Source: Deltaproteobacteria bacterium
GTDB taxonomy: Bacteria; Myxococcota_A; UBA9160; UBA4427
DNA: 64,000 nt
Direction of reading: 5' to 3'
NCBI GenBank assembly: GCA_029261835.1
Contig: JAJDAO010000072.1
Span: forward strand, 74,841-138,840
Under the pieces are notes generated by a model that searched no databases, was not told the origin of the DNA, and saw only the letters and a program-made list of their open reading frames with translations. Position 1 is the first letter of the stretch, and every line of letters starts with the position of its first letter. This document shows, piece after piece, positions 1 through 64,000 of this stretch. The position numbers were made by a program, and so were the translations under genes.

Positions 1-950
1 TCCATCCAGTAGTTGTTGAGCTGGAAGTTCCAGTGCTCGCATTCGGGCGGCGTCACTTCGATGACGAGTGCTTCGTCGAGATCCAGACGCCAGTGGCTGT
101 GGTAGTAGGTGATGTGTGGGTCGCCGCCCGCCGCCTTCGAGATCTCCGGGTCGAAGAGCGGAAGCTGATTGGAGTGGCGCTTGAAGTCCCGGGCCCACTT
201 GGCGAAGAGAAGAGACGCACCCACCACCAGTGTCCCGACCGAGCGCAGACCTTCGTCGATGAGCTGTGGCGTCACGCGGCCCGGCTGGCTGGCACCGCTG
301 ATGCACTCGATGCTGAGCTCGGCGGGCTCCTCGTTCTCGCGATCCAGGAACGTCTGCCGAACGATGAGAGTTCCGGATTCGCGCGTCATCGGCAGCCAGT
401 TGCCGGAATGCTCGCGACTGCTCAGGATAATGGTGAAGCGACCGTCGTCGGCGATCTCCATCTCTGAGCCCTCCAGATAGCCGGTGGGAGGCATGCTCCC
501 CCCCTGGCCGTAATGGCCGATCTGGGTGCCGAATCCGAGGTACTTCACGGTTCTACGATCGCCGCTGATGCGGTATTCGTACTCGCCACTGATGCGGGCG
601 GTCATATAGTAGTTGTCCGGATTGTCCGCCCCCATCTTCGTGGTCTCGTGCACGACACGATGAAGCACGGGCGCCATCGGATCCGCGTGTTCGACGAAGG
701 CTTCCAGTCCCGCGCGAGCCAGCCGGGTCAGGTAGCGGTAGCCCTCGGCCTGGTTGAACGCATCGCGCGGCGTACCGGGAAAGCTGAGCGAGGCACCCGC
801 GGCCTTGAGCGTGTCACAGAACTCCTCCCAGGCCTTTCCGCTGAGAATCCGCTCCGCAGCGAGATCGGCGTCGTCCACTCTCCGGACGCGCCTCGAATAG
901 AGCGAGATCTTGCGAAAGAGTCCAAGGAGTGAGATGAGCAGCTTTCTCAA
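1..950 (-). CDS. DUF1214-domain protein (C-terminal end runs off window start)
   Basis: Minus-strand open frame absent from the ORF track because it has no stop in the window. TTG at 950-948 lies 6 nt after GGAG (960-957). My translation LRKLLISLLGLF...GADNPDNYYMTARISGEYEYRISG...EHWNFQLNNYWM resembles DUF1214/DUF1254-type proteins as I recall them. Confidence 0.55.
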   Translation of the reverse strand, partial: MRKLLISLLGLFRKISLYSRRVRRVDDADLAAERILSGKAWEEFCDTLKAAGASLSFPGTPRDAFNQAEGYRYLTRLARAGLEAFVEHADPMAPVLHRVVHETTKMGADNPDNYYMTARISGEYEYRISGDRRTVKYLGFGTQIGHYGQGGSMPPTGYLEGSEMEIADDGRFTIILSSREHSGNWLPMTRESGTLIVRQTFLDRENEEPAELSIECISGASQPGRVTPQLIDEGLRSVGTLVVGASLLFAKWARDFKRHSNQLPLFDPEISKAAGGDPHITYYHSHWRLDLDEALVIEVTPPECEHWNFQLNNYWM

Positions 951-1215
951 TTGCGTCTCCTGGTTGCCGCGCTCAGTGCGATCGACCGCCTATTCGACGT
1001 CGTTCTCGAGATCGTGCACGACACGTACTCGATGAGTGCGATCGCTGCGAGCCGGCCCTCGCGCCCTCTATAGCGCTGGCGAATCGCCGCAGTCACACGA
1101 GCGCCACGGTAGCACCTGGGCTGGGGGCACGGCGCCCGCGTCATGCGAAACGAACGCAGGGGGACGGGGGCGAGGGTTCACTGCTCTCGTCGCATACGAG
1201 CACGATGTAAGAAGG

Positions 1216-3366
1216 TCAAATGATGAAGCGCTCGACTTCCGACTCGAGATCTTCGGATTTCTGTCGGAGGCTGGCTACCGTCTCGGCCACCACGCTGGCC
1301 CGCTGAGTGCTCTCAGAGACGGCCTGACCGAACACTTCGATCGCCTGGCGTATCTCACTGCCGCTTCTGCCCTGCTCCTCGGCCGCATCGGCAATCTGTT
1401 GAATGCGGCTGGCGACCTCCTCGACGACCGTCGTGATCACTTGGCTGGACTGGCTCTGCTCGTGGCTCGCCGTCTTGATCTGATGCGCGAGCCCACCGAG
1501 CTCGTCCATGGCGCCTCGAATCTGCGTGCTTGCCCTCTCCTGCTCACGGGTCGCGTTGTCGAGCTGTTCCGCGACGTCGCGCAGCCGTACCATCGTCTTG
1601 CTCACCTGACCGATGTCGCGGGCTTGCTGCGACGTCGACATCACGATTTCGTCTGCGTTCGACATGCACTCTTGCGTGCTTTCTCTGATCCCGCTCAGCA
1701 GGCTGCCCGCCTCCTTTGAGAGCGCGACGCCCAGATCGACGCGTTTCGAGCCTCCAGCTATGGCCTCCACAGCACCGTCGACTTCCTCCTGCACGTCCTC
1801 GATGAGAGCGCGGATCTCTTGGGTGGAGCTCGTGGTACGGTCGGCCAAGCTGCTGACCTGCTGAGCCACCACGGCGAAGGCCCGGCCGTGCTCACCGGCC
1901 TGAGCCGAGATGATGGTCGCATTGAGTGCCAGCAGGTGCGTCTGCTCGAGGACACCTTCGATAACTCGATTGATCTCCCCAATCGAGTTCGACTTCTCCG
2001 ACAAACTCGAGACGATCTTCTCGAGGCCTCGATAGCTGGCGAAGATGTCATCCATGCTCTCGCAGGTCTCGTCGACCTTCTCCATGCCGCGCTCTGCCTG
2101 CTCCCGAACGGCCTGGGTCAGCTCGTGAGTCTGCTGAGCAGTCTGCTCGACATCCACCACGGCCTTGCCGAGAGCCTGGAGTGAGCTCGCGGTCGAATCG
2201 GTCGACGTACTCAGGAGCTCTGCGCTCTTCGCGATCTGGCTCATTGAAGTCGTCAGATCGCCCACGGCCGAGGCAGCACCGTCGACGCTCTCCGAATGGC
2301 GGTCGACGAGTGCGACTGTTTCGTTGAATGAATCATCGAGCTCCGTCACCGAGGTCGATGCCCGCACTGCAGCAGACGACAGCGAGTCGACGTTCGACGC
2401 AACTTCACTCACCGCGAGGCCGACATGCTCGACCGAGCTGCTCGCCGCTCCCACGGCCTGCTCCTGACGGCTCACGCTCGAAGACATCTCGCTGCTGGCG
2501 CCGTGAAGTATGGCGGTCACCTCGCTTACCGCCTCTGTGTGTGCATGCACTCCGCGCACCAGATCAAGCAGACCTTGGGCCATCTGACCCAGGGTGACGA
2601 GCAATGCAGTGACTTCATCCTGTGATTCTTGCTCGCAGTGGACAGACTTCGCGATGTCCTCGACGCCGGCGCTGAGATCGCCCCGAGAGAGAGTCCCAGC
2701 GATCCGTATGGCGTCCGTAACAGGGCTCGTCACGGCGGCCGCTACCGCGCGGGCTGTAAGTCCCAGCGCAACCAGGCAGATGACCAGAATCGCAGCAATC
2801 GAGACCGTCAGATCGCGTTGGGCGCCTCTCGCTCGCGCGAAGGCCGTTCGGATGTCCTGCTGAGCGCCAATCGTGTCAGCCTCCAGCACGCTGCTGATCT
2901 CGTTGTGTCCATCTGACATCGCCTGGAGCGCCGGAGTGAACTCCTCCGCGAAGTCACGGCCGATCATTCCCTCGCTCGTACGCTTCGCGAGTTCGTAGTA
3001 CGCGATGAACTGGTGCTCCAGCTGATCCAGATGACCCCGATCGATCATCGGGTTGTCGCGGCCCTTCGCGAGCTGCTCCAGGAATTCGTCGCGCAGCAGA
3101 TCTGCGACCGCCAGCTCGACCACATTCTCTGTACCCACTGCATCCTGAAGTTGCCTCTGAATGCCGGCAAGCAGATTCTCGAGGTCGCGATTCAGCTCGA
3201 CGGCGGGATAGTGGCCGCTCTCGATGAACTCGAGCGCATGCTGACTCTTGCTCCCGAGCACGAGACTGGCAGCGAGAACCAGACAGAAGGCAGCTCCGGC
3301 CACGATCGGCATGACGACCATCTTGTGTCCAAACCTAAGGCGACTCAGAATCCGCATTTGCTCCAT
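1216..3366 (-). CDS. methyl-accepting chemotaxis protein (periplasmic sensor, HAMP, signalling domain)
   Basis: ORF 1216..3441 trimmed to ATG 3366 (GAAGGAAAG directly upstream, TM helix follows). Conserved MCP hairpin motif LLALNATIISAQAGEHGRAFAVVAQQV. Confidence 0.9.
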   Translation of the reverse strand: MEQMRILSRLRFGHKMVVMPIVAGAAFCLVLAASLVLGSKSQHALEFIESGHYPAVELNRDLENLLAGIQRQLQDAVGTENVVELAVADLLRDEFLEQLAKGRDNPMIDRGHLDQLEHQFIAYYELAKRTSEGMIGRDFAEEFTPALQAMSDGHNEISSVLEADTIGAQQDIRTAFARARGAQRDLTVSIAAILVICLVALGLTARAVAAAVTSPVTDAIRIAGTLSRGDLSAGVEDIAKSVHCEQESQDEVTALLVTLGQMAQGLLDLVRGVHAHTEAVSEVTAILHGASSEMSSSVSRQEQAVGAASSSVEHVGLAVSEVASNVDSLSSAAVRASTSVTELDDSFNETVALVDRHSESVDGAASAVGDLTTSMSQIAKSAELLSTSTDSTASSLQALGKAVVDVEQTAQQTHELTQAVREQAERGMEKVDETCESMDDIFASYRGLEKIVSSLSEKSNSIGEINRVIEGVLEQTHLLALNATIISAQAGEHGRAFAVVAQQVSSLADRTTSSTQEIRALIEDVQEEVDGAVEAIAGGSKRVDLGVALSKEAGSLLSGIRESTQECMSNADEIVMSTSQQARDIGQVSKTMVRLRDVAEQLDNATREQERASTQIRGAMDELGGLAHQIKTASHEQSQSSQVITTVVEEVASRIQQIADAAEEQGRSGSEIRQAIEVFGQAVSESTQRASVVAETVASLRQKSEDLESEVERFII

Positions 3367-3373
3367 CTTTCCT

Positions 3374-3817
3374 TCAGCGCTCGATCTTGACGGCCCTGAG
3401 GCCGCGGAGATCGGATTGCCTGGACACATATCCGATCGCACCTCGATTCGTCTTCACGAACTCGACGACATCCCTATCCGTCGACTTCTCGGGGGGCGGC
3501 ACCGCACGGCCGGTGAAGATTTGCTTCTGCCAGTATCTCTTGATCGAATTGACACGCTTTCCGTGGATATCTCGGGTGAATCGCGCTCGGGCTGAGGAGG
3601 AGCTGATGAGGTCGACGGGCCTGATCTCGATGCCGTCCGGCCAGCTCGTCTCTTTCCCGGTGAAGATCCTCACGAGGCGCTCGCGCGACAGTGAAGAGAC
3701 CGGATTGTTCCGATTCACGATGACCGTAAAGCCATCGGTTGCGAGCGCGGACAGGGGTGACAGTAGAGACAGCACCAGCAGCGCCACAATCGTCTGCCCC
3801 TCTCGCCAGCCCATCAT
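3374..3817 (-). CDS. small secreted PstS/PBP-like substrate-binding domain protein
   Basis: 147 aa with a signal peptide (LLVLSLLSPLSALA). FTGKETSWPDG...GAIGYV pattern is typical of phosphate-binding-protein-like domains. Stop lies 5 nt before the MCP start. Confidence 0.7.
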   Translation of the reverse strand: MMGWREGQTIVALLVLSLLSPLSALATDGFTVIVNRNNPVSSLSRERLVRIFTGKETSWPDGIEIRPVDLISSSSARARFTRDIHGKRVNSIKRYWQKQIFTGRAVPPPEKSTDRDVVEFVKTNRGAIGYVSRQSDLRGLRAVKIER

Positions 3818-3895
3818 TGAAGTCGCTCTCCTTGCGTGTGCCCGCTTGCCAATCTCCGAGGGTCCAAGCGGAGAATGCCGTCACTGGATCGATGC

Positions 3896-5170
3896 TCAAA
3901 AATCGACCACGAACCCCGCGAGAAAGGCATCGTTGTCCATCGATGGTCCGTTCTCGAACGCGAATCGATATTCAGTCTTGATCCGAAAGTGCTGGTAGAT
4001 CTCAAAGGCGGCGCCCAGCGACAGGTGCGTCTGCTCATCACTTGCGTGGCGATCCAGCTCGATCTGGCCGACTCGAGCCACGAAGAGGGTCGATTCGAGG
4101 AAGCGACAGTCGACGTCGAGCGTGTACCCGAGCTGGGCGTACCAACCAGCTTGGTATAGATCTGTTGTGAAGAAGGCGGCAAAGGTATCGGACGTGGCCA
4201 AACCAGCGCGATCCAGTTTGGCATAGACGTATTCGGCTCGTAGCTCGAATCCCTGCCAGCGGGCGGCCGTATCGGCGCCGAGGAAGAGTAACTCCGGGTC
4301 GCCACCCGTCCTCCTGAACTTCTGGTGGTGCACGGATGCACCAACCTCGACCCACGGCCAGAAGACCGCGGCCAATCGGCCTGTCACGGCAAGGCCGGTG
4401 TTGATGTTCCTGCTCTGGCGACTCGAGCGGCGAGAGGTCAGGGGATCGGACTCGAATTCAGTACCGCCGAGCCCGTTGGACACGGAGACCTCGTACGTGA
4501 AGCGGAGCTGATCACTTGGCCCCACATCACCCGAGAGCATCAGGCCGTGCTGGTAGAAGTTCCCCGGGATGATCTGACGAAAGGCAGTCGGACGGGAAAC
4601 GAGGTGGTTGACCGAAGGATACCAGACGAAGCGTTCTATCCCGAACGGCGCGTAGAAGCGACCCGCAGTGAAGGTCAGCCAATCTGCGATACCCCACGCA
4701 AGGAACGCCTGGTCGATCTCCACGTCTTCGAAGGCATGCTCGAACTCGATCTCGACGTGGCTCCGGAGATTGGGGTGCAGCAGCGCGTCGACAAAAACGT
4801 TGACGTGGTGCAGATCGAAGGTGGGGTGGCCACTCTCTGAGCCGTCGGGACCGGCGTCGATGAACTCGAGATTGATGAAGCCGTGGACATCCACACGGAT
4901 GTCCGAAATTCCGTAGAGCTTGCGCCAGCTCCGAGACGGATGGAAGTCGGAACGCTCCGAGCCGATCTCGGACTCGAACGATTCGTCCTCCTGATGCTGC
5001 TCGGCCAGCTCATCCAGAAGATCCTGTTGCCGAGCGACCGTGCTCTGGAGTTCGTCGACCTGCTCTCGCAGCACCGCGGCCGAGTCGGTCGCGGCGGCCG
5101 ACGCGCTGGAGAACGACACCCCCAGCGCGGCCACCAGCAACGCGCGTGCAGATCCCCGGATAGTGGGCAT
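3896..5170 (-). CDS. outer-membrane porin, OprO/OprP-like (N-terminal coiled coil plus beta-barrel)
   Basis: Signal peptide ending ASAAA, a Q/E-rich coiled-coil segment, alternating beta-strand pattern, C-terminal aromatic ...GFVVDF. GAGGAGGGG SD precedes ATG 5170. Confidence 0.7.
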   Translation of the reverse strand: MPTIRGSARALLVAALGVSFSSASAAATDSAAVLREQVDELQSTVARQQDLLDELAEQHQEDESFESEIGSERSDFHPSRSWRKLYGISDIRVDVHGFINLEFIDAGPDGSESGHPTFDLHHVNVFVDALLHPNLRSHVEIEFEHAFEDVEIDQAFLAWGIADWLTFTAGRFYAPFGIERFVWYPSVNHLVSRPTAFRQIIPGNFYQHGLMLSGDVGPSDQLRFTYEVSVSNGLGGTEFESDPLTSRRSSRQSRNINTGLAVTGRLAAVFWPWVEVGASVHHQKFRRTGGDPELLFLGADTAARWQGFELRAEYVYAKLDRAGLATSDTFAAFFTTDLYQAGWYAQLGYTLDVDCRFLESTLFVARVGQIELDRHASDEQTHLSLGAAFEIYQHFRIKTEYRFAFENGPSMDNDAFLAGFVVDF

Positions 5171-5256
5171 ATCCCCTCCTCGGAATCTCGCCCTGAGACC
5201 GTTCGTCTGATCTAATCGGCGATTGTGAACGACCGACTTGAGAATTTTTCACTACT

Positions 5257-5293
5257 GAGGCCGAGCAGAGGATGTCGGGGCTGCTCGGCCCTC
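5257..5293 (-). terminator. GC-rich hairpin downstream of the COG1233 operon (possible intrinsic terminator)
   Basis: gaggccgagcag (5257-5268) pairs with ctgctcggcc(c)tc (5281-5293), a 10-12 bp stem with a 12-nt loop. No clear U-tract on either strand. Confidence 0.35.
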
Positions 5294-5404
5294 GAGTGAA
5301 ACCATCAGGCGATGCGATCGGGTGATGCACCGGGGAGGTGGGCCGCGAGCCGGATCAGCCGCGGACACGGCCGCCATCAGGTGGCGGAGCGGACTGAACT
5401 TGCC

Positions 5405-7093
5405 CTACTCCTGCAAGTAGATCCTGATGTACCGCTCCATCTCGGAGGTCGGTCGCCACCACTTCGCGATGGCCATGTCCTCGGCCACTTTGTTCGCCCC
5501 CAGGTAGCCTGGGCCACCCAGGACCAGCCCGCCGGGATAGGTGGAGGCCCCGCAAACGTACAGGCCTTCGATCGGAGTGTCGGTGCCGGAGCAGTCTTGG
5601 TTGGGTCGGAAGCAGCCCATCTGAAGCGGGCCGTAGTCGCCGTGCTTGATGGCACCACGCCGCATCTGCGGAAAGCGGATCTCGATCTCTTCGGGGTCCT
5701 CCATGCCGATCGAGACGATCTTGTCGTGCGTCAGATTCGGGGCCGCTTTCTGCCAGCGCGACAGCATCGCCTCCTGGACCTCCTTCCTGCGGTCCAGCCA
5801 GCCGCCCTCGATGCCGTATGGAGCGTGGATCTGGAACATCGAGACGTACTTTCCGGGCCGGTCGCTCAGCGTGGGATCGAGCAAGCTCTCGCAGGTCGAG
5901 TGGCCTCCGAAGCTCGTGAGGTCGAGTCGGCCGGCCGCCACGTTGTCCCAGTGCGAGATCAGCTGATCGACGCTCTCTATCCCGATCACCGTGGCGAAGG
6001 CCTCATCGATCCACGGATCGTCACAGGCGTACTTCGGCGGCTCATCGGCGGCGATATGCAGCGTATTGAAGCTCCACTTGTCCCAGGCCCATCCCTCTAC
6101 ATCTCCCAAGATGGAGTCCGGAAGATGCTCCCGGCCCACGAGGTCGAGGAAGGTGGTGTGGGGATCCAAGGTGGACATCACCGCCTTGGCGCGCAGCACG
6201 CGCCCCTCGTGGGCCAGCTGCACGCCGACGGCGCGGCCGTTCTGCATGATGATCTTGTCGACCCCGGCCGCCTCCAGGATCAATCCGCCGTGCTTGACGA
6301 CCTCGCGCGCCAGGGCGCTGCCGAATTTGTGCGAGCCACCGTAGCAGTAACACTTGTTCACTGTTCGATCGAGCATCAACGGCACCATGAAGCCCAGGCC
6401 CGTCTCGTGCGGATCGAGTCCCCACATGCAGCTCGCGTAGAGCATCATCGTGCGGACCTTCTCGTGCTCGAAGGTGTTCGTGATGATCTCGAACGGGCTG
6501 TACTCGCCGAGCTCCAACATCTCGCGACCGAGCTCGGTCCTCTCCATCGCCATCGTGATCTCGATTGGTGCCATCGGCGGTACGTAGGTGGCTGGAGCCA
6601 CGATCTCGTCGACGATCTTCCGCCACTTCCGGATCACCGAGCCGAAGGTGATCGCATCCTTGAACGAGTACTTGCTGATCGAGTCCTTCGTGTCCTGCAC
6701 CATGCGGCTCATCAGGATGGAGGAACCATCCTCGAACACCATGCCGGTCTGGGCGTTCGGCTTGATCCACGTCAGCGCCGGACCGTCGAGATCGAAGTCA
6801 CGAATCGCCGGCATGTAGTCGACCATCATGTGATAGAGGACGTGCGGATTAGAGGCGTAGCAGGGATACAGATTCTCCTCTGTCGCCAGACCGCCGCCCA
6901 CCTCGAAGCGACGCTCGCAGACCGCCACGCTGAGCCCTGCCTTGGCGAGGTAGGCCGCCGCGATCAATCCGTTCGGGCCGGCGCCGATGATGACGACGTC
7001 GAACTCGCTCTCCTGCGGGAACTCTTCCTGCATGTGGCCGAATAGGTCGCTGGGATCGTACTTGAACTTCGACTCGTAGCTGAAATTCGACAT
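5405..7093 (-). CDS. NAD(P)/FAD-dependent oxidoreductase, phytoene-desaturase (CrtI/COG1233) family, paralogue 1
   Basis: 562 aa. Dinucleotide-binding motif [31 protein letters not shown]; C-terminal [25 protein letters not shown]. Confidence 0.9.
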
Positions 7094-7138
7094 GCTTTGC
7101 TCGCTTCCTCTGCGGCGACCTGCGGGCCGCTGCGCTGT

Positions 7139-8860
7139 TCAGGGGCGCCTGGCTGAGATCTTGCCTTCTTGCGGGATGTAGTACGGCGACGCGTACCACC
7201 ACTTGCCGGGCTCCGCGATTCCGTCTTCGATCAGGATGTGCATCAGGTTGTACGGAATGGCCATCAGGCAGAGTCCACCGGGATGGCCCGATGTCTGATG
7301 CGCGTGATACAGACCTTCGATCGGCGTGCGATAGCGGGCCAGCTCGGGCAGCGGCCGATTGGTCCAGAGCTGATCCTCATCGTGTCGGCTGCCGCACCAT
7401 GTGCCCCCGATGAGTCCGGTATTGCGAAACTCGATATCGCGACCCGTCGCGCTCCAATGGTGGATGAGGTTGTCGTCGTCGAGACCGTCCACCATCTGGC
7501 TGTAGGATTCGCGCATGAATCGGTCCATCTCGTCCTTGTGCCGATCGAGCGCGTCCTCGCCCTCCGTGTGGTAGTCCGGAGACGTCACGGCCATCTCGAA
7601 GGCATTCGAGATGTAGCCCCTTGGATAGCTGGCCTGGCAGTCCGTCGGGTCGAACGACTGTGGCGGTGTCTGGAACCAGAGTGCGCGCTCGGGCGGCACC
7701 GTCGGTTGCCCCTTGCGACCGTCCACGTCCCTCACGTTCTCGTAGTAGATCTCGCGAGAGTCGCACGGGTAGATGCCGAGGCCCGGCTGGCGGTTCTCGC
7801 CGACGTAGCGCGCCTCGCCGAGTTCCCGGAACCTCTCTTTGTACGTGAGCTGCTTCTTCGTGTGGAAGACCGATACGTAGAGTGTCTGATTCTTCAGGCT
7901 GATGTCCTTGATCGTGCGAATCAGGGCGGGGTCCAGGTGCTTCGGGCCGACCATCTTGAGGAATGCCTGATGTACATCGCAGGCGGCAATCACGGCCTTG
8001 TTGGCCCGAATCGTCTTGCCTCCCGCGGCCGCCGTCTCGCGCAGTCGCACCCCCACCGCGCGGCCGTCCTCGATCAGGATTTCGTCGACCGGGCAGCTCG
8101 TTCGGATCACGGCCCCGCGGTGCACGGCGGCGCGGTGAATGGCGTGGAAGTAGCCGTGCAAACCGCCCCGCGGAATGCTGTTCTTGCCGGTATTGGGCAG
8201 CGTCAGAAGCTGAACACAGAGTGCCGCCGGGATCGCCACACCCTCCCAGTGGCCGGCCGCTCCCGAAGCCCAAGCCGCAAAGGCCATGCCGGTCTTGAAC
8301 GGCTCGGTCTCGAGGTGTTCGTCCATCAGGTCGAACATCGTCATCTCGCGCAGCTCCGGCGTCCAGATGTCGGGCTGATGCTTCTTGTAGACCTGCATGT
8401 ACGGCGTGTTCTCATCCGTCACCTCGACGTCGGACGGATGCGGCGGACACCAGAACGTGGCGCGCAACAGCTCACGGGTGAACGGCGGCTGGCCCAGCAT
8501 TCCACCGATCTTGGCCCAGCCGAGCTTGTCCGCGTCCGAAATCGCACGCCAACCATCCGTGCACGCCAGACCTGCATTGGCGGCCTCCATCGGATTCGTC
8601 GGTTCCCACTCCATGCGGAAGCCGTACTTGTGGAGCTCGAGCTGCTCGAAACCCGGAGCCGCTGAGGCGTACATCAGCATGGCGTGCGGATAGATCCGCA
8701 CGCCGGGTATCGGTTCCTGGGTCTCGCAGGCGCCACCGCACTCGGTTCTCTCCTCGAGAACACAGACACTGAGCCCGCACTTGGCCAAGTAGGCGGCCGT
8801 CGTCATTCCGTTCGGACCCGCGCCCACGATGACGATGTCGAATCTCTCGTCCTTACCCAT
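7139..8860 (-). CDS. NAD(P)/FAD-dependent oxidoreductase, COG1233 family, paralogue 2
   Basis: 573 aa. DIVIVGAGPNGMTTAAYLAKCGLSVCVLEER; C-terminal YRTPIEGLYHAHQTSGHPGG. Confidence 0.9.
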   Translation of the reverse strand: MGKDERFDIVIVGAGPNGMTTAAYLAKCGLSVCVLEERTECGGACETQEPIPGVRIYPHAMLMYASAAPGFEQLELHKYGFRMEWEPTNPMEAANAGLACTDGWRAISDADKLGWAKIGGMLGQPPFTRELLRATFWCPPHPSDVEVTDENTPYMQVYKKHQPDIWTPELREMTMFDLMDEHLETEPFKTGMAFAAWASGAAGHWEGVAIPAALCVQLLTLPNTGKNSIPRGGLHGYFHAIHRAAVHRGAVIRTSCPVDEILIEDGRAVGVRLRETAAAGGKTIRANKAVIAACDVHQAFLKMVGPKHLDPALIRTIKDISLKNQTLYVSVFHTKKQLTYKERFRELGEARYVGENRQPGLGIYPCDSREIYYENVRDVDGRKGQPTVPPERALWFQTPPQSFDPTDCQASYPRGYISNAFEMAVTSPDYHTEGEDALDRHKDEMDRFMRESYSQMVDGLDDDNLIHHWSATGRDIEFRNTGLIGGTWCGSRHDEDQLWTNRPLPELARYRTPIEGLYHAHQTSGHPGGLCLMAIPYNLMHILIEDGIAEPGKWWYASPYYIPQEGKISARRP

Positions 8861-8928
8861 GGCTCTTCCTCCAATCTCTCAACCGAACGCGTACGGACCG
8901 TGCGCAGGCGGAGCCGATAACAAAAGCA

Positions 8929-10557
8929 TCAGATGTATCCTTCCTCACGCGCCGCTGTCACGTAGTCGAGCTCCTGCCACCACTTCTCGATTCCGAAGTC
9001 CTCAGCGATGGCGTTGGAGCAGTTGTATCCCGGTCCGAAGAGCACCATCCCACCCGGGGCCACACTCGCCCCTCCGAGGTACAACCCCTGAATCGGGGTC
9101 CGATAGTGGGAGCACTCGTCATTGGGCCTGAGGTACCCCATCTGAAGTGGTTGATAAGCGCCCTGCTTGTAGCTGCCCCGTACCATGTTGGCGAACTTGT
9201 TCTGGATATCAGCCGGCGTGGTGAGATAGGTCCACAGCACGTTGTCGGCGGACAGATTCGGCACGTACTGCCGCAGCAACGCGAGCCGTTGCTCGCTGAT
9301 CTCTTCGCGCGTCTCATGCGCGAGCCAGCGCTCGCTTCCTCCGTCGGCCAGATCGAACGGCGCCATCTGTGAGAGGAGCCCCGTGGCGCGACCCACGGGT
9401 GCCTGGAAGGAGTCATGGACGCTGGGGAAGCAGGCGTTGAAGCCGACATCGGCGGCAAGCCGGCCTTCTCTCATCGCCCCCCAGTGATCGAGCAGATCGC
9501 CGAGGCTCTCGTAGCCCATCAGATAGATGAAAGCTCGGTCGACTTCGGGCTCACTCTCGGCGGCGGCGAAGTGCGGAGGTTCGGCGAGTGCCAGATGGAG
9601 GTTGCAGAGGCTCCACTCCTCCCATTCCCAAGTGCGAAGACCCTCGACGAAGTCCCGCTCGAGGTTCTCCTCTCCAACGTAGGCGAGGAATGTCTGGTGC
9701 AGATCGATCGTGCTCACCACGGCCTTCTCGGCCGACAGGTGAGTGCCGTCCTGCATCTCCACCCCGCAAGCCCGTCCCCGCTCGACGACGATCCGCCGAA
9801 TCTCGGCTCCCGTTCGGATCTGCCCCCCGTGCTCGAAGATGCACTTGAGCAGTGCGTTCGAAACGCGGTGTGAGCCGCCGGCCGTGAGTCGGTAGTTCGC
9901 CATTCGATCCAGGTAGATGGGGACCATGTAGCTGACGCCCGACTGGTCGTGCTCGAGGCCCCAATGGCAGGCCATGTAGAGCATCAGCGTGCGAACATGA
10001 TCATCTTCGAACAGGTCGAAGACGATCTCCTGTGGTGTCTTCTCCGCGTACTCGGAGAGAGCGCGACCCAGCTCGGTTTCCTCTGCCCGAGCCGCCATCT
10101 CCAGAGCGCCCTCCATGGGAACGTAGGTCTGCGGAGCGAGAATGTGTCGCATCATGCGAGCGAAATCGTGCCGCATCTCGCGATAGCTCTCGGCGTCCCG
10201 CTTCGAGAAGCGCGCGATCGACTGGCACGACTTCTCGATGTCGCTGTGGATGCAGAGGCACCGCCCGTCTTTCAGCGGCATCGCAACTTGTGGCTCGGGC
10301 TGGATGTGCTTCACGCCGTAGCGGCTCTCCAACTCGAAGTCGCGGTAGACGGGCGCGTAGTCGACCATCATCTTGTAGATCGCGTGGGTGTTGTGATAGT
10401 ACTCGGGAAGCGTCACCTGCTCAGTCGCCAACCCCCCACCGGCTTCGAAACGCTTCTCGAGCAGCAAGACACGCTGCCCGGCACGGCTCAGGTACGCACC
10501 CGCCGCGAGCCCGTTGGGACCGCTACCGATGATGATGACATCGTAGCTCTGCGTCAT
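8929..10557 (-). CDS. NAD(P)/FAD-dependent oxidoreductase, COG1233 family, paralogue 3
   Basis: 542 aa. DVIIIGSGPNGLAAGAYLSRAGQRVLLLEKR; C-terminal YRTPIQGLYLGGASVAPGG. Its start overlaps the stop of paralogue 4 by 4 nt. Confidence 0.9.
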   Translation of the reverse strand: MTQSYDVIIIGSGPNGLAAGAYLSRAGQRVLLLEKRFEAGGGLATEQVTLPEYYHNTHAIYKMMVDYAPVYRDFELESRYGVKHIQPEPQVAMPLKDGRCLCIHSDIEKSCQSIARFSKRDAESYREMRHDFARMMRHILAPQTYVPMEGALEMAARAEETELGRALSEYAEKTPQEIVFDLFEDDHVRTLMLYMACHWGLEHDQSGVSYMVPIYLDRMANYRLTAGGSHRVSNALLKCIFEHGGQIRTGAEIRRIVVERGRACGVEMQDGTHLSAEKAVVSTIDLHQTFLAYVGEENLERDFVEGLRTWEWEEWSLCNLHLALAEPPHFAAAESEPEVDRAFIYLMGYESLGDLLDHWGAMREGRLAADVGFNACFPSVHDSFQAPVGRATGLLSQMAPFDLADGGSERWLAHETREEISEQRLALLRQYVPNLSADNVLWTYLTTPADIQNKFANMVRGSYKQGAYQPLQMGYLRPNDECSHYRTPIQGLYLGGASVAPGGMVLFGPGYNCSNAIAEDFGIEKWWQELDYVTAAREEGYI

Positions 10558-12281
10558 CGCCTGCCCTCCAGCAACGAGTCGCGCACGCGTCTGCGCACGA
10601 TCCTTTGCTGCTCGACAAGCGAGTCGGGCTCCTCTTTGCCGGGCTCCTCCCAGGGTTTGGCGAGCCCGAGGTCCTTGGCGATGATCTTGTAACAGTTATA
10701 TGCCTCGGTCGATCCGGCATTTGACCCCACGTGCCACGAGCCGCCGGTGGCGTAGAGCCGCTCGACGGGCGTGCGGTGGTTGGCCAGCTCCGGGGTGGGG
10801 CGATTCTCGGCGACCTGATGCGGCGGCCGGTCGACACCCGCCATGGTTCCGTTCGGTCCGAGGTTCTTCATGCGCGTGTGGTCGAAGGCGGTGTTGGTGT
10901 CGACGCCGATTACATTGTCCCATGTCATATTGGGCGCGTAGTCCTGCCAAATGGTGAGCAGCTCGTCCGCGTAGCGACGCTTGATTTCGAGCCACTGCCG
11001 CTCGCTATACGTCGTAGCTGGTGGACCAAGCTGCTCGTTCTGTACGACGTGCTTGCCCGGAGGCGCGAAGCTCGGGTCCACCAGACTGTGGCAGCCGACC
11101 GTGGGAGCGTAGTCCTCGAGCGGGGGGAACCTGCGAAGCTTCTGGTACAAGCACTCGCGGGAGATGTGGATCGGGTCGGGGTCGGGCTGCATGCCCAACC
11201 ACTGGCATTCGTGGATGTCCGGGTTGAAGGCCTCGGCCTTGTAGATCGGCGCCTGGTGGACAGCGAAGCTGTACCACATGAGACAGCCGAAGGTATCTTC
11301 CAGCAGTCGCACCCGCCTCTTCAACTGATCGCCGACGTGCTCCTCACCAATCAGATCGAATATGAGCTGGTGAGGTGAGAGCGTGCTCACGACCAGCTTT
11401 CGAGCTGCGATCTGGCTGCCGTCCGTCAACGTGATCCCGGTGGCGACACCGTTCTCGATGATCGCCTTGTCGACCTCGCTATTGGTGAAGAATTCGCACC
11501 CCATCTGCACCAGGAGCTGATGTGCAGCATGTGCGATCTGGTGGGTCCCGCCGCGGTTGAAGCCGATGGTGGGCAGAACCATGGCCATGCCCAGCAGACT
11601 CATGCCCAAGCCCGGCTCGTTGATGTCGATGACCGAGGAGACGGCGAACCGCAGGATGCAGGACTGAAGCTCTTGACTCTCGAACCACTCCCGCGAGGCG
11701 CGCAGCGTGCTCGCCTTCATCGTGAGGGAATCGGGGCCGAAGCCGGCTTCGATCAGCTTGGGGAACAGAGCGGCCTGTCGGGCGGCAACATCGGGTGTCG
11801 TCTGTTCTTCTACCGGGCGAAACAGCGTATCCGTGGTTACGCGCAACAGCTCTTCGCTCTGCGCGAGGTTCCAGAGGCGCCCCCAGGTGTCGGCGTCCCG
11901 CTGTGAGAAACGGGCGATCTCAGCGGCGGTTCTCTCCTGGGCGGGATCGTGCTTGCCACTGTAGATCGCCAGGCAGCTCTCGCTGTCCTTGAAGACGAAT
12001 CCGTCGCTGCAAGTGTGTTGCTCCCAGCGAGCACCGTAGTCCCAGAAATCGGGGAAATCGCGCCACACAGGCGCGTAGTACCAGGGCAGGATGATGTTGG
12101 CGTGCGTGTTGCCGCGAAACCCGGGCGCCGAGATTTCTTCCGTGGCGAGACAGCCCCCAATCTCGTGCCGCCGCTCGAATACGCCGACGCGCATTCCGCC
12201 GTATTTGACGAGGTACAGGGCGAGCAGGAGAGCCTTGTTCCCGCCGCCGACAATCACGGCATCGAACGTCTTGTCAGCCAT
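10554..12281 (-). CDS. NAD(P)/FAD-dependent oxidoreductase, COG1233 family, divergent paralogue 4
   Basis: ORF 10554..12749 trimmed to ATG 12281 (GAGGTG upstream). Begins MADKTFDAVIVGGGNKALLLALYLVKYGGMRVGVFERR; the 156 aa upstream are low-complexity. Confidence 0.85.
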   Translation of the reverse strand: MADKTFDAVIVGGGNKALLLALYLVKYGGMRVGVFERRHEIGGCLATEEISAPGFRGNTHANIILPWYYAPVWRDFPDFWDYGARWEQHTCSDGFVFKDSESCLAIYSGKHDPAQERTAAEIARFSQRDADTWGRLWNLAQSEELLRVTTDTLFRPVEEQTTPDVAARQAALFPKLIEAGFGPDSLTMKASTLRASREWFESQELQSCILRFAVSSVIDINEPGLGMSLLGMAMVLPTIGFNRGGTHQIAHAAHQLLVQMGCEFFTNSEVDKAIIENGVATGITLTDGSQIAARKLVVSTLSPHQLIFDLIGEEHVGDQLKRRVRLLEDTFGCLMWYSFAVHQAPIYKAEAFNPDIHECQWLGMQPDPDPIHISRECLYQKLRRFPPLEDYAPTVGCHSLVDPSFAPPGKHVVQNEQLGPPATTYSERQWLEIKRRYADELLTIWQDYAPNMTWDNVIGVDTNTAFDHTRMKNLGPNGTMAGVDRPPHQVAENRPTPELANHRTPVERLYATGGSWHVGSNAGSTEAYNCYKIIAKDLGLAKPWEEPGKEEPDSLVEQQRIVRRRVRDSLLEGRR

Positions 12282-12415
12282 TGCGACACCTCGCCCGGGC
12301 GGATTCGCAACCCGCCCGAGCCCGAGAGTCGAACCTGCGCGACCGTGGGACCCGTCGGCCGACAAGGAGCGCCCCGAGCTGGAGCGAAACCGACCGACAC
12401 CGCGATGGTAGCTGG

Positions 12416-12427
12416 CGAAAGCTTTCG
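12416..12427. promoter_or_regulatory. perfect 12-bp palindrome CGAAAGCTTTCG in the divergent intergenic region (candidate MarR operator)
   Basis: Read directly; lies between the COG1233 operon start (12281) and the MarR gene, next to a locally AT-rich stretch. Confidence 0.3.
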
Positions 12428-12537
12428 GGCAAGCTAAATTGTTGTTCTGTGGCTTTTTTCGCTGCCTCCAGCTAGGCGTCTGGGGGATCGGCGCAACCGG
12501 CCCGATCGGTGCGGTGCGTGGTAATGGTTGCGTGTTA

Positions 12538-13098
12538 ATGGTATTGACGATGGCGAAGCAGCAGCGCAGCTCGACGATGAGCCGGCCGGACGAGCCGGGG
12601 ATGGACTGGATCGACGAGCTCTCGGAAGCATGGGCTCGCGAGTACCCGGACGTCGACACCTCGACGCTGCCACCGATGCTGAGGCTGGTCCGACTGGGCG
12701 TGCTGATGACCACGTTCCAGCAGGAGACGCTCGAGCCCTTCCAACTCACACCGAGCGACTACGCCGTGCTATCGACACTGCGCCGCATGGGCCCGCCGTA
12801 CGAGCTCTCGCCGAGCGAGCTCTACACGGCACTCGAGCGATCCTCGGGCGGCATGACGAAGATGCTCAAGCGCCTCGAGCAGCTCGGCCTCGTGGAGCGC
12901 GCGCCCCACCCCGAAGATGGACGCGCCACGCTCGTCGCCCTCACGCCAGCAGGTGTCGAGCTGCAGGAGCAGATCTTCAAGGTCTTCCTGTCACATACGG
13001 AAGACCTCCTCAAGTCGATCTCACCCGCCAAGCTCCAGGAGATCGACGCCTCGCTGCGATCTCTGCTCGATGCGATCGAGAGCCACTTCTACCGATAG
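12538..13098 (+). CDS. MarR-family transcriptional regulator
   Basis: Winged-helix region LTPSDYAVLSTLRRMGPPYELSPSELYTALERSSGGMTKMLKRLEQLGLVERAPHPEDGRATLVALTPAG. Start ambiguous (ATG 12538, 12550 or 12577). Confidence 0.85.
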   Translation: MVLTMAKQQRSSTMSRPDEPGMDWIDELSEAWAREYPDVDTSTLPPMLRLVRLGVLMTTFQQETLEPFQLTPSDYAVLSTLRRMGPPYELSPSELYTALERSSGGMTKMLKRLEQLGLVERAPHPEDGRATLVALTPAGVELQEQIFKVFLSHTEDLLKSISPAKLQEIDASLRSLLDAIESHFYR

Positions 13099-13107
13099 CT
13101 CCCTGTC

Positions 13108-14088
13108 TCAGACCGAAGCAGGAGCAAGCTCGAAGCGCTTCCCCACCAGCTCCTCCGAAAGTGCCCACAGCTCCTTGGCTGTCTGCGAATCGAAAGCGTG
13201 CGGAGCGTATCCCGAGCCCACAGCCTCGCCGCCAGCCGGCTCGGCGATGCCGCAGTCTTCGAGGTAGAGCCCACCTCGATGCGCGAGCTCTGGCGCAGAC
13301 GCCGCCCAGACGGACGTAGCGGCTCCGGCTTCGATCGTCTTGAATCGCAGCGGCGCCGCATCCGGAGACATCTCCATCATGCTCTTGATATCGTCGGGCG
13401 TCAGGTCTCGCGCGAGCTCGGTCATGATGACGCCTGGATGCACCGCATTCGCCACGACACCATGCGCCTGGAGTCTCTCGTTCAGCTCGTGCGCGAACAG
13501 CACATTGGCGGTTTTCGACTGCGCGTACGCGAGCCATTTGTCATAGCTTCGTCGCTCGAAGTGGATGTCGTCGAGATCCACGGGGGACAGCAGGTGGGCG
13601 GCCGAGCTGACGACAACGATACGCGAAGGCGCACCGGCGAGCAGCGCGGGCACGAGCAAACCCGTGAGCAGGAAATGCCCCAGATGATTCGTGGCGAACT
13701 GGAGCTCCCAGCCCTGCTCCGTTCGCGCCAGGGGGCAGGCCATGATTCCCGCGTTGTTCACCAGAATGTGCAGATCGCGACCGGATTCTTTGAAGCGTGC
13801 CGCGAAGCTGTGAACACTCCGCAAGCAGGTGAGGTCCAGCTCCGCCACCTCGACCGAGCCGTCGTCCACCTGTGACTGGATCAGCTCCACAACCGCTGCG
13901 GCCTTGGCCAGATCTCGCGCCGCCAGTGTGACGCGAGCGCCCTTCCCAGCCAGCGCCCGGGCGGTCTCAGCCCCGAGACCGCCTGAGGCTCCGGTGACGA
14001 TGGCGTTGCGACCCGTGAGATCGATACCCTTCAACACGTCCGAGGTCGTGGTCTCGGGGCCGAATCGCGAAACGGTGGCTGCGGACAT
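13108..14088 (-). CDS. SDR-family oxidoreductase
   Basis: 326 aa. TGASGGLGAETARALAGKGARV Rossmann motif; NNAG; YAQSK catalytic motif. Confidence 0.9.
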   Translation of the reverse strand: MSAATVSRFGPETTTSDVLKGIDLTGRNAIVTGASGGLGAETARALAGKGARVTLAARDLAKAAAVVELIQSQVDDGSVEVAELDLTCLRSVHSFAARFKESGRDLHILVNNAGIMACPLARTEQGWELQFATNHLGHFLLTGLLVPALLAGAPSRIVVVSSAAHLLSPVDLDDIHFERRSYDKWLAYAQSKTANVLFAHELNERLQAHGVVANAVHPGVIMTELARDLTPDDIKSMMEMSPDAAPLRFKTIEAGAATSVWAASAPELAHRGGLYLEDCGIAEPAGGEAVGSGYAPHAFDSQTAKELWALSEELVGKRFELAPASV

Positions 14089-14200
14089 GACACTCCCCCC
14101 TCGCGGCGCAGGTTAGCCTCGAGCGGCAGATGCTGGGAACCGAATCGGCGAGAATGACCTGGCGACGAGCGGGCTGCACGAGACGAAGGAGCAATGGGAC

Positions 14201-15235
14201 ATGAGAAGGGTCACCATCCACGCCCCGAACGATGTGCGGAAGGTCGAAGCGACGAAGCCTCTGCCGGGTCCCAAAGATGCTGTCATCAAGGTAGAGGCCT
14301 GCGGAATCTGCGGCAGCGACCTCGGCTACGTCGCGATGGGCGGGCTGCCCCTGGCCGACAGCGGACCCATGCCATTGGGGCACGAGCTGGCCGGCACGGT
14401 TGATTCGGTCGGGCAAGCGGTCGACGCCGTGAAGCCGGGTGAACGGGTGGTCGTCAACCCGGAGGCGGCCGGCAACCGGATCGGAAACGGCGGGACGCAG
14501 GGGGGCTTCGCTCCCTACCTGCTCGTCCGCAACGTGACCGAGGACGAGTGCCTCTACACGCTGCCGGACACTCTCAGCTTCGAACAGGGCGCCCTCGTCG
14601 AGCCGCTGGCGGTCTCGATGCATGCGGTGAACCAGTGCGAGCTGCGTCCCGACGACAGGGTTGTGATCTTCGGCGCCGGCCCGATCGGGTTGGGGATCAT
14701 CGTCTGTATGCGATATCGCGGCGTGAGGAACATTGTCGCGGTGGACTACTCTCGGAAGCGATTGGCGATCGCGGCGGAATTGGGGGCCGACGCGGTGCTC
14801 GATCTGACCGACGGCGAGCCCTGGGACGATATCCGAGCGGCACACGGTCAGGAGTTGGCGCTGGGCTTCATCCCCGTGGTGGGCAGCGACGTATTCATCG
14901 ATGCATCCGGGGCAGCGACTGTCGTGCGGGGCGTCGTCGACAACGCGAAATTCGGCGCACGGCTGGTCGTCGTAGGCGTTCACAAGACCGAGACATCACT
15001 GCATTTCCTGCAGGTCATGATGAAGGAGCTGACCATCAGGGGCTCCATGGCATATCCGAACGAGTTTCAGTCGGTCATTGACATGCTCTCCTCGGGCGAT
15101 GTCGACCCCTCACCGATCGTCACGCACCGATTCGACTACGACGACTTCGAAGCCGCACTCGAAACCGCGAAACAGTCCGACAAGGCCGGCAAGGTGATGG
15201 TCAACCTCGCCGGCGAGCATGCGGACGGACCATGA
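14201..15235 (+). CDS. zinc-dependent alcohol dehydrogenase (MDR family)
   Basis: 344 aa. EACGICGSDL zinc motif; GAGPIGLG NAD-binding motif; AAGGAG SD upstream. Confidence 0.9.
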   Translation: MRRVTIHAPNDVRKVEATKPLPGPKDAVIKVEACGICGSDLGYVAMGGLPLADSGPMPLGHELAGTVDSVGQAVDAVKPGERVVVNPEAAGNRIGNGGTQGGFAPYLLVRNVTEDECLYTLPDTLSFEQGALVEPLAVSMHAVNQCELRPDDRVVIFGAGPIGLGIIVCMRYRGVRNIVAVDYSRKRLAIAAELGADAVLDLTDGEPWDDIRAAHGQELALGFIPVVGSDVFIDASGAATVVRGVVDNAKFGARLVVVGVHKTETSLHFLQVMMKELTIRGSMAYPNEFQSVIDMLSSGDVDPSPIVTHRFDYDDFEAALETAKQSDKAGKVMVNLAGEHADGP

Positions 15236-15281
15236 GTTCAACGCATCGACGCCTCCACCCAAGCAGGAGCGAGAGAACGAG

Positions 15282-15677
15282 ATGAAGCTCTCACATGTCC
15301 TCACGGTCAAGATTCTTCTGACGACCTTTCTCTGGTGCCTTCCCCTGCTGACTTTCTCGCCCGAGATGTTCGCGCTATTCGGACTCCCGACCCCGCAGCC
15401 GATGGTATTCGCGCGACTGCTCGGCGCCGCCTATGCGGCCCTCCTCGTCGCCTACTACTTTGGGCTGCTCGAGGCTCGGCGCGGTGCTCGCCCTCTCACT
15501 GTGGTCTGGGTGGGTCTGACGAGCAATGGCCTTGCATCTGTCGTTCTCGCGCTTCATGGCATTGCGGGCAGCTGGGGCTCATGGCCGGTGCAGGGGCAGG
15601 CTTTCATGTGGCTCTCTCTCGCCGCCACATCGGGTATCACGCTCTCCCTGGCCTGGACCGGCTTGCGCCCAACATGA
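15282..15677 (+). CDS. small integral membrane protein, unknown function
   Basis: ORF 15219..15677 trimmed to ATG 15282 (AGGAG upstream). Four hydrophobic helices predicted by eye. Confidence 0.55.
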   Translation: MKLSHVLTVKILLTTFLWCLPLLTFSPEMFALFGLPTPQPMVFARLLGAAYAALLVAYYFGLLEARRGARPLTVVWVGLTSNGLASVVLALHGIAGSWGSWPVQGQAFMWLSLAATSGITLSLAWTGLRPT

Positions 15678-15686
15678 AGCTACGCC

Positions 15687-16511
15687 TCAGCGAATGTCCA
15701 TTTGGCGCAGCAGCAAGGCATCGCGCAGTCGCATCGGAAGGAAGCGATTGAGGGCCATGAAGAACCGGCTCTTGGCATCGATCGCATTGTGGCGCTTCAG
15801 GTTGGGCGACTGAACCACCCGGACGATCTCGGCCGCCGCAGTCGTCGCGTCCGGAGCGGTCTGGATGAGTTCCTCATCGCGGGCGATGAAGCGGCGCACT
15901 CGCTCTCGATAGGGAGAGCCATCGGGCGGCAGAACATGAATCTTGGCGGCAAAGCCGGTCGAGACCTGGGCCGGCTGAATCAGCGCGACCTGAATGCCGA
16001 ATGGCTCCACCTCGTAGCGCAGCGAGAGCACCATCCCCTCGACCGCGAACTTGCTGGCCGAGTAGAGGGATTCGAAGGGAAACGGGATCTGCCCCACGAG
16101 CGAAGAGACGGCAATCAGCCTGCCCGAACGCCTCTCGCGCATGGCGGGGATGAACGCTTGCAGGATCGCCGCCGTGCCGAGGACGTTGATCTCCAGACAG
16201 CGCTTGGCACGCTCCAGATCGAGCTCCTCGAAAGGGCCAAAGAAGCCGATCCCGACGTTCGAGAGCACGACGTCCACATGGCCGTACTTTCGCAGTACTT
16301 CGTCTCGAAACCGCAGGATGCTCGGGCGGTCGCAGATATCGAGCGTGGACAGGAGTGGGTCACACCCAGCCGCCTCGAGCTCGCGCCTGAGCAGCTCGAC
16401 TCCGGCCTCATCGACATCGAAGCCCGCCACGGAGACTCCCATCGCGCCGAGCTTCAGTGCCACCTCGCGGCCCATCCCCTGGGCGAGGCCCGTGATCACG
16501 ACCACTCGCAT
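15687..16511 (-). CDS. SDR-family oxidoreductase
   Basis: 274 aa. VVVITGLAQGMGREVALKL; YSASK motif. ATG overlaps the stop of the upstream gene (TGATG). Confidence 0.85.
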   Translation of the reverse strand: MRVVVITGLAQGMGREVALKLGAMGVSVAGFDVDEAGVELLRRELEAAGCDPLLSTLDICDRPSILRFRDEVLRKYGHVDVVLSNVGIGFFGPFEELDLERAKRCLEINVLGTAAILQAFIPAMRERRSGRLIAVSSLVGQIPFPFESLYSASKFAVEGMVLSLRYEVEPFGIQVALIQPAQVSTGFAAKIHVLPPDGSPYRERVRRFIARDEELIQTAPDATTAAAEIVRVVQSPNLKRHNAIDAKSRFFMALNRFLPMRLRDALLLRQMDIR

Positions 16512-17515
16512 CAGACGCTCCTTCTCTGCAGTGGGTCCCGCCGCCCCAGCTCTCGCATCGATTCCGCGAAGTCGGGGTGGATGAGCCGATAGCCGGCCTG
16601 CTTCAGCTTTCGGTTGTCGACCACGTAGTCGGCGTGCAGGTAGCGCAGCGCGTCGTATTCGAGATCCGGAATCCGCCCGCGCAGTCGCGCCAACACGCCG
16701 TCGACCCGCGCGATCAGCGCGAGAAGCGACAGCGGAAGATGTACTCTCGGCCGTCGACCACCGAACGCATCTGCCGCCAAGACCAGAGCCTCCTCCAGCG
16801 TCGGGTGGCTGTCGTCGGCGACATTGAAGGCCTGGCCCCGTGCTTGCTCCCGCTGAGACAGATGGATGGCCGCGCCGGCTACGTCTTCGACTCGCACATT
16901 CGAGAGCCGCTGTCGGCCGTCTCCCGGAATGGCCGCCAGCGAGCTCCTGCGTGAGAAGACCTTCCCCGCCCCATCCGTGTGGCCCGGGCCGTAGATCGTG
17001 CAGGGGCGAAGGATGACGGCCGGGAGCCCGCTGCGAATCGCGCGCCAGACGACGTCCTCACCATCTCGCTTGCTTCGCCCGTAGGCGTCGGAGGGCTCGC
17101 GGGGGGCGTCCTCGTCGAGCGATCTGCCCCGGCAGGGTCCGTAGACGCTGGTCGAACCCATGTAGATGAAGCAGCGGACTCCGGCAGAAAGGGCGCGTTC
17201 GGTGATGCGCGCGACGCCAGCGACATTCACGGGCTGCAGCACCGAATCGGGGCTCGAGAAATTGCAGATCGCGCCCAGATGAAAGACCGACTCCACCCGG
17301 CCGGCGAACAGGGGCGGCAATGTCTCCGGCTTCCTGAGGTCTGCGCGTACGAACTCGATCTCACCCGCCTCGTGCCGCATCCGCAAATCGTCGGCATCTT
17401 CCCAGGCGGGCGCGGTGGCGCGAATCCGCCCCCCCCTGCTGACGAGCTGCTCGATCAAGTGACCACCGAGGAAGCCGGCAGCACCCGTCACCAGGCTGAT
17501 TCCGTCGCTACGCAT
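16511..17515 (-). CDS. NAD-dependent epimerase/dehydratase family protein
   Basis: ORF 16511..17671 trimmed to ATG 17515. MRSDGISLVTGAAGFLGGHLIEQLVSRG. ATG overlaps the upstream stop (TGATG). Confidence 0.8.
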   Translation of the reverse strand: MRSDGISLVTGAAGFLGGHLIEQLVSRGGRIRATAPAWEDADDLRMRHEAGEIEFVRADLRKPETLPPLFAGRVESVFHLGAICNFSSPDSVLQPVNVAGVARITERALSAGVRCFIYMGSTSVYGPCRGRSLDEDAPREPSDAYGRSKRDGEDVVWRAIRSGLPAVILRPCTIYGPGHTDGAGKVFSRRSSLAAIPGDGRQRLSNVRVEDVAGAAIHLSQREQARGQAFNVADDSHPTLEEALVLAADAFGGRRPRVHLPLSLLALIARVDGVLARLRGRIPDLEYDALRYLHADYVVDNRKLKQAGYRLIHPDFAESMRELGRRDPLQRRSV

Positions 17516-18597
17516 CACAAGCGGCAGAGCTCCGCCGCGAGCTCGACGCGACGGGTCTGGCTGAATCCGACGGCAAAGGTCGGGATCCAGCACGAGTGTT
17601 TGCCGGCACCCCCCGCCACGAGCACTCTCAACAGCGCCGCTTCGCGAGCCAACGGAATCCTGCCGCGCCACTCGTCGAGCTGGTCCGCATAGCCACCCCA
17701 GGATGTGAGCTCGTCGAGCTTCTGCGCCGAAATCCGATCCAGCGGAACACGGGCGTGCTCGAATAGGTAGCCTTGCACGTCTTCGCGCGAGAAGCCCGAA
17801 TCGGCTACTGCCCGAGCGTGCTCCGGACCAAAGACCACGAAATGGTCGCCGCCGACATAGAGGTTGTTGTTGCCGACCGTAGCCATCGTCTGTGCCAGTG
17901 TGTTCAAGATCGACTCCCCGTCACAGGAGCCATGGTCATTGATATTGTGTGGCCCCTCGGCGGCCGCCACGGTGACGCAGGAGTCCTCGACCCCGAAGCC
18001 GAGCGTGGTGCGCAGAGCGGGCCACGGGCTCGCCTCTTCGTTCTCCGCAAAGCAGAAACCGAACTTGGCCGGGCTCCCCTGGGTCGCCTTGTCGGTCTCG
18101 CCCGCAATCGCCCCTCCGATATTCTGGAGCACGAGTCGCAGAGCACGGCCGATGCTCGCATTGGCCCGGTTACCCGGACCCATGCAGCCATGCCCGGCGT
18201 TCATGGCCAGCAAATCGGCGACCGGTCCATGTACGATTGCCAGCAGGCCACATGGATGGGTCGTGGTCTGCATTCCGATCAGGTTGAAGTCTCGCTCCTG
18301 AATCGCAGCGATCGCCGCTTCCAGCAGCGGCATGTGCTCGGGCAGGCAGCCGGCCATGACGGCGTTGGCGGCGACGCGCTGAAGCGTGGCGGTGCCATTG
18401 CGCGGCGACAGGTCACCCAAGCTCTCCATCGGGTAGTGACTCGCACCGTCGCACATGTCCTTTACGCGCCCTCGCGTCGGGATCACCACCGGCAGACCAT
18501 CCGTAAAGCCCCAGGCGTGCAGTTGCTCCAGCGCAGCAACATCATCGCCGTCGAACTCGATCTGCTCGGCCAACGGCGCGTCGTCTCGCCGACTCAC
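17515..18597 (-). CDS. conserved hypothetical protein (360 aa), partner of the UGSC selenoprotein
   Basis: Long GC3-biased ORF. GTG start overlaps the UGSC gene stop (GTGA). I recognise no family. Confidence 0.7.
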   Translation of the reverse strand: MSRRDDAPLAEQIEFDGDDVAALEQLHAWGFTDGLPVVIPTRGRVKDMCDGASHYPMESLGDLSPRNGTATLQRVAANAVMAGCLPEHMPLLEAAIAAIQERDFNLIGMQTTTHPCGLLAIVHGPVADLLAMNAGHGCMGPGNRANASIGRALRLVLQNIGGAIAGETDKATQGSPAKFGFCFAENEEASPWPALRTTLGFGVEDSCVTVAAAEGPHNINDHGSCDGESILNTLAQTMATVGNNNLYVGGDHFVVFGPEHARAVADSGFSREDVQGYLFEHARVPLDRISAQKLDELTSWGGYADQLDEWRGRIPLAREAALLRVLVAGGAGKHSCWIPTFAVGFSQTRRVELAAELCRL

Positions 18598-19130
18598 GAT
18601 TCGCCCCCACTCGACAACGCCGCGATCACGTCTTCGAGCACCTTGTCTGAAATCAGCGCAGCCGCCTGCTCGGGCGATATCCCGCCGACCGGATGTCGCA
18701 CCACGGCCAGCGGCAAAGCGCCGGCGTTGCGCTGCTCAAGCAACTGGCTGGCGAAATCCTGAAACGCATCGGTCACGAGGCCCACCACCGCACATCCCAT
18801 TCGCGCGAGCTCGATCTGGTCGTGGATACTCCACGACGTGCACGATCCTCAATCGTAGGCAGCCAACACCACGGCGTGACATGACTCGCCGCACTGACGG
18901 ATGAGTTCGGGTGCGGCCTCCAGAGAGGGAACGTCCTTCCGAAAGTGGCTCACCGTAACCCCAAAGCGCTCTCTCAGCCCCGCCGCGACCCGTTCCAGGA
19001 GCACGTCCGCGTTGGGCTTGTTGTTGCTGAAGAGTCCGATCTTCGCCCCCGCCAGACTCGTGAGCCGTTCGCCGAGCGTCTCGGGCGGAGGCGGACCGCT
19101 CGTGGGGTTGACGATCACGATTCTGCCCAT
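18594..19130 (-). CDS. UGSC-family selenoprotein; in-frame TGA at 18851-18849 read as Sec
   Basis: Track ORFs 18849..19130 and 18594..18800 are in the same frame (51 nt = 17 codons from the TGA to the second ATG). Read-through gives ...HAVVLAAYD-U-GSCTSWSIHDQIELARMGCAVVG..., containing the family-defining UGSC motif. GGGAGA SD precedes ATG 19130. Confidence 0.75.
18819..18837 (-). promoter_or_regulatory. candidate bacterial SECIS hairpin for the UGSC gene
   Basis: mRNA GUCGUGG-AGUAU-CCACGAC, a perfect 7-bp stem with a 5-nt loop, starting 11 nt after the UGA. An outer GAUC/GAUC pairing is possible. Confidence 0.55.
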
Positions 19131-19249
19131 CTTGTCTCCCTGACACGCCCGGATCTCGACCCGGCAGGTGGCTGAACACCGCTTGACGGTCCGCGATGCG
19201 ATGGATAAGATACTACAGATTCCAAATAATTTCGAAACTGTATATTTCT

Positions 19250-19277
19250 CTTCCGGAGATCAGGCTTCCGGAGATCA
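19250..19277. repeat. two direct copies of CTTCCGGAGATCA at 15-bp period (candidate operator)
   Basis: 19250-19262 and 19265-19277, each containing the palindrome TCCGGA. Sits in the AT-rich divergent region between the selenoprotein operon and the MarR gene, just downstream of a TATATT box (19241-19246). Confidence 0.4.
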
Positions 19278-19303
19278 AGCGGGACAGGGGATCGAAGCTG
19301 ACC

Positions 19304-19750
19304 ATGGCGAAGCGGCGCTCGGGTGCAAACGATCGGCAGGGCAAGGCTCTGATGGGCCTGATCCATCGCGTCACGGCGACCCACTCTGAGCGGCCGACTC
19401 TGGGACTCAACGTCCGTCAGCGCCTCATCATTCAGAGGCTCGGGCTCGAGGGAGAGCTCCATATGGCGGCCCTCGGACAGCAGCTCGGACTGACGCCCTC
19501 GGCAATGACTGGGCTCGTGGACCGCCTGGTGGCACAGGGCTTCGTGAGCCGCCTGCCGCATCCAAGTGATCGCCGAGCCACTCTTGTCAGCCTGAGCCGC
19601 AAGGGCGAGACCGCTTTTCTGCGCGAGGTCGATTTCTACCGCGTGCTGGTGGACGAAACCCTGGCGGCGATGGGCGACGGTGCCAGGCGCCAGGTATTGG
19701 ACGCCCTGACCGAACTCGGGCGCAACGCAGCGGCCGTGGATGCCGCCTGA
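19304..19750 (+). CDS. MarR-family transcriptional regulator
   Basis: ORF 19196..19750 trimmed to ATG 19304. LHMAALGQQLGLTPSAMTGLVDRLVAQGFVSRLPHPSDRRATLVSLSRKG. Confidence 0.85.
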   Translation: MAKRRSGANDRQGKALMGLIHRVTATHSERPTLGLNVRQRLIIQRLGLEGELHMAALGQQLGLTPSAMTGLVDRLVAQGFVSRLPHPSDRRATLVSLSRKGETAFLREVDFYRVLVDETLAAMGDGARRQVLDALTELGRNAAAVDAA

Positions 19751-19784
19751 ATGTAGGCCCTGGTAGCAAGGAGGCAGTCGGATC

Positions 19785-20945
19785 ATGGATTTTCAGCCCA
19801 GTGAAGAGCAGCTCGTTCTGCTCCGCAGCGTGCGCGATTTCGCCGACCGTGAAATGAGGCCGCTGGCTGCAACCTGGGACCATGAGGCGCGGGTTCCGGA
19901 CCAGAAGGTGATCGACCAGTTGGTCGAGATGGGCCTGGTCGGAATGTGCCTGCCCGAGCAATACGGTGGAGGGGGCCAAGAGCTGGTCTCCGCACTTCTG
20001 TGCATCGAGCAGCTCGCCCGGATTTCGCCACTCTGTGCAAGCTCGGTCTTCGAGAGCAATGTCGGCCCCGTCCGTGTAATCGAGCGCTTCGGAAACAAGG
20101 AGCAGAAGCGTAGATATCTGCCAGCCGTGTGCCGCGGCGAGCTGGAGATCAGCATCGGGATGACCGAGCCCGAGGCCGGCAGCGCGCTGACGGATCTGCG
20201 CACGCGCGCCTCGAAGGTGGACGGCGGATGGCGGATCGACGGCCGCAAGATCTTCTGCACCGGCGGAGGGCACAGCGAGGCATATATGGTCTATTGCCGC
20301 ATGAATGACGAGCTCGGAGCCAAGAGTATCGGGGCGGTGATAGTGGAGAAGGGAACACCGGGTTTCTCCTTCGGGAAGCAGGAAGAGTTCATGGGATTGC
20401 GCGGGTTCCCGAGCGCCGATCTCGTCTTCGACGGCTGCGTGGTTCCCGACGACAACCTGATCGTGCCTGCCGGCGGCTTTCGCTCGCTGATGCAGTGCTT
20501 CGACATCGAACGCTGCGGCAACGCCACGATGGCCCTCGGGATCTCTCTCGGCGCTCTGGAGACGGCGACCGCCTATGCGCTCGAGCGGGAGACCTTTGGC
20601 AAGCCGATCGCCGAACGTCAGGCGATTCAGATGATGCTTGCCGACATGGCGATCCGGGTGGACGCCGCGCGCCTGCTGATCCACCGCGCGGCGATCGGGG
20701 CCGAGAGCGGCTTCCCCTCGGTGAAGGAGACCTCCATGGCCAAGGTCTTCGCCAACGAGACCGCCAAGGCGGTGACCGATATGGCGATGGAGATCCTGGG
20801 CGCCTACGGGTACACCAAGGAGTATCCGGTGGAGCGAATGCTCCGGGACAGTCGCGGGTGGCCCTTGGCTGGAGGAACGCTCCAGATTCAGAAGATCATC
20901 ATCGCGTCCGCTGTGCTCGGGCGACGCTTCGACCAACGCAAGTGA
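19785..20945 (+). CDS. acyl-CoA dehydrogenase
   Basis: 386 aa. MDFQPSEEQLVLLRSVRDFADREM...; TEPEAGSALTDL; AAGGAGG SD upstream. Confidence 0.9.
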   Translation: MDFQPSEEQLVLLRSVRDFADREMRPLAATWDHEARVPDQKVIDQLVEMGLVGMCLPEQYGGGGQELVSALLCIEQLARISPLCASSVFESNVGPVRVIERFGNKEQKRRYLPAVCRGELEISIGMTEPEAGSALTDLRTRASKVDGGWRIDGRKIFCTGGGHSEAYMVYCRMNDELGAKSIGAVIVEKGTPGFSFGKQEEFMGLRGFPSADLVFDGCVVPDDNLIVPAGGFRSLMQCFDIERCGNATMALGISLGALETATAYALERETFGKPIAERQAIQMMLADMAIRVDAARLLIHRAAIGAESGFPSVKETSMAKVFANETAKAVTDMAMEILGAYGYTKEYPVERMLRDSRGWPLAGGTLQIQKIIIASAVLGRRFDQRK

Positions 20946-21007
20946 AGAGTCGGCGGCAAGCTCGCACGGTTGGCAGGCGCTCGACCACTGGGCGGGAGCT
21001 CGACCAC

Positions 21008-21568
21008 GTGCTCGCCGTGTCGCGACGCGGTGTGCTGCGCGCCGGCCTGCTTGGCTCGGTCGCTGTGTGGGGGGGCGGACTGCTGGCATGCGGCTCCGAC
21101 CGGGGCGTGGCGTCCGCCGCGAGTGGGAACCGCGTCGCGATCTCCTCAGCAGGCGAAGAGATCCTGCGCTCGGTGACGCCGGTGGTGCTCGGGGGAATGA
21201 TTCCCGCGACTGGAGACGCCCGCGAGCGCATAATCGATGATGGAATCGCGAGTCTCGACGACTACGTCGCTCACCTTTCCCCATGGCTGCAACGGGAAGT
21301 CAGAGACGTCTTCGGGATGCTCGACCTATGGCCGGTCCGTCTGCTGCTGACCGGAGACAGCCGGCCTTGGCGCGAGAAGCCGCTGCAGAGCGTCGATTCT
21401 TTTCTGCGCTCGGCCCGGGAGAGCCGCCTGCTGCTACTGCGACGAGTCTACTCCTTCCTGCAATCCATGGTCGTGTTGAGCTTCTTCGATCAGCCCAGCG
21501 CTTGGCAGGCAGTCGGCTATCCCGGCCCGCTGGCGGCGCCACCCACAGTACTGCAGGAGACGCGGTGA
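21008..21568 (+). CDS. Tat-signal small subunit (gluconate 2-dehydrogenase subunit-3-like) of the GMC oxidoreductase
   Basis: Twin-arginine motif SRRGVLRAGLLGS. Start uncertain (GTG 21008 after GGGAG, or GTG 20942 overlapping the ACAD stop). Stop overlaps the GMC start (GTGA). Confidence 0.55.
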   Translation: MLAVSRRGVLRAGLLGSVAVWGGGLLACGSDRGVASAASGNRVAISSAGEEILRSVTPVVLGGMIPATGDARERIIDDGIASLDDYVAHLSPWLQREVRDVFGMLDLWPVRLLLTGDSRPWREKPLQSVDSFLRSARESRLLLLRRVYSFLQSMVVLSFFDQPSAWQAVGYPGPLAAPPTVLQETR

Positions 21569-23187
21569 CGACCCGACGCATCATCGTAGGGTGCGATCTC
21601 GAACGCGATCTCGTGCTCGAAGGCGATGTGGCCATCGTCGGGTCCGGTGCTGGGGGCGGCGTCACGGCTGAGATCTTGGCCCGCGCCGGCTTGCGCGTCA
21701 TCATCCTCGAAGAGGGAAGCGACTCGAAGCCCGCGGAGTTCGGCCTGCGCGAGGCACCCTCCTTCGCCCGGCTCTACTTCGACGGGGGGCTGCGCCCCAC
21801 CGAAGACGGCGCCATTGGAGTCGTGCAGGGGCGCACGGTGGGGGGCTCGACCACGGTCAACTGGACGAGCTGCTTCCGCACACCGGAGCCGACCCTGCGC
21901 CATTGGAGTGAGACGCTCGGGCTGGCGGACTATCGACCTGCCGAGCTCGAGCCGTGGTTCGAGCGGATGGAGCGGCGGCTGCACATCCAGCCTTGGGAGA
22001 CGCCGAACCGCAACAACGAGGTCCTGGCGCGGGGAGCGGAGAAGTTGGGATGGCGCCATGGTGCGATCGCGCGCAACGTCCTCAACTGCCTGAATCTGGG
22101 CCTCTGCGGTCTCGGCTGCCCAGCGATTGCCAAGCAGAGCATGCAGGTGACGACGATACCCGCGGCGCTGGATGCAGGCGCAGTGTTGGTAACGCGCGTG
22201 CGCGCCGAGAAACTCGAGCTGAGCGGCGATCGCGTTCTCGGTGTCCAAGCACTCGCCCTGGACGAACGCGGCGTTCATCCGAGTGGGCATTCGCTGCGTG
22301 TCCGGGCGAAGTGGATCGTCGTGTCCGGCGGTGCCATCAACAGCCCCGCCCTGCTGATGCGCTCTCGGGCTCCCGATCCCCATGAACGACTCGGCAAACG
22401 CACTTTTCTGCAGATGCACAACTACAGTCTGGCCAGCATGCCGGAGCGGCTGGACCCCTTCTACGGCGCTCCACAATCGGTGTACTGCGACGAGTTCACA
22501 TGGCGCGACGGCGTGACGGGAAGCGCCGGCTTCAACCTCGAGGCCGTGGGGGCGCAACCGCTGGTGATGATGAACTTCTGGAAGGGGATGGGCCCAGCGC
22601 TCGAAGAGCTGGCCCGTGGCCTCTCGAACTTGCACACCATGGTCGCTCAGATCCGCGACGGCTTTCATCCTCAAAGCCCCGGCGGAGAGGTGCGCCTGCG
22701 CGACGACGGCAGCGCCGTGCTCGACTACCCGATCAACGACTACATCTGGCATGGCGTGCGCAGCTCGTACCTCGTGATGGCGGAGTGCCAGTTTGCTGCC
22801 GGCGCAGTGAACGTCCGGCCGGCGAGCAGTGACGCAAAGCCGTACAGCAGCTGGCCGGAGGCGCGAGCGGCAATCGAGTCTCTCCCCCTGCGCTCGCCCA
22901 ATGTCTTCCTGAACTCAACGCATCCCATAGGCGGCTGCGCGATGGGGAACGACCCTCGCCATTCGGTAGTCGACGGCGACGGTCGGCACCATCAGATCGA
23001 GAACCTGATGGTGCTCGACAGCTCCGTCTTTCCGACCGGCCTCGGCGTGAACCCGAGCCTCTCCGTCTACGCCCTGGTCGCCCGCAACGCGACGAAGCTC
23101 TTGGGCCGCATCAATGGCGAAACAAGCGAAGCTCCACTGAACTCGAAACCCGACAACTGGCAGGAAGCGACTGGAATCGATGGGTGA
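21565..23187 (+). CDS. GMC-family FAD oxidoreductase
   Basis: ORF 21283..23187 trimmed to GTG 21565 (AGGAGA upstream). DVAIVGSGAGGGVTAEILARAGLRVIILEEG; C-terminal HPIGGCAMG...VLDSSVFPTGLGVNP. Confidence 0.85.
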   Translation: MTTRRIIVGCDLERDLVLEGDVAIVGSGAGGGVTAEILARAGLRVIILEEGSDSKPAEFGLREAPSFARLYFDGGLRPTEDGAIGVVQGRTVGGSTTVNWTSCFRTPEPTLRHWSETLGLADYRPAELEPWFERMERRLHIQPWETPNRNNEVLARGAEKLGWRHGAIARNVLNCLNLGLCGLGCPAIAKQSMQVTTIPAALDAGAVLVTRVRAEKLELSGDRVLGVQALALDERGVHPSGHSLRVRAKWIVVSGGAINSPALLMRSRAPDPHERLGKRTFLQMHNYSLASMPERLDPFYGAPQSVYCDEFTWRDGVTGSAGFNLEAVGAQPLVMMNFWKGMGPALEELARGLSNLHTMVAQIRDGFHPQSPGGEVRLRDDGSAVLDYPINDYIWHGVRSSYLVMAECQFAAGAVNVRPASSDAKPYSSWPEARAAIESLPLRSPNVFLNSTHPIGGCAMGNDPRHSVVDGDGRHHQIENLMVLDSSVFPTGLGVNPSLSVYALVARNATKLLGRINGETSEAPLNSKPDNWQEATGIDG

Positions 23188-24952
23188 CAACAAGACCGAA
23201 ACCAATGGCGCCCTGAGTCACTCACGTGATGGTGACGGTGGCGCCCGCAGCCGAGCGGCTTACGACGAAGCCGTCGCGACCCTCACCGCGCCCGGCGCCC
23301 CCTTCGAGCTGAGGAGCGAAGATGTCGGGGGGTACGCAGTGCGAAACTTCGCCACGCGTCCGCGATCACTGCGAGAGCTGGTGGCGGCAGCGGGCGGACG
23401 AGGTGAGCGAGAGTTTCTCGTTCAGGGAGAGCGTCGCATCGGATACGGCGAGTTTGCCCGTCTGGTCTGGGGGGCAGCGGCGCGCCTCAAGCAGCGCGGG
23501 CTCGAGCGCGGCGATCGGATCTCCATCCTCGCCTACAACAGCCTCGACTACGTGGTCAGCGTCTTCGCCACTGCCTGTGTCGGCGGCATCACGGTCGCGC
23601 TCAACGGCTGGTGGGTCGAGGAGGAACTCGACTACGCACTGCGGGACTCCGGCAGTCGGTTCTTGATTGTCGACGAACGCCTCTTTCAGCGCGTGCGTAG
23701 TCTCATCGGTCGGGTCGACAGCTTGGAGGAAATCTTCTTCGCGGGTGCCAGCGCTCCCCCGCCTGGAACCGTCGCCCTTTCCGAGCTGATCCAGCCAGGC
23801 CACGAGCCACCAACGGACGAGATCGACGAGGATGATCCCTTCGTCATCCTCTACACCTCGGGTACCACGGGCCGGCCGAAGGGCTGCATCACGACCCACC
23901 GCGGAACCATCACGCAGGTGATGGGCATCCTGCTACAGGGAATGGTCTCGGCTGCACTCGGAGAGCCGAGCCCACTGCCCGCCGATGGATCCCAGCCCAC
24001 ATCGCTCATGACCGCGCCACTCTTTCACGTCGCGGGCATTCATACCGGTCTTTGTACGGCGATGGCGGCTGGCGCGAAGGTCGTGCTCAGTGAGGGCCGG
24101 TTCGATCCCGATCAGGTGCTCGCTCTGATAGAGCGAGAGCGCGTCAGCACGTGGAGCGCCATCCCCACCATGCTGCACCGCGTGGTTCACTCTCCGGTGG
24201 TTGACAAGTATGACCTCTCGAGTCTGGTGCGCATTTCGTTCGGCGGTGCCCCGACGGCTCCCGAAACGATGGCGCGAGCCCGCGAGGTTCTGCCAGTGAA
24301 ACCCGCACTCACGAATGGGTACGGGCTGACGGAGACACACGGCATCGTGATGCTCTCCGGCGGCAGCGACCTCGAGGAGAATCCGACATCGGCCGGCCGC
24401 CCCTCCGCCTTCTTCGATATCCGACTGGTCGACTCATCCGGTCGCGAAGTCGCGCAGGGTGAGCTCGGCGAAATCCTGCTGCGGGGTCCCACCGTAACAC
24501 CCGGCTACTGGAATCAGCCCGAAGCGACGGCTGAGGCAATTCGCGATGGCTGGTTCCACACCGGAGACATCGCCTACCGGGCGCCCGACGGCCTCTACCA
24601 CCTGGTGGACCGGGCCAAGGACATGATCATCCGCGGCGGAGAGAACGTGTACTGCATCGAGATCGAGAACTGTCTGGCAGAACACCCCGAGGTGGACGAG
24701 GTGGCGGTGATTGGCGTTCCCGACACCGAATTGGGTGAGCGAGTCAAAGCAATCGTGCGGTGTATGCCGGGGGCCCAGCCCCAAGAAGCCGATCTGCGTG
24801 CCCATGTCGCGGCACGCCTGGCCGCCTACAAGGTTCCGGAGCTGGTCGAGTTCACCGATACACCACTGGCCCGCAACGCATCGGGAAAGATCCTGAAGAA
24901 CGAGCTGCGGGGTGAGGGGTCGAACTCCTTCGATGCGGAGCTGATCGGCTGA
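23180..24952 (+). CDS. AMP-dependent acyl-CoA synthetase/ligase
   Basis: 590 aa. ILYTSGTTGRPKGC AMP-binding motif; TGDIAYR; overlaps the GMC stop by 8 nt. Confidence 0.9.
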   Translation: MGDNKTETNGALSHSRDGDGGARSRAAYDEAVATLTAPGAPFELRSEDVGGYAVRNFATRPRSLRELVAAAGGRGEREFLVQGERRIGYGEFARLVWGAAARLKQRGLERGDRISILAYNSLDYVVSVFATACVGGITVALNGWWVEEELDYALRDSGSRFLIVDERLFQRVRSLIGRVDSLEEIFFAGASAPPPGTVALSELIQPGHEPPTDEIDEDDPFVILYTSGTTGRPKGCITTHRGTITQVMGILLQGMVSAALGEPSPLPADGSQPTSLMTAPLFHVAGIHTGLCTAMAAGAKVVLSEGRFDPDQVLALIERERVSTWSAIPTMLHRVVHSPVVDKYDLSSLVRISFGGAPTAPETMARAREVLPVKPALTNGYGLTETHGIVMLSGGSDLEENPTSAGRPSAFFDIRLVDSSGREVAQGELGEILLRGPTVTPGYWNQPEATAEAIRDGWFHTGDIAYRAPDGLYHLVDRAKDMIIRGGENVYCIEIENCLAEHPEVDEVAVIGVPDTELGERVKAIVRCMPGAQPQEADLRAHVAARLAAYKVPELVEFTDTPLARNASGKILKNELRGEGSNSFDAELIG

Positions 24953-24987
24953 ACCTCGCGCGAGAACGGGCGTCTAGGCGGGTAGCA

Positions 24988-26082
24988 TCAGCACCCGGCG
25001 AGCGCGCGAACATCGCCGAGCAGCGCGCTGATGTCCTGGTCCGACGTGTCCCAGGAGCACATGAAGCGGGCGCCGCCAGCCCCGATGAACGTGTAGAAGA
25101 CCCAGCCACGTTCACGCAGTCCATCGAGAACGGGGCTCGGGAGCTTGGCGAAGACGGAGTTCGCCTGGGCGGGAGCCAGGATCTCCACCCCGGGCACGTC
25201 GCGCAGGCCCGACTCGAGCCGCTGCGCACAGGCGTTGGCGTGCTTCGCGTGTTGGAGCCAACCGCCGTTCTCGAGTAGAGCGACCCACGGTGCCGCAATG
25301 AAACGCATCTTCGAGGCGAGCTGCCCGGCCTGCTTACAGCGGTACGCAAAGTCCTGAGCCAGCTCGCGGTCGAAGAAGACGACCGCGTCGCCCACCGCCA
25401 TGCCATTCTTCGTACCGCCGAAGCACAGTACATCCACGCCCACCTTCCAGGTCAGCTCCTTGGGTGCGACGTCGAGAGTCGCGACGGCGTTGGCGAAGCG
25501 TGCACCGTCCATGTGCAGTCGCAGTCCGAGCTGGCGCGCCGTCTCGGCAACGGCGTCCAACTCGCTCTTGTCGTAGACGGTTCCCAACTCGGTGGCCTGG
25601 GTGATGCTCAATACGCGCGGCTTCGGGTAGTGGATGTCCGTTCGACGCAATACGGTGTTTCTCACGTCGGCGAGATCGACCTTGCCCCGCTCGCCAGCCG
25701 CGAGCAAGACCTTGGTGCCGTTCGAGAAGAACTCCGGCCCGCCACACTCGTCGGTCTCGAGATGCGCGGTCTGGTGGCAGATGATGCTGTGGTAGGACTC
25801 GCACAGAGCCGCCAGGCTGAGCGAGTTGGCGGCCGTGCCGTTGAATACGAAGAAGACCTCACAGTCGATCTCGAAGACCTCGCGCAGCAGCTCGCAGGCT
25901 CGCTGGGTCCAAGCGTCCTCGCCGTAGGCGGGAGCGAAGCCGCTCTTGGCCCTCTCGAGCGCGGCCCATGACTCCGGGCAGATTCCGGCTGCGTTATCGC
26001 TGGCAAACTGCAGCCGCTGGCGCTCCAGCGAGACCGCGGCGCCGGTCGTGGGGTCGCCCTGCTCACCCGCCTGGGCCGTCAT
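24988..26082 (-). CDS. ltaE: low-specificity L-threonine aldolase (PLP enzyme)
   Basis: ORF 24988..27105 trimmed to ATG 26082. FASDNAAGICPE, FNGTAANSL, CFGGTKNG (PLP lysine). Confidence 0.8.
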   Translation of the reverse strand: MTAQAGEQGDPTTGAAVSLERQRLQFASDNAAGICPESWAALERAKSGFAPAYGEDAWTQRACELLREVFEIDCEVFFVFNGTAANSLSLAALCESYHSIICHQTAHLETDECGGPEFFSNGTKVLLAAGERGKVDLADVRNTVLRRTDIHYPKPRVLSITQATELGTVYDKSELDAVAETARQLGLRLHMDGARFANAVATLDVAPKELTWKVGVDVLCFGGTKNGMAVGDAVVFFDRELAQDFAYRCKQAGQLASKMRFIAAPWVALLENGGWLQHAKHANACAQRLESGLRDVPGVEILAPAQANSVFAKLPSPVLDGLRERGWVFYTFIGAGGARFMCSWDTSDQDISALLGDVRALAGC

Positions 26083-26214
26083 GCAAGTCAGAGTACCGCA
26101 AACGACGAGGGTCTGCGGATCAGATGCAAAGGGCGGTCTTGTGTCTGGCGTGGGCCTCGAATAGTCTGAAGCGAGTGTCGCAATCGGCGTGGGAGCGAAG
26201 CCAGGAGAATAGAC

Positions 26215-27294
26215 GTGCCGCACATCCGCACCGTCCCGCCGAGTCGAGCCGATGCAGAAACAGCATCGACCTACCGCTACATGAAGGAGGTCGGGGGCTC
26301 CTCGCAGGCGGCGAACATCGTGCAACTCTTCAGCCTCCGCCCGGCGTCCATGCGACGGATGATCCGGAGCTGGGAGCTCGCACTCTGGTGCGGCCATGAG
26401 CCGCGATCGAACCGCGAGCTGATCGCGGCAGCCGTCTCTCGCTATGCAGATTGTCACTACTGAACGGATGGCCACGAGGCCTTCCTGCAGGCTGCAGGAG
26501 GAGACGCGAGCCGGGTTGCGCGCCTGATCGATGGCACGACGACCGACGCGACACCTCTCGAGCGAGCGCTGGTGGCACTCGCGAAGAAGGCCCACGAGCA
26601 GCCTCGCCACCTCACGCCGGCGGATCTCGATCCCCTGCGAGCGATCGTTGGAGCGGGCGCGCTCGACTACGCGTTCGTGCTCGGGTCGTTCCACTTCATC
26701 AACCGGATGGCCGATTTGCTCGACGTGAGCTCCGAGGCCCTCCCCGCACCCCTGCGGCGCCTCGAACTGGTCCGGAGGCTGGCAACCCGGCTGCAGGGCA
26801 TCCTGCTGCGCAAGATGATGAACCTCGAGAATCGCGCCTACGGCAGAAGCTACGAAGAGGTCGTCGCGGCCATCGCGCCGGCCTATCGAGAGGCGTTGGG
26901 GTGCGAGCCGGGGGAGGCGTTTGCGCGCCTGCGCGAGCGACCGCAGATCATCGAAGCGCTGCAGCTCATGCTGGAAGAGCGCTTGGAGAGAAGCAGCCTC
27001 CAGCACACCGTGATGGTGGACCTTCACCGCATCGTCGAAGAGGCACTGCCGAATAGGCCCGAGGACCTGGAGGGCTTCCACGAGCGCCCCGCCGATCCCG
27101 TTCACGCGCTTGCATTCGTCGGTACGCGCTATGCCAGCCGGACGACAAAGCAGATGATCGATGCCCTGCGTCTCGCGGGCTATGACGACCTCGGCATCCT
27201 CGACCTGGCCATTGCAATCGCGGACGCCAACAATTGGGCGCGGCTGCGCCGCCTTACAGGCCTTTCAGCGGGCATCGGTTGCGTCGCCGTGTGA
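26215..27294 (+). CDS. AhpD/carboxymuconolactone-decarboxylase-like selenoprotein; in-frame TGA at 26461-26463 read as Sec
   Basis: Track ORFs 26215..26463 and 26572..27294 are in the same frame (357 nt apart) with no other stop between. Read-through gives ELIAAAVSRYADCHY-U-TDGHEAF, which is E-x11-C-x2-U-x3-H, the AhpD core motif E-x11-CxxC-x3-H with Sec at the second Cys. AGGAG lies 7 nt before GTG 26215. Confidence 0.75.
26481..26501 (+). promoter_or_regulatory. candidate bacterial SECIS hairpin for the AhpD-like gene
   Basis: CUUCCUGC-AGGCU-GCAGGAGG, an 8-bp stem (one G.U pair) with a G-containing 5-nt loop, starting 17 nt after the UGA. Confidence 0.5.
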
Positions 27295-27446
27295 GGTACG
27301 CGAATGACCGCGGCGCGGATCACGGCGCGGAGCTGGCCGTCGGTATCCAGTCGGGCGGGTGCCGGTTCAAGCTCGGCTGTCGGTAGCTTCTGAAACCGAA
27401 ACACATCATCGGACTCGAAGTCTCCCGCTGAGCGCGATGAGGGACC

Positions 27447-28304
27447 TCACGCGACGACGGCCCCGAGGTCGGCCGGCATGAAGGCGTCGCCGATCACTGG
27501 TCCCCCATCGAGCGGCCGCACGGAACGGCCAATGGCGTGCAGAAACGAACGGCTGTCGACCACTTGAGCGGTGTGGGAGCCAGTCACCAGGGCCAAGGCC
27601 GCCTCGACCATGACCTCGATGGGCTCGGCCATATCGGGGTTCTGCTTGGCGATATGCCCGACGAAGCGCGAGGCCTCCTGCGTGAGGACGATCGAGACGG
27701 GTGCAAGTGAGTTGACGCGAATGCCGTCGTCCCACAGCTCATGAGCCAGGCCCTCGCTATAGCGCTCCAAGATCAGCTTCGTCGCGCCATAGGGCGCGAT
27801 CACGTGTGCGGCCTCGGGCGTGTCGCGGTAGGGCACGGCCGGCTGGCGTGCGGCGCTGCTTCCGATGTTGAGGATCCAGCCGCACCCGCGCTCCCGCATG
27901 CCCGGCAACGCCTGCTGCATGAGATCGACCGGTGCATTGAAGTTCACCTCCAGCATGGCGCGGCGGTCCTTCAGGCTGCATGCGCTCGCGGGAGCCCAGA
28001 TCCCCATGGCTGCGTTGTTGACCAGGATGTCGAGCGGGCCGAGGGCCGCTTCGGCCCGACTGATCAGATTCTCGCGCGCTTCCTCGAAGCGCAGGTCGAC
28101 GGCCAGAGCTTCGGCGCGGCCCCCCGCAAGTGCGATCTCCGCCACCGTCTGTTCGAGACTTCCCTCGAGACCCTCGCGCTCGCCCAAACGCGAAGCCACG
28201 ACCGCAACCGCTGCACCCTCGGCCGCGAGGCGGCGCGCGATCGCCTTGCCGATCCCCCGGCTGGCGCCCGTCACCAGCGCCACCCTGTCCCTCAGCTCGG
28301 ACAT
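27447..28304 (-). CDS. SDR-family oxidoreductase
   Basis: ORF 27447..28319 trimmed to ATG 28304 (GAGGAGGG SD). VALVTGASRGIGKAIARRLAAEGAAV; NNAA; YGATK. Confidence 0.9.
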   Translation of the reverse strand: MSELRDRVALVTGASRGIGKAIARRLAAEGAAVAVVASRLGEREGLEGSLEQTVAEIALAGGRAEALAVDLRFEEARENLISRAEAALGPLDILVNNAAMGIWAPASACSLKDRRAMLEVNFNAPVDLMQQALPGMRERGCGWILNIGSSAARQPAVPYRDTPEAAHVIAPYGATKLILERYSEGLAHELWDDGIRVNSLAPVSIVLTQEASRFVGHIAKQNPDMAEPIEVMVEAALALVTGSHTAQVVDSRSFLHAIGRSVRPLDGGPVIGDAFMPADLGAVVA

Positions 28305-28351
28305 TTCAGCCCTCCTCACTCGACTCGACTCGACAGGAAGAGGTATACATT

Positions 28352-28368
28352 CATTTGCTTGACAAATG
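28352..28368. promoter_or_regulatory. inverted repeat CATTTG-N5-CAAATG in an AT-rich divergent region (candidate MarR operator)
   Basis: Read directly; contains TTGACA (28359-28364). Sits between the SDR start (28304) and the MarR start. Confidence 0.3.
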
Positions 28369-28392
28369 CAAATATTTCCTCAGCATGGCAGC

Positions 28393-28857
28393 ATGGCAAT
28401 CGGAAAGGATCTGGAGCGGGTGCAGGCGGCGATGGAGCAGCTCAACCGCATCGGTCGCAGTCGACGCTCCGACGCTCTCCGCAGTGCCCGGGCCGGCGTC
28501 CATCTGCCGCGCGCTGCGCAAGGCGTGCTGCGCCAGGTCGTCGAGCACGGCCCCGGGCGCATCTCGGATCTGGCTCGCGCCACGGGTTCGGGCGACGCCG
28601 CCGTGAGTCGTCTGGTGACCCAGCTCGCCGAGCAGGGCTTGCTGAGGCGCTCTGCCAGTCGCGAAGACGGGCGCGTCGCAGAGGTTCACGCAACCGCAGC
28701 AGGCCGGCGCGCGTCGAAGAGACTGCGAAAGGCCGCGGACGAAATCTTCCTCGAACACTTGGCGGGCTGGTCTGAGCGGGATCTCGCGAAGCTTGGAGAC
28801 CTGATGGAGCGACTCGCACGAGATCTACGAGGTGCACCGGCCTCAGGTTCACGGTGA
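28393..28857 (+). CDS. MarR-family transcriptional regulator
   Basis: GPGRISDLARATGSGDAAVSRLVTQLAEQGLLRRSASREDGRVAEVHATAAG. Start is ATG 28393 or 28366. Confidence 0.85.
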   Translation: MAIGKDLERVQAAMEQLNRIGRSRRSDALRSARAGVHLPRAAQGVLRQVVEHGPGRISDLARATGSGDAAVSRLVTQLAEQGLLRRSASREDGRVAEVHATAAGRRASKRLRKAADEIFLEHLAGWSERDLAKLGDLMERLARDLRGAPASGSR

Positions 28858-28898
28858 ACGTGAGGCCTTCCGTAACTCGTGATGGGAGATTCGGAAGA

Positions 28899-30416
28899 AT
28901 GCCCCAGCAAGACACGCTCCACGGCTATCTCCTACGGCGAGCAGCCGCACTCGGGCTCGCGCTGGCGGCGGCGGCTCTGCTGCAGGCTTGCTCGAATGAC
29001 ACCGGCATCGACCCGGCTCCAGACGTGGGTGACGTCATCGGCCAAGCTCGGGCCAGCTCGACGAGGCCACCCAATATCATCATCATCAATGCGGATGACC
29101 TCGGATACGGTGACCCGGGATGCTACGGGGGCCAGGCGATTCAGACTCCTGCCATCGACAGCCTGGCGACCCAGGGCGTGCGATTCAGTGACTTCCACTC
29201 GAGTGACTCCGTTTGCACACCCTCTCGGGCCGGTCTTCTGACCGGACGATACGCCAAGAGGATGGGCCTCGACGTTCCTCTGCACCCCGAGAAGATGTCC
29301 CTGCGGCAGACGATCACTGTGAGCCTGGGCTATCTGGCCGGCAAGATCGGCTTGATGGATCTCGCGACGGAAGGGGGAGAAGCCGGCTTACGGGGCGACG
29401 AGATCACGCTCGCGGAGGCGCTGAGGGTCGCGGGCTATGCGACAGGCATGGTGGGCAAGTGGCATCTCGGCGACTTCGGGGCGAACCCGAGGCACAACCC
29501 GCGGAGGCACGGCTTCGATTTCTTCTTCGGTGTCCCCTACAGCAACGACATGCATCCGTTCCCGCTCTATCGAAACGAGGATGAGTTGGAATCGCATGTG
29601 GCGGATCAGTCAGGGCTGACGCGCCTGTACACCGCTCAGGCGGTCGAGTTCATCGAAGCATCGCGAGACGAACCGTTCTTTCTGTACTTCGCCCACACCT
29701 TCCCGCATCGCCCACTCCACGCCTCAGCCGAATTCAGACACCGGTCGGCAGGTGGGGTCTTCGGCGATACGGTCGAGGAACTCGATTGGAGTGTCGGACA
29801 GGTGCTCGCCACGCTGGAGCGACTCTCCCTGCAAGACGACACGATCGTGATGTTTACCAGCGACAACGGCCCTTGGTATCAAGGCAGCCCAGGAGTCCAT
29901 CGCGGCCGTAAGGGGCAGAGCTATGAAGGCGGTCACCGCGTGCCGTTCATCGTCCGCTGGCCGGGCCGCATCCAACAGGGGCGAATCGAGAGGCAGCCGG
30001 CGATGAACATCGACCTCTTCCCAACCTGCCTGGCCTTGGCGGGGTTGACGCTGCCCAACGACCGAATCATCGACGGTGAGAGCATCGAAGACCTGCTCAC
30101 GGCCGACTCGACTCAGCCCCCCCACGAGTATCTGTTCTTCTATCACCAGGGTGAGTTGGAGGGGGTTCGAAGCGGTCGTTGGAAGTACTTTCGCAATTTC
30201 AACCACTACGTCTGGCCAATGCCCGTCAACACCAAGATGGGCCGTCTGAGCAACCACACGACCGGACCGCTCCCCCTGCTCTTCGATCTCGAAACGGATC
30301 CGGGCGAAGCCTACGACGTGGCGAGCGAGCACCCGGAAGTGGCCCGGCGCCTCTCGGAGACGATGGCGGACTGGGAGCAGCAAATCCGGAGCAACCGCAG
30401 AGGCTGGACGCGGTAG
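28899..30416 (+). CDS. arylsulfatase-family lipoprotein (formylglycine type)
   Basis: ORF 28854..30416 trimmed to ATG 28899. Lipobox LLQAC; IIINADDLGYGD; the SVCTPSRAGLLTGRY C-x-P-x-R motif. Confidence 0.9.
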   Translation: MPQQDTLHGYLLRRAAALGLALAAAALLQACSNDTGIDPAPDVGDVIGQARASSTRPPNIIIINADDLGYGDPGCYGGQAIQTPAIDSLATQGVRFSDFHSSDSVCTPSRAGLLTGRYAKRMGLDVPLHPEKMSLRQTITVSLGYLAGKIGLMDLATEGGEAGLRGDEITLAEALRVAGYATGMVGKWHLGDFGANPRHNPRRHGFDFFFGVPYSNDMHPFPLYRNEDELESHVADQSGLTRLYTAQAVEFIEASRDEPFFLYFAHTFPHRPLHASAEFRHRSAGGVFGDTVEELDWSVGQVLATLERLSLQDDTIVMFTSDNGPWYQGSPGVHRGRKGQSYEGGHRVPFIVRWPGRIQQGRIERQPAMNIDLFPTCLALAGLTLPNDRIIDGESIEDLLTADSTQPPHEYLFFYHQGELEGVRSGRWKYFRNFNHYVWPMPVNTKMGRLSNHTTGPLPLLFDLETDPGEAYDVASEHPEVARRLSETMADWEQQIRSNRRGWTR

Positions 30417-30477
30417 ACGTCAGGCGTGCTCTCGGATCGAACGGAAGATCTGACGAGACGCACTGCCCGATTTGGAC

Positions 30478-31605
30478 TCAGACGGAGGCCCGGCGCAAGA
30501 TGATGCTGCCGATCGAATAGCCGGCTCCAAAGGAGCAGAGCACGCCGACGTCACCCGGGAGCAGGTCATCCTTGTACTGATGAAAGGCGATCACGGACCC
30601 TGCGGAGCTCGTATTCGCGTACTCGTCGAGAATCACCGGTGCCTCGTCGGGCAGGGGCTCTCGACCCAAGACGGTCTTGCCAATGAGCTGGTTCATGCCG
30701 AGGTTGGCTTGGTGCAGCCACATCCGCCTGAGGTCAGTGACCCCGAGTGAAGTCTCGGCGAGATGCTCGACGATGTGCTCGGCGACCATCGGGCACACCT
30801 CGTGGAATACCTGACGCCCGTTCTGGCGAAAGACGAGCTCGTGAGGATGCCGCTCGCCTTCTTCGCAGCGGTTCAAGAAGCCGAAGTCGTTGCGGATGTT
30901 GTTCGAGAACTTGGTGCGCAGCTTGCTGCCCAGCACCTCGAAGCCTCCTCGAACGCGGCAGTCCTCCGCTCGCTCGATCACGACGGCAGTGCAGGCATCA
31001 CCAAAGATGAAGTGATAGTCGCGCAACTCGAAGTTGTTATGCCCCGAGGTGATCTCCGGGTTCACCACGACTGCGCAGCGCGCATGCCCCATCGCTACGG
31101 CGTCGACCGCGGCCTGGATTCCGAATGTCGCCGATGAGCAGGCGACATTGAGATCATAGGCCCAGCCACCTGCCCCGAGGGCCTCCTGAACCTCGATCGC
31201 AACCGCTGGGTAGGGCCGCTGCAGGTTGGAGCAGGCGACCAGCACGGCATCAACTTCAGAACGCTCGCGACCCGCCTGTTCGAGTGCTTCATCGATCGCG
31301 ATTAGCGAGATCTCACACTGGATCGAGGGTTCGTCCTCACCGCGCATTAGAAGGCGGGGCCGCAGCCGGGAGGGATCCAGCAGACCTTGCTTGTCGAGCA
31401 CGTACCGACTCTTGATTCCCGATGCCCTGATGATCCAACGATCGCTCGAGGAATCACGTTCCTCGACCTCTCCAGCCGCGATCTCACTCTCGTGCTCGCG
31501 GTTGAAGCGCTCGACCGCGATTCGATGCGACTCTACGAGTTCGTCGTTCGAGACCGAATCCGGCGGCGTATAGAGGCCGCTCCCGCTGATGATGCTTCGC
31601 TCCAC
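30478..31605 (-). CDS. beta-ketoacyl-ACP synthase III family protein (long FabH-like)
   Basis: 375 aa. NVACSSATFGIQ active-site Cys; HQANLGMN; SFGAGYS. Confidence 0.85.
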   Translation of the reverse strand: MERSIISGSGLYTPPDSVSNDELVESHRIAVERFNREHESEIAAGEVEERDSSSDRWIIRASGIKSRYVLDKQGLLDPSRLRPRLLMRGEDEPSIQCEISLIAIDEALEQAGRERSEVDAVLVACSNLQRPYPAVAIEVQEALGAGGWAYDLNVACSSATFGIQAAVDAVAMGHARCAVVVNPEITSGHNNFELRDYHFIFGDACTAVVIERAEDCRVRGGFEVLGSKLRTKFSNNIRNDFGFLNRCEEGERHPHELVFRQNGRQVFHEVCPMVAEHIVEHLAETSLGVTDLRRMWLHQANLGMNQLIGKTVLGREPLPDEAPVILDEYANTSSAGSVIAFHQYKDDLLPGDVGVLCSFGAGYSIGSIILRRASV

Positions 31606-31938
31606 CTGTTCTCCACCCCCGGTTGCACCCGTCGAATCTTAGCGATCTCGCGTGATGAAGCGATCGCGATACTCCGCAAAGTCCCTCTCGACACCATCCT
31701 CGAACCAGAATTGCCGCCACCTCCACTTCGAGAGCCGGCACGAGCCCTTGGACCCCGCTTCGATGGCGTGCTCGCCGAAGCCGGAATCGCGGCCGTGCGC
31801 AGCGTGCTGCGTGGGCTCTCGTGGGCGGCGCCAGAAAGTGCTTCACAAGCGAGTGGGATTGTGTCTAGTGTGTCGCTAGGGGAGAGCGGAAGCCAGCGAC
31901 CACCGGTCGCTCGCGTTCCTGGAATGGAGGGTGTTGTC

Positions 31939-32568
31939 ATGCGAAGCGATGCGCTATGGCGACTGGCTGGAATCGCAGCCGTCTTGGGACTCTCGAGCGC
32001 CTACTTCATCTACGAGGGGATGCGCCCGACCACCGAGTACTCGTTCCAGATCGAATCCAACGGGGCACGACCATCTGTGGATGCACCCGGAGCGAGCGAA
32101 TCGCCGCCAGCGGCTACCGCAGCAGCAGGCTCGAACTGGCAGCTCTCCTCGAGCCGATCTCTCATCACGGGTCACCGAATCGTGCAGCTGAGGACGAGTG
32201 CAGGAAACGTAATCAGGACTCGAGACGCCTCGTTCAGGCCTACCCTGGTGCTGCACTGCGACGAGCCGGCGCTGCGAATCTTCGTCGCCACCGGGCTTCC
32301 GGCCCAGCAAGAACCGGAGTCCGACCGGCGGTACCGCGTTGCGATTCGTTTTGGCGACTCGCCCCTGCGCGAGTTTCGCACGGCTGCCGATTTCGAAGAC
32401 AGAAGCCTGCTGCTCGAGCCCGTATCAGAGATACTGACGGAGATGCGTTCGAGTGCCACTCTGGAGTTCTTCTTCACGCCGCGCTCGTCGAAGACCGTCG
32501 GAATGAGGTTCGACCTCAGCGGCTTCGCCGAGATGGCTCCGCAACTCGAAGAGGTCTGCCCGAGCTGA
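31939..32568 (+). CDS. membrane-anchored hypothetical protein
   Basis: ATG 31939, 7 nt after GGAGGG. N-terminal anchor ALWRLAGIAAVLGLSSAYFIY. An upstream in-frame GTG/TTG start cannot be excluded. Confidence 0.5.
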   Translation: MRSDALWRLAGIAAVLGLSSAYFIYEGMRPTTEYSFQIESNGARPSVDAPGASESPPAATAAAGSNWQLSSSRSLITGHRIVQLRTSAGNVIRTRDASFRPTLVLHCDEPALRIFVATGLPAQQEPESDRRYRVAIRFGDSPLREFRTAADFEDRSLLLEPVSEILTEMRSSATLEFFFTPRSSKTVGMRFDLSGFAEMAPQLEEVCPS

Positions 32569-32720
32569 TCGTCGGCGTTCTGCGCTCGGATCCACCCGCT
32601 GTCGCCAAGCGACCAGACCCCGCAGCTCGCCGAGGCCATGGGGATCGATTCCGTCTGGCTACCCGACCGCGGTAGCTGGTTCGATCTTGCCTGGCACCAC
32701 GCATTTGCGAAACTGCACAT

Positions 32721-34082
32721 ATGAGCAAGACGAAGATTCTCCTCGACGAGTCCGAAATCCCCACCCACTGGTACAACGTCATCGCCGATATGCCGAACCC
32801 GCCGACGCCACCCGTCGGGCCGGACGGGCAACCGCTGCCACCCGAGGCGCTCGGGGTGATCTTCCCGGGCGCTCTGCTCGAGCAGGAAATGTCAGCGGAG
32901 CGCTGGATCCCTATTCCCGAGGCGATCCGAGAGGTCTACCAATTGTGGCGTCCGGCGCCGGTCTTCCGCGCGTCTCGCCTCGAACGGCAGATCGACACAC
33001 CTGCGCGCATCTATTACAAGTACGAGGGGATGAGCCCGGCGGGCTCCCACAAGCCCAATACGGCAGTCGCTCAGGCCTACTACAACCAGCAGGCCGGCAT
33101 CCGGCGGCTCGCCACCGAGACGGGAGCCGGACAGTGGGGCTCGGCGCTGGCGCTGGCGGGTCAGTTCTTTGGAATCGATGTGCGTGTCTACATGGTGAAG
33201 GTGAGCTACCAGCAGAAGCCGTACCGCCGATCGATGATGGAGACGTGGGGGGCCGAGGTCTTCGCCAGCCCATCGAACATGACGGAGGCGGGTCGAAACG
33301 CGCTGGCTGCCGATGCCGACAATCCGGGGTCGCTGGGCCTCGCCATCTCGGAAGCAGTCGAGGAGGCGGCTTCGCGGGACGACACCAACTACTCGCTCGG
33401 CTCCGTGCTGAACCACGTGCTCCTGCATCAAACCGTGATCGGCATCGAAGCCAAGAAGCAAATGGAACTCGTCGGCGACTACCCCGACGCGATCTTCGCG
33501 TCCTGCGGTGGAGGCTCGAACTTCGGCGGCATTGCGTTCCCCTTCCTCGCGGACAAGGCAGCGGGCAAGGATGTCCGTCTGGTCGCGGTCGAGCCGGCCT
33601 CCTGTCCCACGCTCACCAAAGGGACCTACACCTGGGACTACGGTGACACCGCCGGCCTCACGCCCATCGTCAAGATGCACACCCTCGGTCACGACTTCAT
33701 TCCTCCGGGTATCCATGCCGGCGGTCTGCGCTACCACGGCGAGTCGCCACTCGTCTCTCAGCTCTACCACGAGGGCGTGCTGGAGGCCGTTGCGGTGCCA
33801 CAGCTCGCGACGTTCGAGGCCGGCGTGGTCTTCGCCCGCTGCGAGGGCATCGTGCCGGCACCGGAGTCGAGCCACTCGATCCGAGCCGTGATGGACGAGG
33901 CATTGCGCTGCAAGGAGAGCGGCGAGCCCAAGGTGCTGCTCTTCAATCTTTCAGGGCACGGGCATTTCGACATGTCGGCATACGATCGCTATCTGGCCGG
34001 CGATCTCGTCGACTATGAATACCCAGAAGAAGCCATCCAAGACGCCATGAGTCGGCTGCCGCAGCTGGCCACCAGCGAATAG
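32721..34082 (+). CDS. trpB: TrpB-like PLP enzyme (tryptophan synthase beta, type 2)
   Basis: 453 aa. IPTHWYN..., [26 protein letters not shown]. No trpA adjacent. Confidence 0.85.
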
Positions 34083-34111
34083 GAGCACCGAGCCGGCACG
34101 CCGCGGCCCTC

Positions 34112-34324
34112 TCAGCCGGGTCCCCGGGCCGTCCCGCGCTCCGCCAGAACGAAACGCTCGAGGATGATCTCCATCGGGCACCATCGCGTAAAGGCGGACT
34201 GCAGCAGATTGAGCCCTACGAAGGCCGTAAAGAGGTAGGCGTAGGGTGTGATCCAGTGTCCGAGCGCCAGTGAGATCAGCACGAAGCTGCCGGCGATCGC
34301 GCGAATGTACTGCTCCATGTTCAT
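34112..34324 (-). CDS. DUF2892 (YgaP-like) small membrane protein
   Basis: 70 aa. RAIAGSFVLISLALG...FVGLNLLQSAFTRWCPME, as in DUF2892. Confidence 0.75.
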   Translation of the reverse strand: MNMEQYIRAIAGSFVLISLALGHWITPYAYLFTAFVGLNLLQSAFTRWCPMEIILERFVLAERGTARGPG

Positions 34325-34386
34325 TCGAGTTCTCCTTGCGAGTTCCCCTTTCGAGTTCTCGAGAGGCAGAACCCCTGCGAGCAGGT

Positions 34387-34740
34387 TCAGATGTCAGCTC
34401 CCTGGAGAGCATCGAGTCCATCGGAGAGCTGATCGCTGAGCCCTCCGCACACGATGCGGCACAGCTGCTCGACACTGGGATCCGCGATGTGATAGAAGGC
34501 CCGATTGCCTTCGCGGCTGCGTCCCACGAGCCCCTCGCGGCGCAACAGGCCGAGATGGCGCGAGACGTTCGTCTGGCTCAGCCCTGACTCCGTCACCAGC
34601 TCCTGCACCGACCGTTCTCCTGGCATCAGCAGGTTCAGCAGCCTCAGGCGCGAGGCGTCCCCGAGCGAGCGGAAACGAGCGGCCACGAGTTCGAGGGCAT
34701 CCTCGTGCAGCGGCGGATGAGCGGCTTTTCTTCTCGGCAT
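34387..34740 (-). CDS. ArsR/SmtB-family transcriptional regulator
   Basis: ORF trimmed to ATG 34740. LGDASRLRLLNLLMPGERSVQELVTESGLSQTNVSRHLGLLRREGLV. C-terminal CRIVC pair. Confidence 0.85.
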   Translation of the reverse strand: MPRRKAAHPPLHEDALELVAARFRSLGDASRLRLLNLLMPGERSVQELVTESGLSQTNVSRHLGLLRREGLVGRSREGNRAFYHIADPSVEQLCRIVCGGLSDQLSDGLDALQGADI

Positions 34741-34751
34741 GATGACCCAGT

Positions 34752-34779
34752 ATATTGACAATCTATCATATGTCAATAT
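34752..34779. promoter_or_regulatory. perfect 9-bp inverted repeat ATATTGACA-N10-TGTCAATAT (candidate ArsR operator)
   Basis: Read directly, in the AT-rich gap between the divergent arsR-like (34740) and RND (34804) genes. Confidence 0.5.
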
Positions 34780-34803
34780 GCTTACTTACTCATATTCGCG
34801 CCC

Positions 34804-37800
34804 ATGAGGAATGCCATGTCGGCTAGCCAGTCAGGCGGACACTCCGAAAGCTCGTTTCTGGCTCGCATCGTCGACGTCTTCCTGCAGGGGGACCTCGCCC
34901 CCCTGCTGATTCTGCTCTCCTTGCTTGGCGGAGCGGTGGCGCTCTACGTCACGCCCCGCGAAGAAGAGCCCCAGATCGTCGTGCCGCTGGCGGACGTAAT
35001 CGTCGAAGCGCCGGGCCTCCCGGTCGCCGAGGTCGAGCGGCAGGTCGCAACTCCGCTCGAGAAGCTGCTGCACCAGATCGACGGCGTCGAGTACGTCTAC
35101 TCCATGTCCCAACCCGGTCGCGCGATCATCACCGTTCGCTTCTACGTGGGTGAAGACCGCGAAGACAGCCTCGTCAAGATCTACAACAAGATCGACTCCA
35201 ACGTCGACCTCGTTCCCCAGGCCGTCGCGGGCTGGGTCGTCAAGCCGCTCGAAATCGACGACGTGCCGATCCTGATCGTGACGCTGTGGAGCGAGCGCCC
35301 GGAAGCACTCGATGACTTCGCACTGCGCCGCATCGGCGAAGAGCTCGAGATCGAGCTTCAGGCAGTACCGCGAACCAACCGAGTCCGCGTAATGGGTGGC
35401 CGGCCCCGCGTGGTACGAGTCGAGCTCGACCCCGAGGCGCTGGCGGGCAGGCAGATTTCCCCACTCGAGGTTGCCTGGGCGCTGCAAGTCTCGAATACGC
35501 GCGGCAGAGCCGGCGCGTTCGATCGGCTCGACGAGCGGGTACCGGTAGACGTCGGAGAGTTCATCGACGGCGTTGCCGGGCTTCGCAAGCTCGTCGTCGG
35601 CGTCGTCGACGGCTCACCCGTCTTCCTCGAGGACGTCGGACGCGTCATCGATGGACCGGCGGAGGCCAATCAGTACAGCTGGATCGGATTCGGGCCGGCC
35701 GAGCAGAACAGCGCCGGTCTTTCGCGGGAGCTCTATCCCGCCGTCCACATCGCAATAGCGAAACAGAAGGGTGCCAACGCCGTACGGGTAGCGCACGACG
35801 TTGAAACGAAGCTCGAGGAACTCGAGGTCAGTCACCTGCCCGCCGGTGTTCATCTGCGCGTCACACGAAACTACGGCGAGACCGCAAACGAGAAGGTGAA
35901 TGAGCTGGTCGAGGGGCTCCTGGTGGCAATCGTGATCGTGGTCGGCTTGATCGCATTTGCGCTTGGGTGGAGAGAAGCGCTGGTCGTAGCGGTCGCGGTA
36001 CCGATCACGTTTTCGCTTGTGCTGCTGCTGAACTACCTCGCTGGCTACACGATCAACCGCGTCACACTCTTCGCGCTGATTCTCTCACTCGGTCTGGTGG
36101 TGGACGACCCGATCGTTGATGTCGAGAACATCTACCGACACCTGCGCATGCGTGCGCAACCGGCCCTGCAGGCGGTTCGCACCGCGGTAAACGAGGTGCG
36201 ACCGCCAATCTTGCTCGCAACGCTGGCTGTCATCATTTCGTTTCTCCCCATGCTCTTCATCACAGGAATGATGGGACCCTATATGCGGCCGCTGGCGATC
36301 AACGTGCCGCTGGCCATGTTCATGTCGATGGTGGTGGCCTTCATGGTGACCCCTTGGCTCGCCTACCGCGCACTGCGCAAAGTCGCCGAGCGCGGCGAAG
36401 AGCAAGCCGCCGGGTCGGTGGAGCACTCGACCCTCTACCGCATCTACGCCCGACTGCTCGAGCCGTTGCTCGCGAGCAGGACGCGTGCTTGGGCGTTGCT
36501 TGTGATCATGATGCTGTTGTTCTTCTCTGCGGCGCTGCTGGGAGCACTGCGAGCCGTGCCGCTCAAGATGCTGCCCTTCGACAACAAGAATGAGTTTCAA
36601 GTTCTCATCGACGCGCCCGAGGGAACAACCCTCGAGCGCGTAGACGCCGCGACCCGGGCACTCGCTGCCGAGCTCGCTCGCGTACCGGAGGTGCGGGACT
36701 TCGAGCTCTACGTAGGCATGGCGAGCCCCATGGACTTCAACGGCATGGTTCGGCACTACTTCCTCAGACGCGGTCCAACGGTGGCGGAGATCCGCGTCAA
36801 CCTGGTCGGCAAGCGCGAGCGAGAGATGCAGTCCCACGCAATCTTGCTGCGCTTGCGCGATCGGCTCGAGGCGGTCGCAAAGCGCGAAGGCGTGCAAGTC
36901 GCGCTTGTCGAGGTGCCGCCCGGCCCGCCGGTGCTCTCGACCCTGGTGGCGGAGGTCTACGGTGATCCCCAGATGCCGTATGAGCGACTGAGGCAGGCAG
37001 CCCTGATGGTGGGAGAGCGGCTCGCCCGCGAGCCACTGGTCTCAGACGTAGACACCAGCGTCGAGCACGAACACGAGCGCCTGGTCTTCGTCACCGACAA
37101 GGAGAAGGCGGCGCTCTCGGGCATCGCGACCGACGATGTCGAGCGAACTCTCTCCCTCGCACTCGGCGGGCTGGACGCGAGCGAGCTCCACGAGCCGGGT
37201 GAGGTGAACCCGCTGCCGATCCGCCTGCGGCTGGCGCGTGGCATGCGTTCGGGGGAAGAGTGGCTCAAGGCGCTCGCCGTCAAGGGAAGGCCGGGGGTGA
37301 CGAAGGTGCGCGAGTCCGGGGGGCTGCGGGATGCGCCGATTCCGCTCGTCCGGCTCGGTGAACTCGGACACTTCGAGAGTCTGCCGGCGGAGCGGGTCAT
37401 CTACCACAAGAACCTCGAACGCGTCGCCTATGTGTATGCCGAGACCGTTGGACGGGCGCCCGCAGAGGCCATCATCGATGTCGGCAGCGACTTTCGTGAC
37501 GAAATGCTTCCGAGGCCGTCGGACGGGGATGAGCGCGTCGCACGGCCGTTGGCCGAACGCAGCTTCCTCTCGAACGGAGGTGATATCGCCTGGTCGCTGC
37601 CACCCGGCACGCGTGCGGTCTGGACGGGAGAGGGTGAGTGGAAGATCACTCTGGACGTCTTTCGCGACCTCGGAATCGCCTTCGGTGCGGCCGTGCTCGG
37701 AATCTACTTCCTGCTGGTCTATCAGACGGGCAGCTATGCCATGCCTCTCATCCTGATGATCTCGATCCCCCTCACGCTGATCGGCATCATGCCCGGCTTC

Positions 37801-38223
37801 TGGCTCCTCAACGCACTGACGGGCGGCGTCGTGGGTGGCTATCCGAATCCGGTTTTCTTCACCGCCACCGCGATGATCGGCATGATTGCGCTCGCGGGCA
37901 TTGCAGTCCGCAATGCGATCCTGCTGATCGAGTTCGTGCACGTCGCACTGCAGAACGGTACGTCTCTGCGCCAAGCCCTGCTGCAGGCGGGCGCGGTTCG
38001 CGCGCGAGCCATCGTACTGACGGCGGGAACCGCGATGCTCGCCGCCATTCCGATCACACTCGACCCGATCTTCTCCGGTCTGGCCTGGGCGCTCATTTTC
38101 GGCCTCTCAGTCTCGACGGTCTTCACGCTATTCGTCGTGCCGGTGACCTATGACCTGGTCTATCGCAACCGGCCCGGGCACGGACTGCGCGCCTCGCAAG
38201 GAAAGGAGAGCACCCATGAATAG
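34804..38223 (+). CDS. RND efflux transporter permease (AcrB/CzcA superfamily)
   Basis: 1139 aa. 12-TM RND architecture with two large periplasmic loops; N-terminal FLARIVDVFLQG...PREEEPQIVVP. Confidence 0.9.
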   Translation: MRNAMSASQSGGHSESSFLARIVDVFLQGDLAPLLILLSLLGGAVALYVTPREEEPQIVVPLADVIVEAPGLPVAEVERQVATPLEKLLHQIDGVEYVYSMSQPGRAIITVRFYVGEDREDSLVKIYNKIDSNVDLVPQAVAGWVVKPLEIDDVPILIVTLWSERPEALDDFALRRIGEELEIELQAVPRTNRVRVMGGRPRVVRVELDPEALAGRQISPLEVAWALQVSNTRGRAGAFDRLDERVPVDVGEFIDGVAGLRKLVVGVVDGSPVFLEDVGRVIDGPAEANQYSWIGFGPAEQNSAGLSRELYPAVHIAIAKQKGANAVRVAHDVETKLEELEVSHLPAGVHLRVTRNYGETANEKVNELVEGLLVAIVIVVGLIAFALGWREALVVAVAVPITFSLVLLLNYLAGYTINRVTLFALILSLGLVVDDPIVDVENIYRHLRMRAQPALQAVRTAVNEVRPPILLATLAVIISFLPMLFITGMMGPYMRPLAINVPLAMFMSMVVAFMVTPWLAYRALRKVAERGEEQAAGSVEHSTLYRIYARLLEPLLASRTRAWALLVIMMLLFFSAALLGALRAVPLKMLPFDNKNEFQVLIDAPEGTTLERVDAATRALAAELARVPEVRDFELYVGMASPMDFNGMVRHYFLRRGPTVAEIRVNLVGKREREMQSHAILLRLRDRLEAVAKREGVQVALVEVPPGPPVLSTLVAEVYGDPQMPYERLRQAALMVGERLAREPLVSDVDTSVEHEHERLVFVTDKEKAALSGIATDDVERTLSLALGGLDASELHEPGEVNPLPIRLRLARGMRSGEEWLKALAVKGRPGVTKVRESGGLRDAPIPLVRLGELGHFESLPAERVIYHKNLERVAYVYAETVGRAPAEAIIDVGSDFRDEMLPRPSDGDERVARPLAERSFLSNGGDIAWSLPPGTRAVWTGEGEWKITLDVFRDLGIAFGAAVLGIYFLLVYQTGSYAMPLILMISIPLTLIGIMPGFWLLNALTGGVVGGYPNPVFFTATAMIGMIALAGIAVRNAILLIEFVHVALQNGTSLRQALLQAGAVRARAIVLTAGTAMLAAIPITLDPIFSGLAWALIFGLSVSTVFTLFVVPVTYDLVYRNRPGHGLRASQGKESTHE

Positions 38224-39280
38224 TCCGCTGCGAAGTATCGTGCAGGCGCTGGCGGGGGGGGCGACGCTGGTGGCGGTCATCGCTGGGCTCTCTGGAGGCT
38301 GCGGCGAGCGCATTGCACCCGACGACCCGGTGCCCGAGGCGGCAGCACCGACCAGCTCCCGCGAGCTTGTCGAGGTCGTCGAGCAACAGACCGCACGTTT
38401 CGAGCAAGCCAGCGGCACCATCTTCTCGGCGCGGCATGCGACGGTTTCGTCGAAGATACTGGCGCGGATCGAGGAGATCCCGGTGCGGGCGGGTGATGAA
38501 ATCCGCAAAGGCGCGCTCGTGGTGCGGCTGGACAGCCGCGATCTTCAGGCCCGGCTGCAGGCGGCGCGCGAGGACGCTGCCGCCGCGCGGGCGTCACTCG
38601 AGCTGGCGCATTCCGAGCGGGAGCGCGTGACCGGTCTCTATCAGTCGAAGGTCGCGTCGCGCCAACAGCTCGATCGTGCGAGGGCCAGCCAGCAAGTCGC
38701 GATGGCCGCACTCGAACGGGCGGAGCAGAGCGTCGCAACTGCTGAGGTGGCGGTCTCGCACAGCGAGATCCGCTCACCGGTCGCCGGGCGCGTGATCGAC
38801 CGTCTGGCCGAGCCGGGCGACACGGCAGCGCCGGGCGTGCCGCTGCTGCGTGTCTACGACCCGGGCACCATGCGACTCGAAGCGCCCGTTCGAGAGGGAC
38901 TCGCGACGCGGCTGACACCGGGTCGCCGGCTGCGGGTTCACGTTGAAGCAATCGATCTCGGGCTCACTGGCGAGATCGAAGAGATCGTGCCAGCCGCTGA
39001 GCCCGGCGCGCGCACCTTCCTGGTCAAGGTGCGCCTGCCCGACGATCCGCGCTTGTTCGCCGGCATGTTCGGTCGCGTCGAGATTCCGGCCGGCACTGTG
39101 CGGCGGCTCTTGCTGCCCGCCGAGGCCGTCGAGCGTATCGGCCAGCTCGAATTCACCATGGTCGTGGCCGAGGACGGTCACGCACACAGACGCCTCGTCA
39201 CCACCGGACCCGCACCGCAGCCGGGCTCCGTCGAGATTCTGAGCGGCTTGACAGGTGGGGAACGGATCGCACTACCGTGA
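38216..39280 (+). CDS. RND efflux periplasmic adaptor (membrane fusion) lipoprotein
   Basis: ORF 38150..39280 trimmed to ATG 38216 (AGGAG 7 nt upstream; overlaps the RND stop as ATGAATAG). Lipobox LSGGC; coiled-coil hairpin; SPVAGRVI lipoyl-like motif. Confidence 0.85.
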   Translation: MNSPLRSIVQALAGGATLVAVIAGLSGGCGERIAPDDPVPEAAAPTSSRELVEVVEQQTARFEQASGTIFSARHATVSSKILARIEEIPVRAGDEIRKGALVVRLDSRDLQARLQAAREDAAAARASLELAHSERERVTGLYQSKVASRQQLDRARASQQVAMAALERAEQSVATAEVAVSHSEIRSPVAGRVIDRLAEPGDTAAPGVPLLRVYDPGTMRLEAPVREGLATRLTPGRRLRVHVEAIDLGLTGEIEEIVPAAEPGARTFLVKVRLPDDPRLFAGMFGRVEIPAGTVRRLLLPAEAVERIGQLEFTMVVAEDGHAHRRLVTTGPAPQPGSVEILSGLTGGERIALP

Positions 39281-42076
39281 GTTGACGCTCGCCCCGCGAT
39301 CGACGGGCGCGATGTCGACCCGCACCGCGCGGTCGATGGGAACCGGCTGCCAGTGCAGCGCGCGATAGCGGAGATGACCGTAGCCGCCCGCGAGGTGCAG
39401 CCACTTGACCATGCCCGGCTCGATATTCGAAAAATCCTGCCAGCCTTCGAATTGATACGGCTCGAAGCCGTTGTACATGATCATCTGCCCGGGCTGCACG
39501 GCCGGTGTCACCCGCGCCTGAACGACGAGGGAAGCGAGATCGTTGAAGACGCGCATGGGGGCCCCGTTCTCGATTCCCCGGGCGGCTGCATCATTGTCGT
39601 TGATGTGCGCGACGGGCTCACCGCGAATCGTACCCAGAATGATACGACTCGTGCTGTTCATGGAGTTGACGCTCCAACGGGGGTGCCCGCTGGTGATCTG
39701 GAAGGGATGATCGCCTCCCTGGGCCGGCGCCTCCTTGTGGACCGGCAACTCCTCACCCGCCTCCAGGAACCACTCGTGGTCGATGTAGAACTGGGCGCGG
39801 CGCGTGAGTGTCGGGAAGGGCTCCTTCTTCTCGGTCTGCCAGCGAAATGGTGAGTGTGTCTCGTTCGGTAGCAGATCCGAGGCCTGGGCCAACGCCATCG
39901 GTGAGCGGCCCCAACCGGTAAAGCGCACCCAACCCGTCTCGCGCAGCGTCTCGAGGCTGGTTCCCTCCGGCAGGTTTCCCAGCACGACCGAGTCGCGCAC
40001 CATCTCGTCGATCACCGCGTCGTCGTCCGCCAGTGCGCCATCGAAGGAGATCTCCTCGTACAGCCGATCGAGCCGGACCGATTCGCCGTTCGGCTTGACC
40101 ATCTCCGCCAGACCGCGCGCTTTGGCTCGCTCGGAGAGCTTCTTGGCGAGCAGCAGCGTGAACTGCCACTCGGTGCGCACGTCTTCGGGCGGGTCCACGG
40201 CGCGATCCGACAGCGTTAGGTTCATGACGTCGGGTGTCGTGTAGGGAAAGTTGGGCTTCTCGTAGTGCTGCGCCGCGGGCAGCACGATGTCCGAATACAG
40301 GCCGGTGGTGGACATGCGCCAGTCCATCGAGACGATCAGCTTCAGCTTGGGCCAGAGATGCTCGAGCAGCATGCGCTGTCCGCCCCGTTGGCGCCGGAGC
40401 AGGTTGCCACCGATCTCGAAGAGGACGCGGGGCGGCTTGTCGGGCGGCGGCTGGACGGTCCCCTGCCACCAGCCTTTCTCCTCGGCCTCCTGAATGTAAT
40501 CGTCGAAGGAGCGACGCATGGCCGGGTCGTTCCAGTCGGCTTTGTTCCACGCCTCGCGATAGCCGCAGTGGTGATACCAGAAGAAGGCGGAGGGCACTGC
40601 GCCCATCGGGAGCAGGCCCAGGTAGCTCAGCTCCGAAATCGCAATCTCCTCGGTAAGCGTGGGATCCTGTGCCAGGAAGCCGTCCATCATCGCCTGCTGT
40701 CCCTGGGCGATCTCCTCGGTGGCCTGCTGGCCCGGGCGCGGCTTGCCCGAGAGAATGAACGGACCGTCGAACATGCCCACGGCCCAGCTGCGGATTCCGG
40801 CTCCCTTCTTGCCCCAGTTGCCCGTGAGCGCGAGCAGCAGACACATGGCCCGCTCCATCAGATCGCCGTGATAGGCCTTGCCGGTCGTCCAGCCCAGAAG
40901 GATCCGCGTGCGACTGCGCGCTGTCTTGCGAGCCAGCTCGCGAATCGTGTCCGGATGAGCGCCGCACAGCGCCGAGGCCTGCTCCGGACCGTAGTCCTCG
41001 AGCAAGCGGCGCAGCAGCACGAACACCGGCTCTACGTCCACCGCCTCGCCGTCGCACAGCGTGGCGCTGTAGCTGCCCTCCAAGGCCGGCTCCAGCCCGG
41101 CGAGATCGAGCGTGCGCGGCGCCTCGGCAATCGCGCCGCTGCGCGTGTCGAAGAGGTGGAAGACGGTGTCGGAGCCGCCCTGCTGGAGATCACACTGACG
41201 CAGGAAGCGCCCGTTATCGCGGCGCACGAGCAGCGCGAGGTCCGTCTGCTCTCGCACGAAGTCCTCGTCCACCAGCCCCTCGTCGACGATCACGCGGCAC
41301 ATCGAGAGCGCAAGGGCGGCGTCCGAGCCGATTCGCACGGGCACGAAGTGATCACCGTGGATGGCCGAAGGGCTGTAGTCGGGCGCGATGGTCACGACCT
41401 GGCTGCCGTTGTAGCGAGCCTCGACGATGTAGTGGTACCAGGGAATCGCGCTGTAGGCGGGGTTGTTGGCCCAGATGAGCAACAGTTCGGAGTGGAACCA
41501 GTCGTCGCTGCTCGGCACCGGATCGAAGCGGCCGAAGGTCGCATAGAGACCGGGATTGAAGTCGTTGATCTCGGACTGCACATCGGTCGAGGTCGTGCCG
41601 AGGCGCTGAAAGACGTTGTTGGCCAGCACCATGCTCTGCGTGCCGCCCTCACCGGGCGTGCCGATCTTGACGATCGTCTCCGGACCCGACTCCTGGATGG
41701 CATCGAGCATGGCATCGGCGATCTCGCCGAGCGCCGCATCCCAGGAAATGGGCTCGAAGCGACCCTCTCCGCGCTCGCCGACGCGGCGCAGCGGATGGAG
41801 CACGCGCTCCTTGCCGTAGAGCATCGTGCTCCAGGAGGCGCCCTTCTGGCAGCCAGCCGGATTCATGTCCGGCACACCCTCCTCGACCGACTCGAAGTTG
41901 CCAGCCGCCTCTTCGCGCACGACGCGGCCGTCTCGCACATAGACGCGATGTGGACAGTTGCTCGGATAGCAGTCGACGCAGTGGCAGCCCCACGCCATGT
42001 CGTCCCACTTCCACTTGTCGCGATATGCATTCGCCCAGCGGCCGGCAATGCTTGGCCGCGCCACATGCTCTGCCAT
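39272..42076 (-). CDS. molybdopterin-dependent oxidoreductase catalytic subunit, NarG/EbdA-like, no signal peptide
   Basis: ORF trimmed to ATG 42076 (AAGGGGA SD). N-terminal Cys cluster WGCHCVDCYPSNC...GCQKG; TIAPDYSPSA; about 45 percent identical by eye to ORF 49569..52448. Confidence 0.85.
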   Translation of the reverse strand: MAEHVARPSIAGRWANAYRDKWKWDDMAWGCHCVDCYPSNCPHRVYVRDGRVVREEAAGNFESVEEGVPDMNPAGCQKGASWSTMLYGKERVLHPLRRVGERGEGRFEPISWDAALGEIADAMLDAIQESGPETIVKIGTPGEGGTQSMVLANNVFQRLGTTSTDVQSEINDFNPGLYATFGRFDPVPSSDDWFHSELLLIWANNPAYSAIPWYHYIVEARYNGSQVVTIAPDYSPSAIHGDHFVPVRIGSDAALALSMCRVIVDEGLVDEDFVREQTDLALLVRRDNGRFLRQCDLQQGGSDTVFHLFDTRSGAIAEAPRTLDLAGLEPALEGSYSATLCDGEAVDVEPVFVLLRRLLEDYGPEQASALCGAHPDTIRELARKTARSRTRILLGWTTGKAYHGDLMERAMCLLLALTGNWGKKGAGIRSWAVGMFDGPFILSGKPRPGQQATEEIAQGQQAMMDGFLAQDPTLTEEIAISELSYLGLLPMGAVPSAFFWYHHCGYREAWNKADWNDPAMRRSFDDYIQEAEEKGWWQGTVQPPPDKPPRVLFEIGGNLLRRQRGGQRMLLEHLWPKLKLIVSMDWRMSTTGLYSDIVLPAAQHYEKPNFPYTTPDVMNLTLSDRAVDPPEDVRTEWQFTLLLAKKLSERAKARGLAEMVKPNGESVRLDRLYEEISFDGALADDDAVIDEMVRDSVVLGNLPEGTSLETLRETGWVRFTGWGRSPMALAQASDLLPNETHSPFRWQTEKKEPFPTLTRRAQFYIDHEWFLEAGEELPVHKEAPAQGGDHPFQITSGHPRWSVNSMNSTSRIILGTIRGEPVAHINDNDAAARGIENGAPMRVFNDLASLVVQARVTPAVQPGQMIMYNGFEPYQFEGWQDFSNIEPGMVKWLHLAGGYGHLRYRALHWQPVPIDRAVRVDIAPVDRGASVNSR

Positions 42077-42261
42077 GCTCGATCCCCTTTCGAAACGCCA
42101 GCGTAGCAAGGCGCCCGCTCAGCACGCCGATGCAGCGCGGCTCGGCGCCCGCACGCTTTTCGCTTTACCCATCTTCGTAGAAGTGATAGGTAGTACATAT
42201 CACTTTTCCTTCCCGGATGCAGCGGGTACGAGGCAGTCCGGGCAACGGGCGGACGAGTCGG

Positions 42262-43926
42262 ATGAAGCGAGACTTCGACGTGATCGTGGTGGGGGCCGGG
42301 ATAAACGGCCTCGCCTGCGGGGCCTACTTGGCGCGGGCCGGGCTCGATGTCGCCGTGGCCGAGGCGAGAAACGAGTGCGGCCCGTTCGCGCTGACGGAGG
42401 ATCTCTTCGGCGCCGGCGTGCCCGTCGACACCCATGCGGGCGTCTGCTTCATCACGATGAGCCCGGTGCTGGGAGATCTGGAGCTCGATCGCTTCGGCCT
42501 GGACCTGATCTTTCCGCGCGTCCCGACCGGTACGGTCTCGAAGGACGGCAGCAACCTCATCTACTACCCCGACATCGAGAGAAGTTGTCAGGAGATCGCC
42601 CGCTTCTCGCCGCGCGACGCCCGCACCTATCGCGAGACGCGCCAGAGCATCTTGCAGCGCGCGGTCGAAATCCTGGAGCGCGGTGTCTTTCGGGCGCCTT
42701 CGGAGGAAGGACTCGAGTACCTGTGGAACCTGGGCAGCCTCGTCGGCTTCTCACCCGACGACTTTCGCACCATGAACGGCTTCGAGTATCTCGACCTGCT
42801 CTTCGAGCACGAGAAGGTCAAGTGCTCGCTGCTCGGGCAGGCGGCCATCGGCATCTTTGGCGACCCGTCCGAGAAGGGCGAAGGCGCCGTGATGGCGCTC
42901 ATGGGGCAAGCCTGCTCCTTTGCAGTGCCGCGCGGCGGCATGCACACGCTCGTTCACGCACTGGTGCGCTGCTTTCGGCACCACGGCGGAACGCTGCTCC
43001 TCAACGCCCCGGTCGAGCACGTGACGTTCGAGGCGGGACGCCCGACCGGCGTCGAGCTGGCCGAACGCACCGTGCTGCCCGAGCGTGCCTTGCGTGCTCG
43101 CCACGCGGTCGTCATGCACGTGAGCCCACCGGTCGCACTCCAGCTGCTCGGTGACGACCCGTTGCAGGAACACGACCGCGCCCTTTGGCGCAAGATGAAC
43201 GACTGGGACATGACCGGGCACTGCGCCTTCACGTCGTACGCCCTGCTGCGCGGCCCGGCTCGTTGGGCCTCACGCCACTGGAATCCCGACATCCAGGAGT
43301 GCGCCTTTCCGCTGCGGGCCTGGGATTCCTGGGAGCACGCCAAGCGCTCTTTTCAATACGCCAAGAACGACGAAGTCTTCGGTGTGGCGGGAGACGTCGG
43401 CGAGATCTACCAGCTCGGTGCTGTCGATCCTTCGCGCGTGCCGGCCAGCGGAGAGACCGTGCTCGTCTACGAGGTCGAGTACCCCGTGAACATGCGACGC
43501 CACGGAGGCCTGCCCGCTTGGGATCGCCGCGAGATCACCGACCGGCTGCATGATGAGCACCTGCAGGATCTTCGCGACATGATCGATGACTTCGACGTCG
43601 ACCTGATCGACTCCATGTACTTCACGCCCATCGACAACTGGCGGCGCAATCCCTCGGCCGTGCTGGGCCACGAGCTCGGCGGGGACGTGAGTGGGGCGCA
43701 GTGGTATGAGGGCCGCATGCCCAACCGCTCGGCGATCCCCGGGCTCTACTTCTCGCAGGGTGTCTGGCCCTGCTCGCTGACACACCTCGGCAGCGCCTAC
43801 ACGACGGCGTGCGCAATTGCTGCAGATCTCGAGGTGCGCGACCAGCCGTGGTGGAAGAGCGCACCGATGCAACGCTATCTCGAGCTGATGCTCGAACGGG
43901 AGCAGACTGCAGGGGGCAGCGCGTGA
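42262..43926 (+). CDS. NAD(P)/FAD-dependent oxidoreductase, COG1233 family, paralogue 5
   Basis: ORF trimmed to ATG 42262. DVIVVGAGINGLACGAYLARAGLDVAVAEAR. Confidence 0.85.
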   Translation: MKRDFDVIVVGAGINGLACGAYLARAGLDVAVAEARNECGPFALTEDLFGAGVPVDTHAGVCFITMSPVLGDLELDRFGLDLIFPRVPTGTVSKDGSNLIYYPDIERSCQEIARFSPRDARTYRETRQSILQRAVEILERGVFRAPSEEGLEYLWNLGSLVGFSPDDFRTMNGFEYLDLLFEHEKVKCSLLGQAAIGIFGDPSEKGEGAVMALMGQACSFAVPRGGMHTLVHALVRCFRHHGGTLLLNAPVEHVTFEAGRPTGVELAERTVLPERALRARHAVVMHVSPPVALQLLGDDPLQEHDRALWRKMNDWDMTGHCAFTSYALLRGPARWASRHWNPDIQECAFPLRAWDSWEHAKRSFQYAKNDEVFGVAGDVGEIYQLGAVDPSRVPASGETVLVYEVEYPVNMRRHGGLPAWDRREITDRLHDEHLQDLRDMIDDFDVDLIDSMYFTPIDNWRRNPSAVLGHELGGDVSGAQWYEGRMPNRSAIPGLYFSQGVWPCSLTHLGSAYTTACAIAADLEVRDQPWWKSAPMQRYLELMLEREQTAGGSA

Positions 43927-45557
43927 ACACGAGCTATGACGCGATCGTGCTCGGTGCCGGCCCCAACGGGCTCGCGGCCGCCGCATACTTGTCCGCGGCG
44001 GGGCAGCGCGTCGCTGTGATCGAGCAAGACGTCGAGACGGGTGGTGGGCTCGCCACGCAGGAGCTCAGCGGCTACCGCCTCAATCACCATGCCACCTATA
44101 TGCTGATGGCGGAGCTGCTACCGCCCTATCGCGATTTCGGGCTGCGCGAGCGCGGCGTCGACTTCATCCGGCCAAAGGTGCAGACGGCGTTTCTCTTCGA
44201 GCGACAGCAGTCTCTGCTTCTCTACTCGGATCCGGCGGGCAGCGAAGCCTCCGTCGAGGCGCTGTCGCCCGGTGACGGTGCCCGCTTTCGACGAATGTAC
44301 GATGAGTTCGAGCAGATGTGCGAGGCCTTTCTGCTGCCGGCCAGCTACGTCCCACCGCTGCCGCCGCTGGATCAGACGATCGCACTCGACCAGGCCGGTG
44401 AGCTCGGCCGGCGCATTTCGGAGATCTCGGAGATGTCGCCCCGCGAGGTAATCGCAAGCTACGAGTTCCGCGATCCACGTATCGAAGCCGCCTTTCTCTA
44501 CCTCGCGACGATGTTCGGGCTGGAGGCCTCCGAGGGCGGCATCGGCTTCCTCGTCCCGATCTACGTCTCGCGCATGATGAAGGCCGCCCTGGTGCGCGGC
44601 GGCTCTCACCAGCTCGCCTCTGCGTTGCGCCGCACGATCGAAGAACACGCTGGCGAGATTCTGACGTCGACAGCATTGCAGGAGATCCTCGTGCGCGAGG
44701 AGCGTGCCATCGGTGTTCGCGTCCTGTCTCGCGATGGAGCGGCGGAGCTGCATGCGAACACGGTGGTGAGCACGCTGAACCCCCAGCAGACCTTTCTCGA
44801 TCTGATGCCCCGCGATCGTGTCACGGCGCTACTGAGTGACACAGCGGCCGCGTGGGAGTGGGAGCCCACGAGCCTCTTTCTATTCAATCAGGGGATCGTC
44901 GGCGATCCGCCGATCTACGAGTGCTATCCCGACGATGCCAGCCGTGCTCTAATGGCCGTGATGGGCTATGAGACGCCAAACGACGTGATCGAGCACCAAG
45001 AGGCAGTCGCAGCCGGGGACCGCTCGCACCTGGCGGGGCACGGCTCGGTGCCGAGCCTCTTCGATCCCCTGATGGTGCCCGACCACGTGCCATTCGGGCC
45101 GCATCACGTGCTGCGCTGGGAGTGCTGCGCCCCCTACGAAGCGGACTGGAGCATCGAGGCCAGCCGGGAGTTCGCCGAGCAGCGCTACGATTTCTGGTGC
45201 CGCTACGCGCCCAACCTGAAGCAAGCGCAGTCGCGCGTGCGTATCACCTGGACGCCCCGCGACATCGAGACACACTTGCCCACGATGAGGCGCGGCTCGA
45301 TCAAGCACGGCGCCTACACCAGCCTGCAGATGGGCTACAACCGGCCGCTACCCGAGTGTTCGGGCTACAGGACGCCAATCGCCGGGCTGTACCTCGCCGG
45401 CTCGAGTGTCCATCCCGGCGGCATGGTCACGATGGGGGCCGGCTACAATGCGGCGCGCGTCGTGGCACGAGACATCGGCGCCGAGCTACTTCCCGAGCCC
45501 GAGATGGTGCGGCAAGCCCGCGAGCGAGGTTACCTGGAGAGCGAGGAGCAGGCGTAG
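43923..45557 (+). CDS. NAD(P)/FAD-dependent oxidoreductase, COG1233 family, paralogue 6
   Basis: GTG 43923 overlaps the upstream stop (GTGA). DAIVLGAGPNGLAAAAYLSAAGQRVAVIEQD; C-terminal YRTPIAGLYLAGSSVHPGG. Confidence 0.85.
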   Translation: MNTSYDAIVLGAGPNGLAAAAYLSAAGQRVAVIEQDVETGGGLATQELSGYRLNHHATYMLMAELLPPYRDFGLRERGVDFIRPKVQTAFLFERQQSLLLYSDPAGSEASVEALSPGDGARFRRMYDEFEQMCEAFLLPASYVPPLPPLDQTIALDQAGELGRRISEISEMSPREVIASYEFRDPRIEAAFLYLATMFGLEASEGGIGFLVPIYVSRMMKAALVRGGSHQLASALRRTIEEHAGEILTSTALQEILVREERAIGVRVLSRDGAAELHANTVVSTLNPQQTFLDLMPRDRVTALLSDTAAAWEWEPTSLFLFNQGIVGDPPIYECYPDDASRALMAVMGYETPNDVIEHQEAVAAGDRSHLAGHGSVPSLFDPLMVPDHVPFGPHHVLRWECCAPYEADWSIEASREFAEQRYDFWCRYAPNLKQAQSRVRITWTPRDIETHLPTMRRGSIKHGAYTSLQMGYNRPLPECSGYRTPIAGLYLAGSSVHPGGMVTMGAGYNAARVVARDIGAELLPEPEMVRQARERGYLESEEQA

Positions 45558-45563
45558 CGCCCC

Positions 45564-48473
45564 CTACTCGCTCTTTTCCCGCTCGAGGAAACGTACGAAC
45601 TCGGAGGCCGGAACCGCGGGGCTGAAGAGGTAACCCTGGACCTCGTCACAGCCCTGCTCGCGCAGGATTTCAAGCTGGGCCCGAGTCTCGACGCCCTCTG
45701 CAACGACCGCCAGGCGCAGGCCATGAGCCATGGCGATGATCGCAGCGGTGAGCGAGCGGTCGTCCGCACTCTCGGTGATATCGCCGACGAACGAGCGGTC
45801 GATCTTCACGTGATCGAGCGGGAATCGCCGCAGGTGGCTCAGCGACGAGAAGCCGGTCCCAAAATCATCCAACGCCAGCCCGATGCCGAGCTCACTCAGC
45901 CGATTGATTGTGGATGTGCTTGAGTCGCCGTCGTCCATGATCGCGCTCTCCGTGATTTCGAGCTCGAGCTGGCCCGGAGAGAAGCCCGTATCACTGAGAA
46001 TCTGCTCCACCGTCTCGATCAGCGTTGCATAACGGATCTGGTGGGCGGATAGGTTCACAGCCATCCGAAACGCGCGGTATCCCTGGCGGCGCCACGCTTC
46101 ACCCTGCGCACAGGCAGTGCGCAGCACCCACACGCCAATCGGTGCGATCAGACCCGACTCCTCGGCGATGGGAATGAACTCCTCTGGAGAGACTTGGCCC
46201 AGCTGTGGGTCCCGCCAGCGAAGGAGAGCCTCCGCGCCGATCAGCCGTGTGTCGTGGCAGTCGCGGACGGGCTGGTAGTAGACGGAGAACGCGTCACTTT
46301 CCAGGGCTCGCCGCAGACGATTCTCGATTCGGAGCTTACGCAAACCAGCAGCATTCATGGACTTCGTGTAGAACTGATAGTTGTTCCGGCCGCGCTTCTT
46401 GGCATCGTACATGGCTGCGTCTGCGTTCTGGAGCAGCGTCTCGGCGCAATCGCCGTCTTCGGGGTAGATGACGATGCCGATGCTCGCGCTGATGAACACC
46501 TCGTGCTGATCGATACCGACAGGCTCCTTGAGTGCCCCGAGGATGCGCCGTGCGACGCGGGAGGCATCCAGGGGATGAGATATATCCGACAAGACCACCG
46601 TAAACTCGTCACCGCCCAATCGCGAAAGCTCAGTCGGCAACTCGGCATCTTCTGAGTGCGACCGCTGCCCGTCGCTCCCTCGCCCGATGAAGTCGGTGAA
46701 TCGAATGCTCTGCTCGAAGCGGGCAGCGACCTCGCAGAGCACCCGGTCACCCGTACTGTGTCCCAGACTGTCGTTGATTCTCTTGAAGCCATCGAGATCG
46801 ATGAAGAGAAGTGCCAGCAGTCGGCCTCCGTGTTGTGCCGACTGCAGCATGCGTTGAAGTTGAGTCTGGAATCGCTGTCTGTTCGGAAGCCCAGTCAGGG
46901 CATCGTAGAATGCCAGACTGCGAATCCTCTCCTCTGCGCGCTTTCGTTCTGTCAGATCCTGGCAGTGGCTGATCAGCCTGATCACTGTGCCGTCGTCGCC
47001 CAGCACCGGAATGAAGCTGGCCGCGAACTCTCGCGCAGCCTCGTCCCCGATCGAACTGACCTCGAACTCACAGGCCTCACCCGCCAGTGCCCGCCCGAGC
47101 AGCGCCCCAATACGTTGCCGGTCGCTGACTGCAACGAGACTCAGATACGAGTGGCCGACGAGATCTTCGAGACCCAGCATCTGCGCTATGCGCAGACCTG
47201 CCGGGTTCATCGTGACAAACCGTCCAGCGAGATCGAGCTCGGCGATGCAGATGGGCACGCTCTCGAAGAGCATGCGGTGTCGGATCTCACTCTGGACCAG
47301 CGCCGCACTGGCCCGCTCGCGCTCCGTCACGTCGCGCAGCACGAGAACTCGGCTCGCCGCCTCCTCTTCGTAATCGGCCAGGGGCGACAACTCCAACTCA
47401 TACGTCGCTTCGGTTTTCTCTCCTTGTAGCGTGATCTCACTGCGGCCCGACACCTGACGAGACAGTAGGTAGACGAGCTGCGGATGATGCGCGAGCGCCT
47501 CGATAAAGGGCTCCTCCGGCTTGAATGCGGTCAGTTCCAGTATGCGCAACGCTGCCGCGTTGACATCGATCAGGCGACCACGCGCGTCGATGACGGCGAT
47601 GCCATCGCTCATTCCATCGACGACCCCACTGCGTGCAACACGAACTACATCGAGCAAACCGTGCTTCAGACCGGCACCCCAGGTGATTCCCGTCACCGCA
47701 AGGGCGAAGGGCGTCAGGTCGAGATTGGGAACCAGCTCAATGCCCAGGACGTAGAGCATGTTGGCGACCCACGGCGCTGCAAAGCCGGTGAGCACCAGAA
47801 TCGCCTCACTGCGGTACGAATGCCAGGCGCGCGCGTACTTCACGAGGAGCAGGATCGTGGCCAGGGCAATGCACAGATTCGAGTAGACTACGAAGCCAAA
47901 GTAGGCAGGTCCGTGGATGATGGACAGAGCCCTGAACGGACCGTTCGCGTTCAGCGCGACCTGGGCCCAAATGAGACCGTGCAGCTCGTTGGTCGCCGCC
48001 AGCAGAAACGTCGCGAGCGGGAGGAGTGCCCCTGCGGCCAGCCTGCCCGGAGTGAGCCAGTGCGAGCGGCCCGTTGCAAAGAGCGCAACCACGAGAGCCA
48101 TGGGTGCGGTCAGAACGATGCCGAGATACTGAATCTTCGCGAAGACGATCATGGGGCCGGGATCGGCCGCGAGAATCTCGAGTCCGTACGCTACGACCCA
48201 GATGCTGATCGCCGACAACAGGATCGCGAAGGGCGCTCCGATCGACGTCGCTCGGTGTCGCCAGGAATAGACTGCCATCGCGGCGAGAACGACACCGGTT
48301 ACGAGAGGCGGAACGCCGTAACCGCTCCAGTGAAACTGAATGAAGGTATCCAGGGCCGTTCCTCTCGTGCATCCAGGCGTCTTAGCCTGGCGGCGAGCCA
48401 AACCACGTATTGCAATCGGCCAATCGCGCGTGTCAGTTGATCCGCGCGGGCACTGCAGAGCCACTACCGCCAT
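45564..48473 (-). CDS. 7TM-PAS-GGDEF-EAL signalling protein (c-di-GMP cyclase/phosphodiesterase)
   Basis: RLGGDEFTVVL (GGDEF); EITESAIMDD, LALDDFGTGFSS, KIDRSFV (EAL); N-terminal multi-helix membrane domain. Start uncertain (48473, 48512 or 48578). Confidence 0.85.
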   Translation of the reverse strand: MAVVALQCPRGSTDTRDWPIAIRGLARRQAKTPGCTRGTALDTFIQFHWSGYGVPPLVTGVVLAAMAVYSWRHRATSIGAPFAILLSAISIWVVAYGLEILAADPGPMIVFAKIQYLGIVLTAPMALVVALFATGRSHWLTPGRLAAGALLPLATFLLAATNELHGLIWAQVALNANGPFRALSIIHGPAYFGFVVYSNLCIALATILLLVKYARAWHSYRSEAILVLTGFAAPWVANMLYVLGIELVPNLDLTPFALAVTGITWGAGLKHGLLDVVRVARSGVVDGMSDGIAVIDARGRLIDVNAAALRILELTAFKPEEPFIEALAHHPQLVYLLSRQVSGRSEITLQGEKTEATYELELSPLADYEEEAASRVLVLRDVTERERASAALVQSEIRHRMLFESVPICIAELDLAGRFVTMNPAGLRIAQMLGLEDLVGHSYLSLVAVSDRQRIGALLGRALAGEACEFEVSSIGDEAAREFAASFIPVLGDDGTVIRLISHCQDLTERKRAEERIRSLAFYDALTGLPNRQRFQTQLQRMLQSAQHGGRLLALLFIDLDGFKRINDSLGHSTGDRVLCEVAARFEQSIRFTDFIGRGSDGQRSHSEDAELPTELSRLGGDEFTVVLSDISHPLDASRVARRILGALKEPVGIDQHEVFISASIGIVIYPEDGDCAETLLQNADAAMYDAKKRGRNNYQFYTKSMNAAGLRKLRIENRLRRALESDAFSVYYQPVRDCHDTRLIGAEALLRWRDPQLGQVSPEEFIPIAEESGLIAPIGVWVLRTACAQGEAWRRQGYRAFRMAVNLSAHQIRYATLIETVEQILSDTGFSPGQLELEITESAIMDDGDSSTSTINRLSELGIGLALDDFGTGFSSLSHLRRFPLDHVKIDRSFVGDITESADDRSLTAAIIAMAHGLRLAVVAEGVETRAQLEILREQGCDEVQGYLFSPAVPASEFVRFLEREKSE

Positions 48474-48742
48474 GCGAGGGACGGCGCGATGCAATGTCCT
48501 ACGCTGCGGCATCCACCGCGCGCGCACACGTATCCGGGCGCTCAGAAGCCCGAGAGCCGAGCACGTCCGTTTCGACACAGTTGAATGCCGGAGGGCGATC
48601 GATATGGATATGCTGAGCTGGGCTGCAACTTCTTCCGGGAGCGCTCACCCACGGAAGTATTGAGAGTTTGGCGGCGAGACGACGGCTCGAATCCGGAGCG
48701 CCGCTCGGCGCGGCCGTGTCCGGGGACGACACGCGTGCTGCC

Positions 48743-49534
48743 TCACTCCTCGAGCAGGTCTGCCAAGAGGCGATCTCGCACAGCCAGCACCAGGGCCTCT
48801 GTGCGTTCGAGCGCCGCGCGCGTGTAGCGCTCCTCTGTAGCGGGATCGAACCGCCCGACCACGCGAGAGTTGAATAGCTGCAGCTCCGCCCGCACGAGCA
48901 CGTCCAGCCGCTTCACATAGATCGCGAGGTCGCTGACCTCGAGCCCCACCTCTTCGGTCAGTCCACTCTCGCGCGCCCCGCCAACCGCGCGGGTGATCTT
49001 CAGGCTGAGCGGGTCGTAGCGTTCCCGCCCGGCGCTCTCGAGCCGTCGCACCAGTCGCAGCTCTTCCAGCGCGCTGAGTACGTCGCTGTCGATGCCGGGC
49101 ACCGCGAGCAGCTCGCAGCGCTTGACCGGCGTGCGGCGGTCCCCGGCCAACGCTTCGACCAGATCTGCGCGCAATACCCGCGTACGCTGTAGCTCGCGCG
49201 CAACGCGGTCTGCGCCTTGCTGCTGGATCATCCGGGCGATCACACGCAGCGGCAGATGGCGCTGCGAGCAAAGCTCACGCACCAGCGCGATCCGCTCGAT
49301 GCAGACGGGATCGTAGTAGGCCATGTTGGGCCCGGTGAACAGGGCGGGCGGCAGCAGACCGAGATCGTTGTAATGCTTGACCGTCGCGCGGGTCACATCG
49401 GCCGCGCGCGCCAGCCGAGCGCGGCTGAGCCAACCCGCTGGAACCTGCGAGCGCTCGACATATGTGCGCCGGGCCCTGCCCGGCGTGCCTGCCGTCTTTT
49501 TGCCTGCGATGCCGCAGACGTAGCACAGCGGCAT
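48743..49534 (-). CDS. MerR-family transcriptional regulator
   Basis: HTH region LSRARLARAADVTRATVKHYNDLGLLPP. Lies 34 nt downstream of the Tat molybdoenzyme gene on the same strand. Confidence 0.75.
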   Translation of the reverse strand: MPLCYVCGIAGKKTAGTPGRARRTYVERSQVPAGWLSRARLARAADVTRATVKHYNDLGLLPPALFTGPNMAYYDPVCIERIALVRELCSQRHLPLRVIARMIQQQGADRVARELQRTRVLRADLVEALAGDRRTPVKRCELLAVPGIDSDVLSALEELRLVRRLESAGRERYDPLSLKITRAVGGARESGLTEEVGLEVSDLAIYVKRLDVLVRAELQLFNSRVVGRFDPATEERYTRAALERTEALVLAVRDRLLADLLEE

Positions 49535-49568
49535 GTTGGAGCCAGCCCACCCCTCGGGTGGAATCCAG

Positions 49569-52448
49569 TCAGATCGAGGTGTCGCTGGCGGAGGTGTGCT
49601 TGCTGACCTCGACCCGCGTGCCGCGATCGCTGGCTCCCGGCGTTCCTACCGCGAGTCTCGGCTGCAGGTGAAAATAGTCGCCCGCGAGTTGAATCGGGTT
49701 GAAGGGGTTCGGAGTGATGGCCTTCTGCGACGTGTGACCCGCAAACTGGTACGGCTCCCAGGCGTGGTAGATGATCACCTGCCCCGGTCGCACCGAGGGT
49801 GAAACCCTGGCCTGCACTTCGAAGGAGCCGGCGTCGTTGTGGACGCGCACGATCTCGCCGTCCTCGATTCCGCGCGCACCGGCGTCTTCCGGCCCGATGG
49901 TCAGCAGCGGCCCACCGCGCTGCAGACGCAGGAGCGAGACGTCGTCACGCCACGCCGCATGAACCGACCAGCGTGTGTGGCCGCTCGTCATCTGCAGCGG
50001 ATGGTTCCCGCCGATGGGCGGCGGGTCCTTGTGAACGGGCAGCTCCTCCCCGAGCTCGAAGTAGAGATCGTGGTCGATATAGAACTGCATGCGACGCGTC
50101 AGTGTGGGCCAGGGGCGCTTCTTCTCGGTATGCCAGCTATTCGCCGTGATCGTCTGGTCGGGCTCGATATCGCTGGCATTCCCAAGATTCATGTAGCCGG
50201 AGCCCAGCCCGGTGTAGCGCTCGAAGCCCTTCTGCTTGAGCTCGTCCCACCCGATCCCGTCGAGATTGTTCGCCAGCGAGAGGGCCTCCTGCATCATCGC
50301 TTCGGAGTCGTTCTCCCCGAAGCGCTGCTGAAAAGTGAACTCTTCGTAGAAGTCGTCGATACGACGGCGCTCACCAGCACGGTCTTCGAACTCACTGACA
50401 CCGCGCGCTCGGGCCCGCTCCTGCAACGCCTTCGCGAAGCCACAGTGAAACGCCCAGTCGGATCTGGACTCGCCGAGGGGAGGGACGGCCTGGGTGGTGA
50501 CGTGCGCGAAGGGTGCGATCGGTGTCGTCCACGGGATCGTATTGACTTCGTAATAGGCGGCGATCGGCAACACGAAATCGCTGTGAAGCGCGGTAAAGTT
50601 CATGCGCCAATCGAGCGTGACGATCAGCTCCAGCTTGGGCCAGAGCTCTGCGAGGATCTTCGGATAGCCCCGGTTGCGGCGCAGATAGTTGCCACCGGCC
50701 TCGAAGAAGAGGCGTGGCCGGTTGCGCGCGGGCACCTGCCAGCCCTTCTCGAAAGCCTCCTCCAGGTATTCGTGCGACTCGCGCTGCTGGCTGGGATCCC
50801 ACTTCTTCGAACCGCCCAGATCGTCCGCGAGCCCCGCGTGCTCGTAGAGGAAGATTGCGCTCGAGGGTTGACCACCGCCGGCGTGCCTCCGGCGCATCAG
50901 TTCGTACATCACCATCTCCGGCGTGTACCCATCCCACTTCATCTCGAGCACATCCAGCGCGACGGGGAGTCCCTCGGCGACCAGACCCAACCGCGGCGGT
51001 AGCGAGCCCGATCCGACGATCAGGCCTTCATGGCCCGAGAGCCACAGGTTTGGAAAACCGTTGATCCCGCTGCCCTTCCGTCCGAACTGTCCCGCCAACG
51101 CAAAGGCGAGGAACTGCGCGCGCTCCATCTCGAGCCCGTGATAGTACTTGCCGAAATTGGACTGTGTGATGCACGTGGCAGCGCGCGCCCGCGCCATCGC
51201 TCGAGCCAGCTCGCGCACCGTCTGCGGCCGAACGCCGGTGACCTCTGCCGTCGCCTGCGGTGAGTAGGCCGCGAGTCGCTCGCGGAGCAGCTCGAAGACC
51301 GGCACCACCCGCACCTCTCCTCGCGGCGTGGCGACGCGATACTCCCCCTCCAACGCGGGGTCCAGCCCCTCGAGCGCGAGGCTCGTCTGCGAAACGGCCT
51401 GAATGCTGCCAGAAGTCCTGTCGTATACCCAGAAACGATCTTCCTCGCCGCCCTGCTCGAGGTCGCTGGAACGCAGGAAGCGGCGTGTATCGCGGCATAC
51501 GAGCAGAGGCAGGTCCGTCTGCTCCGCCACGAATTTCGCGTCGTAGATATTCTCTTCGACCATCACGTGAGCCAGGGACAATCCGAATGCGGCATCGCTG
51601 GCGATGTTCAACGGGATCCACTGGTCGGCGTGAATCGCCGAGGGGTTGTAGTCGGGCGTGATTGCGACCACCCGAGCACCGCGATAGCGGGCCTCGTTGA
51701 TGAAGTGCGCGTTCGGAATCTGTGTGTAGGTCGGGTTCCCGCCCCAGACCAGAATCAGGTCGGAGTAGAAGAGGTCGTCGGCCGAGCTGCAGAAGGAGAT
51801 CTTGCCGCACGTGACGGCGGCGCCCGGGTGGTGATCTCCGAACTCCGAGTCGAGGTCCAGCACGTGAGTATCGAGCAGCGCGTGGGTACGCTGAACACCG
51901 AGGTTGGAGCCTCCCGAGCCCTCGTCCCAGATGATCGACCCGGGGCCATCGCTCGCCAGAACGTCGATGCACCGGTCGGCGATCGTGCGCAGCGCATACT
52001 CCCACGAGACTCGCTTCCAGCTTCCGGCTCCACGCGGGCCGACGCGTTCGAGCGGGTAGCGCAGGCGACCGGCGTCATACATCCGTCCGCTGAAGGAGGC
52101 GCCCTTCTGACATCCGCGCGGATTGAAGTCCGGCACGTCGGCGTTCGTCTGTGGATAGCTGCCGGTCTGCTCCTCGCGCCAGACAACGCCTTCCTTCACA
52201 TAGACGTTCCAGTTGCAGCAGCGCTGGTACCAGCAGTTCCCGTGGTGGGTCCCCTTCGCGACGCGATCCCAGGTCCACTGGCGCCGGTAGACATCCCTGA
52301 AATCGTGATAGTGAATCTCGCGCACGATCGGCGCGACGGATCCAGATGAATCCTGTCGCGCTTCGCCGCAGCGGAGCTGGAGGAGTGAGAGGGCGAGCAG
52401 ACCGCCACCGCCCTGCAGAAAGCGCCGCCGCGTGATGGGGGCTCGCAC
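49569..52448 (-). CDS. Tat-exported molybdopterin-dependent oxidoreductase catalytic subunit, NarG/EbdA-like
   Basis: 959 aa. GTG start after GGAG. Twin-arginine signal MRAPITRRRFLQGGGGLLALSLL; HHGNCWYQRCC...GCQKG cluster motif; ITPDYNPSA. Confidence 0.9.
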   Translation of the reverse strand: MRAPITRRRFLQGGGGLLALSLLQLRCGEARQDSSGSVAPIVREIHYHDFRDVYRRQWTWDRVAKGTHHGNCWYQRCCNWNVYVKEGVVWREEQTGSYPQTNADVPDFNPRGCQKGASFSGRMYDAGRLRYPLERVGPRGAGSWKRVSWEYALRTIADRCIDVLASDGPGSIIWDEGSGGSNLGVQRTHALLDTHVLDLDSEFGDHHPGAAVTCGKISFCSSADDLFYSDLILVWGGNPTYTQIPNAHFINEARYRGARVVAITPDYNPSAIHADQWIPLNIASDAAFGLSLAHVMVEENIYDAKFVAEQTDLPLLVCRDTRRFLRSSDLEQGGEEDRFWVYDRTSGSIQAVSQTSLALEGLDPALEGEYRVATPRGEVRVVPVFELLRERLAAYSPQATAEVTGVRPQTVRELARAMARARAATCITQSNFGKYYHGLEMERAQFLAFALAGQFGRKGSGINGFPNLWLSGHEGLIVGSGSLPPRLGLVAEGLPVALDVLEMKWDGYTPEMVMYELMRRRHAGGGQPSSAIFLYEHAGLADDLGGSKKWDPSQQRESHEYLEEAFEKGWQVPARNRPRLFFEAGGNYLRRNRGYPKILAELWPKLELIVTLDWRMNFTALHSDFVLPIAAYYEVNTIPWTTPIAPFAHVTTQAVPPLGESRSDWAFHCGFAKALQERARARGVSEFEDRAGERRRIDDFYEEFTFQQRFGENDSEAMMQEALSLANNLDGIGWDELKQKGFERYTGLGSGYMNLGNASDIEPDQTITANSWHTEKKRPWPTLTRRMQFYIDHDLYFELGEELPVHKDPPPIGGNHPLQMTSGHTRWSVHAAWRDDVSLLRLQRGGPLLTIGPEDAGARGIEDGEIVRVHNDAGSFEVQARVSPSVRPGQVIIYHAWEPYQFAGHTSQKAITPNPFNPIQLAGDYFHLQPRLAVGTPGASDRGTRVEVSKHTSASDTSI

Positions 52449-52470
52449 GCCAAGACTCCGTCGATCCCGG

Positions 52471-52662
52471 TCAGGACGGCCTGGACAGAATGACGGCGCC
52501 GTTCTGGAAGTCGACCTCTCGAATCACGCCCTCGATCTCTTTCGTCTCTCCGAAGAGCGTCGCGATGCGAATCCGCTTGCCATCGCACTCGATCATCGCG
52601 ATGTCTTCGAGTACCAGCTCACGCTCGCCATTCTCGTCGAAGTACGCACTCGCCATGCACAT
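52471..52662 (-). CDS. cooT: CooT-family nickel-binding protein
   Basis: ORF 52471..52707 trimmed to ATG 52662 (GGGAGGA 7 nt upstream). The 63-aa product starts MCMASAYF... like R. rubrum CooT (MCMAK..., Cys2 is the Ni ligand), with a conserved TLFGE-type segment. Confidence 0.75.
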   Translation of the reverse strand: MCMASAYFDENGERELVLEDIAMIECDGKRIRIATLFGETKEIEGVIREVDFQNGAVILSRPS

Positions 52663-52663
52663 G

Positions 52664-52879
52664 TCACGGTCCTCCCAACTCGTCGAGGGCGCCCTGCAGA
52701 ACGTCATTCGCCCGACGCATCTGCTCCGCGGCCTCGAGAATGCGTTGTGAAACGCCGGCGTGTCCCGAAGCCTCGGCCTTCTCTGCCCATTTTCGGAACT
52801 CCTGCATATGCCCTTTGTTGTGCTCCATCCAGTGTTCGAGCACGATGGTCAACTTGCCCTCTTTGCTCTCCGTGGTCAT
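52664..52879 (-). CDS. CooJ-like small helical nickel-binding protein (no His tail)
   Basis: ORF 52664..52963 trimmed to ATG 52879 (GGGAG upstream). 71 aa. EHWMEHNKGHM matches the CooJ H-(W/F)-X2-H-X3-H Ni(II) site motif exactly. Stop lies 1 nt before the cooT ATG. Confidence 0.6.
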   Translation of the reverse strand: MTTESKEGKLTIVLEHWMEHNKGHMQEFRKWAEKAEASGHAGVSQRILEAAEQMRRANDVLQGALDELGGP

Positions 52880-52916
52880 CTTCCCAGCTCCCATATGCAG
52901 ACTTATGCGCTCAGTG

Positions 52917-53732
52917 CTAACTCGGATCGCGCGAGAGAATCCATCGATCGACGATCTCGCCAACGGCCACGATACCAGGTGAGTCCGGTGGCAGCTCAGT
53001 GAGGGGCTTCCCGATCAGATCGTGGTAGGCAACTCGCTCGTCCTGCGGAATGAATCCGACGACCTCCACCCCCACCGACTGCGCCGCCCGCTCGACCAGC
53101 TCTTCGTTTCCCTGAACGCGGTTCAGGACCAGACCGAGACGACCACACTCGATGACGTTCTCCTCTTCGACCATTCGCTTCACCAACGAAGCGGTCTGCA
53201 GACCGCGCGAGGTCGCATCACTGACGATGATCAGAGTGTCGACCCGTCGCATCACCTGGCGATTGATCTGCTCGAGCCCCGCCTCCCCGTCGATCAAGAT
53301 CGTGTCGAAGTCTTGCGAAAGCGCCTCGATGGTTCCGCGCAACAGGTCGTTGACCGGGCAGTAGCAACCCTTCGTCTCGGTTCTCCCCATCGCGAGCAGG
53401 GCGTAGTCCTCCTGCTCGCTCAGCGCCTCGAGAACCATGTAGTCGAGCATGTCGATCAGTTGAGTCTTTTGCTCTCGATTGGCTCGTCTCGACCTGGCGA
53501 TGATCTCCTCGCGAACTTCTCCCATCGTCCGCTTCACCTCGACATCGAGCGCCAGCGGCAACCCCTTGGCCGGGTCCGCGTCGATCAGCAGCAGCCGTCC
53601 CGTGCGGTCCCGGTCCAGCAGTACCTTGCTCATCATCGCGGTGAAGGCAGTCTTTCCGACGCCACCCTTGCCACAGACGGCGATCAACCTCGTCTGCTGC
53701 CCACTCGTGCCCACACTGGCCGCCTCCACCAC
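52917..53732 (-). CDS. cooC: CooC/AcsF-type nickel-insertion ATPase (MinD/ParA class)
   Basis: 271 aa. Deviant Walker A CGKGGVGKT; metal-bridging C-x-C motif TKGCYCPVN; GGAGGGG SD before GTG 53732. Confidence 0.8.
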   Translation of the reverse strand: MVEAASVGTSGQQTRLIAVCGKGGVGKTAFTAMMSKVLLDRDRTGRLLLIDADPAKGLPLALDVEVKRTMGEVREEIIARSRRANREQKTQLIDMLDYMVLEALSEQEDYALLAMGRTETKGCYCPVNDLLRGTIEALSQDFDTILIDGEAGLEQINRQVMRRVDTLIIVSDATSRGLQTASLVKRMVEEENVIECGRLGLVLNRVQGNEELVERAAQSVGVEVVGFIPQDERVAYHDLIGKPLTELPPDSPGIVAVGEIVDRWILSRDPS

Positions 53733-53734
53733 GC

Positions 53735-54586
53735 CTACCCCTCCGCCCTCTTCGCCTTCTTCGCCGACTGGGCCGCCCGTTTCGCCTGTCTGCGCAGCAG
53801 AACGACCTCGCGGATGTCATCGCAATCCTGCTGCTCGCTGCAGGATCCACAGTCGTGCGAGACGCTGCAGGCGGCGGGATCGAAGCCCTTGGCGCGCCAC
53901 GCCTCTTTCGCCAGCTCCGCTCCGATCAAGCTGGCCTCTTCGGCGATCTCTCCCAGCCGCTCCACGTCCTCGCGTCCCGAGGTGACGAAGAGCACCTGCA
54001 TCGTCCGAATCTTGGGCAGCTCGCCCTTGAAGATCGCGATCAGTGCTGCGCCGAGCGCCTCGAAGTCGAATCCCTTGCCGGCGATCTCCCGGCCAACGCG
54101 ACTCCAGAGCCGACCCGGCGCGCGACGGATCATGTACCCCTCGATCTGGTTCGCGACGAACTGCTTGAGTTCGAGCGCCGACTGGTCCCCTTTGTCGAGC
54201 GCTTCGCCGCCCACCATCACCACCTGGCCGAATGGCAGGCTGGCGCCCTCGGACTCCTGCAAGCCGGGGCCGACGAGCGTGATTCGGCCGTCCTCGATCA
54301 GCTCGGACCGCCGGGTCCAGAGCAGCAGCGGGCAGGAACCCGCGTCGGGGCTGCCCAGCTCCGCGAAGACGTCCTTTCGCAGGATCAGTCCCGAGTGGGC
54401 TCCGGGCCCGACCCGCATCGGCAACTTCTCGAGCAGCGCATCCGCCTCACCCCGTGCATGCCAAACGCGAGTGGGACGACCCGCCGCGCCCAGTTCTTCG
54501 ACGAGGCGAGCTACCTCTGCGATGTGGAGGTCGAAGCTCTGGCCGGGCGGGGCGTCGTCCACATCGCGACTCGCGGGCTCACTCAT
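53735..54586 (-). CDS. acetyl-CoA synthase (AcsB/CdhC) middle-domain-like protein with C-terminal 4-Cys motif
   Basis: 283 aa. MRVGPGAHSGLILRKDVFAELG...IEDGRITLVGPGLQESEGASLPFGQVV...QIEGYMIRRAPGRLWSRVGREIAGKGFDFEALGAALIAIFKGELPKIRTMQVLFVTSG aligns by eye with Moorella AcsB residues about 300-490, recalled from memory. Ends with CSVSHDCGSCSEQQDC. Confidence 0.6.
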   Translation of the reverse strand: MSEPASRDVDDAPPGQSFDLHIAEVARLVEELGAAGRPTRVWHARGEADALLEKLPMRVGPGAHSGLILRKDVFAELGSPDAGSCPLLLWTRRSELIEDGRITLVGPGLQESEGASLPFGQVVMVGGEALDKGDQSALELKQFVANQIEGYMIRRAPGRLWSRVGREIAGKGFDFEALGAALIAIFKGELPKIRTMQVLFVTSGREDVERLGEIAEEASLIGAELAKEAWRAKGFDPAACSVSHDCGSCSEQQDCDDIREVVLLRRQAKRAAQSAKKAKRAEG

Positions 54587-54616
54587 TCGCCCTTCCCGAT
54601 CGCCACGCCCGCCCGC

Positions 54617-55405
54617 CTAGAGCTTCGCATCCAGCCTCTCCCGAGCGAGGAGGGCCGCCCCGAGCGCGCCCGCGAGCTGGGGATCGCGCGGCAGCCTCTT
54701 CACTTCGACCTCCAGCGACTCTCCAATCGCCTTCACCAAGCCGTCATTCTTCGAGCAGCCGCCGGTGAGCACGACGTCTTCGATCACGCCCACGCGGCGC
54801 GCCATTCCCTTCAGCCGCTTGGCGACCGAGAGGTTCACTCCGGCAATGATGTTGCGAAAGTCGGTGCCCTCATTGACGAGGGTCACGACCTCGGACTCCG
54901 CGAACACGCTGCACTGGTTGGAGATCACGCAAGGCTTCTCTCCCTGGTTCTCCAAGGCCGAGATCCCGTCGAGTCCGCAGCCGAGCCCACGTGAGATGCC
55001 TTCGAAGAACCGCCCGGTGCCCGCAGCGCAGCGATCATTCATGACGAACTCGAGCACGCCGCCCTTGGGCGAGACGGAGATCACCTTGCAGTCCTGTCCG
55101 CCGATATCGATCACAGTCCGCACGCTGGGCACCATCCAGTGGGCACCCTTCGCATGGCAAGCGATCTCCGACACGTTCTCGTTGGCAAACGGGATGTCGA
55201 GTCGGCCGTATCCGGTACTCACGGTGTTCTCGATGTGGTCGACGGAGGGAACACCCGCCTCCGCCAACGCCGCTTCGATCACCCGATTTGCCATCTTCAA
55301 GGGGTGTGCCGTCGACGGTTCTATGTGCGTGCCAATCACGTCTCCGTCTTTCATGACGACGGCCTTGCCAGTAGCCGATCCGAGATCGATGCCCGCGACG
55401 ATCAT
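54617..55405 (-). CDS. acyl-CoA dehydratase activase (HgdC/BcrAD_BadFG ATPase)
   Basis: 262 aa. GIDLGSATGKAVV, DIGGQDCKVI, NDRCAAGTGRFFE, LTGGCSKN. Confidence 0.9.
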   Translation of the reverse strand: MIVAGIDLGSATGKAVVMKDGDVIGTHIEPSTAHPLKMANRVIEAALAEAGVPSVDHIENTVSTGYGRLDIPFANENVSEIACHAKGAHWMVPSVRTVIDIGGQDCKVISVSPKGGVLEFVMNDRCAAGTGRFFEGISRGLGCGLDGISALENQGEKPCVISNQCSVFAESEVVTLVNEGTDFRNIIAGVNLSVAKRLKGMARRVGVIEDVVLTGGCSKNDGLVKAIGESLEVEVKRLPRDPQLAGALGAALLARERLDAKL

Positions 55406-55444
55406 GACTTCCCGCCCTTCCCCACTGCGCTGCGTCTCGCCCGA

Positions 55445-56743
55445 CTAGCCAACACCAATACCGGCGAAGAAACGTGCGAACTTGTCCTTGATCTGATCCG
55501 GCGTCGTGTACCGACGATCGAAGATGTCCATGCGGATGTCCATGAATGGGACACCCAGCTCACGACAGGCCTCTCTCATGATACCGAAGGTGCCCTGAGT
55601 CTCCTTGTGGCCCATATGGCCGGGCCAGACGACGACATCGATCTGGTAGTCCTTGACGATCCGCACCAGATCGTCGACGAAGCCCTCGGCCGGTCCCATC
55701 GCCTGTCTGACCATCGGGGTGTCGAAGAGGCCTCGCTTGGCCAGGCCTCGCCAGATTTCCTGCTCGTCCGAGGTGTCGATCGTCGTATAGGGATGGTTCC
55801 CGAACATGTCCATCACGACGACCGCGCCGAACTCCTCTTCGAGCCACGGCATGAACTCGAAGATGAAGCCGCTCGGCATGATGTCGAACCAGAACAGCCT
55901 GATCTTCTCCTTCTCTACGGCGCCGATCCCCTTCTCGACCTTCTCCTCGGTCAGGTCGACGAGATTCTGGAACCACTCGGTTCCATCCTTGTGCCCCACC
56001 TTGAACATCTGCGATACCGCAAAGCACATCGGGCCTCCGAGGCCATAGCCGTGGGGGCACGGAACCGCGCGTCGGAGCTCGTTGTACTCCTGCCACAGGA
56101 GATACTGACGGTCGCTCTCCTCTACGACCTCTCGCAGGCGATCCATGTCCAGCTTGGCGCCCGTCTCCTTCTCGAGAAAGGCCGTCATCTTCTTCAGCTC
56201 GTTGGCGAAGTAATCAATGCTGCGATCGTCGTTGAAGTAGGGCGGATCGGGGCAGAACATTGGAATGTGCCCCCAGGTCTTGCTGTGCTTGATTACCTGG
56301 TGGAGCATCGGCATGCCGTCACAGGGGAAGATGAAGCCGATCACCGCGCTCGGAACTGGCACCAGATCTTTCTCGACGTAGTAGATGCTGGATCGAATCG
56401 CGGTGCAGAGATCGGTCCCCAGTCCCATCGCGCCCGTCTCGTCGATCTGATCGGAGAGCCCCTCGACGCTGACAGCCATGAAGGGAGCCTCGTAGAGCAT
56501 CAGCCATGGGATGTCCATGGCCTCGGTGATCTCCGGGGCCGTGCAGTAGTTGTTGTTGACGAACGGCCGGCCTTCCTCGTGGGCGGTCAGGATCGTGTCT
56601 CGAGCCTCGCTCACGAACTTGGCCAGCCTGCCCGCGACACGGATCTCGGGATTCTCACTCTGCTGAGAGAGCGCGTAGAAGCCGGCGTAGCGCTCACGAT
56701 CCTCTTTATAGGACCGGATGCCCCGATGTTCTTCAGTCGTCAT
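55445..56743 (-). CDS. 2-hydroxyacyl-CoA dehydratase / benzoyl-CoA reductase D-component family subunit
   Basis: 432 aa. Pattern typical of HgdA/B-BcrB/C proteins (NNNYCTAPEI..., LGTDLCTAIRS, IFPCDGM). Confidence 0.8.
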   Translation of the reverse strand: MTTEEHRGIRSYKEDRERYAGFYALSQQSENPEIRVAGRLAKFVSEARDTILTAHEEGRPFVNNNYCTAPEITEAMDIPWLMLYEAPFMAVSVEGLSDQIDETGAMGLGTDLCTAIRSSIYYVEKDLVPVPSAVIGFIFPCDGMPMLHQVIKHSKTWGHIPMFCPDPPYFNDDRSIDYFANELKKMTAFLEKETGAKLDMDRLREVVEESDRQYLLWQEYNELRRAVPCPHGYGLGGPMCFAVSQMFKVGHKDGTEWFQNLVDLTEEKVEKGIGAVEKEKIRLFWFDIMPSGFIFEFMPWLEEEFGAVVVMDMFGNHPYTTIDTSDEQEIWRGLAKRGLFDTPMVRQAMGPAEGFVDDLVRIVKDYQIDVVVWPGHMGHKETQGTFGIMREACRELGVPFMDIRMDIFDRRYTTPDQIKDKFARFFAGIGVG

Positions 56744-56746
56744 GGC

Positions 56747-57892
56747 TCATTTCCCCATACTTTCGATGAATGCCTGGACGCGAGTCTTCAGCTGACCTGT
56801 TGCGCTGGTGAGATACTCGCGATCGATTCGCAGAAAGGGAATCCCCTCGTCTGCAAGATCCATGTCCAGCATGTAGTTTTCCACGTCCCACTGATCACAG
56901 AACATCATCTTCTCGCCCAAGACGCCGTCGCAGTTGAAATCACGACACATCTTGACCGTGAACTGGGTGCGTTTCTCCTGCGTGTCGAGGAGCCGCGGAC
57001 AACTCGGCCGGTCCGCCAGGTAGTAGCGAGCCAGCGCCTCGAGAGGATCCTCCGCCTCTTCGTCGATGTCCTGCCACATCAGCCGAGCTCCAAAGCAGGT
57101 CCCGTCGGTAACGACGAGCCCCCCCACCGACTCGACCGCACGCACCCAGGCGGGATCGTCCAAGATACCACCCGTAATCATCAGTCTGGCGCGGTAATCC
57201 CCCTCGCCCTGCACGCCGTCGAGCTCCGTCAGAAGTCGGCTGAGCAGCGCGTTGTACTCCTCTTTCGGCATCGCCGTTCCGGCAACCATGATCACGAGGG
57301 CCTGCTCGCCGTTGATCGGCGGTCGCTCCTGCTTGCGAAGCGCATACAGGGCGCGCTGGAGCCCCCGCCCCTGATTCGCGAGCCGAATCGCCGCCCTGAC
57401 ATCGTCATCCTTGATCTCGACGGCGAAGCTCTCGGCCAGCGCATCGCGCAGCATCCTGCACTCCTGGGTGTACCACTGGATCTGGTCCGGTCCCGACTGG
57501 CGAGGCAGGCTGATGAAGTGAAGAAAGCCGGTGTCGACGTTTCGCTTCCAATTATCGTAGAGCCTGCGAATGTGGTCGCAGCTGTTGATGCCCACGACAC
57601 CATCGAGGAATTCGAACTCTCCCTCCAGCGCCAGGTTGAGACAATGTCGAGGAAAGGAGCAATTCAGATTGGTGAAGTAGGCGTCCGCCAGATCGGTGCC
57701 CGTGCTGCCGGTGGCGCGCATCCTGAAGGGCAACAAGCCCGCCGCCATGAAGAGCTCTTCCGGCACCATCGAGCAGAGGAAACCGATCACGCGGCCGCCG
57801 TCATCCCGCCAGCGCTGCAGCGCTGGATTGACCAGCGTCGAAGCGGCCTCGGCCATGGTCGCAAAGGCTTCCGAGCTGGCAGTAGGATCCAT
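56747..57892 (-). CDS. 2-hydroxyacyl-CoA dehydratase / benzoyl-CoA reductase D-component family subunit
   Basis: ORF 56747..57940 trimmed to ATG 57892 (GGAGGAG 5 nt upstream). RVIGFLCSMVPEELFMAAGLLPFR, NLNCSFPRHC, INSCDHIRR. Confidence 0.8.
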   Translation of the reverse strand: MDPTASSEAFATMAEAASTLVNPALQRWRDDGGRVIGFLCSMVPEELFMAAGLLPFRMRATGSTGTDLADAYFTNLNCSFPRHCLNLALEGEFEFLDGVVGINSCDHIRRLYDNWKRNVDTGFLHFISLPRQSGPDQIQWYTQECRMLRDALAESFAVEIKDDDVRAAIRLANQGRGLQRALYALRKQERPPINGEQALVIMVAGTAMPKEEYNALLSRLLTELDGVQGEGDYRARLMITGGILDDPAWVRAVESVGGLVVTDGTCFGARLMWQDIDEEAEDPLEALARYYLADRPSCPRLLDTQEKRTQFTVKMCRDFNCDGVLGEKMMFCDQWDVENYMLDMDLADEGIPFLRIDREYLTSATGQLKTRVQAFIESMGK

Positions 57893-58093
57893 CGACGCTC
57901 CTCCGTCTGTGGGTTGCGGTGAGCTGGTCGCCCGGCTCACGACGTCTGCTGAGCCTCCATCCTCTCACGATACGCGGACCCGGTTCGGCGAACATCGTCC
58001 ATATTGACTATCCGGGGCCTTGCGCCGCAAGCTGCGAGCGGCGGACGTAGCGCCCCGCCTTGCGAGTGCCGGCCCAGTGATACAATCCCCGGC

Positions 58094-59224
58094 GTGGGCG
58101 CTCAGCGTAACACCACGGATTTCGAAGAGATTCTCGGCCTCGTCTACCAGGGCCCGATCGAGCCCGTCCCCTGGCACTCGTTTCTCGATCGATTTCGCGA
58201 CGTAATGGAGGCCATGACGGTTGGGCTCATCCTGCGCCCACCGAGCGAGGGCGACCGCGGGCTCCTCTTGAACGAGAGCGACATCAGCCCGGCCTGGAGA
58301 ACCGCCTACCGCGATCGCTACTTCGCACTCGATCCGTTCGTCGACCTGCCGCTCGGAGAGCCGGTGACGCTGCAGGAGTTGGTTCCGGTCGAGGAGCTGC
58401 TGCGAAGCGAATTCTACACCCGCTACATGGAGCCGATGGGCGCGCTCTATGCGCTGGCGGTGGACGTCCGGGAGCCGGGCGGACTCGAGGCCCGGCTGCG
58501 CGCGGCTCGACCGAAGGGATCGCGAGATTTCGGCGAGGAGGAAAAGGCTGTCTTCAGACGGCTCGTCCCCCATCTCGAACGCGCACTACAGATCCACGGC
58601 AAGCTGTGCCAGACGGAGTCCGAACGCGATCTCTATGCCAACGCGGTCGATCAGTTCTCGGTCGGTACGATTCTGCTGGACTCATCGGGCCACGTCTTGA
58701 AGATGAACCGAATCGCCGAGAGCCTGCTGCACGAGCGGGACGGCCTGGTGCTGCACGAGGGACGACTCCGAACCGAAGACCGCGAGAGCTCGCAGCAGCT
58801 CCAGCGGTTGATCGACAGCGCGGCGGCGGCGCAGCGCACTCGACGCCCCAGTGTGGTGGCGGCTCTGCGCGTCGAGCGACCATCGGGAAAGCGGCACATT
58901 GCGCTGCTGCTGCGACCGGTACCACTCGGGCGTTGGTCGGATGAACGCACCTGTCCCGCGCTGGCGATCTTCGTCGGACGGCCTGAGGAACGGCCCGAGG
59001 TCGCGCCGGAGGTCCTCGAGAACCTGTTCAGCCTGACCCCGGCCGAAGCGGCGGTGGCGAGTCTGCTCGCCGAAGGCCTGAGCGTGGAGGAGAGCGCCGC
59101 GGCGCTGGGAATCTCGGTCCATACCGCCCGCGCCCACCTGCGCGCGATCTTCTCCAAGACAGGCGTCTCCCGCCAGACAGAGCTCGTCCTGCTGATCCTG
59201 GGGAGTGCGGCCAAGCTGGGCTGA
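58094..59224 (+). CDS. LuxR-family transcriptional regulator (N-terminal sensor domain, C-terminal HTH)
   Basis: C-terminal LTPAEAAVASLLAEGLSVEESAAALGISVHTARAHLRAIFSKTGVSRQTELV. Start uncertain: GTG 58094 is preferred over TTG 58004, whose 30 extra residues are low-complexity. Confidence 0.75.
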   Translation: MGAQRNTTDFEEILGLVYQGPIEPVPWHSFLDRFRDVMEAMTVGLILRPPSEGDRGLLLNESDISPAWRTAYRDRYFALDPFVDLPLGEPVTLQELVPVEELLRSEFYTRYMEPMGALYALAVDVREPGGLEARLRAARPKGSRDFGEEEKAVFRRLVPHLERALQIHGKLCQTESERDLYANAVDQFSVGTILLDSSGHVLKMNRIAESLLHERDGLVLHEGRLRTEDRESSQQLQRLIDSAAAAQRTRRPSVVAALRVERPSGKRHIALLLRPVPLGRWSDERTCPALAIFVGRPEERPEVAPEVLENLFSLTPAEAAVASLLAEGLSVEESAAALGISVHTARAHLRAIFSKTGVSRQTELVLLILGSAAKLG

Positions 59225-59330
59225 GACATCTCGCCGACAATCGAGCCTGTCGAAGAAGTGTACCATCGGACGAGGACTCGGTTGCCCGAGCCCGCAATCC
59301 ACGTCGGCGATCTGAGGAGAGGAAGCGAGC

Positions 59331-60122
59331 ATGAGCGCAGCAGCGAAGGATCCCGTCCTGGTCGAACGAAGTGGAGCCGTGACCACGCTGAGGCTCAACG
59401 ACCCGCCCCACAATCCGCTCGGCATGGCGCTGATCGATCGTCTCGAAGAGGTCGTCTCGCAGCTGGCCGATGATGCCAGCGTGCGCGCCATCGTAATCAC
59501 GGGCGCTGGTGAGCGAAGCTTCTCTGTCGGCGCTGATATCCGCGAGTTCGGAAAGGCGGCCAGTGAGGTCGGAATCCAGGCCTTCATCCAGCAACGCCTG
59601 CGACTCATTGCGCGCATCGAGCAGCTCGCCAAGCCAGTCGTGTGCGCCATTCGGGGCGCATGCGTCGGCGGAGGCCTCGAGCTGGCGCTCGGCTGTCACT
59701 TTCGCATCGCGGCGCGGGGAGCGCGCATCGGCCTGCCGGAGATCGAGCTGGGCATCATCCCGGCCTGGGGAGGCACACAGCGCCTCACGCGCGCGGTGGG
59801 ACGTGCGCACGCGCTCGACATCATTCTCCGAGCCAAGAAGATCACTGCCGACGAAGCGCTGCGCATTGGACTGGTGCACGAGATCTGTCAGCCCGACGAC
59901 CTGCTGGAGCACGCCCAGGACCTGGCCCGCGAACTCGCGGAGAAGGCGCCCATCGCTGTCGCGGGCATTCTCGAAGCTGTGATTCGCGGCGGAGCGCTGC
60001 CGCTCGAAGAGGGACTCGAAATCGAGTATCAGGCGATGGAACGCGTCAGCAGCACGAAGGACCTGCGTGAGGGCATCGTCGCCTTCTTCGAGAAGCGAAA
60101 GCCCGTCTTCCGCGGCGAATGA
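59331..60122 (+). CDS. enoyl-CoA hydratase/isomerase (crotonase) family protein
   Basis: 263 aa. AIVITGAGERSFSVGADIREF; GGGLELALGCHFRIA; GAGGAGAGGAAG SD upstream. Confidence 0.9.
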   Translation: MSAAAKDPVLVERSGAVTTLRLNDPPHNPLGMALIDRLEEVVSQLADDASVRAIVITGAGERSFSVGADIREFGKAASEVGIQAFIQQRLRLIARIEQLAKPVVCAIRGACVGGGLELALGCHFRIAARGARIGLPEIELGIIPAWGGTQRLTRAVGRAHALDIILRAKKITADEALRIGLVHEICQPDDLLEHAQDLARELAEKAPIAVAGILEAVIRGGALPLEEGLEIEYQAMERVSSTKDLREGIVAFFEKRKPVFRGE

Positions 60123-60124
60123 TC

Positions 60125-60147
60125 CCGCGTGTCGCTTCCCCACGCGG
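60125..60147 (+). terminator. weak hairpin directly after the crotonase stop
   Basis: ccgcgtg (60125-60131) pairs with cacgcgg (60141-60147), 9-nt loop, no U-tract. Confidence 0.2.
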
Positions 60148-60241
60148 CCCCGCTTGGCGGACGAGCCCACCGGGCGACGGGAGGGGTTTATGAGATAGCT
60201 TCTCGTGTCTCAGGTGAGTTCTGCGAGAACTGGAGGTGCTG

Positions 60242-60883
60242 ATGGCCGTCGAGCTGTCTGATCTGATCCTCGAGCTGCGAAGGGAGGAGGCCTCGGCCGA
60301 GGTGCTTCGCCGCGTGCGGGAAGGTGACGATCCGCTGGTGATCCTCGCCGAATGCCGCCGGGGCATGGCTGCGGTCGGTGACCGCTTCCAGCAAGGCGAC
60401 TACTACCTCGCCGAGTTGATGCTCTCCGGCGAGCTGCTGCGAAGTCTGGTCGATCTCCTCGTCCCGCTGCTGAAGGGAAGAGACCGGGGTGTGGCGTCGG
60501 GCACGGTTGTTCTCGCAACACCAAAGGGTGATATCCACGACCTCGGCAAGGACGTGTTCGCGACCATGCTCGAAGCACACGGCTTCACTGTGCATGATCT
60601 CGGTGTCGATGTCGCACCTGAGCGAATCGTGCAAGAAGTCGAGCGAGTGGCGCCCGACTTCGTCGGCCTCTCTGCGCTGATCACGACTTCCTTCGAGAGC
60701 ATGAAGCAGACCGCTTCACTGCTCGAGCAGGCCGGGCTGCGGCAGCGTCTCAAGCTCATGGTCGGAGGCGGCGTGACGGGCCCATCCGTCAGGCGGCACA
60801 TCAACGCTGACTTCCAGACCCTGGACGCCATGGAGGGCGTCTCGTACTGCATCAATGTCATGAATCCAACGCCGACAAAGTAA
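60242..60883 (+). CDS. cobalamin (B12)-binding corrinoid protein, MtbC/MttC-like
   Basis: ATG 60242, 5 nt after GGAGG. N-terminal helical cap domain, then a Rossmann-like domain with the D-x-H-x2-G motif (GDIHDLGKD) and LSALITT. Confidence 0.8.
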   Translation: MAVELSDLILELRREEASAEVLRRVREGDDPLVILAECRRGMAAVGDRFQQGDYYLAELMLSGELLRSLVDLLVPLLKGRDRGVASGTVVLATPKGDIHDLGKDVFATMLEAHGFTVHDLGVDVAPERIVQEVERVAPDFVGLSALITTSFESMKQTASLLEQAGLRQRLKLMVGGGVTGPSVRRHINADFQTLDAMEGVSYCINVMNPTPTK

Positions 60884-60904
60884 TCCGTCTCGGAGGAGCA
60901 CAGC

Positions 60905-62032
60905 TTGTCCATCCTCTTCGAGCCGACTCGGATCGGCCGACTGGAGATCAGGAACCGCTTCATTCGCTCTGCCACGTACTACGGCCTGGCGGATGTGGCG
61001 GGGCGCGTCGGCGACGAGAGTGTCGAGCTGATGCGCACGCTCTCGAGCAACGAGGTCGGGCTCATCGTCACCGGCTACGCGTTCGTGTCGCAGACTGGGC
61101 GCTGCTTCGCCGACATGAATGGCATCGACCGCGACGATCACATCCCGGGCTATCGCAGGATGACGGACGCCGTACACGCCTGCGGCGGCCACATCGCAAT
61201 GCAGATTGCGCACGGAGGAGCGGCCGCGACTCAGTTGCGCCGCGACGGCAAGGAACCTCTCGTCGTCTCCCTGACCGACCGGCAGAGAGAGCGGGGTGAG
61301 GGGGTACGCGAGATGTCGAACGAGGACATCGAGTCGATCGTCGCCGACTTTGGGCGGGCAGCAGGCCGGGTCGAGGAGGCCGGCTTCGATGCGGTCCAGA
61401 TCCATGGCGCCCACGGCTACCTCGTTTCGCAGTTTCTGAGCTCGGCCCGCAACCAGCGCAGCGATCGCTGGGGAGGGAGCACGGAGAAGCGAATGCGTTT
61501 CGTGCTCGAGGTGGCGCGCTCGATCCGACAGCATGTCAGCGATGACTTCCCGCTGACGATCAAGCTGGGATGTCGTGACTACCTGGACGAGAGCGACGGG
61601 CTGACGATCGGTGAGGGGACGCGTGTCGCGGCGGCGCTCGAGCGCGAGGGTGTCTGCTTCATCGAGGTGAGTCATGGAGACACAGGGCGTGCCTTTCGCA
61701 AGCTGAGCGGAGGCAAGAAGACGGCTCCGGTCCGTGAAGCCTACCTGCTGCCCGATGCCAAGGCGGTGCGCGGCTCGACCTCGGTCGCGCTCGGGCTCGT
61801 CGGCGGTCTGCGCAGCCTGCCCGTGATGGAGGCGTTGGTGGCATCGGGCACGGTGGACTGCGTCTCCCTGTCGCGCCCGCTCATCCGCGAGCCCGATCTC
61901 GTCAAGCGCTGGCGCGAGGGCGAGACGAAATCCGCCGAGTGCGTGAGCTGCTGGGGCTGCCTGAAGACGGACGGGGACGGAAGAAGCAGCATACACTGCC
62001 GTCAGCCCGCCCCCGTACCCGCGCCCCTATAG
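60905..62032 (+). CDS. Old-Yellow-Enzyme-family NADH:flavin oxidoreductase with C-terminal Cys cluster
   Basis: 375 aa. TTG start after GGAGGAG. LEIRNRFIRSAT, QIAHGG, VQIHGAHGYLVSQFLS. C-terminal CVSCWGCL...C resembles the 4Fe-4S motif of FadH/TMADH-type enzymes. Confidence 0.85.
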   Translation: MSILFEPTRIGRLEIRNRFIRSATYYGLADVAGRVGDESVELMRTLSSNEVGLIVTGYAFVSQTGRCFADMNGIDRDDHIPGYRRMTDAVHACGGHIAMQIAHGGAAATQLRRDGKEPLVVSLTDRQRERGEGVREMSNEDIESIVADFGRAAGRVEEAGFDAVQIHGAHGYLVSQFLSSARNQRSDRWGGSTEKRMRFVLEVARSIRQHVSDDFPLTIKLGCRDYLDESDGLTIGEGTRVAAALEREGVCFIEVSHGDTGRAFRKLSGGKKTAPVREAYLLPDAKAVRGSTSVALGLVGGLRSLPVMEALVASGTVDCVSLSRPLIREPDLVKRWREGETKSAECVSCWGCLKTDGDGRSSIHCRQPAPVPAPL

Positions 62033-63436
62033 GTACCCGAGCTCCTCGAGCTCGCGGCGGCGTTCCTCATCGAGATGGAAACGCGAGATCGACGGCGCCT
62101 GCCGCGGACGGGCGCGCAGCTCACGCAAGCGCGTTCCGAGTTCGCGAGCTCTTTCTGCAGCAACGGGTCGCACGGCATCTTCGCGCGGGTCGAGCGCAAG
62201 GTCGAAGAAGCGCGGCGCTCTCGGCGCTGTCTTGCCCGCGCGAAGCTTCCAGGAGCCGGCGCGCAGCGAGACTTCGTGCAGGGTCTCACTCATGACATCG
62301 CTCTCTGCCTCCGCGAGCAGGTTCCGGCCGTCGACGTCTCTCTGCTCCGGCAGACCGAGGATCGCCAGGACGGTGGGAAAGATATCGACAGTCGATACCG
62401 GATTCGCAACGACTGCTCCGGGGGTGCAGCCCGGGTAGTAGACCAGGAGTGGAACATGCACCTGATCCTGCGTCAGCTCGTTGCCATGGCTGAAGTAGAA
62501 GCCATTGTCTCCCGCCAGCGCCTCACCGTGATCGGACGAGAGAACGACAGCGGAATCATCGAGCAGGCCATCGCGCTCAAGCCGCACCAGTAGACGACCG
62601 AGCTCGCCGTCGAGATCGCGAACCTCGGCTGCGTAGCGGGCCAGGTAGTCCCGCCCGTCGCGCGAGCGGCTCGCGATGGGCTTCCACTGATAGTGCGGGA
62701 TCCCGCCACGACCTGAATTGTCTCCCTTGGCGAGCAGCTCGAGTTCACGTGGTGCGTCGAACTGCTCGCTGGGAAACAACGCCAGAACATCCTGCGGCGG
62801 AACATAGGGGCCGTGCGGCTCCATGAAGTGCAGCCAGAGAAAGAAGCGACGACTCGTCGGACGCTCATCGAGCCAGCCGAGCGCGCGGTGCACCAGCTCG
62901 GAGGCGCGGGCCTTCGGCTCGCCACTGGCTCTCTCGACCAGCTCGTAGTGGTCGAAGCCGGCCTCAAAGCCGAATCCCGCCCTCAATAGTGGATTGGCCA
63001 CGACCGCGGCGTTGACGAACCCGGCTTCGCGCAGCTTCGAAGCGAGAGTCGGCACGGTCGCGGGAAGCACGTGCTGGTTGGAGACGACGCCAGAGCGGTA
63101 GGGAAAGAGGCCTGTCAGGATCCCCGCGACGCCCGGAGAAGTCTGCGTGCCGACGGAGGACGCATCGGCGAAGAGAATCATCCGGCTGGCCCAGGCCGTG
63201 AGCTCGGGCGTGAGCGCCTGCCCGGCGCGTTGGGCCGACAGGTGGTCGCCTCTCCACGTATCCACTGTGATGAGAATGACGTTCTTCGGCGGCGAATGCC
63301 TCTGCGCTCCGCCACAGGCGGCGACGAAGAGTGCACCGATGAGCAAGACGAGCAGCCCCGCACAGCGCAGCTTCGAAACGGGCACGAGCTCGGAGAGCTC
63401 GTTGCGCGAGAGCCGATTCAGCGACACGCTGCTCAT
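62027..63436 (-). CDS. sulfatase-like hydrolase/transferase lipoprotein (alkaline-phosphatase superfamily, no C-x-P-x-R motif)
   Basis: ORF 62027..63505 trimmed to ATG 63436. Lipobox FVAAC; ILITVDTWRGDH; GTQTSPGVAGILTG in place of the fGly motif; SSDHGE. Confidence 0.8.
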   Translation of the reverse strand: MSSVSLNRLSRNELSELVPVSKLRCAGLLVLLIGALFVAACGGAQRHSPPKNVILITVDTWRGDHLSAQRAGQALTPELTAWASRMILFADASSVGTQTSPGVAGILTGLFPYRSGVVSNQHVLPATVPTLASKLREAGFVNAAVVANPLLRAGFGFEAGFDHYELVERASGEPKARASELVHRALGWLDERPTSRRFFLWLHFMEPHGPYVPPQDVLALFPSEQFDAPRELELLAKGDNSGRGGIPHYQWKPIASRSRDGRDYLARYAAEVRDLDGELGRLLVRLERDGLLDDSAVVLSSDHGEALAGDNGFYFSHGNELTQDQVHVPLLVYYPGCTPGAVVANPVSTVDIFPTVLAILGLPEQRDVDGRNLLAEAESDVMSETLHEVSLRAGSWKLRAGKTAPRAPRFFDLALDPREDAVRPVAAERARELGTRLRELRARPRQAPSISRFHLDEERRRELEELGYL

Positions 63437-63496
63437 CACGAACTCTTCCATCATGAACTCATCCATCATGAACTCATCCATCACGAACTCATCCAT
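63437..63496. repeat. four tandem copies of a 15-bp unit (minus-strand ATGGAKGAGTTCRTG)
   Basis: Read directly. In frame with the sulfatase-like gene, it would encode (M)DEF(V/M) x4 and supplies many in-frame ATG/GTG codons upstream of the signal peptide. Confidence 0.8.
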
Positions 63497-63595
63497 CACG
63501 AGCACATCCGTCGAGAGTCCATCCGACCCGCGGCGAGTCTACTGCAGGTCGACTCTCGGCGCCCAATGGCCGAACGATGAATTCGCAAAGGCGGG

Positions 63596-64000
63596 TCAGC
63601 GAGGCGATCCGACATCGAACACGACAATGTGTTGATTATCGATGATCGGACGCCCCACGCGCTCGCTCAAGTACTCGACCACGGGAGAGACATCCACGGT
63701 AGGAGGCCGAATGAAGCCGCCACTCGGCGGGTTGGGATGCAGAATGACGTAACGCACGTTGCGCGATGCGAGGGTCTCGATGTCGGCGATGTCCACATAC
63801 CTGGAAAAGCGCAGCCGCGGGTCCTCGAGCGGCAGCTCGTGGCTCGCGTTCTCCTCCATCAACCGACCGACGAAGCCGACCAGAACCGGCTTGCCGTGTA
63901 CGGCCTGAAAGCGATGGTAGAGCGGCGGCTCTTTCCACGACCAGGGAGCCTCCACTATCTGAAATGATCCCTCCTGTGCCGCGATCTCGCGGTAGAACTC
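63596..64000 (-). CDS. hypothetical protein (N-terminal end runs off window end)
   Basis: The frame of ORF 63596..63955 stays open to position 64000 (…EFYREIAAQEGSFQIVEAPWSW…). I recognise no family. Confidence 0.5.
   Translation of the reverse strand, partial: EFYREIAAQEGSFQIVEAPWSWKEPPLYHRFQAVHGKPVLVGFVGRLMEENASHELPLEDPRLRFSRYVDIADIETLASRNVRYVILHPNPPSGGFIRPPTVDVSPVVEYLSERVGRPIIDNQHIVVFDVGSPR

What the first reader, a model, noticed from the sequence alone, without database searches (positions are those of the whole stretch)
49569..57892. Orphan CooC / CooJ-like / CooT nickel-insertion set in an operon with dehydratase-like subunits, an activase, an ACS fragment and a Tat molybdoenzyme, but no CODH
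Eight minus-strand genes are separated by only 1-39 nt. In order they are:
- two 2-hydroxyacyl-CoA-dehydratase / benzoyl-CoA-reductase D-component-like subunits
- one HgdC/BcrAD-type ATPase activase
- a 283-aa protein resembling only the middle part of acetyl-CoA synthase
- CooC (GKGGVGKT plus GCYCP)
- a 71-aa protein with the CooJ H-W-X2-H-X3-H motif
- CooT (MCMA... N-terminus)
- a Tat-signal NarG-like molybdoenzyme.

CooC, CooT and CooJ are the dedicated nickel-delivery factors of Ni,Fe-CODH (R. rubrum cooFSCTJ). The window contains no CooS/AcsA, no complete ACS and no CFeSP, which implies a different nickel client.

The nearest candidates are the ACS-like protein and/or the dehydratase-like heterodimer. 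The activase could supply ATP-driven low-potential electrons, much as ASKHA-type activators do for dehydratases and for the corrinoid protein of the Wood-Ljungdahl pathway. I cannot recall a characterised system with this composition.
Basis: partly seen in the sequence, partly recalled or inferred. Interest (0 to 1): 0.88.

Follow-up and report, generated by a model that had tools for sequence, protein, structure and literature searches.

The report
BCR-type enzyme with own nickel-chaperone set
This operon pairs an ATP-driven iron-sulfur enzyme of the benzoyl-CoA-reductase/dehydratase family with a truncated acetyl-CoA-synthase-like protein and its own CooC-type nickel chaperone; the five-gene set recurs in about 80 uncultured species and no paper I could search describes it, so it may be an unrecognised nickel-dependent enzyme system.

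Summary
Eight minus-strand genes, 1-39 nt apart, encode:
- a BzdN-like subunit keeping all six double-cubane cysteines
- a substrate-type HGD-D subunit in which the third cluster cysteine is usually histidine
- an HgdC-type activase
- a 283-aa protein equal to the ACS middle domain plus a remodelled four-Cys stub of the A-cluster cubane motif
- a CooC-like ATPase (GKGGVGKT, invariant CxC)
- a 71-aa DUF8180 protein (HWxxHxxxH, weakly CooJ-like)
- CooT
- a Tat-signal EbdA-like molybdoenzyme.

The 64 kb window holds no CODH, ACS or CFeSP.

The core (two HGD-D subunits, activase, CdhC-like protein, CooC-like ATPase) is conserved. Of 42 species-representative loci with enough flank, 42 carry HGD-D genes and 39 the full set, across more than ten phyla, all MAGs. 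DUF8180+CooT pairs join the module in nine loci at three positions. Elsewhere the same pair sits beside a Nik-like importer. The molybdoenzyme is specific to the window's clade.

Best reading: an uncharacterised ATP-driven acyl-CoA enzyme with a dedicated, probably nickel-related, accessory pair. Nickel content, nickel client and substrate are all inferred. No description was found in the literature I could search.

The parts
56747..57940 (-). HGD-D subunit 'a', BzdN-like, predicted [8Fe-9S] double-cubane carrier. 397 aa from GTG 57940; 381 aa if it starts at ATG 57892.
   Evidence: PF06050 E=1e-91. Best solved relative is BzdN 8s02_B, 160 bits. Six Cys (C56, C94, C121, C282, C314, C348) align with the Cys of BzdN and DCCP and are conserved at 94% or more across 68 family members. 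The six-Cys ligand set is described in PMC11971306 and PMC7317905.
55445..56743 (-). HGD-D subunit 'b', the substrate-binding type. Its cluster site has two invariant Cys, and a His (P-G-H-M-G-H-K) replaces the third Cys.
   Evidence: PF06050 E=7e-51. The AF2 model has pLDDT 87. Foldseek best hits are HadB 3o3m_A, MbdO and BzdO. C113 and C141 are invariant. BzdO Cys380 aligns with H379, which is His in 63/70 and Cys in 5/70 members; H376 is conserved at 93%.
54617..55405 (-). ASKHA-type activase (HgdC / DCCP-R-like). A single gene, so presumably a homodimer bridging a [4Fe-4S] cluster.
   Evidence: BcrAD_BadFG E=3e-57; TIGR00241 252 bits against a cutoff of 125. C126 and C165 are invariant in 66/66. 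That they correspond to the HgdC cluster cysteines Cys127 and Cys166 is from my own knowledge.
53735..54586 (-). CdhC-like 'mini-ACS': the ACS middle (A2) domain plus a C-terminal C-x5-C-x2-C-x5-C motif and a basic tail.
   Evidence: PF03598 E=7e-18 over residues 56-203; it matches only positions 3-168 of CdhC. The AF2 model has pLDDT 86, and Foldseek hits only ACS chains. The profile alignment to Methanosarcina CdhC runs through the Cys motif into C-x2-C-x8-C of the A-cluster cubane. C240, C246, C249 and C255 are invariant. There are 167 clusters at 50% identity with E<1e-30; the best 150 are 117-310 aa and none is a fusion.
52917..53732 (-). CooC-like P-loop ATPase with a deviant Walker A motif and an invariant CxC.
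   Evidence: Best solved relative is CooC1 3kje, E=1e-10, with CYC in register with Cys112/114 (the role of those Cys is given in PMC6006190). GKGGxGKT, C123 and C125 are invariant in 67/67. It lies directly downstream of the CdhC-like gene in 57/61 loci, median gap 79 nt.
52664..52879 (-). 71-aa helical DUF8180 protein with H-W-x2-H-N-x2-H, a candidate nickel-binding, weakly CooJ-like chaperone.
   Evidence: Precomputed Pfam PF26551 DUF8180; no hit in the local Pfam copy. H16, W17, H20, N21 and H24 are invariant in 13 sequences. RrCooJ 6hk5_B is hit no. 4 at E=0.15, with the matched ranges putting the motif in register. A homologue lies in a Fur-CooT-DUF8180-NikABC-like operon.
52471..52662 (-). 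CooT, 63 aa starting MCMA, a nickel-binding chaperone.
   Evidence: PF10133 E=1e-16, 61 bits against a cutoff of 27. Cys2 is conserved in all copies next to the module. The role of Cys2 is given in PMC6006190.
49569..52448 (-). Tat-signal molybdopterin oxidoreductase, an EbdA-like type II DMSO-reductase alpha subunit. No beta or gamma gene is adjacent. It is a clade-specific neighbour.
   Evidence: TIGR03479 889 bits (cutoff 985); EbdA model 653 bits; NarG 268 bits. The N-terminus reads TRRRFLQGGGGLLALSLL. It is linked to the HGD pair in only three arrangements: the window, L024/L089 and L087.
48743..49534 (-). MerR-family regulator 34 nt downstream, possibly the last gene of the transcription unit.
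   Evidence: MerR_1 E=5e-13. No terminator-like site was found on the minus strand anywhere in 48500-58400; the single site found is on the plus strand.
58004..59224 (+). Divergently transcribed LuxR/GerE-type regulator, followed by an enoyl-CoA hydratase at 59331-60122.
   Evidence: GerE E=3e-8; ECH_1 E=3e-61. The same pair appears in the Logan copy L004.

Best explanation
The window carries one copy of a widespread, uncharacterised five-gene module.

Catalytic core. The core is an ATP-driven, low-potential Fe-S enzyme of the benzoyl-CoA-reductase / 2-hydroxyacyl-CoA-dehydratase / DCCP family.
- A homodimeric ASKHA activase uses ATP to push an electron into a BzdN-like subunit holding an [8Fe-9S] double cubane.
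- That subunit passes the electron to the active-site cluster of a HadB/BzdO-like subunit.
- The active-site cluster is held by Cys113, Cys141 and, unusually, His379.
- The substrate is probably an acyl-CoA, judged from the fold and from neighbouring beta-oxidation-type genes.

Accessory pair. Two further proteins always accompany the core.
- The first is a 'mini-ACS': the acetyl-CoA-binding middle domain of ACS plus a four-Cys remnant of the A-cluster cubane site, probably a [4Fe-4S] site.
- The second is a dedicated CooC-type ATPase with the CxC metal site.
- By analogy with CooC-CODH and AcsF-ACS, I infer that the CooC-like ATPase loads a metal, most likely nickel, onto the mini-ACS protein. 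Less likely, it loads the His-containing site of the catalytic subunit.
- The loaded protein would then serve the enzyme as a shared accessory or redox subunit.

Lineage-specific additions. In the window's lineage the module has also recruited a CooT + DUF8180 nickel-handling pair and sits with a periplasmic EbdA-like molybdenum hydroxylase that probably acts in the same catabolic pathway.

Shown: gene content, conservation, ligand patterns and folds. Inferred: nickel, its client, the electron path and the substrate.
For: Families and motifs.

Conservation:
- 80 species-representative loci from more than 10 phyla.
- 42/42 with HGD-D genes, 39/42 with the full set, 57/61 with CooC-like.
- One CdhC-like/CooC pair and one activase serve up to three HGD pairs (L069, L071), which fits a shared accessory role.

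Catalytic core:
- The BzdN-like six-Cys set is conserved, matching PMC11971306 and PMC7317905.
- HGDb models as the substrate subunit.

Mini-ACS:
- It has the ACS A2 fold only.
- Its Cys motif aligns with the start of the A-cluster cubane motif.
- Acetyl-CoA binds mainly to A2 in ACS.

Nickel link:
- The CxC is invariant and in register with the CooC1 Ni/Zn site.
- DUF8180+CooT pairs flank the module in nine loci, in three different positions.
- The same pair sits in a Fur-CooT-DUF8180-SBP_bac_5-permease operon, which looks Nik-like.
- One DUF8180 homologue has a His-rich tail.

Acyl-CoA context: acyl-CoA dehydrogenase, thiolase/ChsH2, CoA-transferase III, ADP-forming acyl-CoA synthetase, ECH and OYE occur nearby.

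No CODH or ACS was seen in the window or in the annotated flanks I examined.
Against: - No metal content is known for any of these proteins.
- About 70 of 80 loci have no CooT or DUF8180, and CooC-like similarity to CooC1 is low (45 bits; MinD scores 39 bits).
- Four Cys in C-x2-C-x5-C spacing could simply hold a [4Fe-4S] cluster with no nickel. WhiB-type proteins use this spacing (own knowledge).
- The mini-ACS lacks the Cys-Gly-Cys nickel site of ACS.
- A sub-branch with Cys instead of His379 still keeps the CdhC-like and CooC genes, so the His site is not tied to the pair.
- BzdNO was produced in E. coli, and DCCP and DCCP-R were overproduced there too, with no dedicated maturase mentioned.
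- One Dehalococcoidia genome has the CdhC-like/CooC pair with no HGD-D gene within 10 kb.
- A close HGD pair (L087) lacks the accessory genes locally.
- The rest of this genome could not be searched for cooS or acsB.
Confidence: 0.55

Rival explanations
1. The accessory pair has nothing to do with nickel. The CdhC-like protein is a [4Fe-4S] electron carrier, a dedicated ferredoxin-like donor to the activase, or a CoA-ester-binding subunit. The CooC-like protein is a MinD/Mrp-type ATPase that builds or inserts Fe-S clusters, for example the double cubane. CooT and DUF8180 in some loci are incidental metal-homeostasis neighbours.
For: - The module contains no ferredoxin gene.
- The four invariant Cys, with C-x2-C-x5-C spacing, suit a cubane.
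- Most loci lack CooT and DUF8180.
- The CooC-like protein scores almost as well against MinD as against CooC1.
- R. rubrum CooC itself does not bind nickel tightly (PMC6006190).
Against: - The CxC, not the CxxC of Mrp/NBP35 proteins, is invariant and in register with the CooC1 metal site.
- DUF8180+CooT pairs were recruited next to the module in three different arrangements, in nine loci from several lineages.
- That pair is otherwise linked to a Nik-type importer.
- Double-cubane enzymes were produced in E. coli with no dedicated factor mentioned.
Confidence: 0.27
2. The mini-ACS is itself a catalytic Ni-[4Fe-4S] subunit. It performs ACS-like organometallic chemistry on an acyl-CoA, forming or cleaving a thioester C-S or C-C bond. 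The radical or low-potential HGD-D enzyme prepares or reduces its substrate.
For: - It keeps the A2 domain that carries most acetyl-CoA contacts in ACS.
- It shares many A2 residues with ACS, including L-R70, E76-x-G78, G-P107, L-P118, E-G150, W161-x-R163 and K-G-F.
- Its Cys motif sits where the A-cluster cubane begins.
- It always has its own CooC.
Against: - The whole A3 domain, with the Cys-Gly-Cys Ni-d/Ni-p ligands, is missing.
- The CoA-stacking Trp (Mt W418) is Met152 here, although Methanosarcina CdhC also has Met at that position.
- One copy serves several HGD pairs.
- The corrinoid protein nearby in the window is not conserved in other loci.
Confidence: 0.12
3. The CooC, CooT and CooJ-like genes are ordinary CODH/ACS maturation factors that merely happen to lie in this operon and serve a cooS or acs locus elsewhere in the genome.
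For: - 85 of the 111 CooT-containing proteomes also contain a CODH (PMC6006190).
- The rest of this genome (a 277 kb contig and beyond) was not available.
Against: - The CooC-like gene follows the CdhC-like gene in 57/61 loci across more than 10 phyla and always sits with HGD-D genes.
- No CODH or ACS appears in any examined flank.
- The CooC-like protein is only distantly related to CooC1.
Confidence: 0.05

Closest known systems
Class I benzoyl-CoA reductase, Bzd type (BzdNOPQ; structure of BzdNO, PDB 8S02, PMC11971306)
   Same: - Two paralogous HGD-D subunits.
- The 'a' subunit is the best PDB match to BzdN (160 bits) and keeps the six Cys that bind the [8Fe-9S] double cubane.
- The 'b' subunit models onto BzdO and MbdO.
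- Electrons are delivered by an ATP-dependent ASKHA module.
- The substrate is likely a CoA ester.
   Different: - A single activase gene, where BCR has the BzdP/BzdQ heterodimer.
- Scores fall far below every BCR equivalog cutoff (160 against 454 bits).
- The third active-site Cys (BzdO C380) is His in 90% of the family.
- No ferredoxin gene is present.
- A CdhC-like protein and a CooC-like ATPase are present; the BzdNO paper describes neither.
2-Hydroxyacyl-CoA dehydratases (HadBC+HadI, HgdAB+HgdC) and DCCP/DCCP-R
   Same: - A homodimer-type activase encoded by one gene.
- HGDb's best structural match is HadB (TM about 0.8).
- The double-cubane Cys pattern is shared with DCCP.
   Different: - The HadC-type subunit lacks the fourth Cys of the double-cubane set, whereas this one has all six.
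- DCCP is a homodimer of one subunit.
- In neither system do the papers read here describe nickel chaperones or ACS-like partners.
Acetyl-CoA synthase (AcsB/CdhC) with its CooC-type maturase AcsF
   Same: - The 283-aa protein has the A2 domain fold and sequence.
- Its Cys motif begins at the position of the A-cluster cubane motif.
- It is encoded next to a CooC-family ATPase, as acsB is with acsF (own knowledge).
   Different: - It has no A1 domain, and no A3 domain with the Cys-Gly-Cys nickel site.
- No CODH, CFeSP or methyltransferase accompanies it.
- The Cys spacing is remodelled from C-x2-C-x8-C-x9-C to C-x5-C-x2-C-x5-C.
- It is always found with HGD-D genes.
R. rubrum cooFSCTJ nickel-insertion set (CooC, CooT, CooJ)
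   Same: - A CooC-type ATPase with a deviant Walker A motif and CxC.
- A bona fide CooT (PF10133, Cys2).
- A small helical protein with H-W-x2-H-x3-H in register with CooJ His18/22/26.
   Different: - There is no cooS.
- The CooJ-like protein is DUF8180, lacks the His-rich tail, and matches CooJ only at E=0.15.
- CooT and DUF8180 accompany the module in only about nine of 80 loci.
Ethylbenzene dehydrogenase / steroid C25 dehydrogenase type Mo enzymes (type II DMSO reductase family)
   Same: - The alpha subunit is homologous over its full length (EbdA model 653 bits; TIGR03479 889 bits).
- It has a Tat signal.
   Different: - No beta, gamma or chaperone gene is adjacent.
- The score is below the family cutoff.
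- It is linked to the module only in the window's clade.

Membership tests
CooC (CODH nickel-insertion ATPase) | Deviant Walker A motif GKGGVGKT | tested here: met
   GKGGVGKT lies at residues 21-28. G21, K22, G23, G24, G26, K27 and T28 are invariant in 67/67 sequences.
CooC (CODH nickel-insertion ATPase) | CxC metal-binding motif at the dimer interface (ChCooC1 Cys112/114) | tested here: met
   C123-Y-C125 aligns with the CYC of 3kje and is invariant in 67/67 sequences.
CooC (CODH nickel-insertion ATPase) | Encoded with, and required for, a Ni,Fe-CODH or ACS | tested here: not met
   No cooS or acsB in the 64 kb window or in the examined flanks. The partners are always the CdhC-like and HGD-D genes. 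The rest of the genome was not searchable.
CooC (CODH nickel-insertion ATPase) | Binds nickel and hydrolyses ATP | not testable with these tools
   Needs biochemistry.
CooT | PF10133 above the gathering score, about 60-66 aa, Cys2 nickel ligand | tested here: met
   61.4 bits against a cutoff of 27. The protein starts MCMA, and Cys2 is conserved in all copies near the module.
CooJ | H(W/F)x2Hx3H nickel site on an N-terminal helical region (motif recalled from Alfano et al. 2019; that paper could not be fetched) | tested here: met
   H16-W17-x2-H20-x3-H24 is invariant in 13 sequences. The matched ranges place them on CooJ residues 18, 22 and 26.
CooJ | Significant sequence homology to RrCooJ | tested here: inconclusive
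   6hk5_B is hit no. 4 of the PDB profile search, but at E=0.15 and 15 bits. The source database assigns DUF8180, not CooJ.
CooJ | C-terminal histidine-rich tail | tested here: not met
   The window protein ends ...DELGGP with no His tail. The homologue P0244 has HLEHHHHSH.
Acetyl-CoA synthase (AcsB/CdhC) | Middle (A2) domain | tested here: met
   PF03598 E=7e-18. Foldseek gives probability 1.0 to ACS chains only.
Acetyl-CoA synthase (AcsB/CdhC) | A3 domain with the full A-cluster ligands, including Cys-Gly-Cys | tested here: not met
   Only positions 3-168 of the 460-464-position CdhC models are matched. The protein ends 28 residues after the four-Cys motif.
Class I benzoyl-CoA reductase (Bzd/Bcr) | BzdN-type subunit with six Cys for the [8Fe-9S] cluster | tested here: met
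   C56, C94, C121, C282, C314 and C348 align to the Cys of BzdN and DCCP and are conserved at 94% or more.
Class I benzoyl-CoA reductase (Bzd/Bcr) | BzdO-type active-site [4Fe-4S] cluster with three Cys (C95, C128, C380) | tested here: not met
   C113 corresponds to BzdO C95. The second ligand, C141, is placed as in HadB and DCCP. BzdO C380 aligns with His379.
Class I benzoyl-CoA reductase (Bzd/Bcr) | Two different ATPase subunits (BzdP/Q or BcrA/D), and scores above the equivalog cutoffs | tested here: not met
   There is one activase gene. The BzdN model scores 160 against a cutoff of 454, BzdO 40 against 449, and BzdQ 172 against 380.
2-Hydroxyacyl-CoA dehydratase / DCCP two-component systems | HGD-D component(s) plus a single HgdC-type activase (TIGR00241) | tested here: met
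   TIGR00241 scores 252 bits against a cutoff of 125. PF06050 is found twice.
2-Hydroxyacyl-CoA dehydratase / DCCP two-component systems | Equivalog-level similarity to a characterised member (HadB/C or the double_cubane model) | tested here: not met
   The double_cubane model scores 204 against a cutoff of 350. HadC scores 134 against 700, and HadB 52 against 750.
Type II DMSO reductase family (EbdA/NarG-like) | Alpha subunit above the TIGR03479 cutoff, with adjacent beta and gamma subunits | tested here: not met
   888.7 bits against a cutoff of 984.75. No Fe-S beta or haem gamma gene lies next to it. The downstream gene is a MerR regulator.

The most novel reading that the evidence does not exclude
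The module encodes a previously unrecognised nickel-dependent enzyme system outside CO and Wood-Ljungdahl metabolism. A truncated ACS (A2 domain plus cubane stub), or the Cys2-His site of the catalytic subunit, would receive nickel from a dedicated CooC lineage. In some taxa CooT and DUF8180 would feed that CooC. The nickel-loaded protein would work with an ATP-driven double-cubane BCR/HAD-type enzyme on acyl-CoA substrates in widespread uncultured anaerobes such as Dehalococcoidia, Myxococcota, Binatia and Desulfobacterota.
Probability: 0.4. Interest if true: 0.9.

Novelty: new variant of a known kind. Interest (0 to 1): 0.72.

Why it matters
1. Only about nine or ten kinds of nickel enzyme are known. 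A CooC lineage and an ACS-derived protein dedicated to a BCR/HAD-type radical enzyme would point to a new nickel client, or at least to a new job for the ACS fold and for CooC-type ATPases.

2. The module is common in abundant but uncultured subsurface and sediment lineages. Its substrate is probably an isoprenoid-, steroid- or alicyclic-derived acyl-CoA, so it may be a missing step in anaerobic degradation of recalcitrant lipids.

3. There is a practical annotation issue. Public pipelines name the 260-aa protein 'CO dehydrogenase/acetyl-CoA synthase beta subunit' or 'carbon monoxide dehydrogenase'. That can create false evidence for the Wood-Ljungdahl pathway in MAG-based metabolic reconstructions.

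4. The His-for-Cys swap at the active-site cluster is a testable variation on the recently solved BCR mechanism.

Tried and rejected
- Literature. Nine full-text searches combined CooC/CooT/CooJ with dehydratase, BCR, double-cubane, ACS and DUF8180 terms. None found a paper describing the module. Hits such as the isoprene reductase paper, the Geobacter bemidjiensis genome paper and the Krumholzibacteriota paper were read and found irrelevant. Alfano et al. 2019 and 2020 could not be fetched.
- His379 as the nickel site. I considered that His379 marks a nickel site matured by the CdhC-like/CooC pair. This is weakened because a Cys379 sub-branch keeps the pair.
- C393 as a cluster ligand. Rejected: in the model it sits about four helical turns from the loop.
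- Fusion proteins. I looked for 'Rosetta-stone' fusions of the CdhC-like family. There are none among the best 150 representatives.
- Corrinoid protein. I considered that the nearby corrinoid protein hints at ACS-like methyl chemistry. It is not conserved in any other locus.
- Small ORFs as Mo-enzyme partner subunits. I looked at small ORFs beside the second Mo gene of the window (137, 156 and 85 aa) and at the 125-aa ORF after the L089 Mo gene. There is no homology between them, and the window ORFs look non-coding.
- Riboswitches and signals. Rfam found nothing. The consensus scan found no promoter, and no terminator on the operon strand.

Full report
THE OBSERVATION

The eight minus-strand ORFs are real and tightly packed, with gaps of 3, 39, 30, 2, 37, 1 and 22 nt.
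- Two HGD-D subunits (PF06050, E=1e-91 and 7e-51).
- A BcrAD_BadFG / TIGR00241 activase.
- A 283-aa protein that matches CdhC/ACS models only over their first about 165 positions.
- A P-loop ATPase with GKGGVGKT and GCYCP.
- CooT (PF10133, E=1e-16, from the MCMA start).
- A Tat-signal molybdopterin enzyme.

Two labels need correcting:
- The 71-aa protein has no hit in the local Pfam copy. The source database assigns it to PF26551 (DUF8180).
- The molybdoenzyme is closer to EbdA / type II DMSO-reductase alpha subunits (889 and 653 bits) than to NarG (268 bits).

A MerR-family gene follows 34 nt downstream. A LuxR-type regulator and an enoyl-CoA hydratase are transcribed divergently upstream. 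None of the larger ORFs I scanned in the 64 kb window is a CODH, ACS or CFeSP; those left unscanned are 184 aa or shorter.

CONSERVATION

The 283-aa protein belongs to a family of stand-alone proteins of about 260 aa. A word-indexed search found more than 217 relatives. A full HMM scan found 167 clusters at 50% identity with E<1e-30, and none of the best 150 is fused to another domain.

A scan of one genome per species returned 80 loci. All are MAGs. They come from Dehalococcoidia, Chloroflexota, Myxococcales, Binatia, Desulfobacterota, Geobacter, Syntrophorhabdaceae, Ignavibacteria, Bacteroidota, Elusimicrobia, Spirochaetales, Actinomycetes, Verrucomicrobiota and others.

I mapped the window's proteins onto these loci:
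- 42 loci have at least 4.5 kb on both sides of the CdhC-like gene. All 42 carry HGD-D genes, and 39 carry the full set of HGD-D pair, activase and CooC-like gene.
- 61 loci have at least 3 kb downstream. In 57 of them the CooC-like gene follows the CdhC-like gene, with a median gap of 79 nt.
- Up to three HGD-D pairs share one activase and one CdhC-like/CooC pair.

The conserved unit is therefore five genes. The CooC-like gene is a dedicated partner, not a stray CODH maturase. There are two exceptions. One complete Dehalococcoidia genome has the CdhC-like/CooC pair with no HGD-D gene within 10 kb. One close relative has an HGD pair with no accessory genes nearby.

THE CATALYTIC CORE

Subunit 'a' is most similar to BzdN of class I benzoyl-CoA reductase (8s02_B, 160 bits). 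Six of its cysteines (C56, C94, C121, C282, C314, C348) align with Cys in both BzdN and DCCP. All six are at least 94% conserved in 68 family members. In BzdN and DCCP a set of six Cys ligates the [8Fe-9S] double cubane (PMC11971306, PMC7317905).

Subunit 'b' models with pLDDT 87. It superposes best on the substrate-binding subunits HadB, MbdO and BzdO.
- C113 (equivalent to BzdO C95) and C141 are invariant.
- The third ligand position, BzdO C380, is His379 in 63 of 70 sequences and Cys in 5.
- It lies in a conserved P-G-H-M-G-H-K loop between a strand and a helix.

The activase has the two invariant Cys expected for the bridging cluster.

No subunit reaches an equivalog cutoff for BCR, HAD or DCCP. 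This is a distinct branch of the family, with a BCR-like electron-input subunit and a HAD-like single activase.

THE MINI-ACS

Sequence and predicted structure (pLDDT 86) match only the middle (A2) domain of ACS and CdhC. A profile alignment with Methanosarcina CdhC continues through the C-terminal motif. The family's invariant C240, C246/C249 and C255 fall on the C-x2-C-x8-C that begins the A-cluster cubane site. The protein then ends in a basic helix. The rest of A3, including the Cys-Gly-Cys nickel ligands, is absent.

In ACS, acetyl-CoA binds mainly to A2 (bioRxiv 10.1101/2024.08.05.606187). Many A2 signature residues are kept here. The adenine-stacking Trp is Met152, as it is in the archaeal enzyme. 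The most economical reading is a CoA(-ester)-binding domain carrying a four-Cys metal site, probably a cubane. C-x2-C-x5-C spacing is also used by WhiB-type [4Fe-4S] proteins (own knowledge).

THE NICKEL LINK

- The CooC-like ATPase is only distantly related to CooC1 (45 bits, against 39 for MinD). However, its CxC is in register with the Ni/Zn-binding Cys112/114 of CooC1 and is invariant in 67 of 67 sequences.
- DUF8180 plus a 62-63-aa CooT (starting MC...) flank the module in nine loci: the window, L005, L006, L064, L063, L068, L019, L040 and L046.
- They occupy three different positions: after CooC, upstream of the activase, and divergent. This argues for repeated recruitment.
- A DUF8180 homologue at 59% identity lies in a Fur - CooT - DUF8180 - SBP_bac_5 - permease - permease operon, which is a Nik-type importer layout. 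That homologue also has a His-rich tail.
- The DUF8180 motif H-W-x2-H-N-x2-H is invariant. A profile search of the PDB puts RrCooJ fourth, with matched ranges that place the motif in register, but only at E=0.15.

Nickel is therefore well motivated but not demonstrated. About 70 of the 80 loci have only the CooC-like gene.

CONTEXT AND SUBSTRATE

Outside the five genes the neighbourhoods vary. They are rich in acyl-CoA metabolism: acyl-CoA dehydrogenase, SCP-x-type thiolase with ChsH2-like OB-fold proteins, CoA-transferase III, ADP-forming acyl-CoA synthetase, SDR, MaoC-type hydratase and OYE. In a distant branch, nine loci carry linalool dehydratase/isomerase-family genes.

In the window's own clade the EbdA-like Mo enzyme is linked to the HGD pair in three arrangements:
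- after CooT in the window;
- after CooC in a Gammaproteobacteria MAG, at 64% identity;
- overlapping the start of HGDa in L087.

These sit among sulfatases, sulfotransferases, 3-beta-HSD-type enzymes, CrtI-like flavoproteins and an SBF transporter. This suggests a shared pathway for steroid- or isoprenoid-like compounds. The Mo enzyme would be a periplasmic hydroxylase and the HGD enzyme a cytoplasmic acyl-CoA dehydratase or reductase. This part is inference only.

VERDICT

The finding is real. The adjacency is far beyond chance, and no paper in the searchable literature describes it.

It works like a BCR/HAD/DCCP-type ATP-driven Fe-S enzyme. It is not a member of any characterised subfamily, and the 283-aa protein is not an ACS.

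The most likely role of the CdhC-like/CooC pair is metallocentre delivery or a shared metallo-subunit, with nickel as the favoured metal (about 0.55). A nickel-free Fe-S or electron-donor role is the main rival (about 0.27).

I rate it a new variant of a known kind, with a substantial chance (about 0.4) that it hides a new nickel enzyme.

Noticed in passing
window 39272-42109 (-): A second EbdA-like molybdopterin oxidoreductase (945 aa, 44% identical to the operon's enzyme). It has no Tat signal (N-terminus MAEHVARPSIAGRW...), so it is presumably cytoplasmic. It also lacks adjacent beta and gamma subunit genes.
   Followed up: partly
window 60236-60883 (+): A 215-aa corrinoid protein (B12-binding_2 plus B12-binding, MtaC/MtbC-like) sits between an enoyl-CoA hydratase and an OYE flavoenzyme, 2.3 kb upstream of the operon. 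It is not conserved next to the module in any other locus.
   Followed up: yes
L085 9194-13745 (Chloroflexota MAG JBMOMT010000024): An operon of Fur-family regulator, CooT, DUF8180 (with a C-terminal HLEHHHHSH tail), SBP_bac_5 and two permeases. CooT+DUF8180 looks like a portable cytoplasmic nickel-handling pair attached to a Nik-type importer, independent of CODH.
   Followed up: partly
L081 13981-15759, and 8 other loci of the distant branch (including L048 and L050; lineages such as Geobacter, Ignavibacteria, Elusimicrobia, Syntrophorhabdaceae): Signal-peptide proteins of the linalool dehydratase/isomerase family (PF18566, E=7e-72) lie next to the five-gene module in 9 loci. A separate cluster of secreted 436-aa proteins with no Pfam hit also occurs in 9 loci. 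Together these hint at terpenoid substrates in that branch.
   Followed up: partly
L087 5938-11299 (JGI Ga0452210_000660): In a close relative (HGDb 86% identical) the EbdA-like Mo enzyme gene overlaps the start of HGDa (TetR - Mo enzyme - HGDa - HGDb). No activase, CdhC-like or CooC gene lies nearby, so the accessory genes must act in trans there.
   Followed up: partly
L069, L070, L073, L076 (Chloroflexota / Dehalococcoidales): A sub-branch of the catalytic subunit has G-H-P-G-C-K, with Cys at the position that is His379 in 90% of the family. It still keeps the CdhC-like and CooC genes.
   Followed up: yes
window 5405-12749 (-) and 43809-45557 (+): Five large FAD-dependent, amine-oxidase/CrtI-like oxidoreductases, four of them in a row. 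The same kind of genes flank the related locus L087. Their function is unknown.
   Followed up: no
window 62027-63505 (-), N-terminus: The sulfatase ORF begins with an odd repeated peptide, MDEFVMDEFMMDEFMMEEFVM, before a signal-like segment. This is probably a short tandem DNA repeat upstream of the true start.
   Followed up: no
one search hit list (for example P0020, UCG84224.1): Public annotations name the 260-aa mini-ACS 'CO dehydrogenase/acetyl-CoA synthase beta subunit' or 'carbon monoxide dehydrogenase'. This could be misread as evidence for the Wood-Ljungdahl pathway in MAG reconstructions.
   Followed up: partly
window 45564-48578 (-): A 1004-aa 7TM-PAS-GGDEF-EAL signalling protein lies just downstream of the MerR gene that ends the operon.
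   Followed up: no

What the first reader, a model, noticed from the sequence alone, without database searches (positions are those of the whole stretch)
53735..54586. Stand-alone acetyl-CoA-synthase middle-domain homologue ending in CX5CX2CX5C
The 283-aa product aligns by eye with the region of Moorella AcsB from about INFGPAFEGESIRKGD... through ...VQVTIFTDEAKV (my recollection of that sequence). The shared pattern is GP..., IRK.D, I.DG.I..(I/V)GP, LP.G, EG, W.R(V), KGF.F...G, and V..(F/T). It then stops.

It lacks the N-terminal CODH-docking domain and the C-terminal A-cluster domain with its Cys-Gly-Cys nickel ligands. At the position where ACS has its CxxC-x8-C-x9-C cubane motif, it carries a compact CSVSHDCGSCSEQQDC motif followed by a Lys/Ala-rich tail.

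A truncated ACS module next to Ni chaperones suggests either a new metallocluster site or a scaffold/adaptor role.
Basis: partly seen in the sequence, partly recalled or inferred. Interest (0 to 1): 0.75.

Follow-up and report, generated by a model that had tools for sequence, protein, structure and literature searches.

The report
Stand-alone ACS middle-domain cysteine-motif protein
This gene encodes a small protein built from the coenzyme-A-binding middle domain of acetyl-CoA synthase plus a conserved cysteine motif; with a nickel-chaperone-type ATPase it forms an undescribed two-gene accessory module of ATP-driven benzoyl-CoA-reductase/dehydratase-like radical enzymes found in many uncultured anaerobes.

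Summary
ORF 53735-54586 (minus strand, 283 aa) is a significant sequence and fold homologue of the acetyl-CoA synthase (ACS) middle (A2) domain only (Pfam CdhC E 7e-18; Foldseek 1oao_C E 2e-13). It has no A1 or A3 domain and no Cys-Gly-Cys.

It belongs to a large stand-alone family, with at least 166 clusters at 50% identity, all from MAGs or metagenomes. C246-x2-C249-x5-C255 is invariant. C240 is invariant only in the closer subfamily.

- In 70 of 79 loci the gene is followed directly by a CooC-type ATPase with an intact Cys-x-Cys metal site.
- In 63 of 69 loci it is preceded by two HGD-D subunits, usually with a BcrAD activase. One subunit keeps the six BzdN [8Fe-9S] cysteines.
- No CODH or ACS lies nearby.

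The adenine-stacking Trp of the ACS CoA site is 100% conserved (W161). The catalytic His is not.

My best reading is an Fe-S (or metal) and CoA-binding accessory protein that is the client or partner of the CooC-type ATPase and serves a benzoyl-CoA-reductase/dehydratase-type enzyme. Function is inferred, not shown. I found no published description.

The parts
53735..54586 (-). The finding: a 283-aa stand-alone ACS-A2-domain protein ('CdhC-dom')
   Evidence: ORF. Pfam CdhC E 6.7e-18. PDB sequence hits. AlphaFold2 model and Foldseek hits. The family has 731 representatives at E <= 1e-3 and 166 at E <= 1e-30; the 150 listed are 117-310 aa.
54428..54586 (-). N-terminal extension, residues 1-53. 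Helix 19-34 and strand 39-43 are absent from archaeal CdhC.
   Evidence: The model has pLDDT 97-98 for residues 21-60. The ACS alignment begins at residue 54.
53936..54427 (-). ACS A2-like domain, residues 54-217. It includes EGYM149-152 and W161/R163 (W161 = 54104-54106).
   Evidence: Alignments. W161, R163 and M152 are conserved in 84 of 84 sequences; R/K154 in 84 of 84. W161 corresponds to the adenine-stacking Trp405 of C. autoethanogenum ACS (plus the spacing argument in the full report).
53822..53869 (-). Cys motif C240-x5-C246-x2-C249-x5-C255
   Evidence: 100% conserved in 84 locus homologues. C246, C249 and C255 are invariant in the broad 49-sequence alignment; C240 is present in 24 of 49. 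The loop has low pLDDT (49-55), as expected for a site modelled without its metal.
53735..53821 (-). C-terminal helix, residues 256-283, mildly basic, plus the stop codon
   Evidence: Helix 252-282 in the model. Tail charge statistics.
52917..53732 (-). CooC/AcsF-type P-loop ATPase, 271 aa. It starts 2 nt after the CdhC-dom stop codon. Walker A is CGKGGVGKT; the Cys-x-Cys motif is C123/C125.
   Evidence: Best PDB hit is CooC1 3kje, E 1e-10, with GCYCP aligned to the CooC1 CYC. C123 and C125 are 100% conserved in 74 orthologues. It lies directly downstream in 70 of 79 loci. The roles of the CooC1 motifs are taken from PMC6006190.
54617..55405 (-). BcrAD/BadFG-type ATP-dependent activase, 262 aa
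   Evidence: PF01869 E 3e-57; TIGR00241 at 252 bits against a cut-off of 125. C126 and C165 are 100% conserved.
55445..56743 (-). HGD-D subunit 'HGDb' (BzdO/HadB-like, 432 aa). Its third cluster ligand is His, in the motif WPGHMGHKD.
   Evidence: PF06050 E 7e-51. PDB alignments to DCCP and BzdO. Conservation.
56747..57940 (-). HGD-D subunit 'HGDa' (BzdN-like; the likely true start is at 57892, giving 381 aa). It keeps six conserved [8Fe-9S]-type Cys.
   Evidence: BzdN 8s02_B, E 5.8e-46. C56/94/121/282/314/348 are 95-100% conserved. They align to BzdN Cys36/73/100/263/293/327, the ligands listed in PMC11971306. Gene length of 381 aa comes from L005.
52664..52879 (-). Small His-rich DUF8180-like protein, 71 aa. 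Found in a clade-specific subset of loci.
   Evidence: The L004 homologue carries PF26551. tblastn identity to the L004 homologue is 64%.
52471..52662 (-). CooT nickel chaperone. The likely true start gives Met-Cys2.
   Evidence: PF10133 E 2.2e-16, matching ORF residues 16-74. The role of Cys2 is from PMC6006190. Present in 8 of 88 loci.

Best explanation
The protein is not an acetyl-CoA synthase. It is a small accessory metalloprotein with two parts. One is an ACS-A2-type domain that most likely still binds the nucleotide end of CoA or an acyl-CoA. The other is a C-terminal Cys3-4 loop that most likely holds an Fe-S cluster, probably [4Fe-4S].

It works as a pair with the CooC/AcsF-type ATPase encoded 2 nt downstream. 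I infer that the ATPase loads or maintains the metal site, by analogy with AcsF acting on ACS. Together the two proteins serve the ATP-dependent benzoyl-CoA-reductase/2-hydroxyacyl-CoA-dehydratase-type enzyme encoded upstream: HGDa with a double-cubane site, HGDb, and the activase. The likely service is as an auxiliary redox and/or CoA-handling subunit.

Shown here: the homology, the fold, the conserved residues and the conserved gene pairing and operon. Inferred: metal or cluster binding, CoA binding, the physical interactions and the direction of metal or electron flow.
For: **Fold and sequence.** They match ACS A2 and nothing else.

**CoA site.** The A2 domain is the CoA-binding domain of ACS. 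The adenine-stacking Trp maps to W161, conserved in 84 of 84 sequences and in 48 of 49 of the broad family. R163 and R/K154 are equally conserved.

**Cys motif.**
- Cx2Cx5C is invariant family-wide, and the fourth Cys is invariant in the window's subfamily.
- The spacing is close to the Cys-X6-Cys-X2-Cys-X5-Cys [4Fe-4S] loop of endonuclease III and MutY.
- One family member carries an extra C-terminal 2x[4Fe-4S] ferredoxin domain.

**Pairing with the ATPase.**
- A CooC-type ATPase lies directly downstream in 70 of 79 loci, with its Walker A and Cys-x-Cys motifs conserved.
- The pair persists in the divergent three-Cys subfamily.
- It also occurs without adjacent HGD genes.

**Operon.** HGDa and HGDb lie upstream in 63 of 69 loci and an activase in 61 of 69. 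This holds across Chloroflexota, Myxococcota-like, Binatia, Desulfobacterota, Actinomycetota and other groups.

**Purifying selection.** Lengths are uniform at 117-310 aa among the 150 best of 731 representatives, with no decay.
Against: - There is no experimental data for any family member, and all members come from MAGs or metagenomes.
- The Cys loop is modelled with low confidence (pLDDT 49-55).
- Half of the wider family has only three Cys. A Zn or Ni site, or a ligand shared with a partner protein, therefore fits as well as a cubane.
- No Pfam Fe-S family matches the protein.
- The ACS residues proposed to act on the CoA thiol or acetyl group are not kept: His386 of C. autoethanogenum ACS maps to Q142 and Arg383 to L140.
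- BzdNO acquires its clusters in E. coli without such helper proteins (Methods heading). A maturation role is therefore not obviously needed.
- In 9 of 79 loci no CooC-type gene lies within 600 nt downstream.
Confidence: 0.4

Rival explanations
1. Pure maturation adaptor, in the manner of HypA with HypB. The Cys loop binds structural Zn or transiently bound Ni. The A2-like domain docks the CooC-type ATPase onto the HGDa/HGDb enzyme. The delivered metal (Ni or another) ends up in the enzyme, for instance at the unusual His-containing site of HGDb, and not in this protein.
For: - The CooC-type ATPase has an intact Cys-x-Cys metal site and is tightly coupled to this gene.
- CooT and a His-rich DUF8180 protein follow in the window's clade.
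- In 91% of orthologues HGDb replaces the canonical third cluster Cys by His, in the motif WPGHMGHKD.
- The pair can sit away from HGD genes, as a trans-acting factor would.
- From general knowledge, SIMIBI-class metallochaperone NTPases usually work with a small adaptor protein.
Against: - Strict conservation of the CoA-site Trp and Arg is not needed for a docking adaptor.
- The pair also accompanies HGDb variants that keep the canonical Cys (L081-L088 and L090).
- CooT is present in only 8 of 88 loci.
- The ferredoxin-domain fusion points to electron transfer.
Confidence: 0.25
2. A miniature A-cluster-like site. The Cys loop holds a [4Fe-4S] cluster bridged to a nickel ion inserted by the CooC-type ATPase. 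This would make the protein a new kind of Ni-Fe-S centre acting on a bound CoA thioester.
For: - The motif lies at the linear position of the first A-cluster cysteines of CdhC.
- The partner is a CooC/AcsF-type ATPase, and AcsF is the Ni insertase of ACS (reference cited).
- The A2 CoA surface is retained.
- CooT is present in the window.
Against: - There is no Cys-Gly-Cys and no other candidate Ni ligand set.
- With three or four Cys, all are needed for the cubane itself.
- The catalytic His of ACS is replaced by Gln.
- CooT is absent from most loci.
Confidence: 0.12
3. A redox- or CoA-sensing regulatory protein. An Fe-S loop followed by a basic helix, as in the cluster loop of endonuclease III, would bind nucleic acid or a regulator and tune expression of the operon.
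For: - The spacing is similar to the DNA-glycosylase cluster loop.
- The C-terminal helix is mildly basic.
- A LuxR-type regulator is divergently encoded at 58004-59224.
Against: - No DNA-binding domain or fold match was found.
- The tail charge is weak and variable: median +2, range -9 to +9.
- The gene sits in the middle of a structural-gene operon and is translationally coupled to an ATPase.
Confidence: 0.05
4. A decayed fragment of a former ACS gene with no function of its own.
For: It covers only one of the ACS domains.
Against: - Hundreds of homologues of uniform length are spread across many phyla.
- Thirty-seven positions are at least 95% conserved in 84 sequences.
- Synteny is conserved, and there is family-specific sequence: the N-terminal extension and the Cys motif.
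Confidence: 0.02

Closest known systems
Acetyl-CoA synthase (bacterial AcsB, archaeal CdhC), middle domain A2
   Same: Homologous in sequence and fold: 27-31% identity, rmsd 2.0-2.6 A over about 170-180 residues. Shared motifs are ELG, DG.I..GP, LP.G, EG, W.R(V/I)S and KGF. It includes the Trp that stacks on the adenine of acetyl-CoA.
   Different: - No A1 (prismane) domain, no A3 domain, no Cys-Gly-Cys and no full cubane motif.
- The catalytic His is replaced by Gln.
- It has its own N-terminal helix-strand extension and a C-terminal Cx3-5Cx2Cx5C loop.
- It was not seen next to CODH or an ACS/CoFeSP set in any locus with gene calls (one has an unrelated corrinoid methyltransferase/RACo cluster). 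It sits in operons for benzoyl-CoA-reductase/dehydratase-type enzymes.
AcsF-ACS and CooC-CODH chaperone-client pairs
   Same: A CooC-family ATPase with a deviant Walker A and a Cys-x-Cys metal site is encoded next to an ACS-related protein.
   Different: The neighbouring protein has no Ni-Ni site to fill. CooT accompanies the pair only in one clade. The operon's catalytic enzyme belongs to an unrelated family.
Class I benzoyl-CoA reductase BzdNOPQ/MbdONQP, 2-hydroxyacyl-CoA dehydratases (HadBC plus HadI) and double-cubane cluster protein (DCCP)
   Same: The upstream genes are homologues. HGDa is closest to BzdN (E 6e-46) and keeps all six [8Fe-9S] cysteines. HGDb resembles BzdO, HadB and DCCP. 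The activase keeps its two cluster cysteines.
   Different: I am not aware that the characterised systems include an ACS-domain protein or a CooC-type ATPase, and no paper in the searched library links them. HGDb here usually has His where BzdO has Cys380.
HypA-HypB (and UreE-UreG) metallochaperone pairs
   Same: A SIMIBI-class NTPase is paired with a small Cys-rich partner protein encoded next to it. This is an analogy from general knowledge.
   Different: No sequence or fold relationship. HypA uses two CxxC pairs for Zn and an N-terminal Ni site.
[4Fe-4S] cluster loop of endonuclease III and MutY (Cys-X6-Cys-X2-Cys-X5-Cys)
   Same: Nearly the same compact spacing of four cysteines.
   Different: Unrelated fold. 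The first Cys is dispensable in half of this family.

Membership tests
Acetyl-CoA synthase (AcsB/CdhC, EC 2.3.1.169) | A2 (middle) domain, Pfam PF03598 | tested here: met
   PF03598 scores 65.5 bits against a cut-off of 24. Foldseek finds only ACS chains, best E 2.4e-13.
Acetyl-CoA synthase (AcsB/CdhC, EC 2.3.1.169) | A3 domain carrying the [4Fe-4S] ligands of the A-cluster (CxxC-x8-C-x9-C) | tested here: not met
   The protein ends 28 residues after the Cys loop. The full-length models TIGR00316, NF003379, NF040764 and NF007078 score 58-82 bits against cut-offs of 356-809, and match only residues 53-217.
Acetyl-CoA synthase (AcsB/CdhC, EC 2.3.1.169) | Cys-Gly-Cys ligands of the two nickel ions | tested here: not met
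   There is no CGC in the 283-aa sequence.
Acetyl-CoA synthase (AcsB/CdhC, EC 2.3.1.169) | Catalytic His and Arg of A2 near the CoA thiol (C. autoethanogenum His386 and Arg383) | tested here: not met
   By alignment they map to Q142 and L140. Q142 is Gln in 74 of 84 sequences. The mapping rests on the spacing pattern R-x2-H-x12-G-x5-W.
Acetyl-CoA synthase (AcsB/CdhC, EC 2.3.1.169) | Adenine-stacking Trp and basic patch of the CoA site | tested here: met
   W161 and R163 are conserved in 84 of 84 sequences, and R/K154 in 84 of 84. They align to Moorella W427 and R429. Actual CoA binding was not tested.
Acetyl-CoA synthase (AcsB/CdhC, EC 2.3.1.169) | Genomic association with CODH and the corrinoid Fe-S protein | tested here: not met
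   There is no CODH in any locus with gene calls, nor among the window ORFs that I scanned. One locus (L008) has a corrinoid methyltransferase/RACo cluster with a weak CdhD hit about 5 kb away on the other strand; it is not an ACS set.
Partner or client of a CooC/AcsF-type metallochaperone ATPase | Conserved adjacency to a CooC-family ATPase with Walker A and Cys-x-Cys | tested here: met
   Present in 70 of 79 loci. C123 and C125 are 100% conserved. The best PDB hit is CooC1.
Partner or client of a CooC/AcsF-type metallochaperone ATPase | Physical complex and nucleotide-dependent metal transfer | not testable with these tools
   This needs biochemistry or a multimer prediction.
[4Fe-4S] proteins with a compact four-Cys loop (endonuclease III/MutY type) | Cys-X6-Cys-X2-Cys-X5-Cys spacing with all four Cys conserved | tested here: inconclusive
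   Of 247 sequences of at least 225 aa, 218 have Cx3-5Cx2Cx5C. The rest, and 25 of 49 in the broad alignment, lack the first Cys.
[4Fe-4S] proteins with a compact four-Cys loop (endonuclease III/MutY type) | Helix-hairpin-helix glycosylase fold | tested here: not met
   No glycosylase appears among the Foldseek hits.
Bacterial ferredoxins (Pfam Fer4 families) | CxxCxxCxxxCP motif and a Fer4 HMM match | tested here: not met
   Only PF03598 matches at E <= 0.01.
Benzoyl-CoA-reductase/2-hydroxyacyl-CoA-dehydratase radical enzyme systems (the operon as a whole) | Two HGD-D subunits plus a BcrAD-type activase with a bridging-cluster Cys pair | tested here: met
   PF06050 matches twice and PF01869 once. 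BzdN-type Cys are conserved. Activase C126 and C165 are 100% conserved.

The most novel reading that the evidence does not exclude
[quoted passage not shown] This could happen in one of two ways. The protein could carry a miniature ACS-like [4Fe-4S]-Ni centre that acts on a bound CoA thioester. Or the pair could deliver Ni to the His-substituted active-site cluster of the HGDb subunit. Either way it would define a new class of nickel-dependent enzyme, widespread in uncultured anaerobes such as Dehalococcoidia, Binatia, Desulfobacterota and Actinomycetota.
Probability: 0.15. Interest if true: 0.9.

Novelty: new variant of a known kind. Interest (0 to 1): 0.66.

Why it matters
The benzoyl-CoA-reductase/dehydratase family carries out some of the most demanding reductions and dehydrations in anaerobic metabolism. 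Its cofactor inventory ([4Fe-4S]-OH2 and [8Fe-9S]) was resolved only recently.

A conserved two-gene add-on made from an ACS domain and a Ni-chaperone-type ATPase suggests one of three things: an unrecognised maturation step, a new electron or CoA-handling subunit, or a new metal site in a large uncultured branch of this family.

It also matters for annotation. [quoted passage not shown] Such labels can inflate inferences of Wood-Ljungdahl capacity in Chloroflexota and other MAGs.

For evolution, the family shows the ACS CoA-binding domain existing and being reused outside carbon fixation.

Tried and rejected
**Literature.** Ten full-text searches found no paper describing an A2-only ACS homologue, or a CooC-type ATPase in benzoyl-CoA-reductase/dehydratase operons.
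- The isoprene-reductase paper that mentions both CooC and double-cubane clusters is unrelated.
- The OPB41 paper was also unrelated.
- A 2026 preprint describes ACS clades without the prismane domain in the same phyla. Those are CODH-linked, full ACS enzymes.

**Searches that failed or added little.**
- The genome scan with the broad alignment A2 failed for lack of a conserved stretch. Alignment A1 worked.
- The cluster-member look-up gave no organism names.
- The plasmid search found only a true ACS.
- The AcsF paper (PMC5000062) is not held.

**A corrected assumption.** I first took Moorella Trp418 to be the CoA-site tryptophan. The residue spacing (R-x2-H-x12-G-x5-W) fits only Moorella R405/H408/G421/W427. 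The relevant position is therefore W161, not M152.

**Ideas rejected.**
- C85 as a fourth or fifth ligand: it is conserved in only 52 of 84 sequences.
- A strongly basic tail as a family trait.
- Predicting the two-protein complex by concatenating the chains: the tool returns no inter-chain information and would refuse sequences that are not in the window.
Full report
**1. The observation**

The window holds a 283-aa ORF at 53735-54586 on the minus strand. Its product matches Pfam PF03598 (CdhC) at E 6.7e-18. Residues 56-203 cover almost the whole 155-position model.

Against PDB sequences the best hits are:
- archaeal CdhC (9c0s_E, residues 3-165, E 1e-19);
- bacterial ACS (Moorella 1oao/3git, residues 319-483, E about 5e-12).

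An AlphaFold2 model built on 35 homologues has mean pLDDT 87. In the PDB it matches only ACS/CdhC chains: 23 hits at E <= 1e-3, the best being 1oao_C at E 2.4e-13 with rmsd 2.6 A over 182 columns. The next hit has E 0.4.

Full-length ACS models score far below their cut-offs and match only residues 53-217. There is no A1 domain, no A3 domain and no Cys-Gly-Cys.

The motif C240-x5-C246-x2-C249-x5-C255 is present at 53822-53869.

**2. The family**

A word-indexed search found 217 relatives. A full HMM scan of 1.84 billion cluster representatives found 731 hits at E <= 1e-3 and 166 at E <= 1e-30. The 150 best are 117-310 aa long, so these are stand-alone proteins and not fragments of ACS. Source names, where given, are 'CO dehydrogenase/acetyl-CoA synthase beta subunit' (JGI) or 'hypothetical protein'. 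All named sources are MAGs.

A scan of one genome per GTDB species returned 80 loci, all from MAGs. Most are Dehalococcoidia or other Chloroflexota. Others are labelled Myxococcales, Binatia, Desulfobacterota or 'Deltaproteobacteria', Spirochaetales, Elusimicrobia, Ignavibacteria, Bacteroidota, Verrucomicrobiota, Syntrophorhabdaceae and Geobacter sp.. A more distant subfamily occurs in Actinomycetota/Geothermincolia MAGs.

Conservation of the cysteines:
- In 84 locus-derived homologues all four Cys are 100% conserved, as are W161, R163, Y151, M152 and others.
- Across a deliberately broad 49-sequence alignment only G78, G106, G150, C246, C249 and C255 are invariant. C240 is present in 24 of 49.
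- Of the 247 family sequences of at least 225 aa then retrieved, 218 have Cx3-5Cx2Cx5C. The broad alignment shows that the rest keep only Cx2Cx5C.
- C85 is not conserved (52 of 84), so it is not a candidate ligand.
- The basic tail is a weak trait.

**3. Context, the main new result**

On the minus strand the window encodes, in order:
1. HGD-D subunit HGDa (56747-57940);
2. HGD-D subunit HGDb (55445-56743);
3. a BcrAD/BadFG activase (54617-55405);
4. the CdhC-dom protein;
5. a CooC-type P-loop ATPase starting 2 nt after its stop codon (52917-53732);
6. a His-rich DUF8180-like ORF;
7. CooT;
8. a type II DMSO-reductase alpha-like molybdoenzyme.

I ran tblastn of these proteins against all fetched loci, excluding duplicates and the window's own contig:
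- A CooC-type gene lies within 600 nt downstream in 70 of 79 loci that have enough downstream sequence.
- HGDa plus HGDb lie upstream on the same strand in 63 of 69 loci with enough upstream sequence.
- An activase is present in 61 of 69.
- CooT is present in only 8 of 88.

The distant three-Cys subfamily shows the same arrangement, with two or three HGD-D genes and two BcrAD genes; two of the three loci examined also have a CooC-type gene next to the CdhC-dom gene. In two loci with full flanks, one of them a complete Dehalococcoidia genome (L001), the CdhC-dom/CooC-type pair stands alone.

No CODH and no ACS/CoFeSP gene set was seen in any locus with gene calls, or among the window ORFs that I scanned against Pfam. 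One locus (L008) has an unrelated corrinoid methyltransferase/RACo cluster about 5 kb away on the other strand. The gene is therefore half of a conserved two-gene module attached to benzoyl-CoA-reductase/2-hydroxyacyl-CoA-dehydratase-type enzymes.

**4. The partners**

*CooC-type ATPase.* Its best structural relative is CooC1 (3kje, E 1e-10). The motif 'GCYCP' aligns to the CooC1 Cys-x-Cys. C123 and C125 are 100% conserved in 74 orthologues. In CooC1 this Cys pair binds Zn or Ni at the dimer interface, and GKGGVGKTT is the deviant Walker A (PMC6006190).

*HGDa.* It is closest to BzdN of class I benzoyl-CoA reductase (8s02_B, E 5.8e-46). It keeps six cysteines at 95-100%. These align to BzdN Cys36/73/100/263/293/327, the ligands of the double-cubane [8Fe-9S] cluster (PMC11971306).

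*HGDb.* It keeps two of the three active-site cluster cysteines (C113 and C141, both 100%). Where BzdO has Cys380 it has His, in the motif WPGHMGHKD (H379 91%, H376 95%). A few divergent loci keep Cys.

*Activase.* It keeps its two cluster cysteines, C126 and C165.

**5. What the ACS domain contributes**

In ACS the A2 domain is where CoA binds (PMC12289521). In the C. autoethanogenum acetyl-CoA complex the adenine stacks on Trp405 and the diphosphate faces a Lys/Arg patch. Arg383 and His386 lie near the A-cluster, and Gly399 hydrogen-bonds to the acetyl group (bioRxiv 10.1101/2024.08.05.606187).

The spacing R-x2-H-x12-G-x5-W fits only one place in the Moorella sequence: R405/H408/G421/W427. 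Through that alignment:
- Trp405 maps to W161, conserved in 84 of 84 sequences and 48 of 49 of the broad family.
- The neighbouring Arg maps to R163, with the same conservation.
- R/K154 and K/R171 are also kept.
- His386 maps to Q142 and Arg383 to L140.

This mapping is an inference from alignment and spacing; no structures were superposed. It suggests that the nucleotide-binding face is retained while the acetyl-transfer residues are not.

**6. The Cys loop**

The spacing is close to the Cys-X6-Cys-X2-Cys-X5-Cys [4Fe-4S] loop of endonuclease III and MutY (PMC11138216). One metagenomic family member (P0203) keeps the loop and adds a C-terminal 2x[4Fe-4S] ferredoxin domain. That fits a role in an Fe-S electron path.

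A family profile aligned to M. thermophila CdhC continues to residue 195. It places the first family cysteines on 'GCTLCQSF', which I recall to be the first A-cluster cysteines. Confidence there is low, so homology of the loop to the A-cluster site remains a lead only.

The loop has low pLDDT. Three-Cys members exist. A cubane, a Zn or Ni site, or a site shared with a partner protein cannot be told apart by sequence.

**7. Mechanism**

I commit to the following reading, at confidence about 0.4. The protein is a small accessory metalloprotein. It has a CoA/nucleotide-binding A2 domain and a C-terminal Fe-S site, probably [4Fe-4S]. It forms a chaperone-client or tight functional pair with the CooC-type ATPase. 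It serves the ATP-dependent HGD-type enzyme as a redox and/or CoA-handling subunit.

Rivals:
- a HypA-like docking adaptor that helps the ATPase put a metal into the enzyme, perhaps at the His-containing HGDb site (0.25);
- a miniature [4Fe-4S]-Ni centre (0.12);
- a regulatory Fe-S protein (0.05);
- a dead gene fragment (0.02, effectively excluded by conservation).

Shown: homology, fold, residue conservation and synteny. Inferred: every statement about metals, ligands, contacts and flow of electrons or metal.

**8. Comparison with what is known, and novelty**

The protein fails the defining features of an acetyl-CoA synthase: the A3 domain, the A-cluster ligands, Cys-Gly-Cys, the catalytic His and the CODH context. 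It should not be annotated as one. It shares only the A2 domain.

I am not aware that the characterised benzoyl-CoA reductases, 2-hydroxyacyl-CoA dehydratases or DCCP include either accessory protein, and none of the ten full-text searches linked them. The nearest paper, on ACS variants in the same phyla, concerns CODH-linked full enzymes.

I classify it as a new variant of known kinds: a known domain and a known chaperone type, in an undescribed architecture and system.

**9. Verdict**

Homology and Cys conservation hold. The functional alternatives it offered remain open. The real context was missed.
- Interest is 0.66. This is a widespread, strongly conserved and uncharacterised module at the junction of two intensively studied metalloenzyme fields. 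The next experiments are clear, but there is no functional proof yet.

Noticed in passing
window 55445-56743 (-): The HGD-D subunit HGDb has His where BzdO has its third [4Fe-4S] ligand, Cys380. The motif is WPGHMGHKD, with H376 at 95% and H379 at 91% in 70 orthologues. C393 is also 97% conserved. A few divergent loci keep the canonical Cys. This suggests an unusual active-site cluster or metal site.
   Followed up: partly
window 56747-57940 (-): HGDa keeps all six cysteines that bind the double-cubane [8Fe-9S] cluster in BzdN. The listed GTG start is probably 16 codons too early; the homologous gene call gives 381 aa, starting at 57892.
   Followed up: partly
window 52471-52963 (-): A 71-aa His-rich DUF8180-like ORF (52664-52879, motif HWMEHNKGH) is followed after 1 nt by CooT. 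The likely true start of CooT (52662) gives Met-Cys2, the Ni-binding residue. Both genes occur only in the Myxococcales/delta-like subset of loci.
   Followed up: partly
window 49569-52448 (-) and 39272-42109 (-): Two paralogous alpha subunits of type II DMSO-reductase / ethylbenzene-dehydrogenase type. At least the first has a twin-arginine signal. No beta or gamma subunit gene was identified next to them (the gene downstream of the first is a MerR regulator; the neighbours of the second were not checked). The same arrangement occurs in L004 and L037.
   Followed up: no
window 5405-12749 (-) and 42217-45557 (+): At least six paralogous FAD-dependent oxidoreductases of the amine-oxidase/phytoene-desaturase type. 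Nearby are an old-yellow-enzyme homologue (60905-62032), an enoyl-CoA hydratase (59331-60122), a B12-binding protein (60236-60883), an acyl-CoA ligase (23180-24952), at least one sulfatase and an RND pump. The region looks like a catabolic island for an isoprenoid- or steroid-like substrate.
   Followed up: no
window about 63430-63505 (-): The ORF 62027-63505, which I took for a sulfatase without scanning it, begins with an odd fourfold MDEF(V/M) peptide repeat. It may lie upstream of the real start codon.
   Followed up: no
protein P0203 (metagenome, 308 aa): A family member that keeps the DCxxCx5C loop and adds a C-terminal 2x[4Fe-4S] ferredoxin domain. It is a natural fusion hinting at electron transfer.
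   Followed up: partly
L033 2200-6244 and L055 1071-5195 (opposite strand): [quoted passage not shown] This set has no CdhC-dom or CooC-type genes of its own.
   Followed up: no
L001, L008, L009: In three Dehalococcoidia-type loci a gene with NDP-forming acyl-CoA synthetase domains (CoA_binding_2 / Succ_CoA_lig) lies just downstream of the CooC-type gene. It is directly adjacent in L008 and L009, and one gene further along in L001.
   Followed up: no
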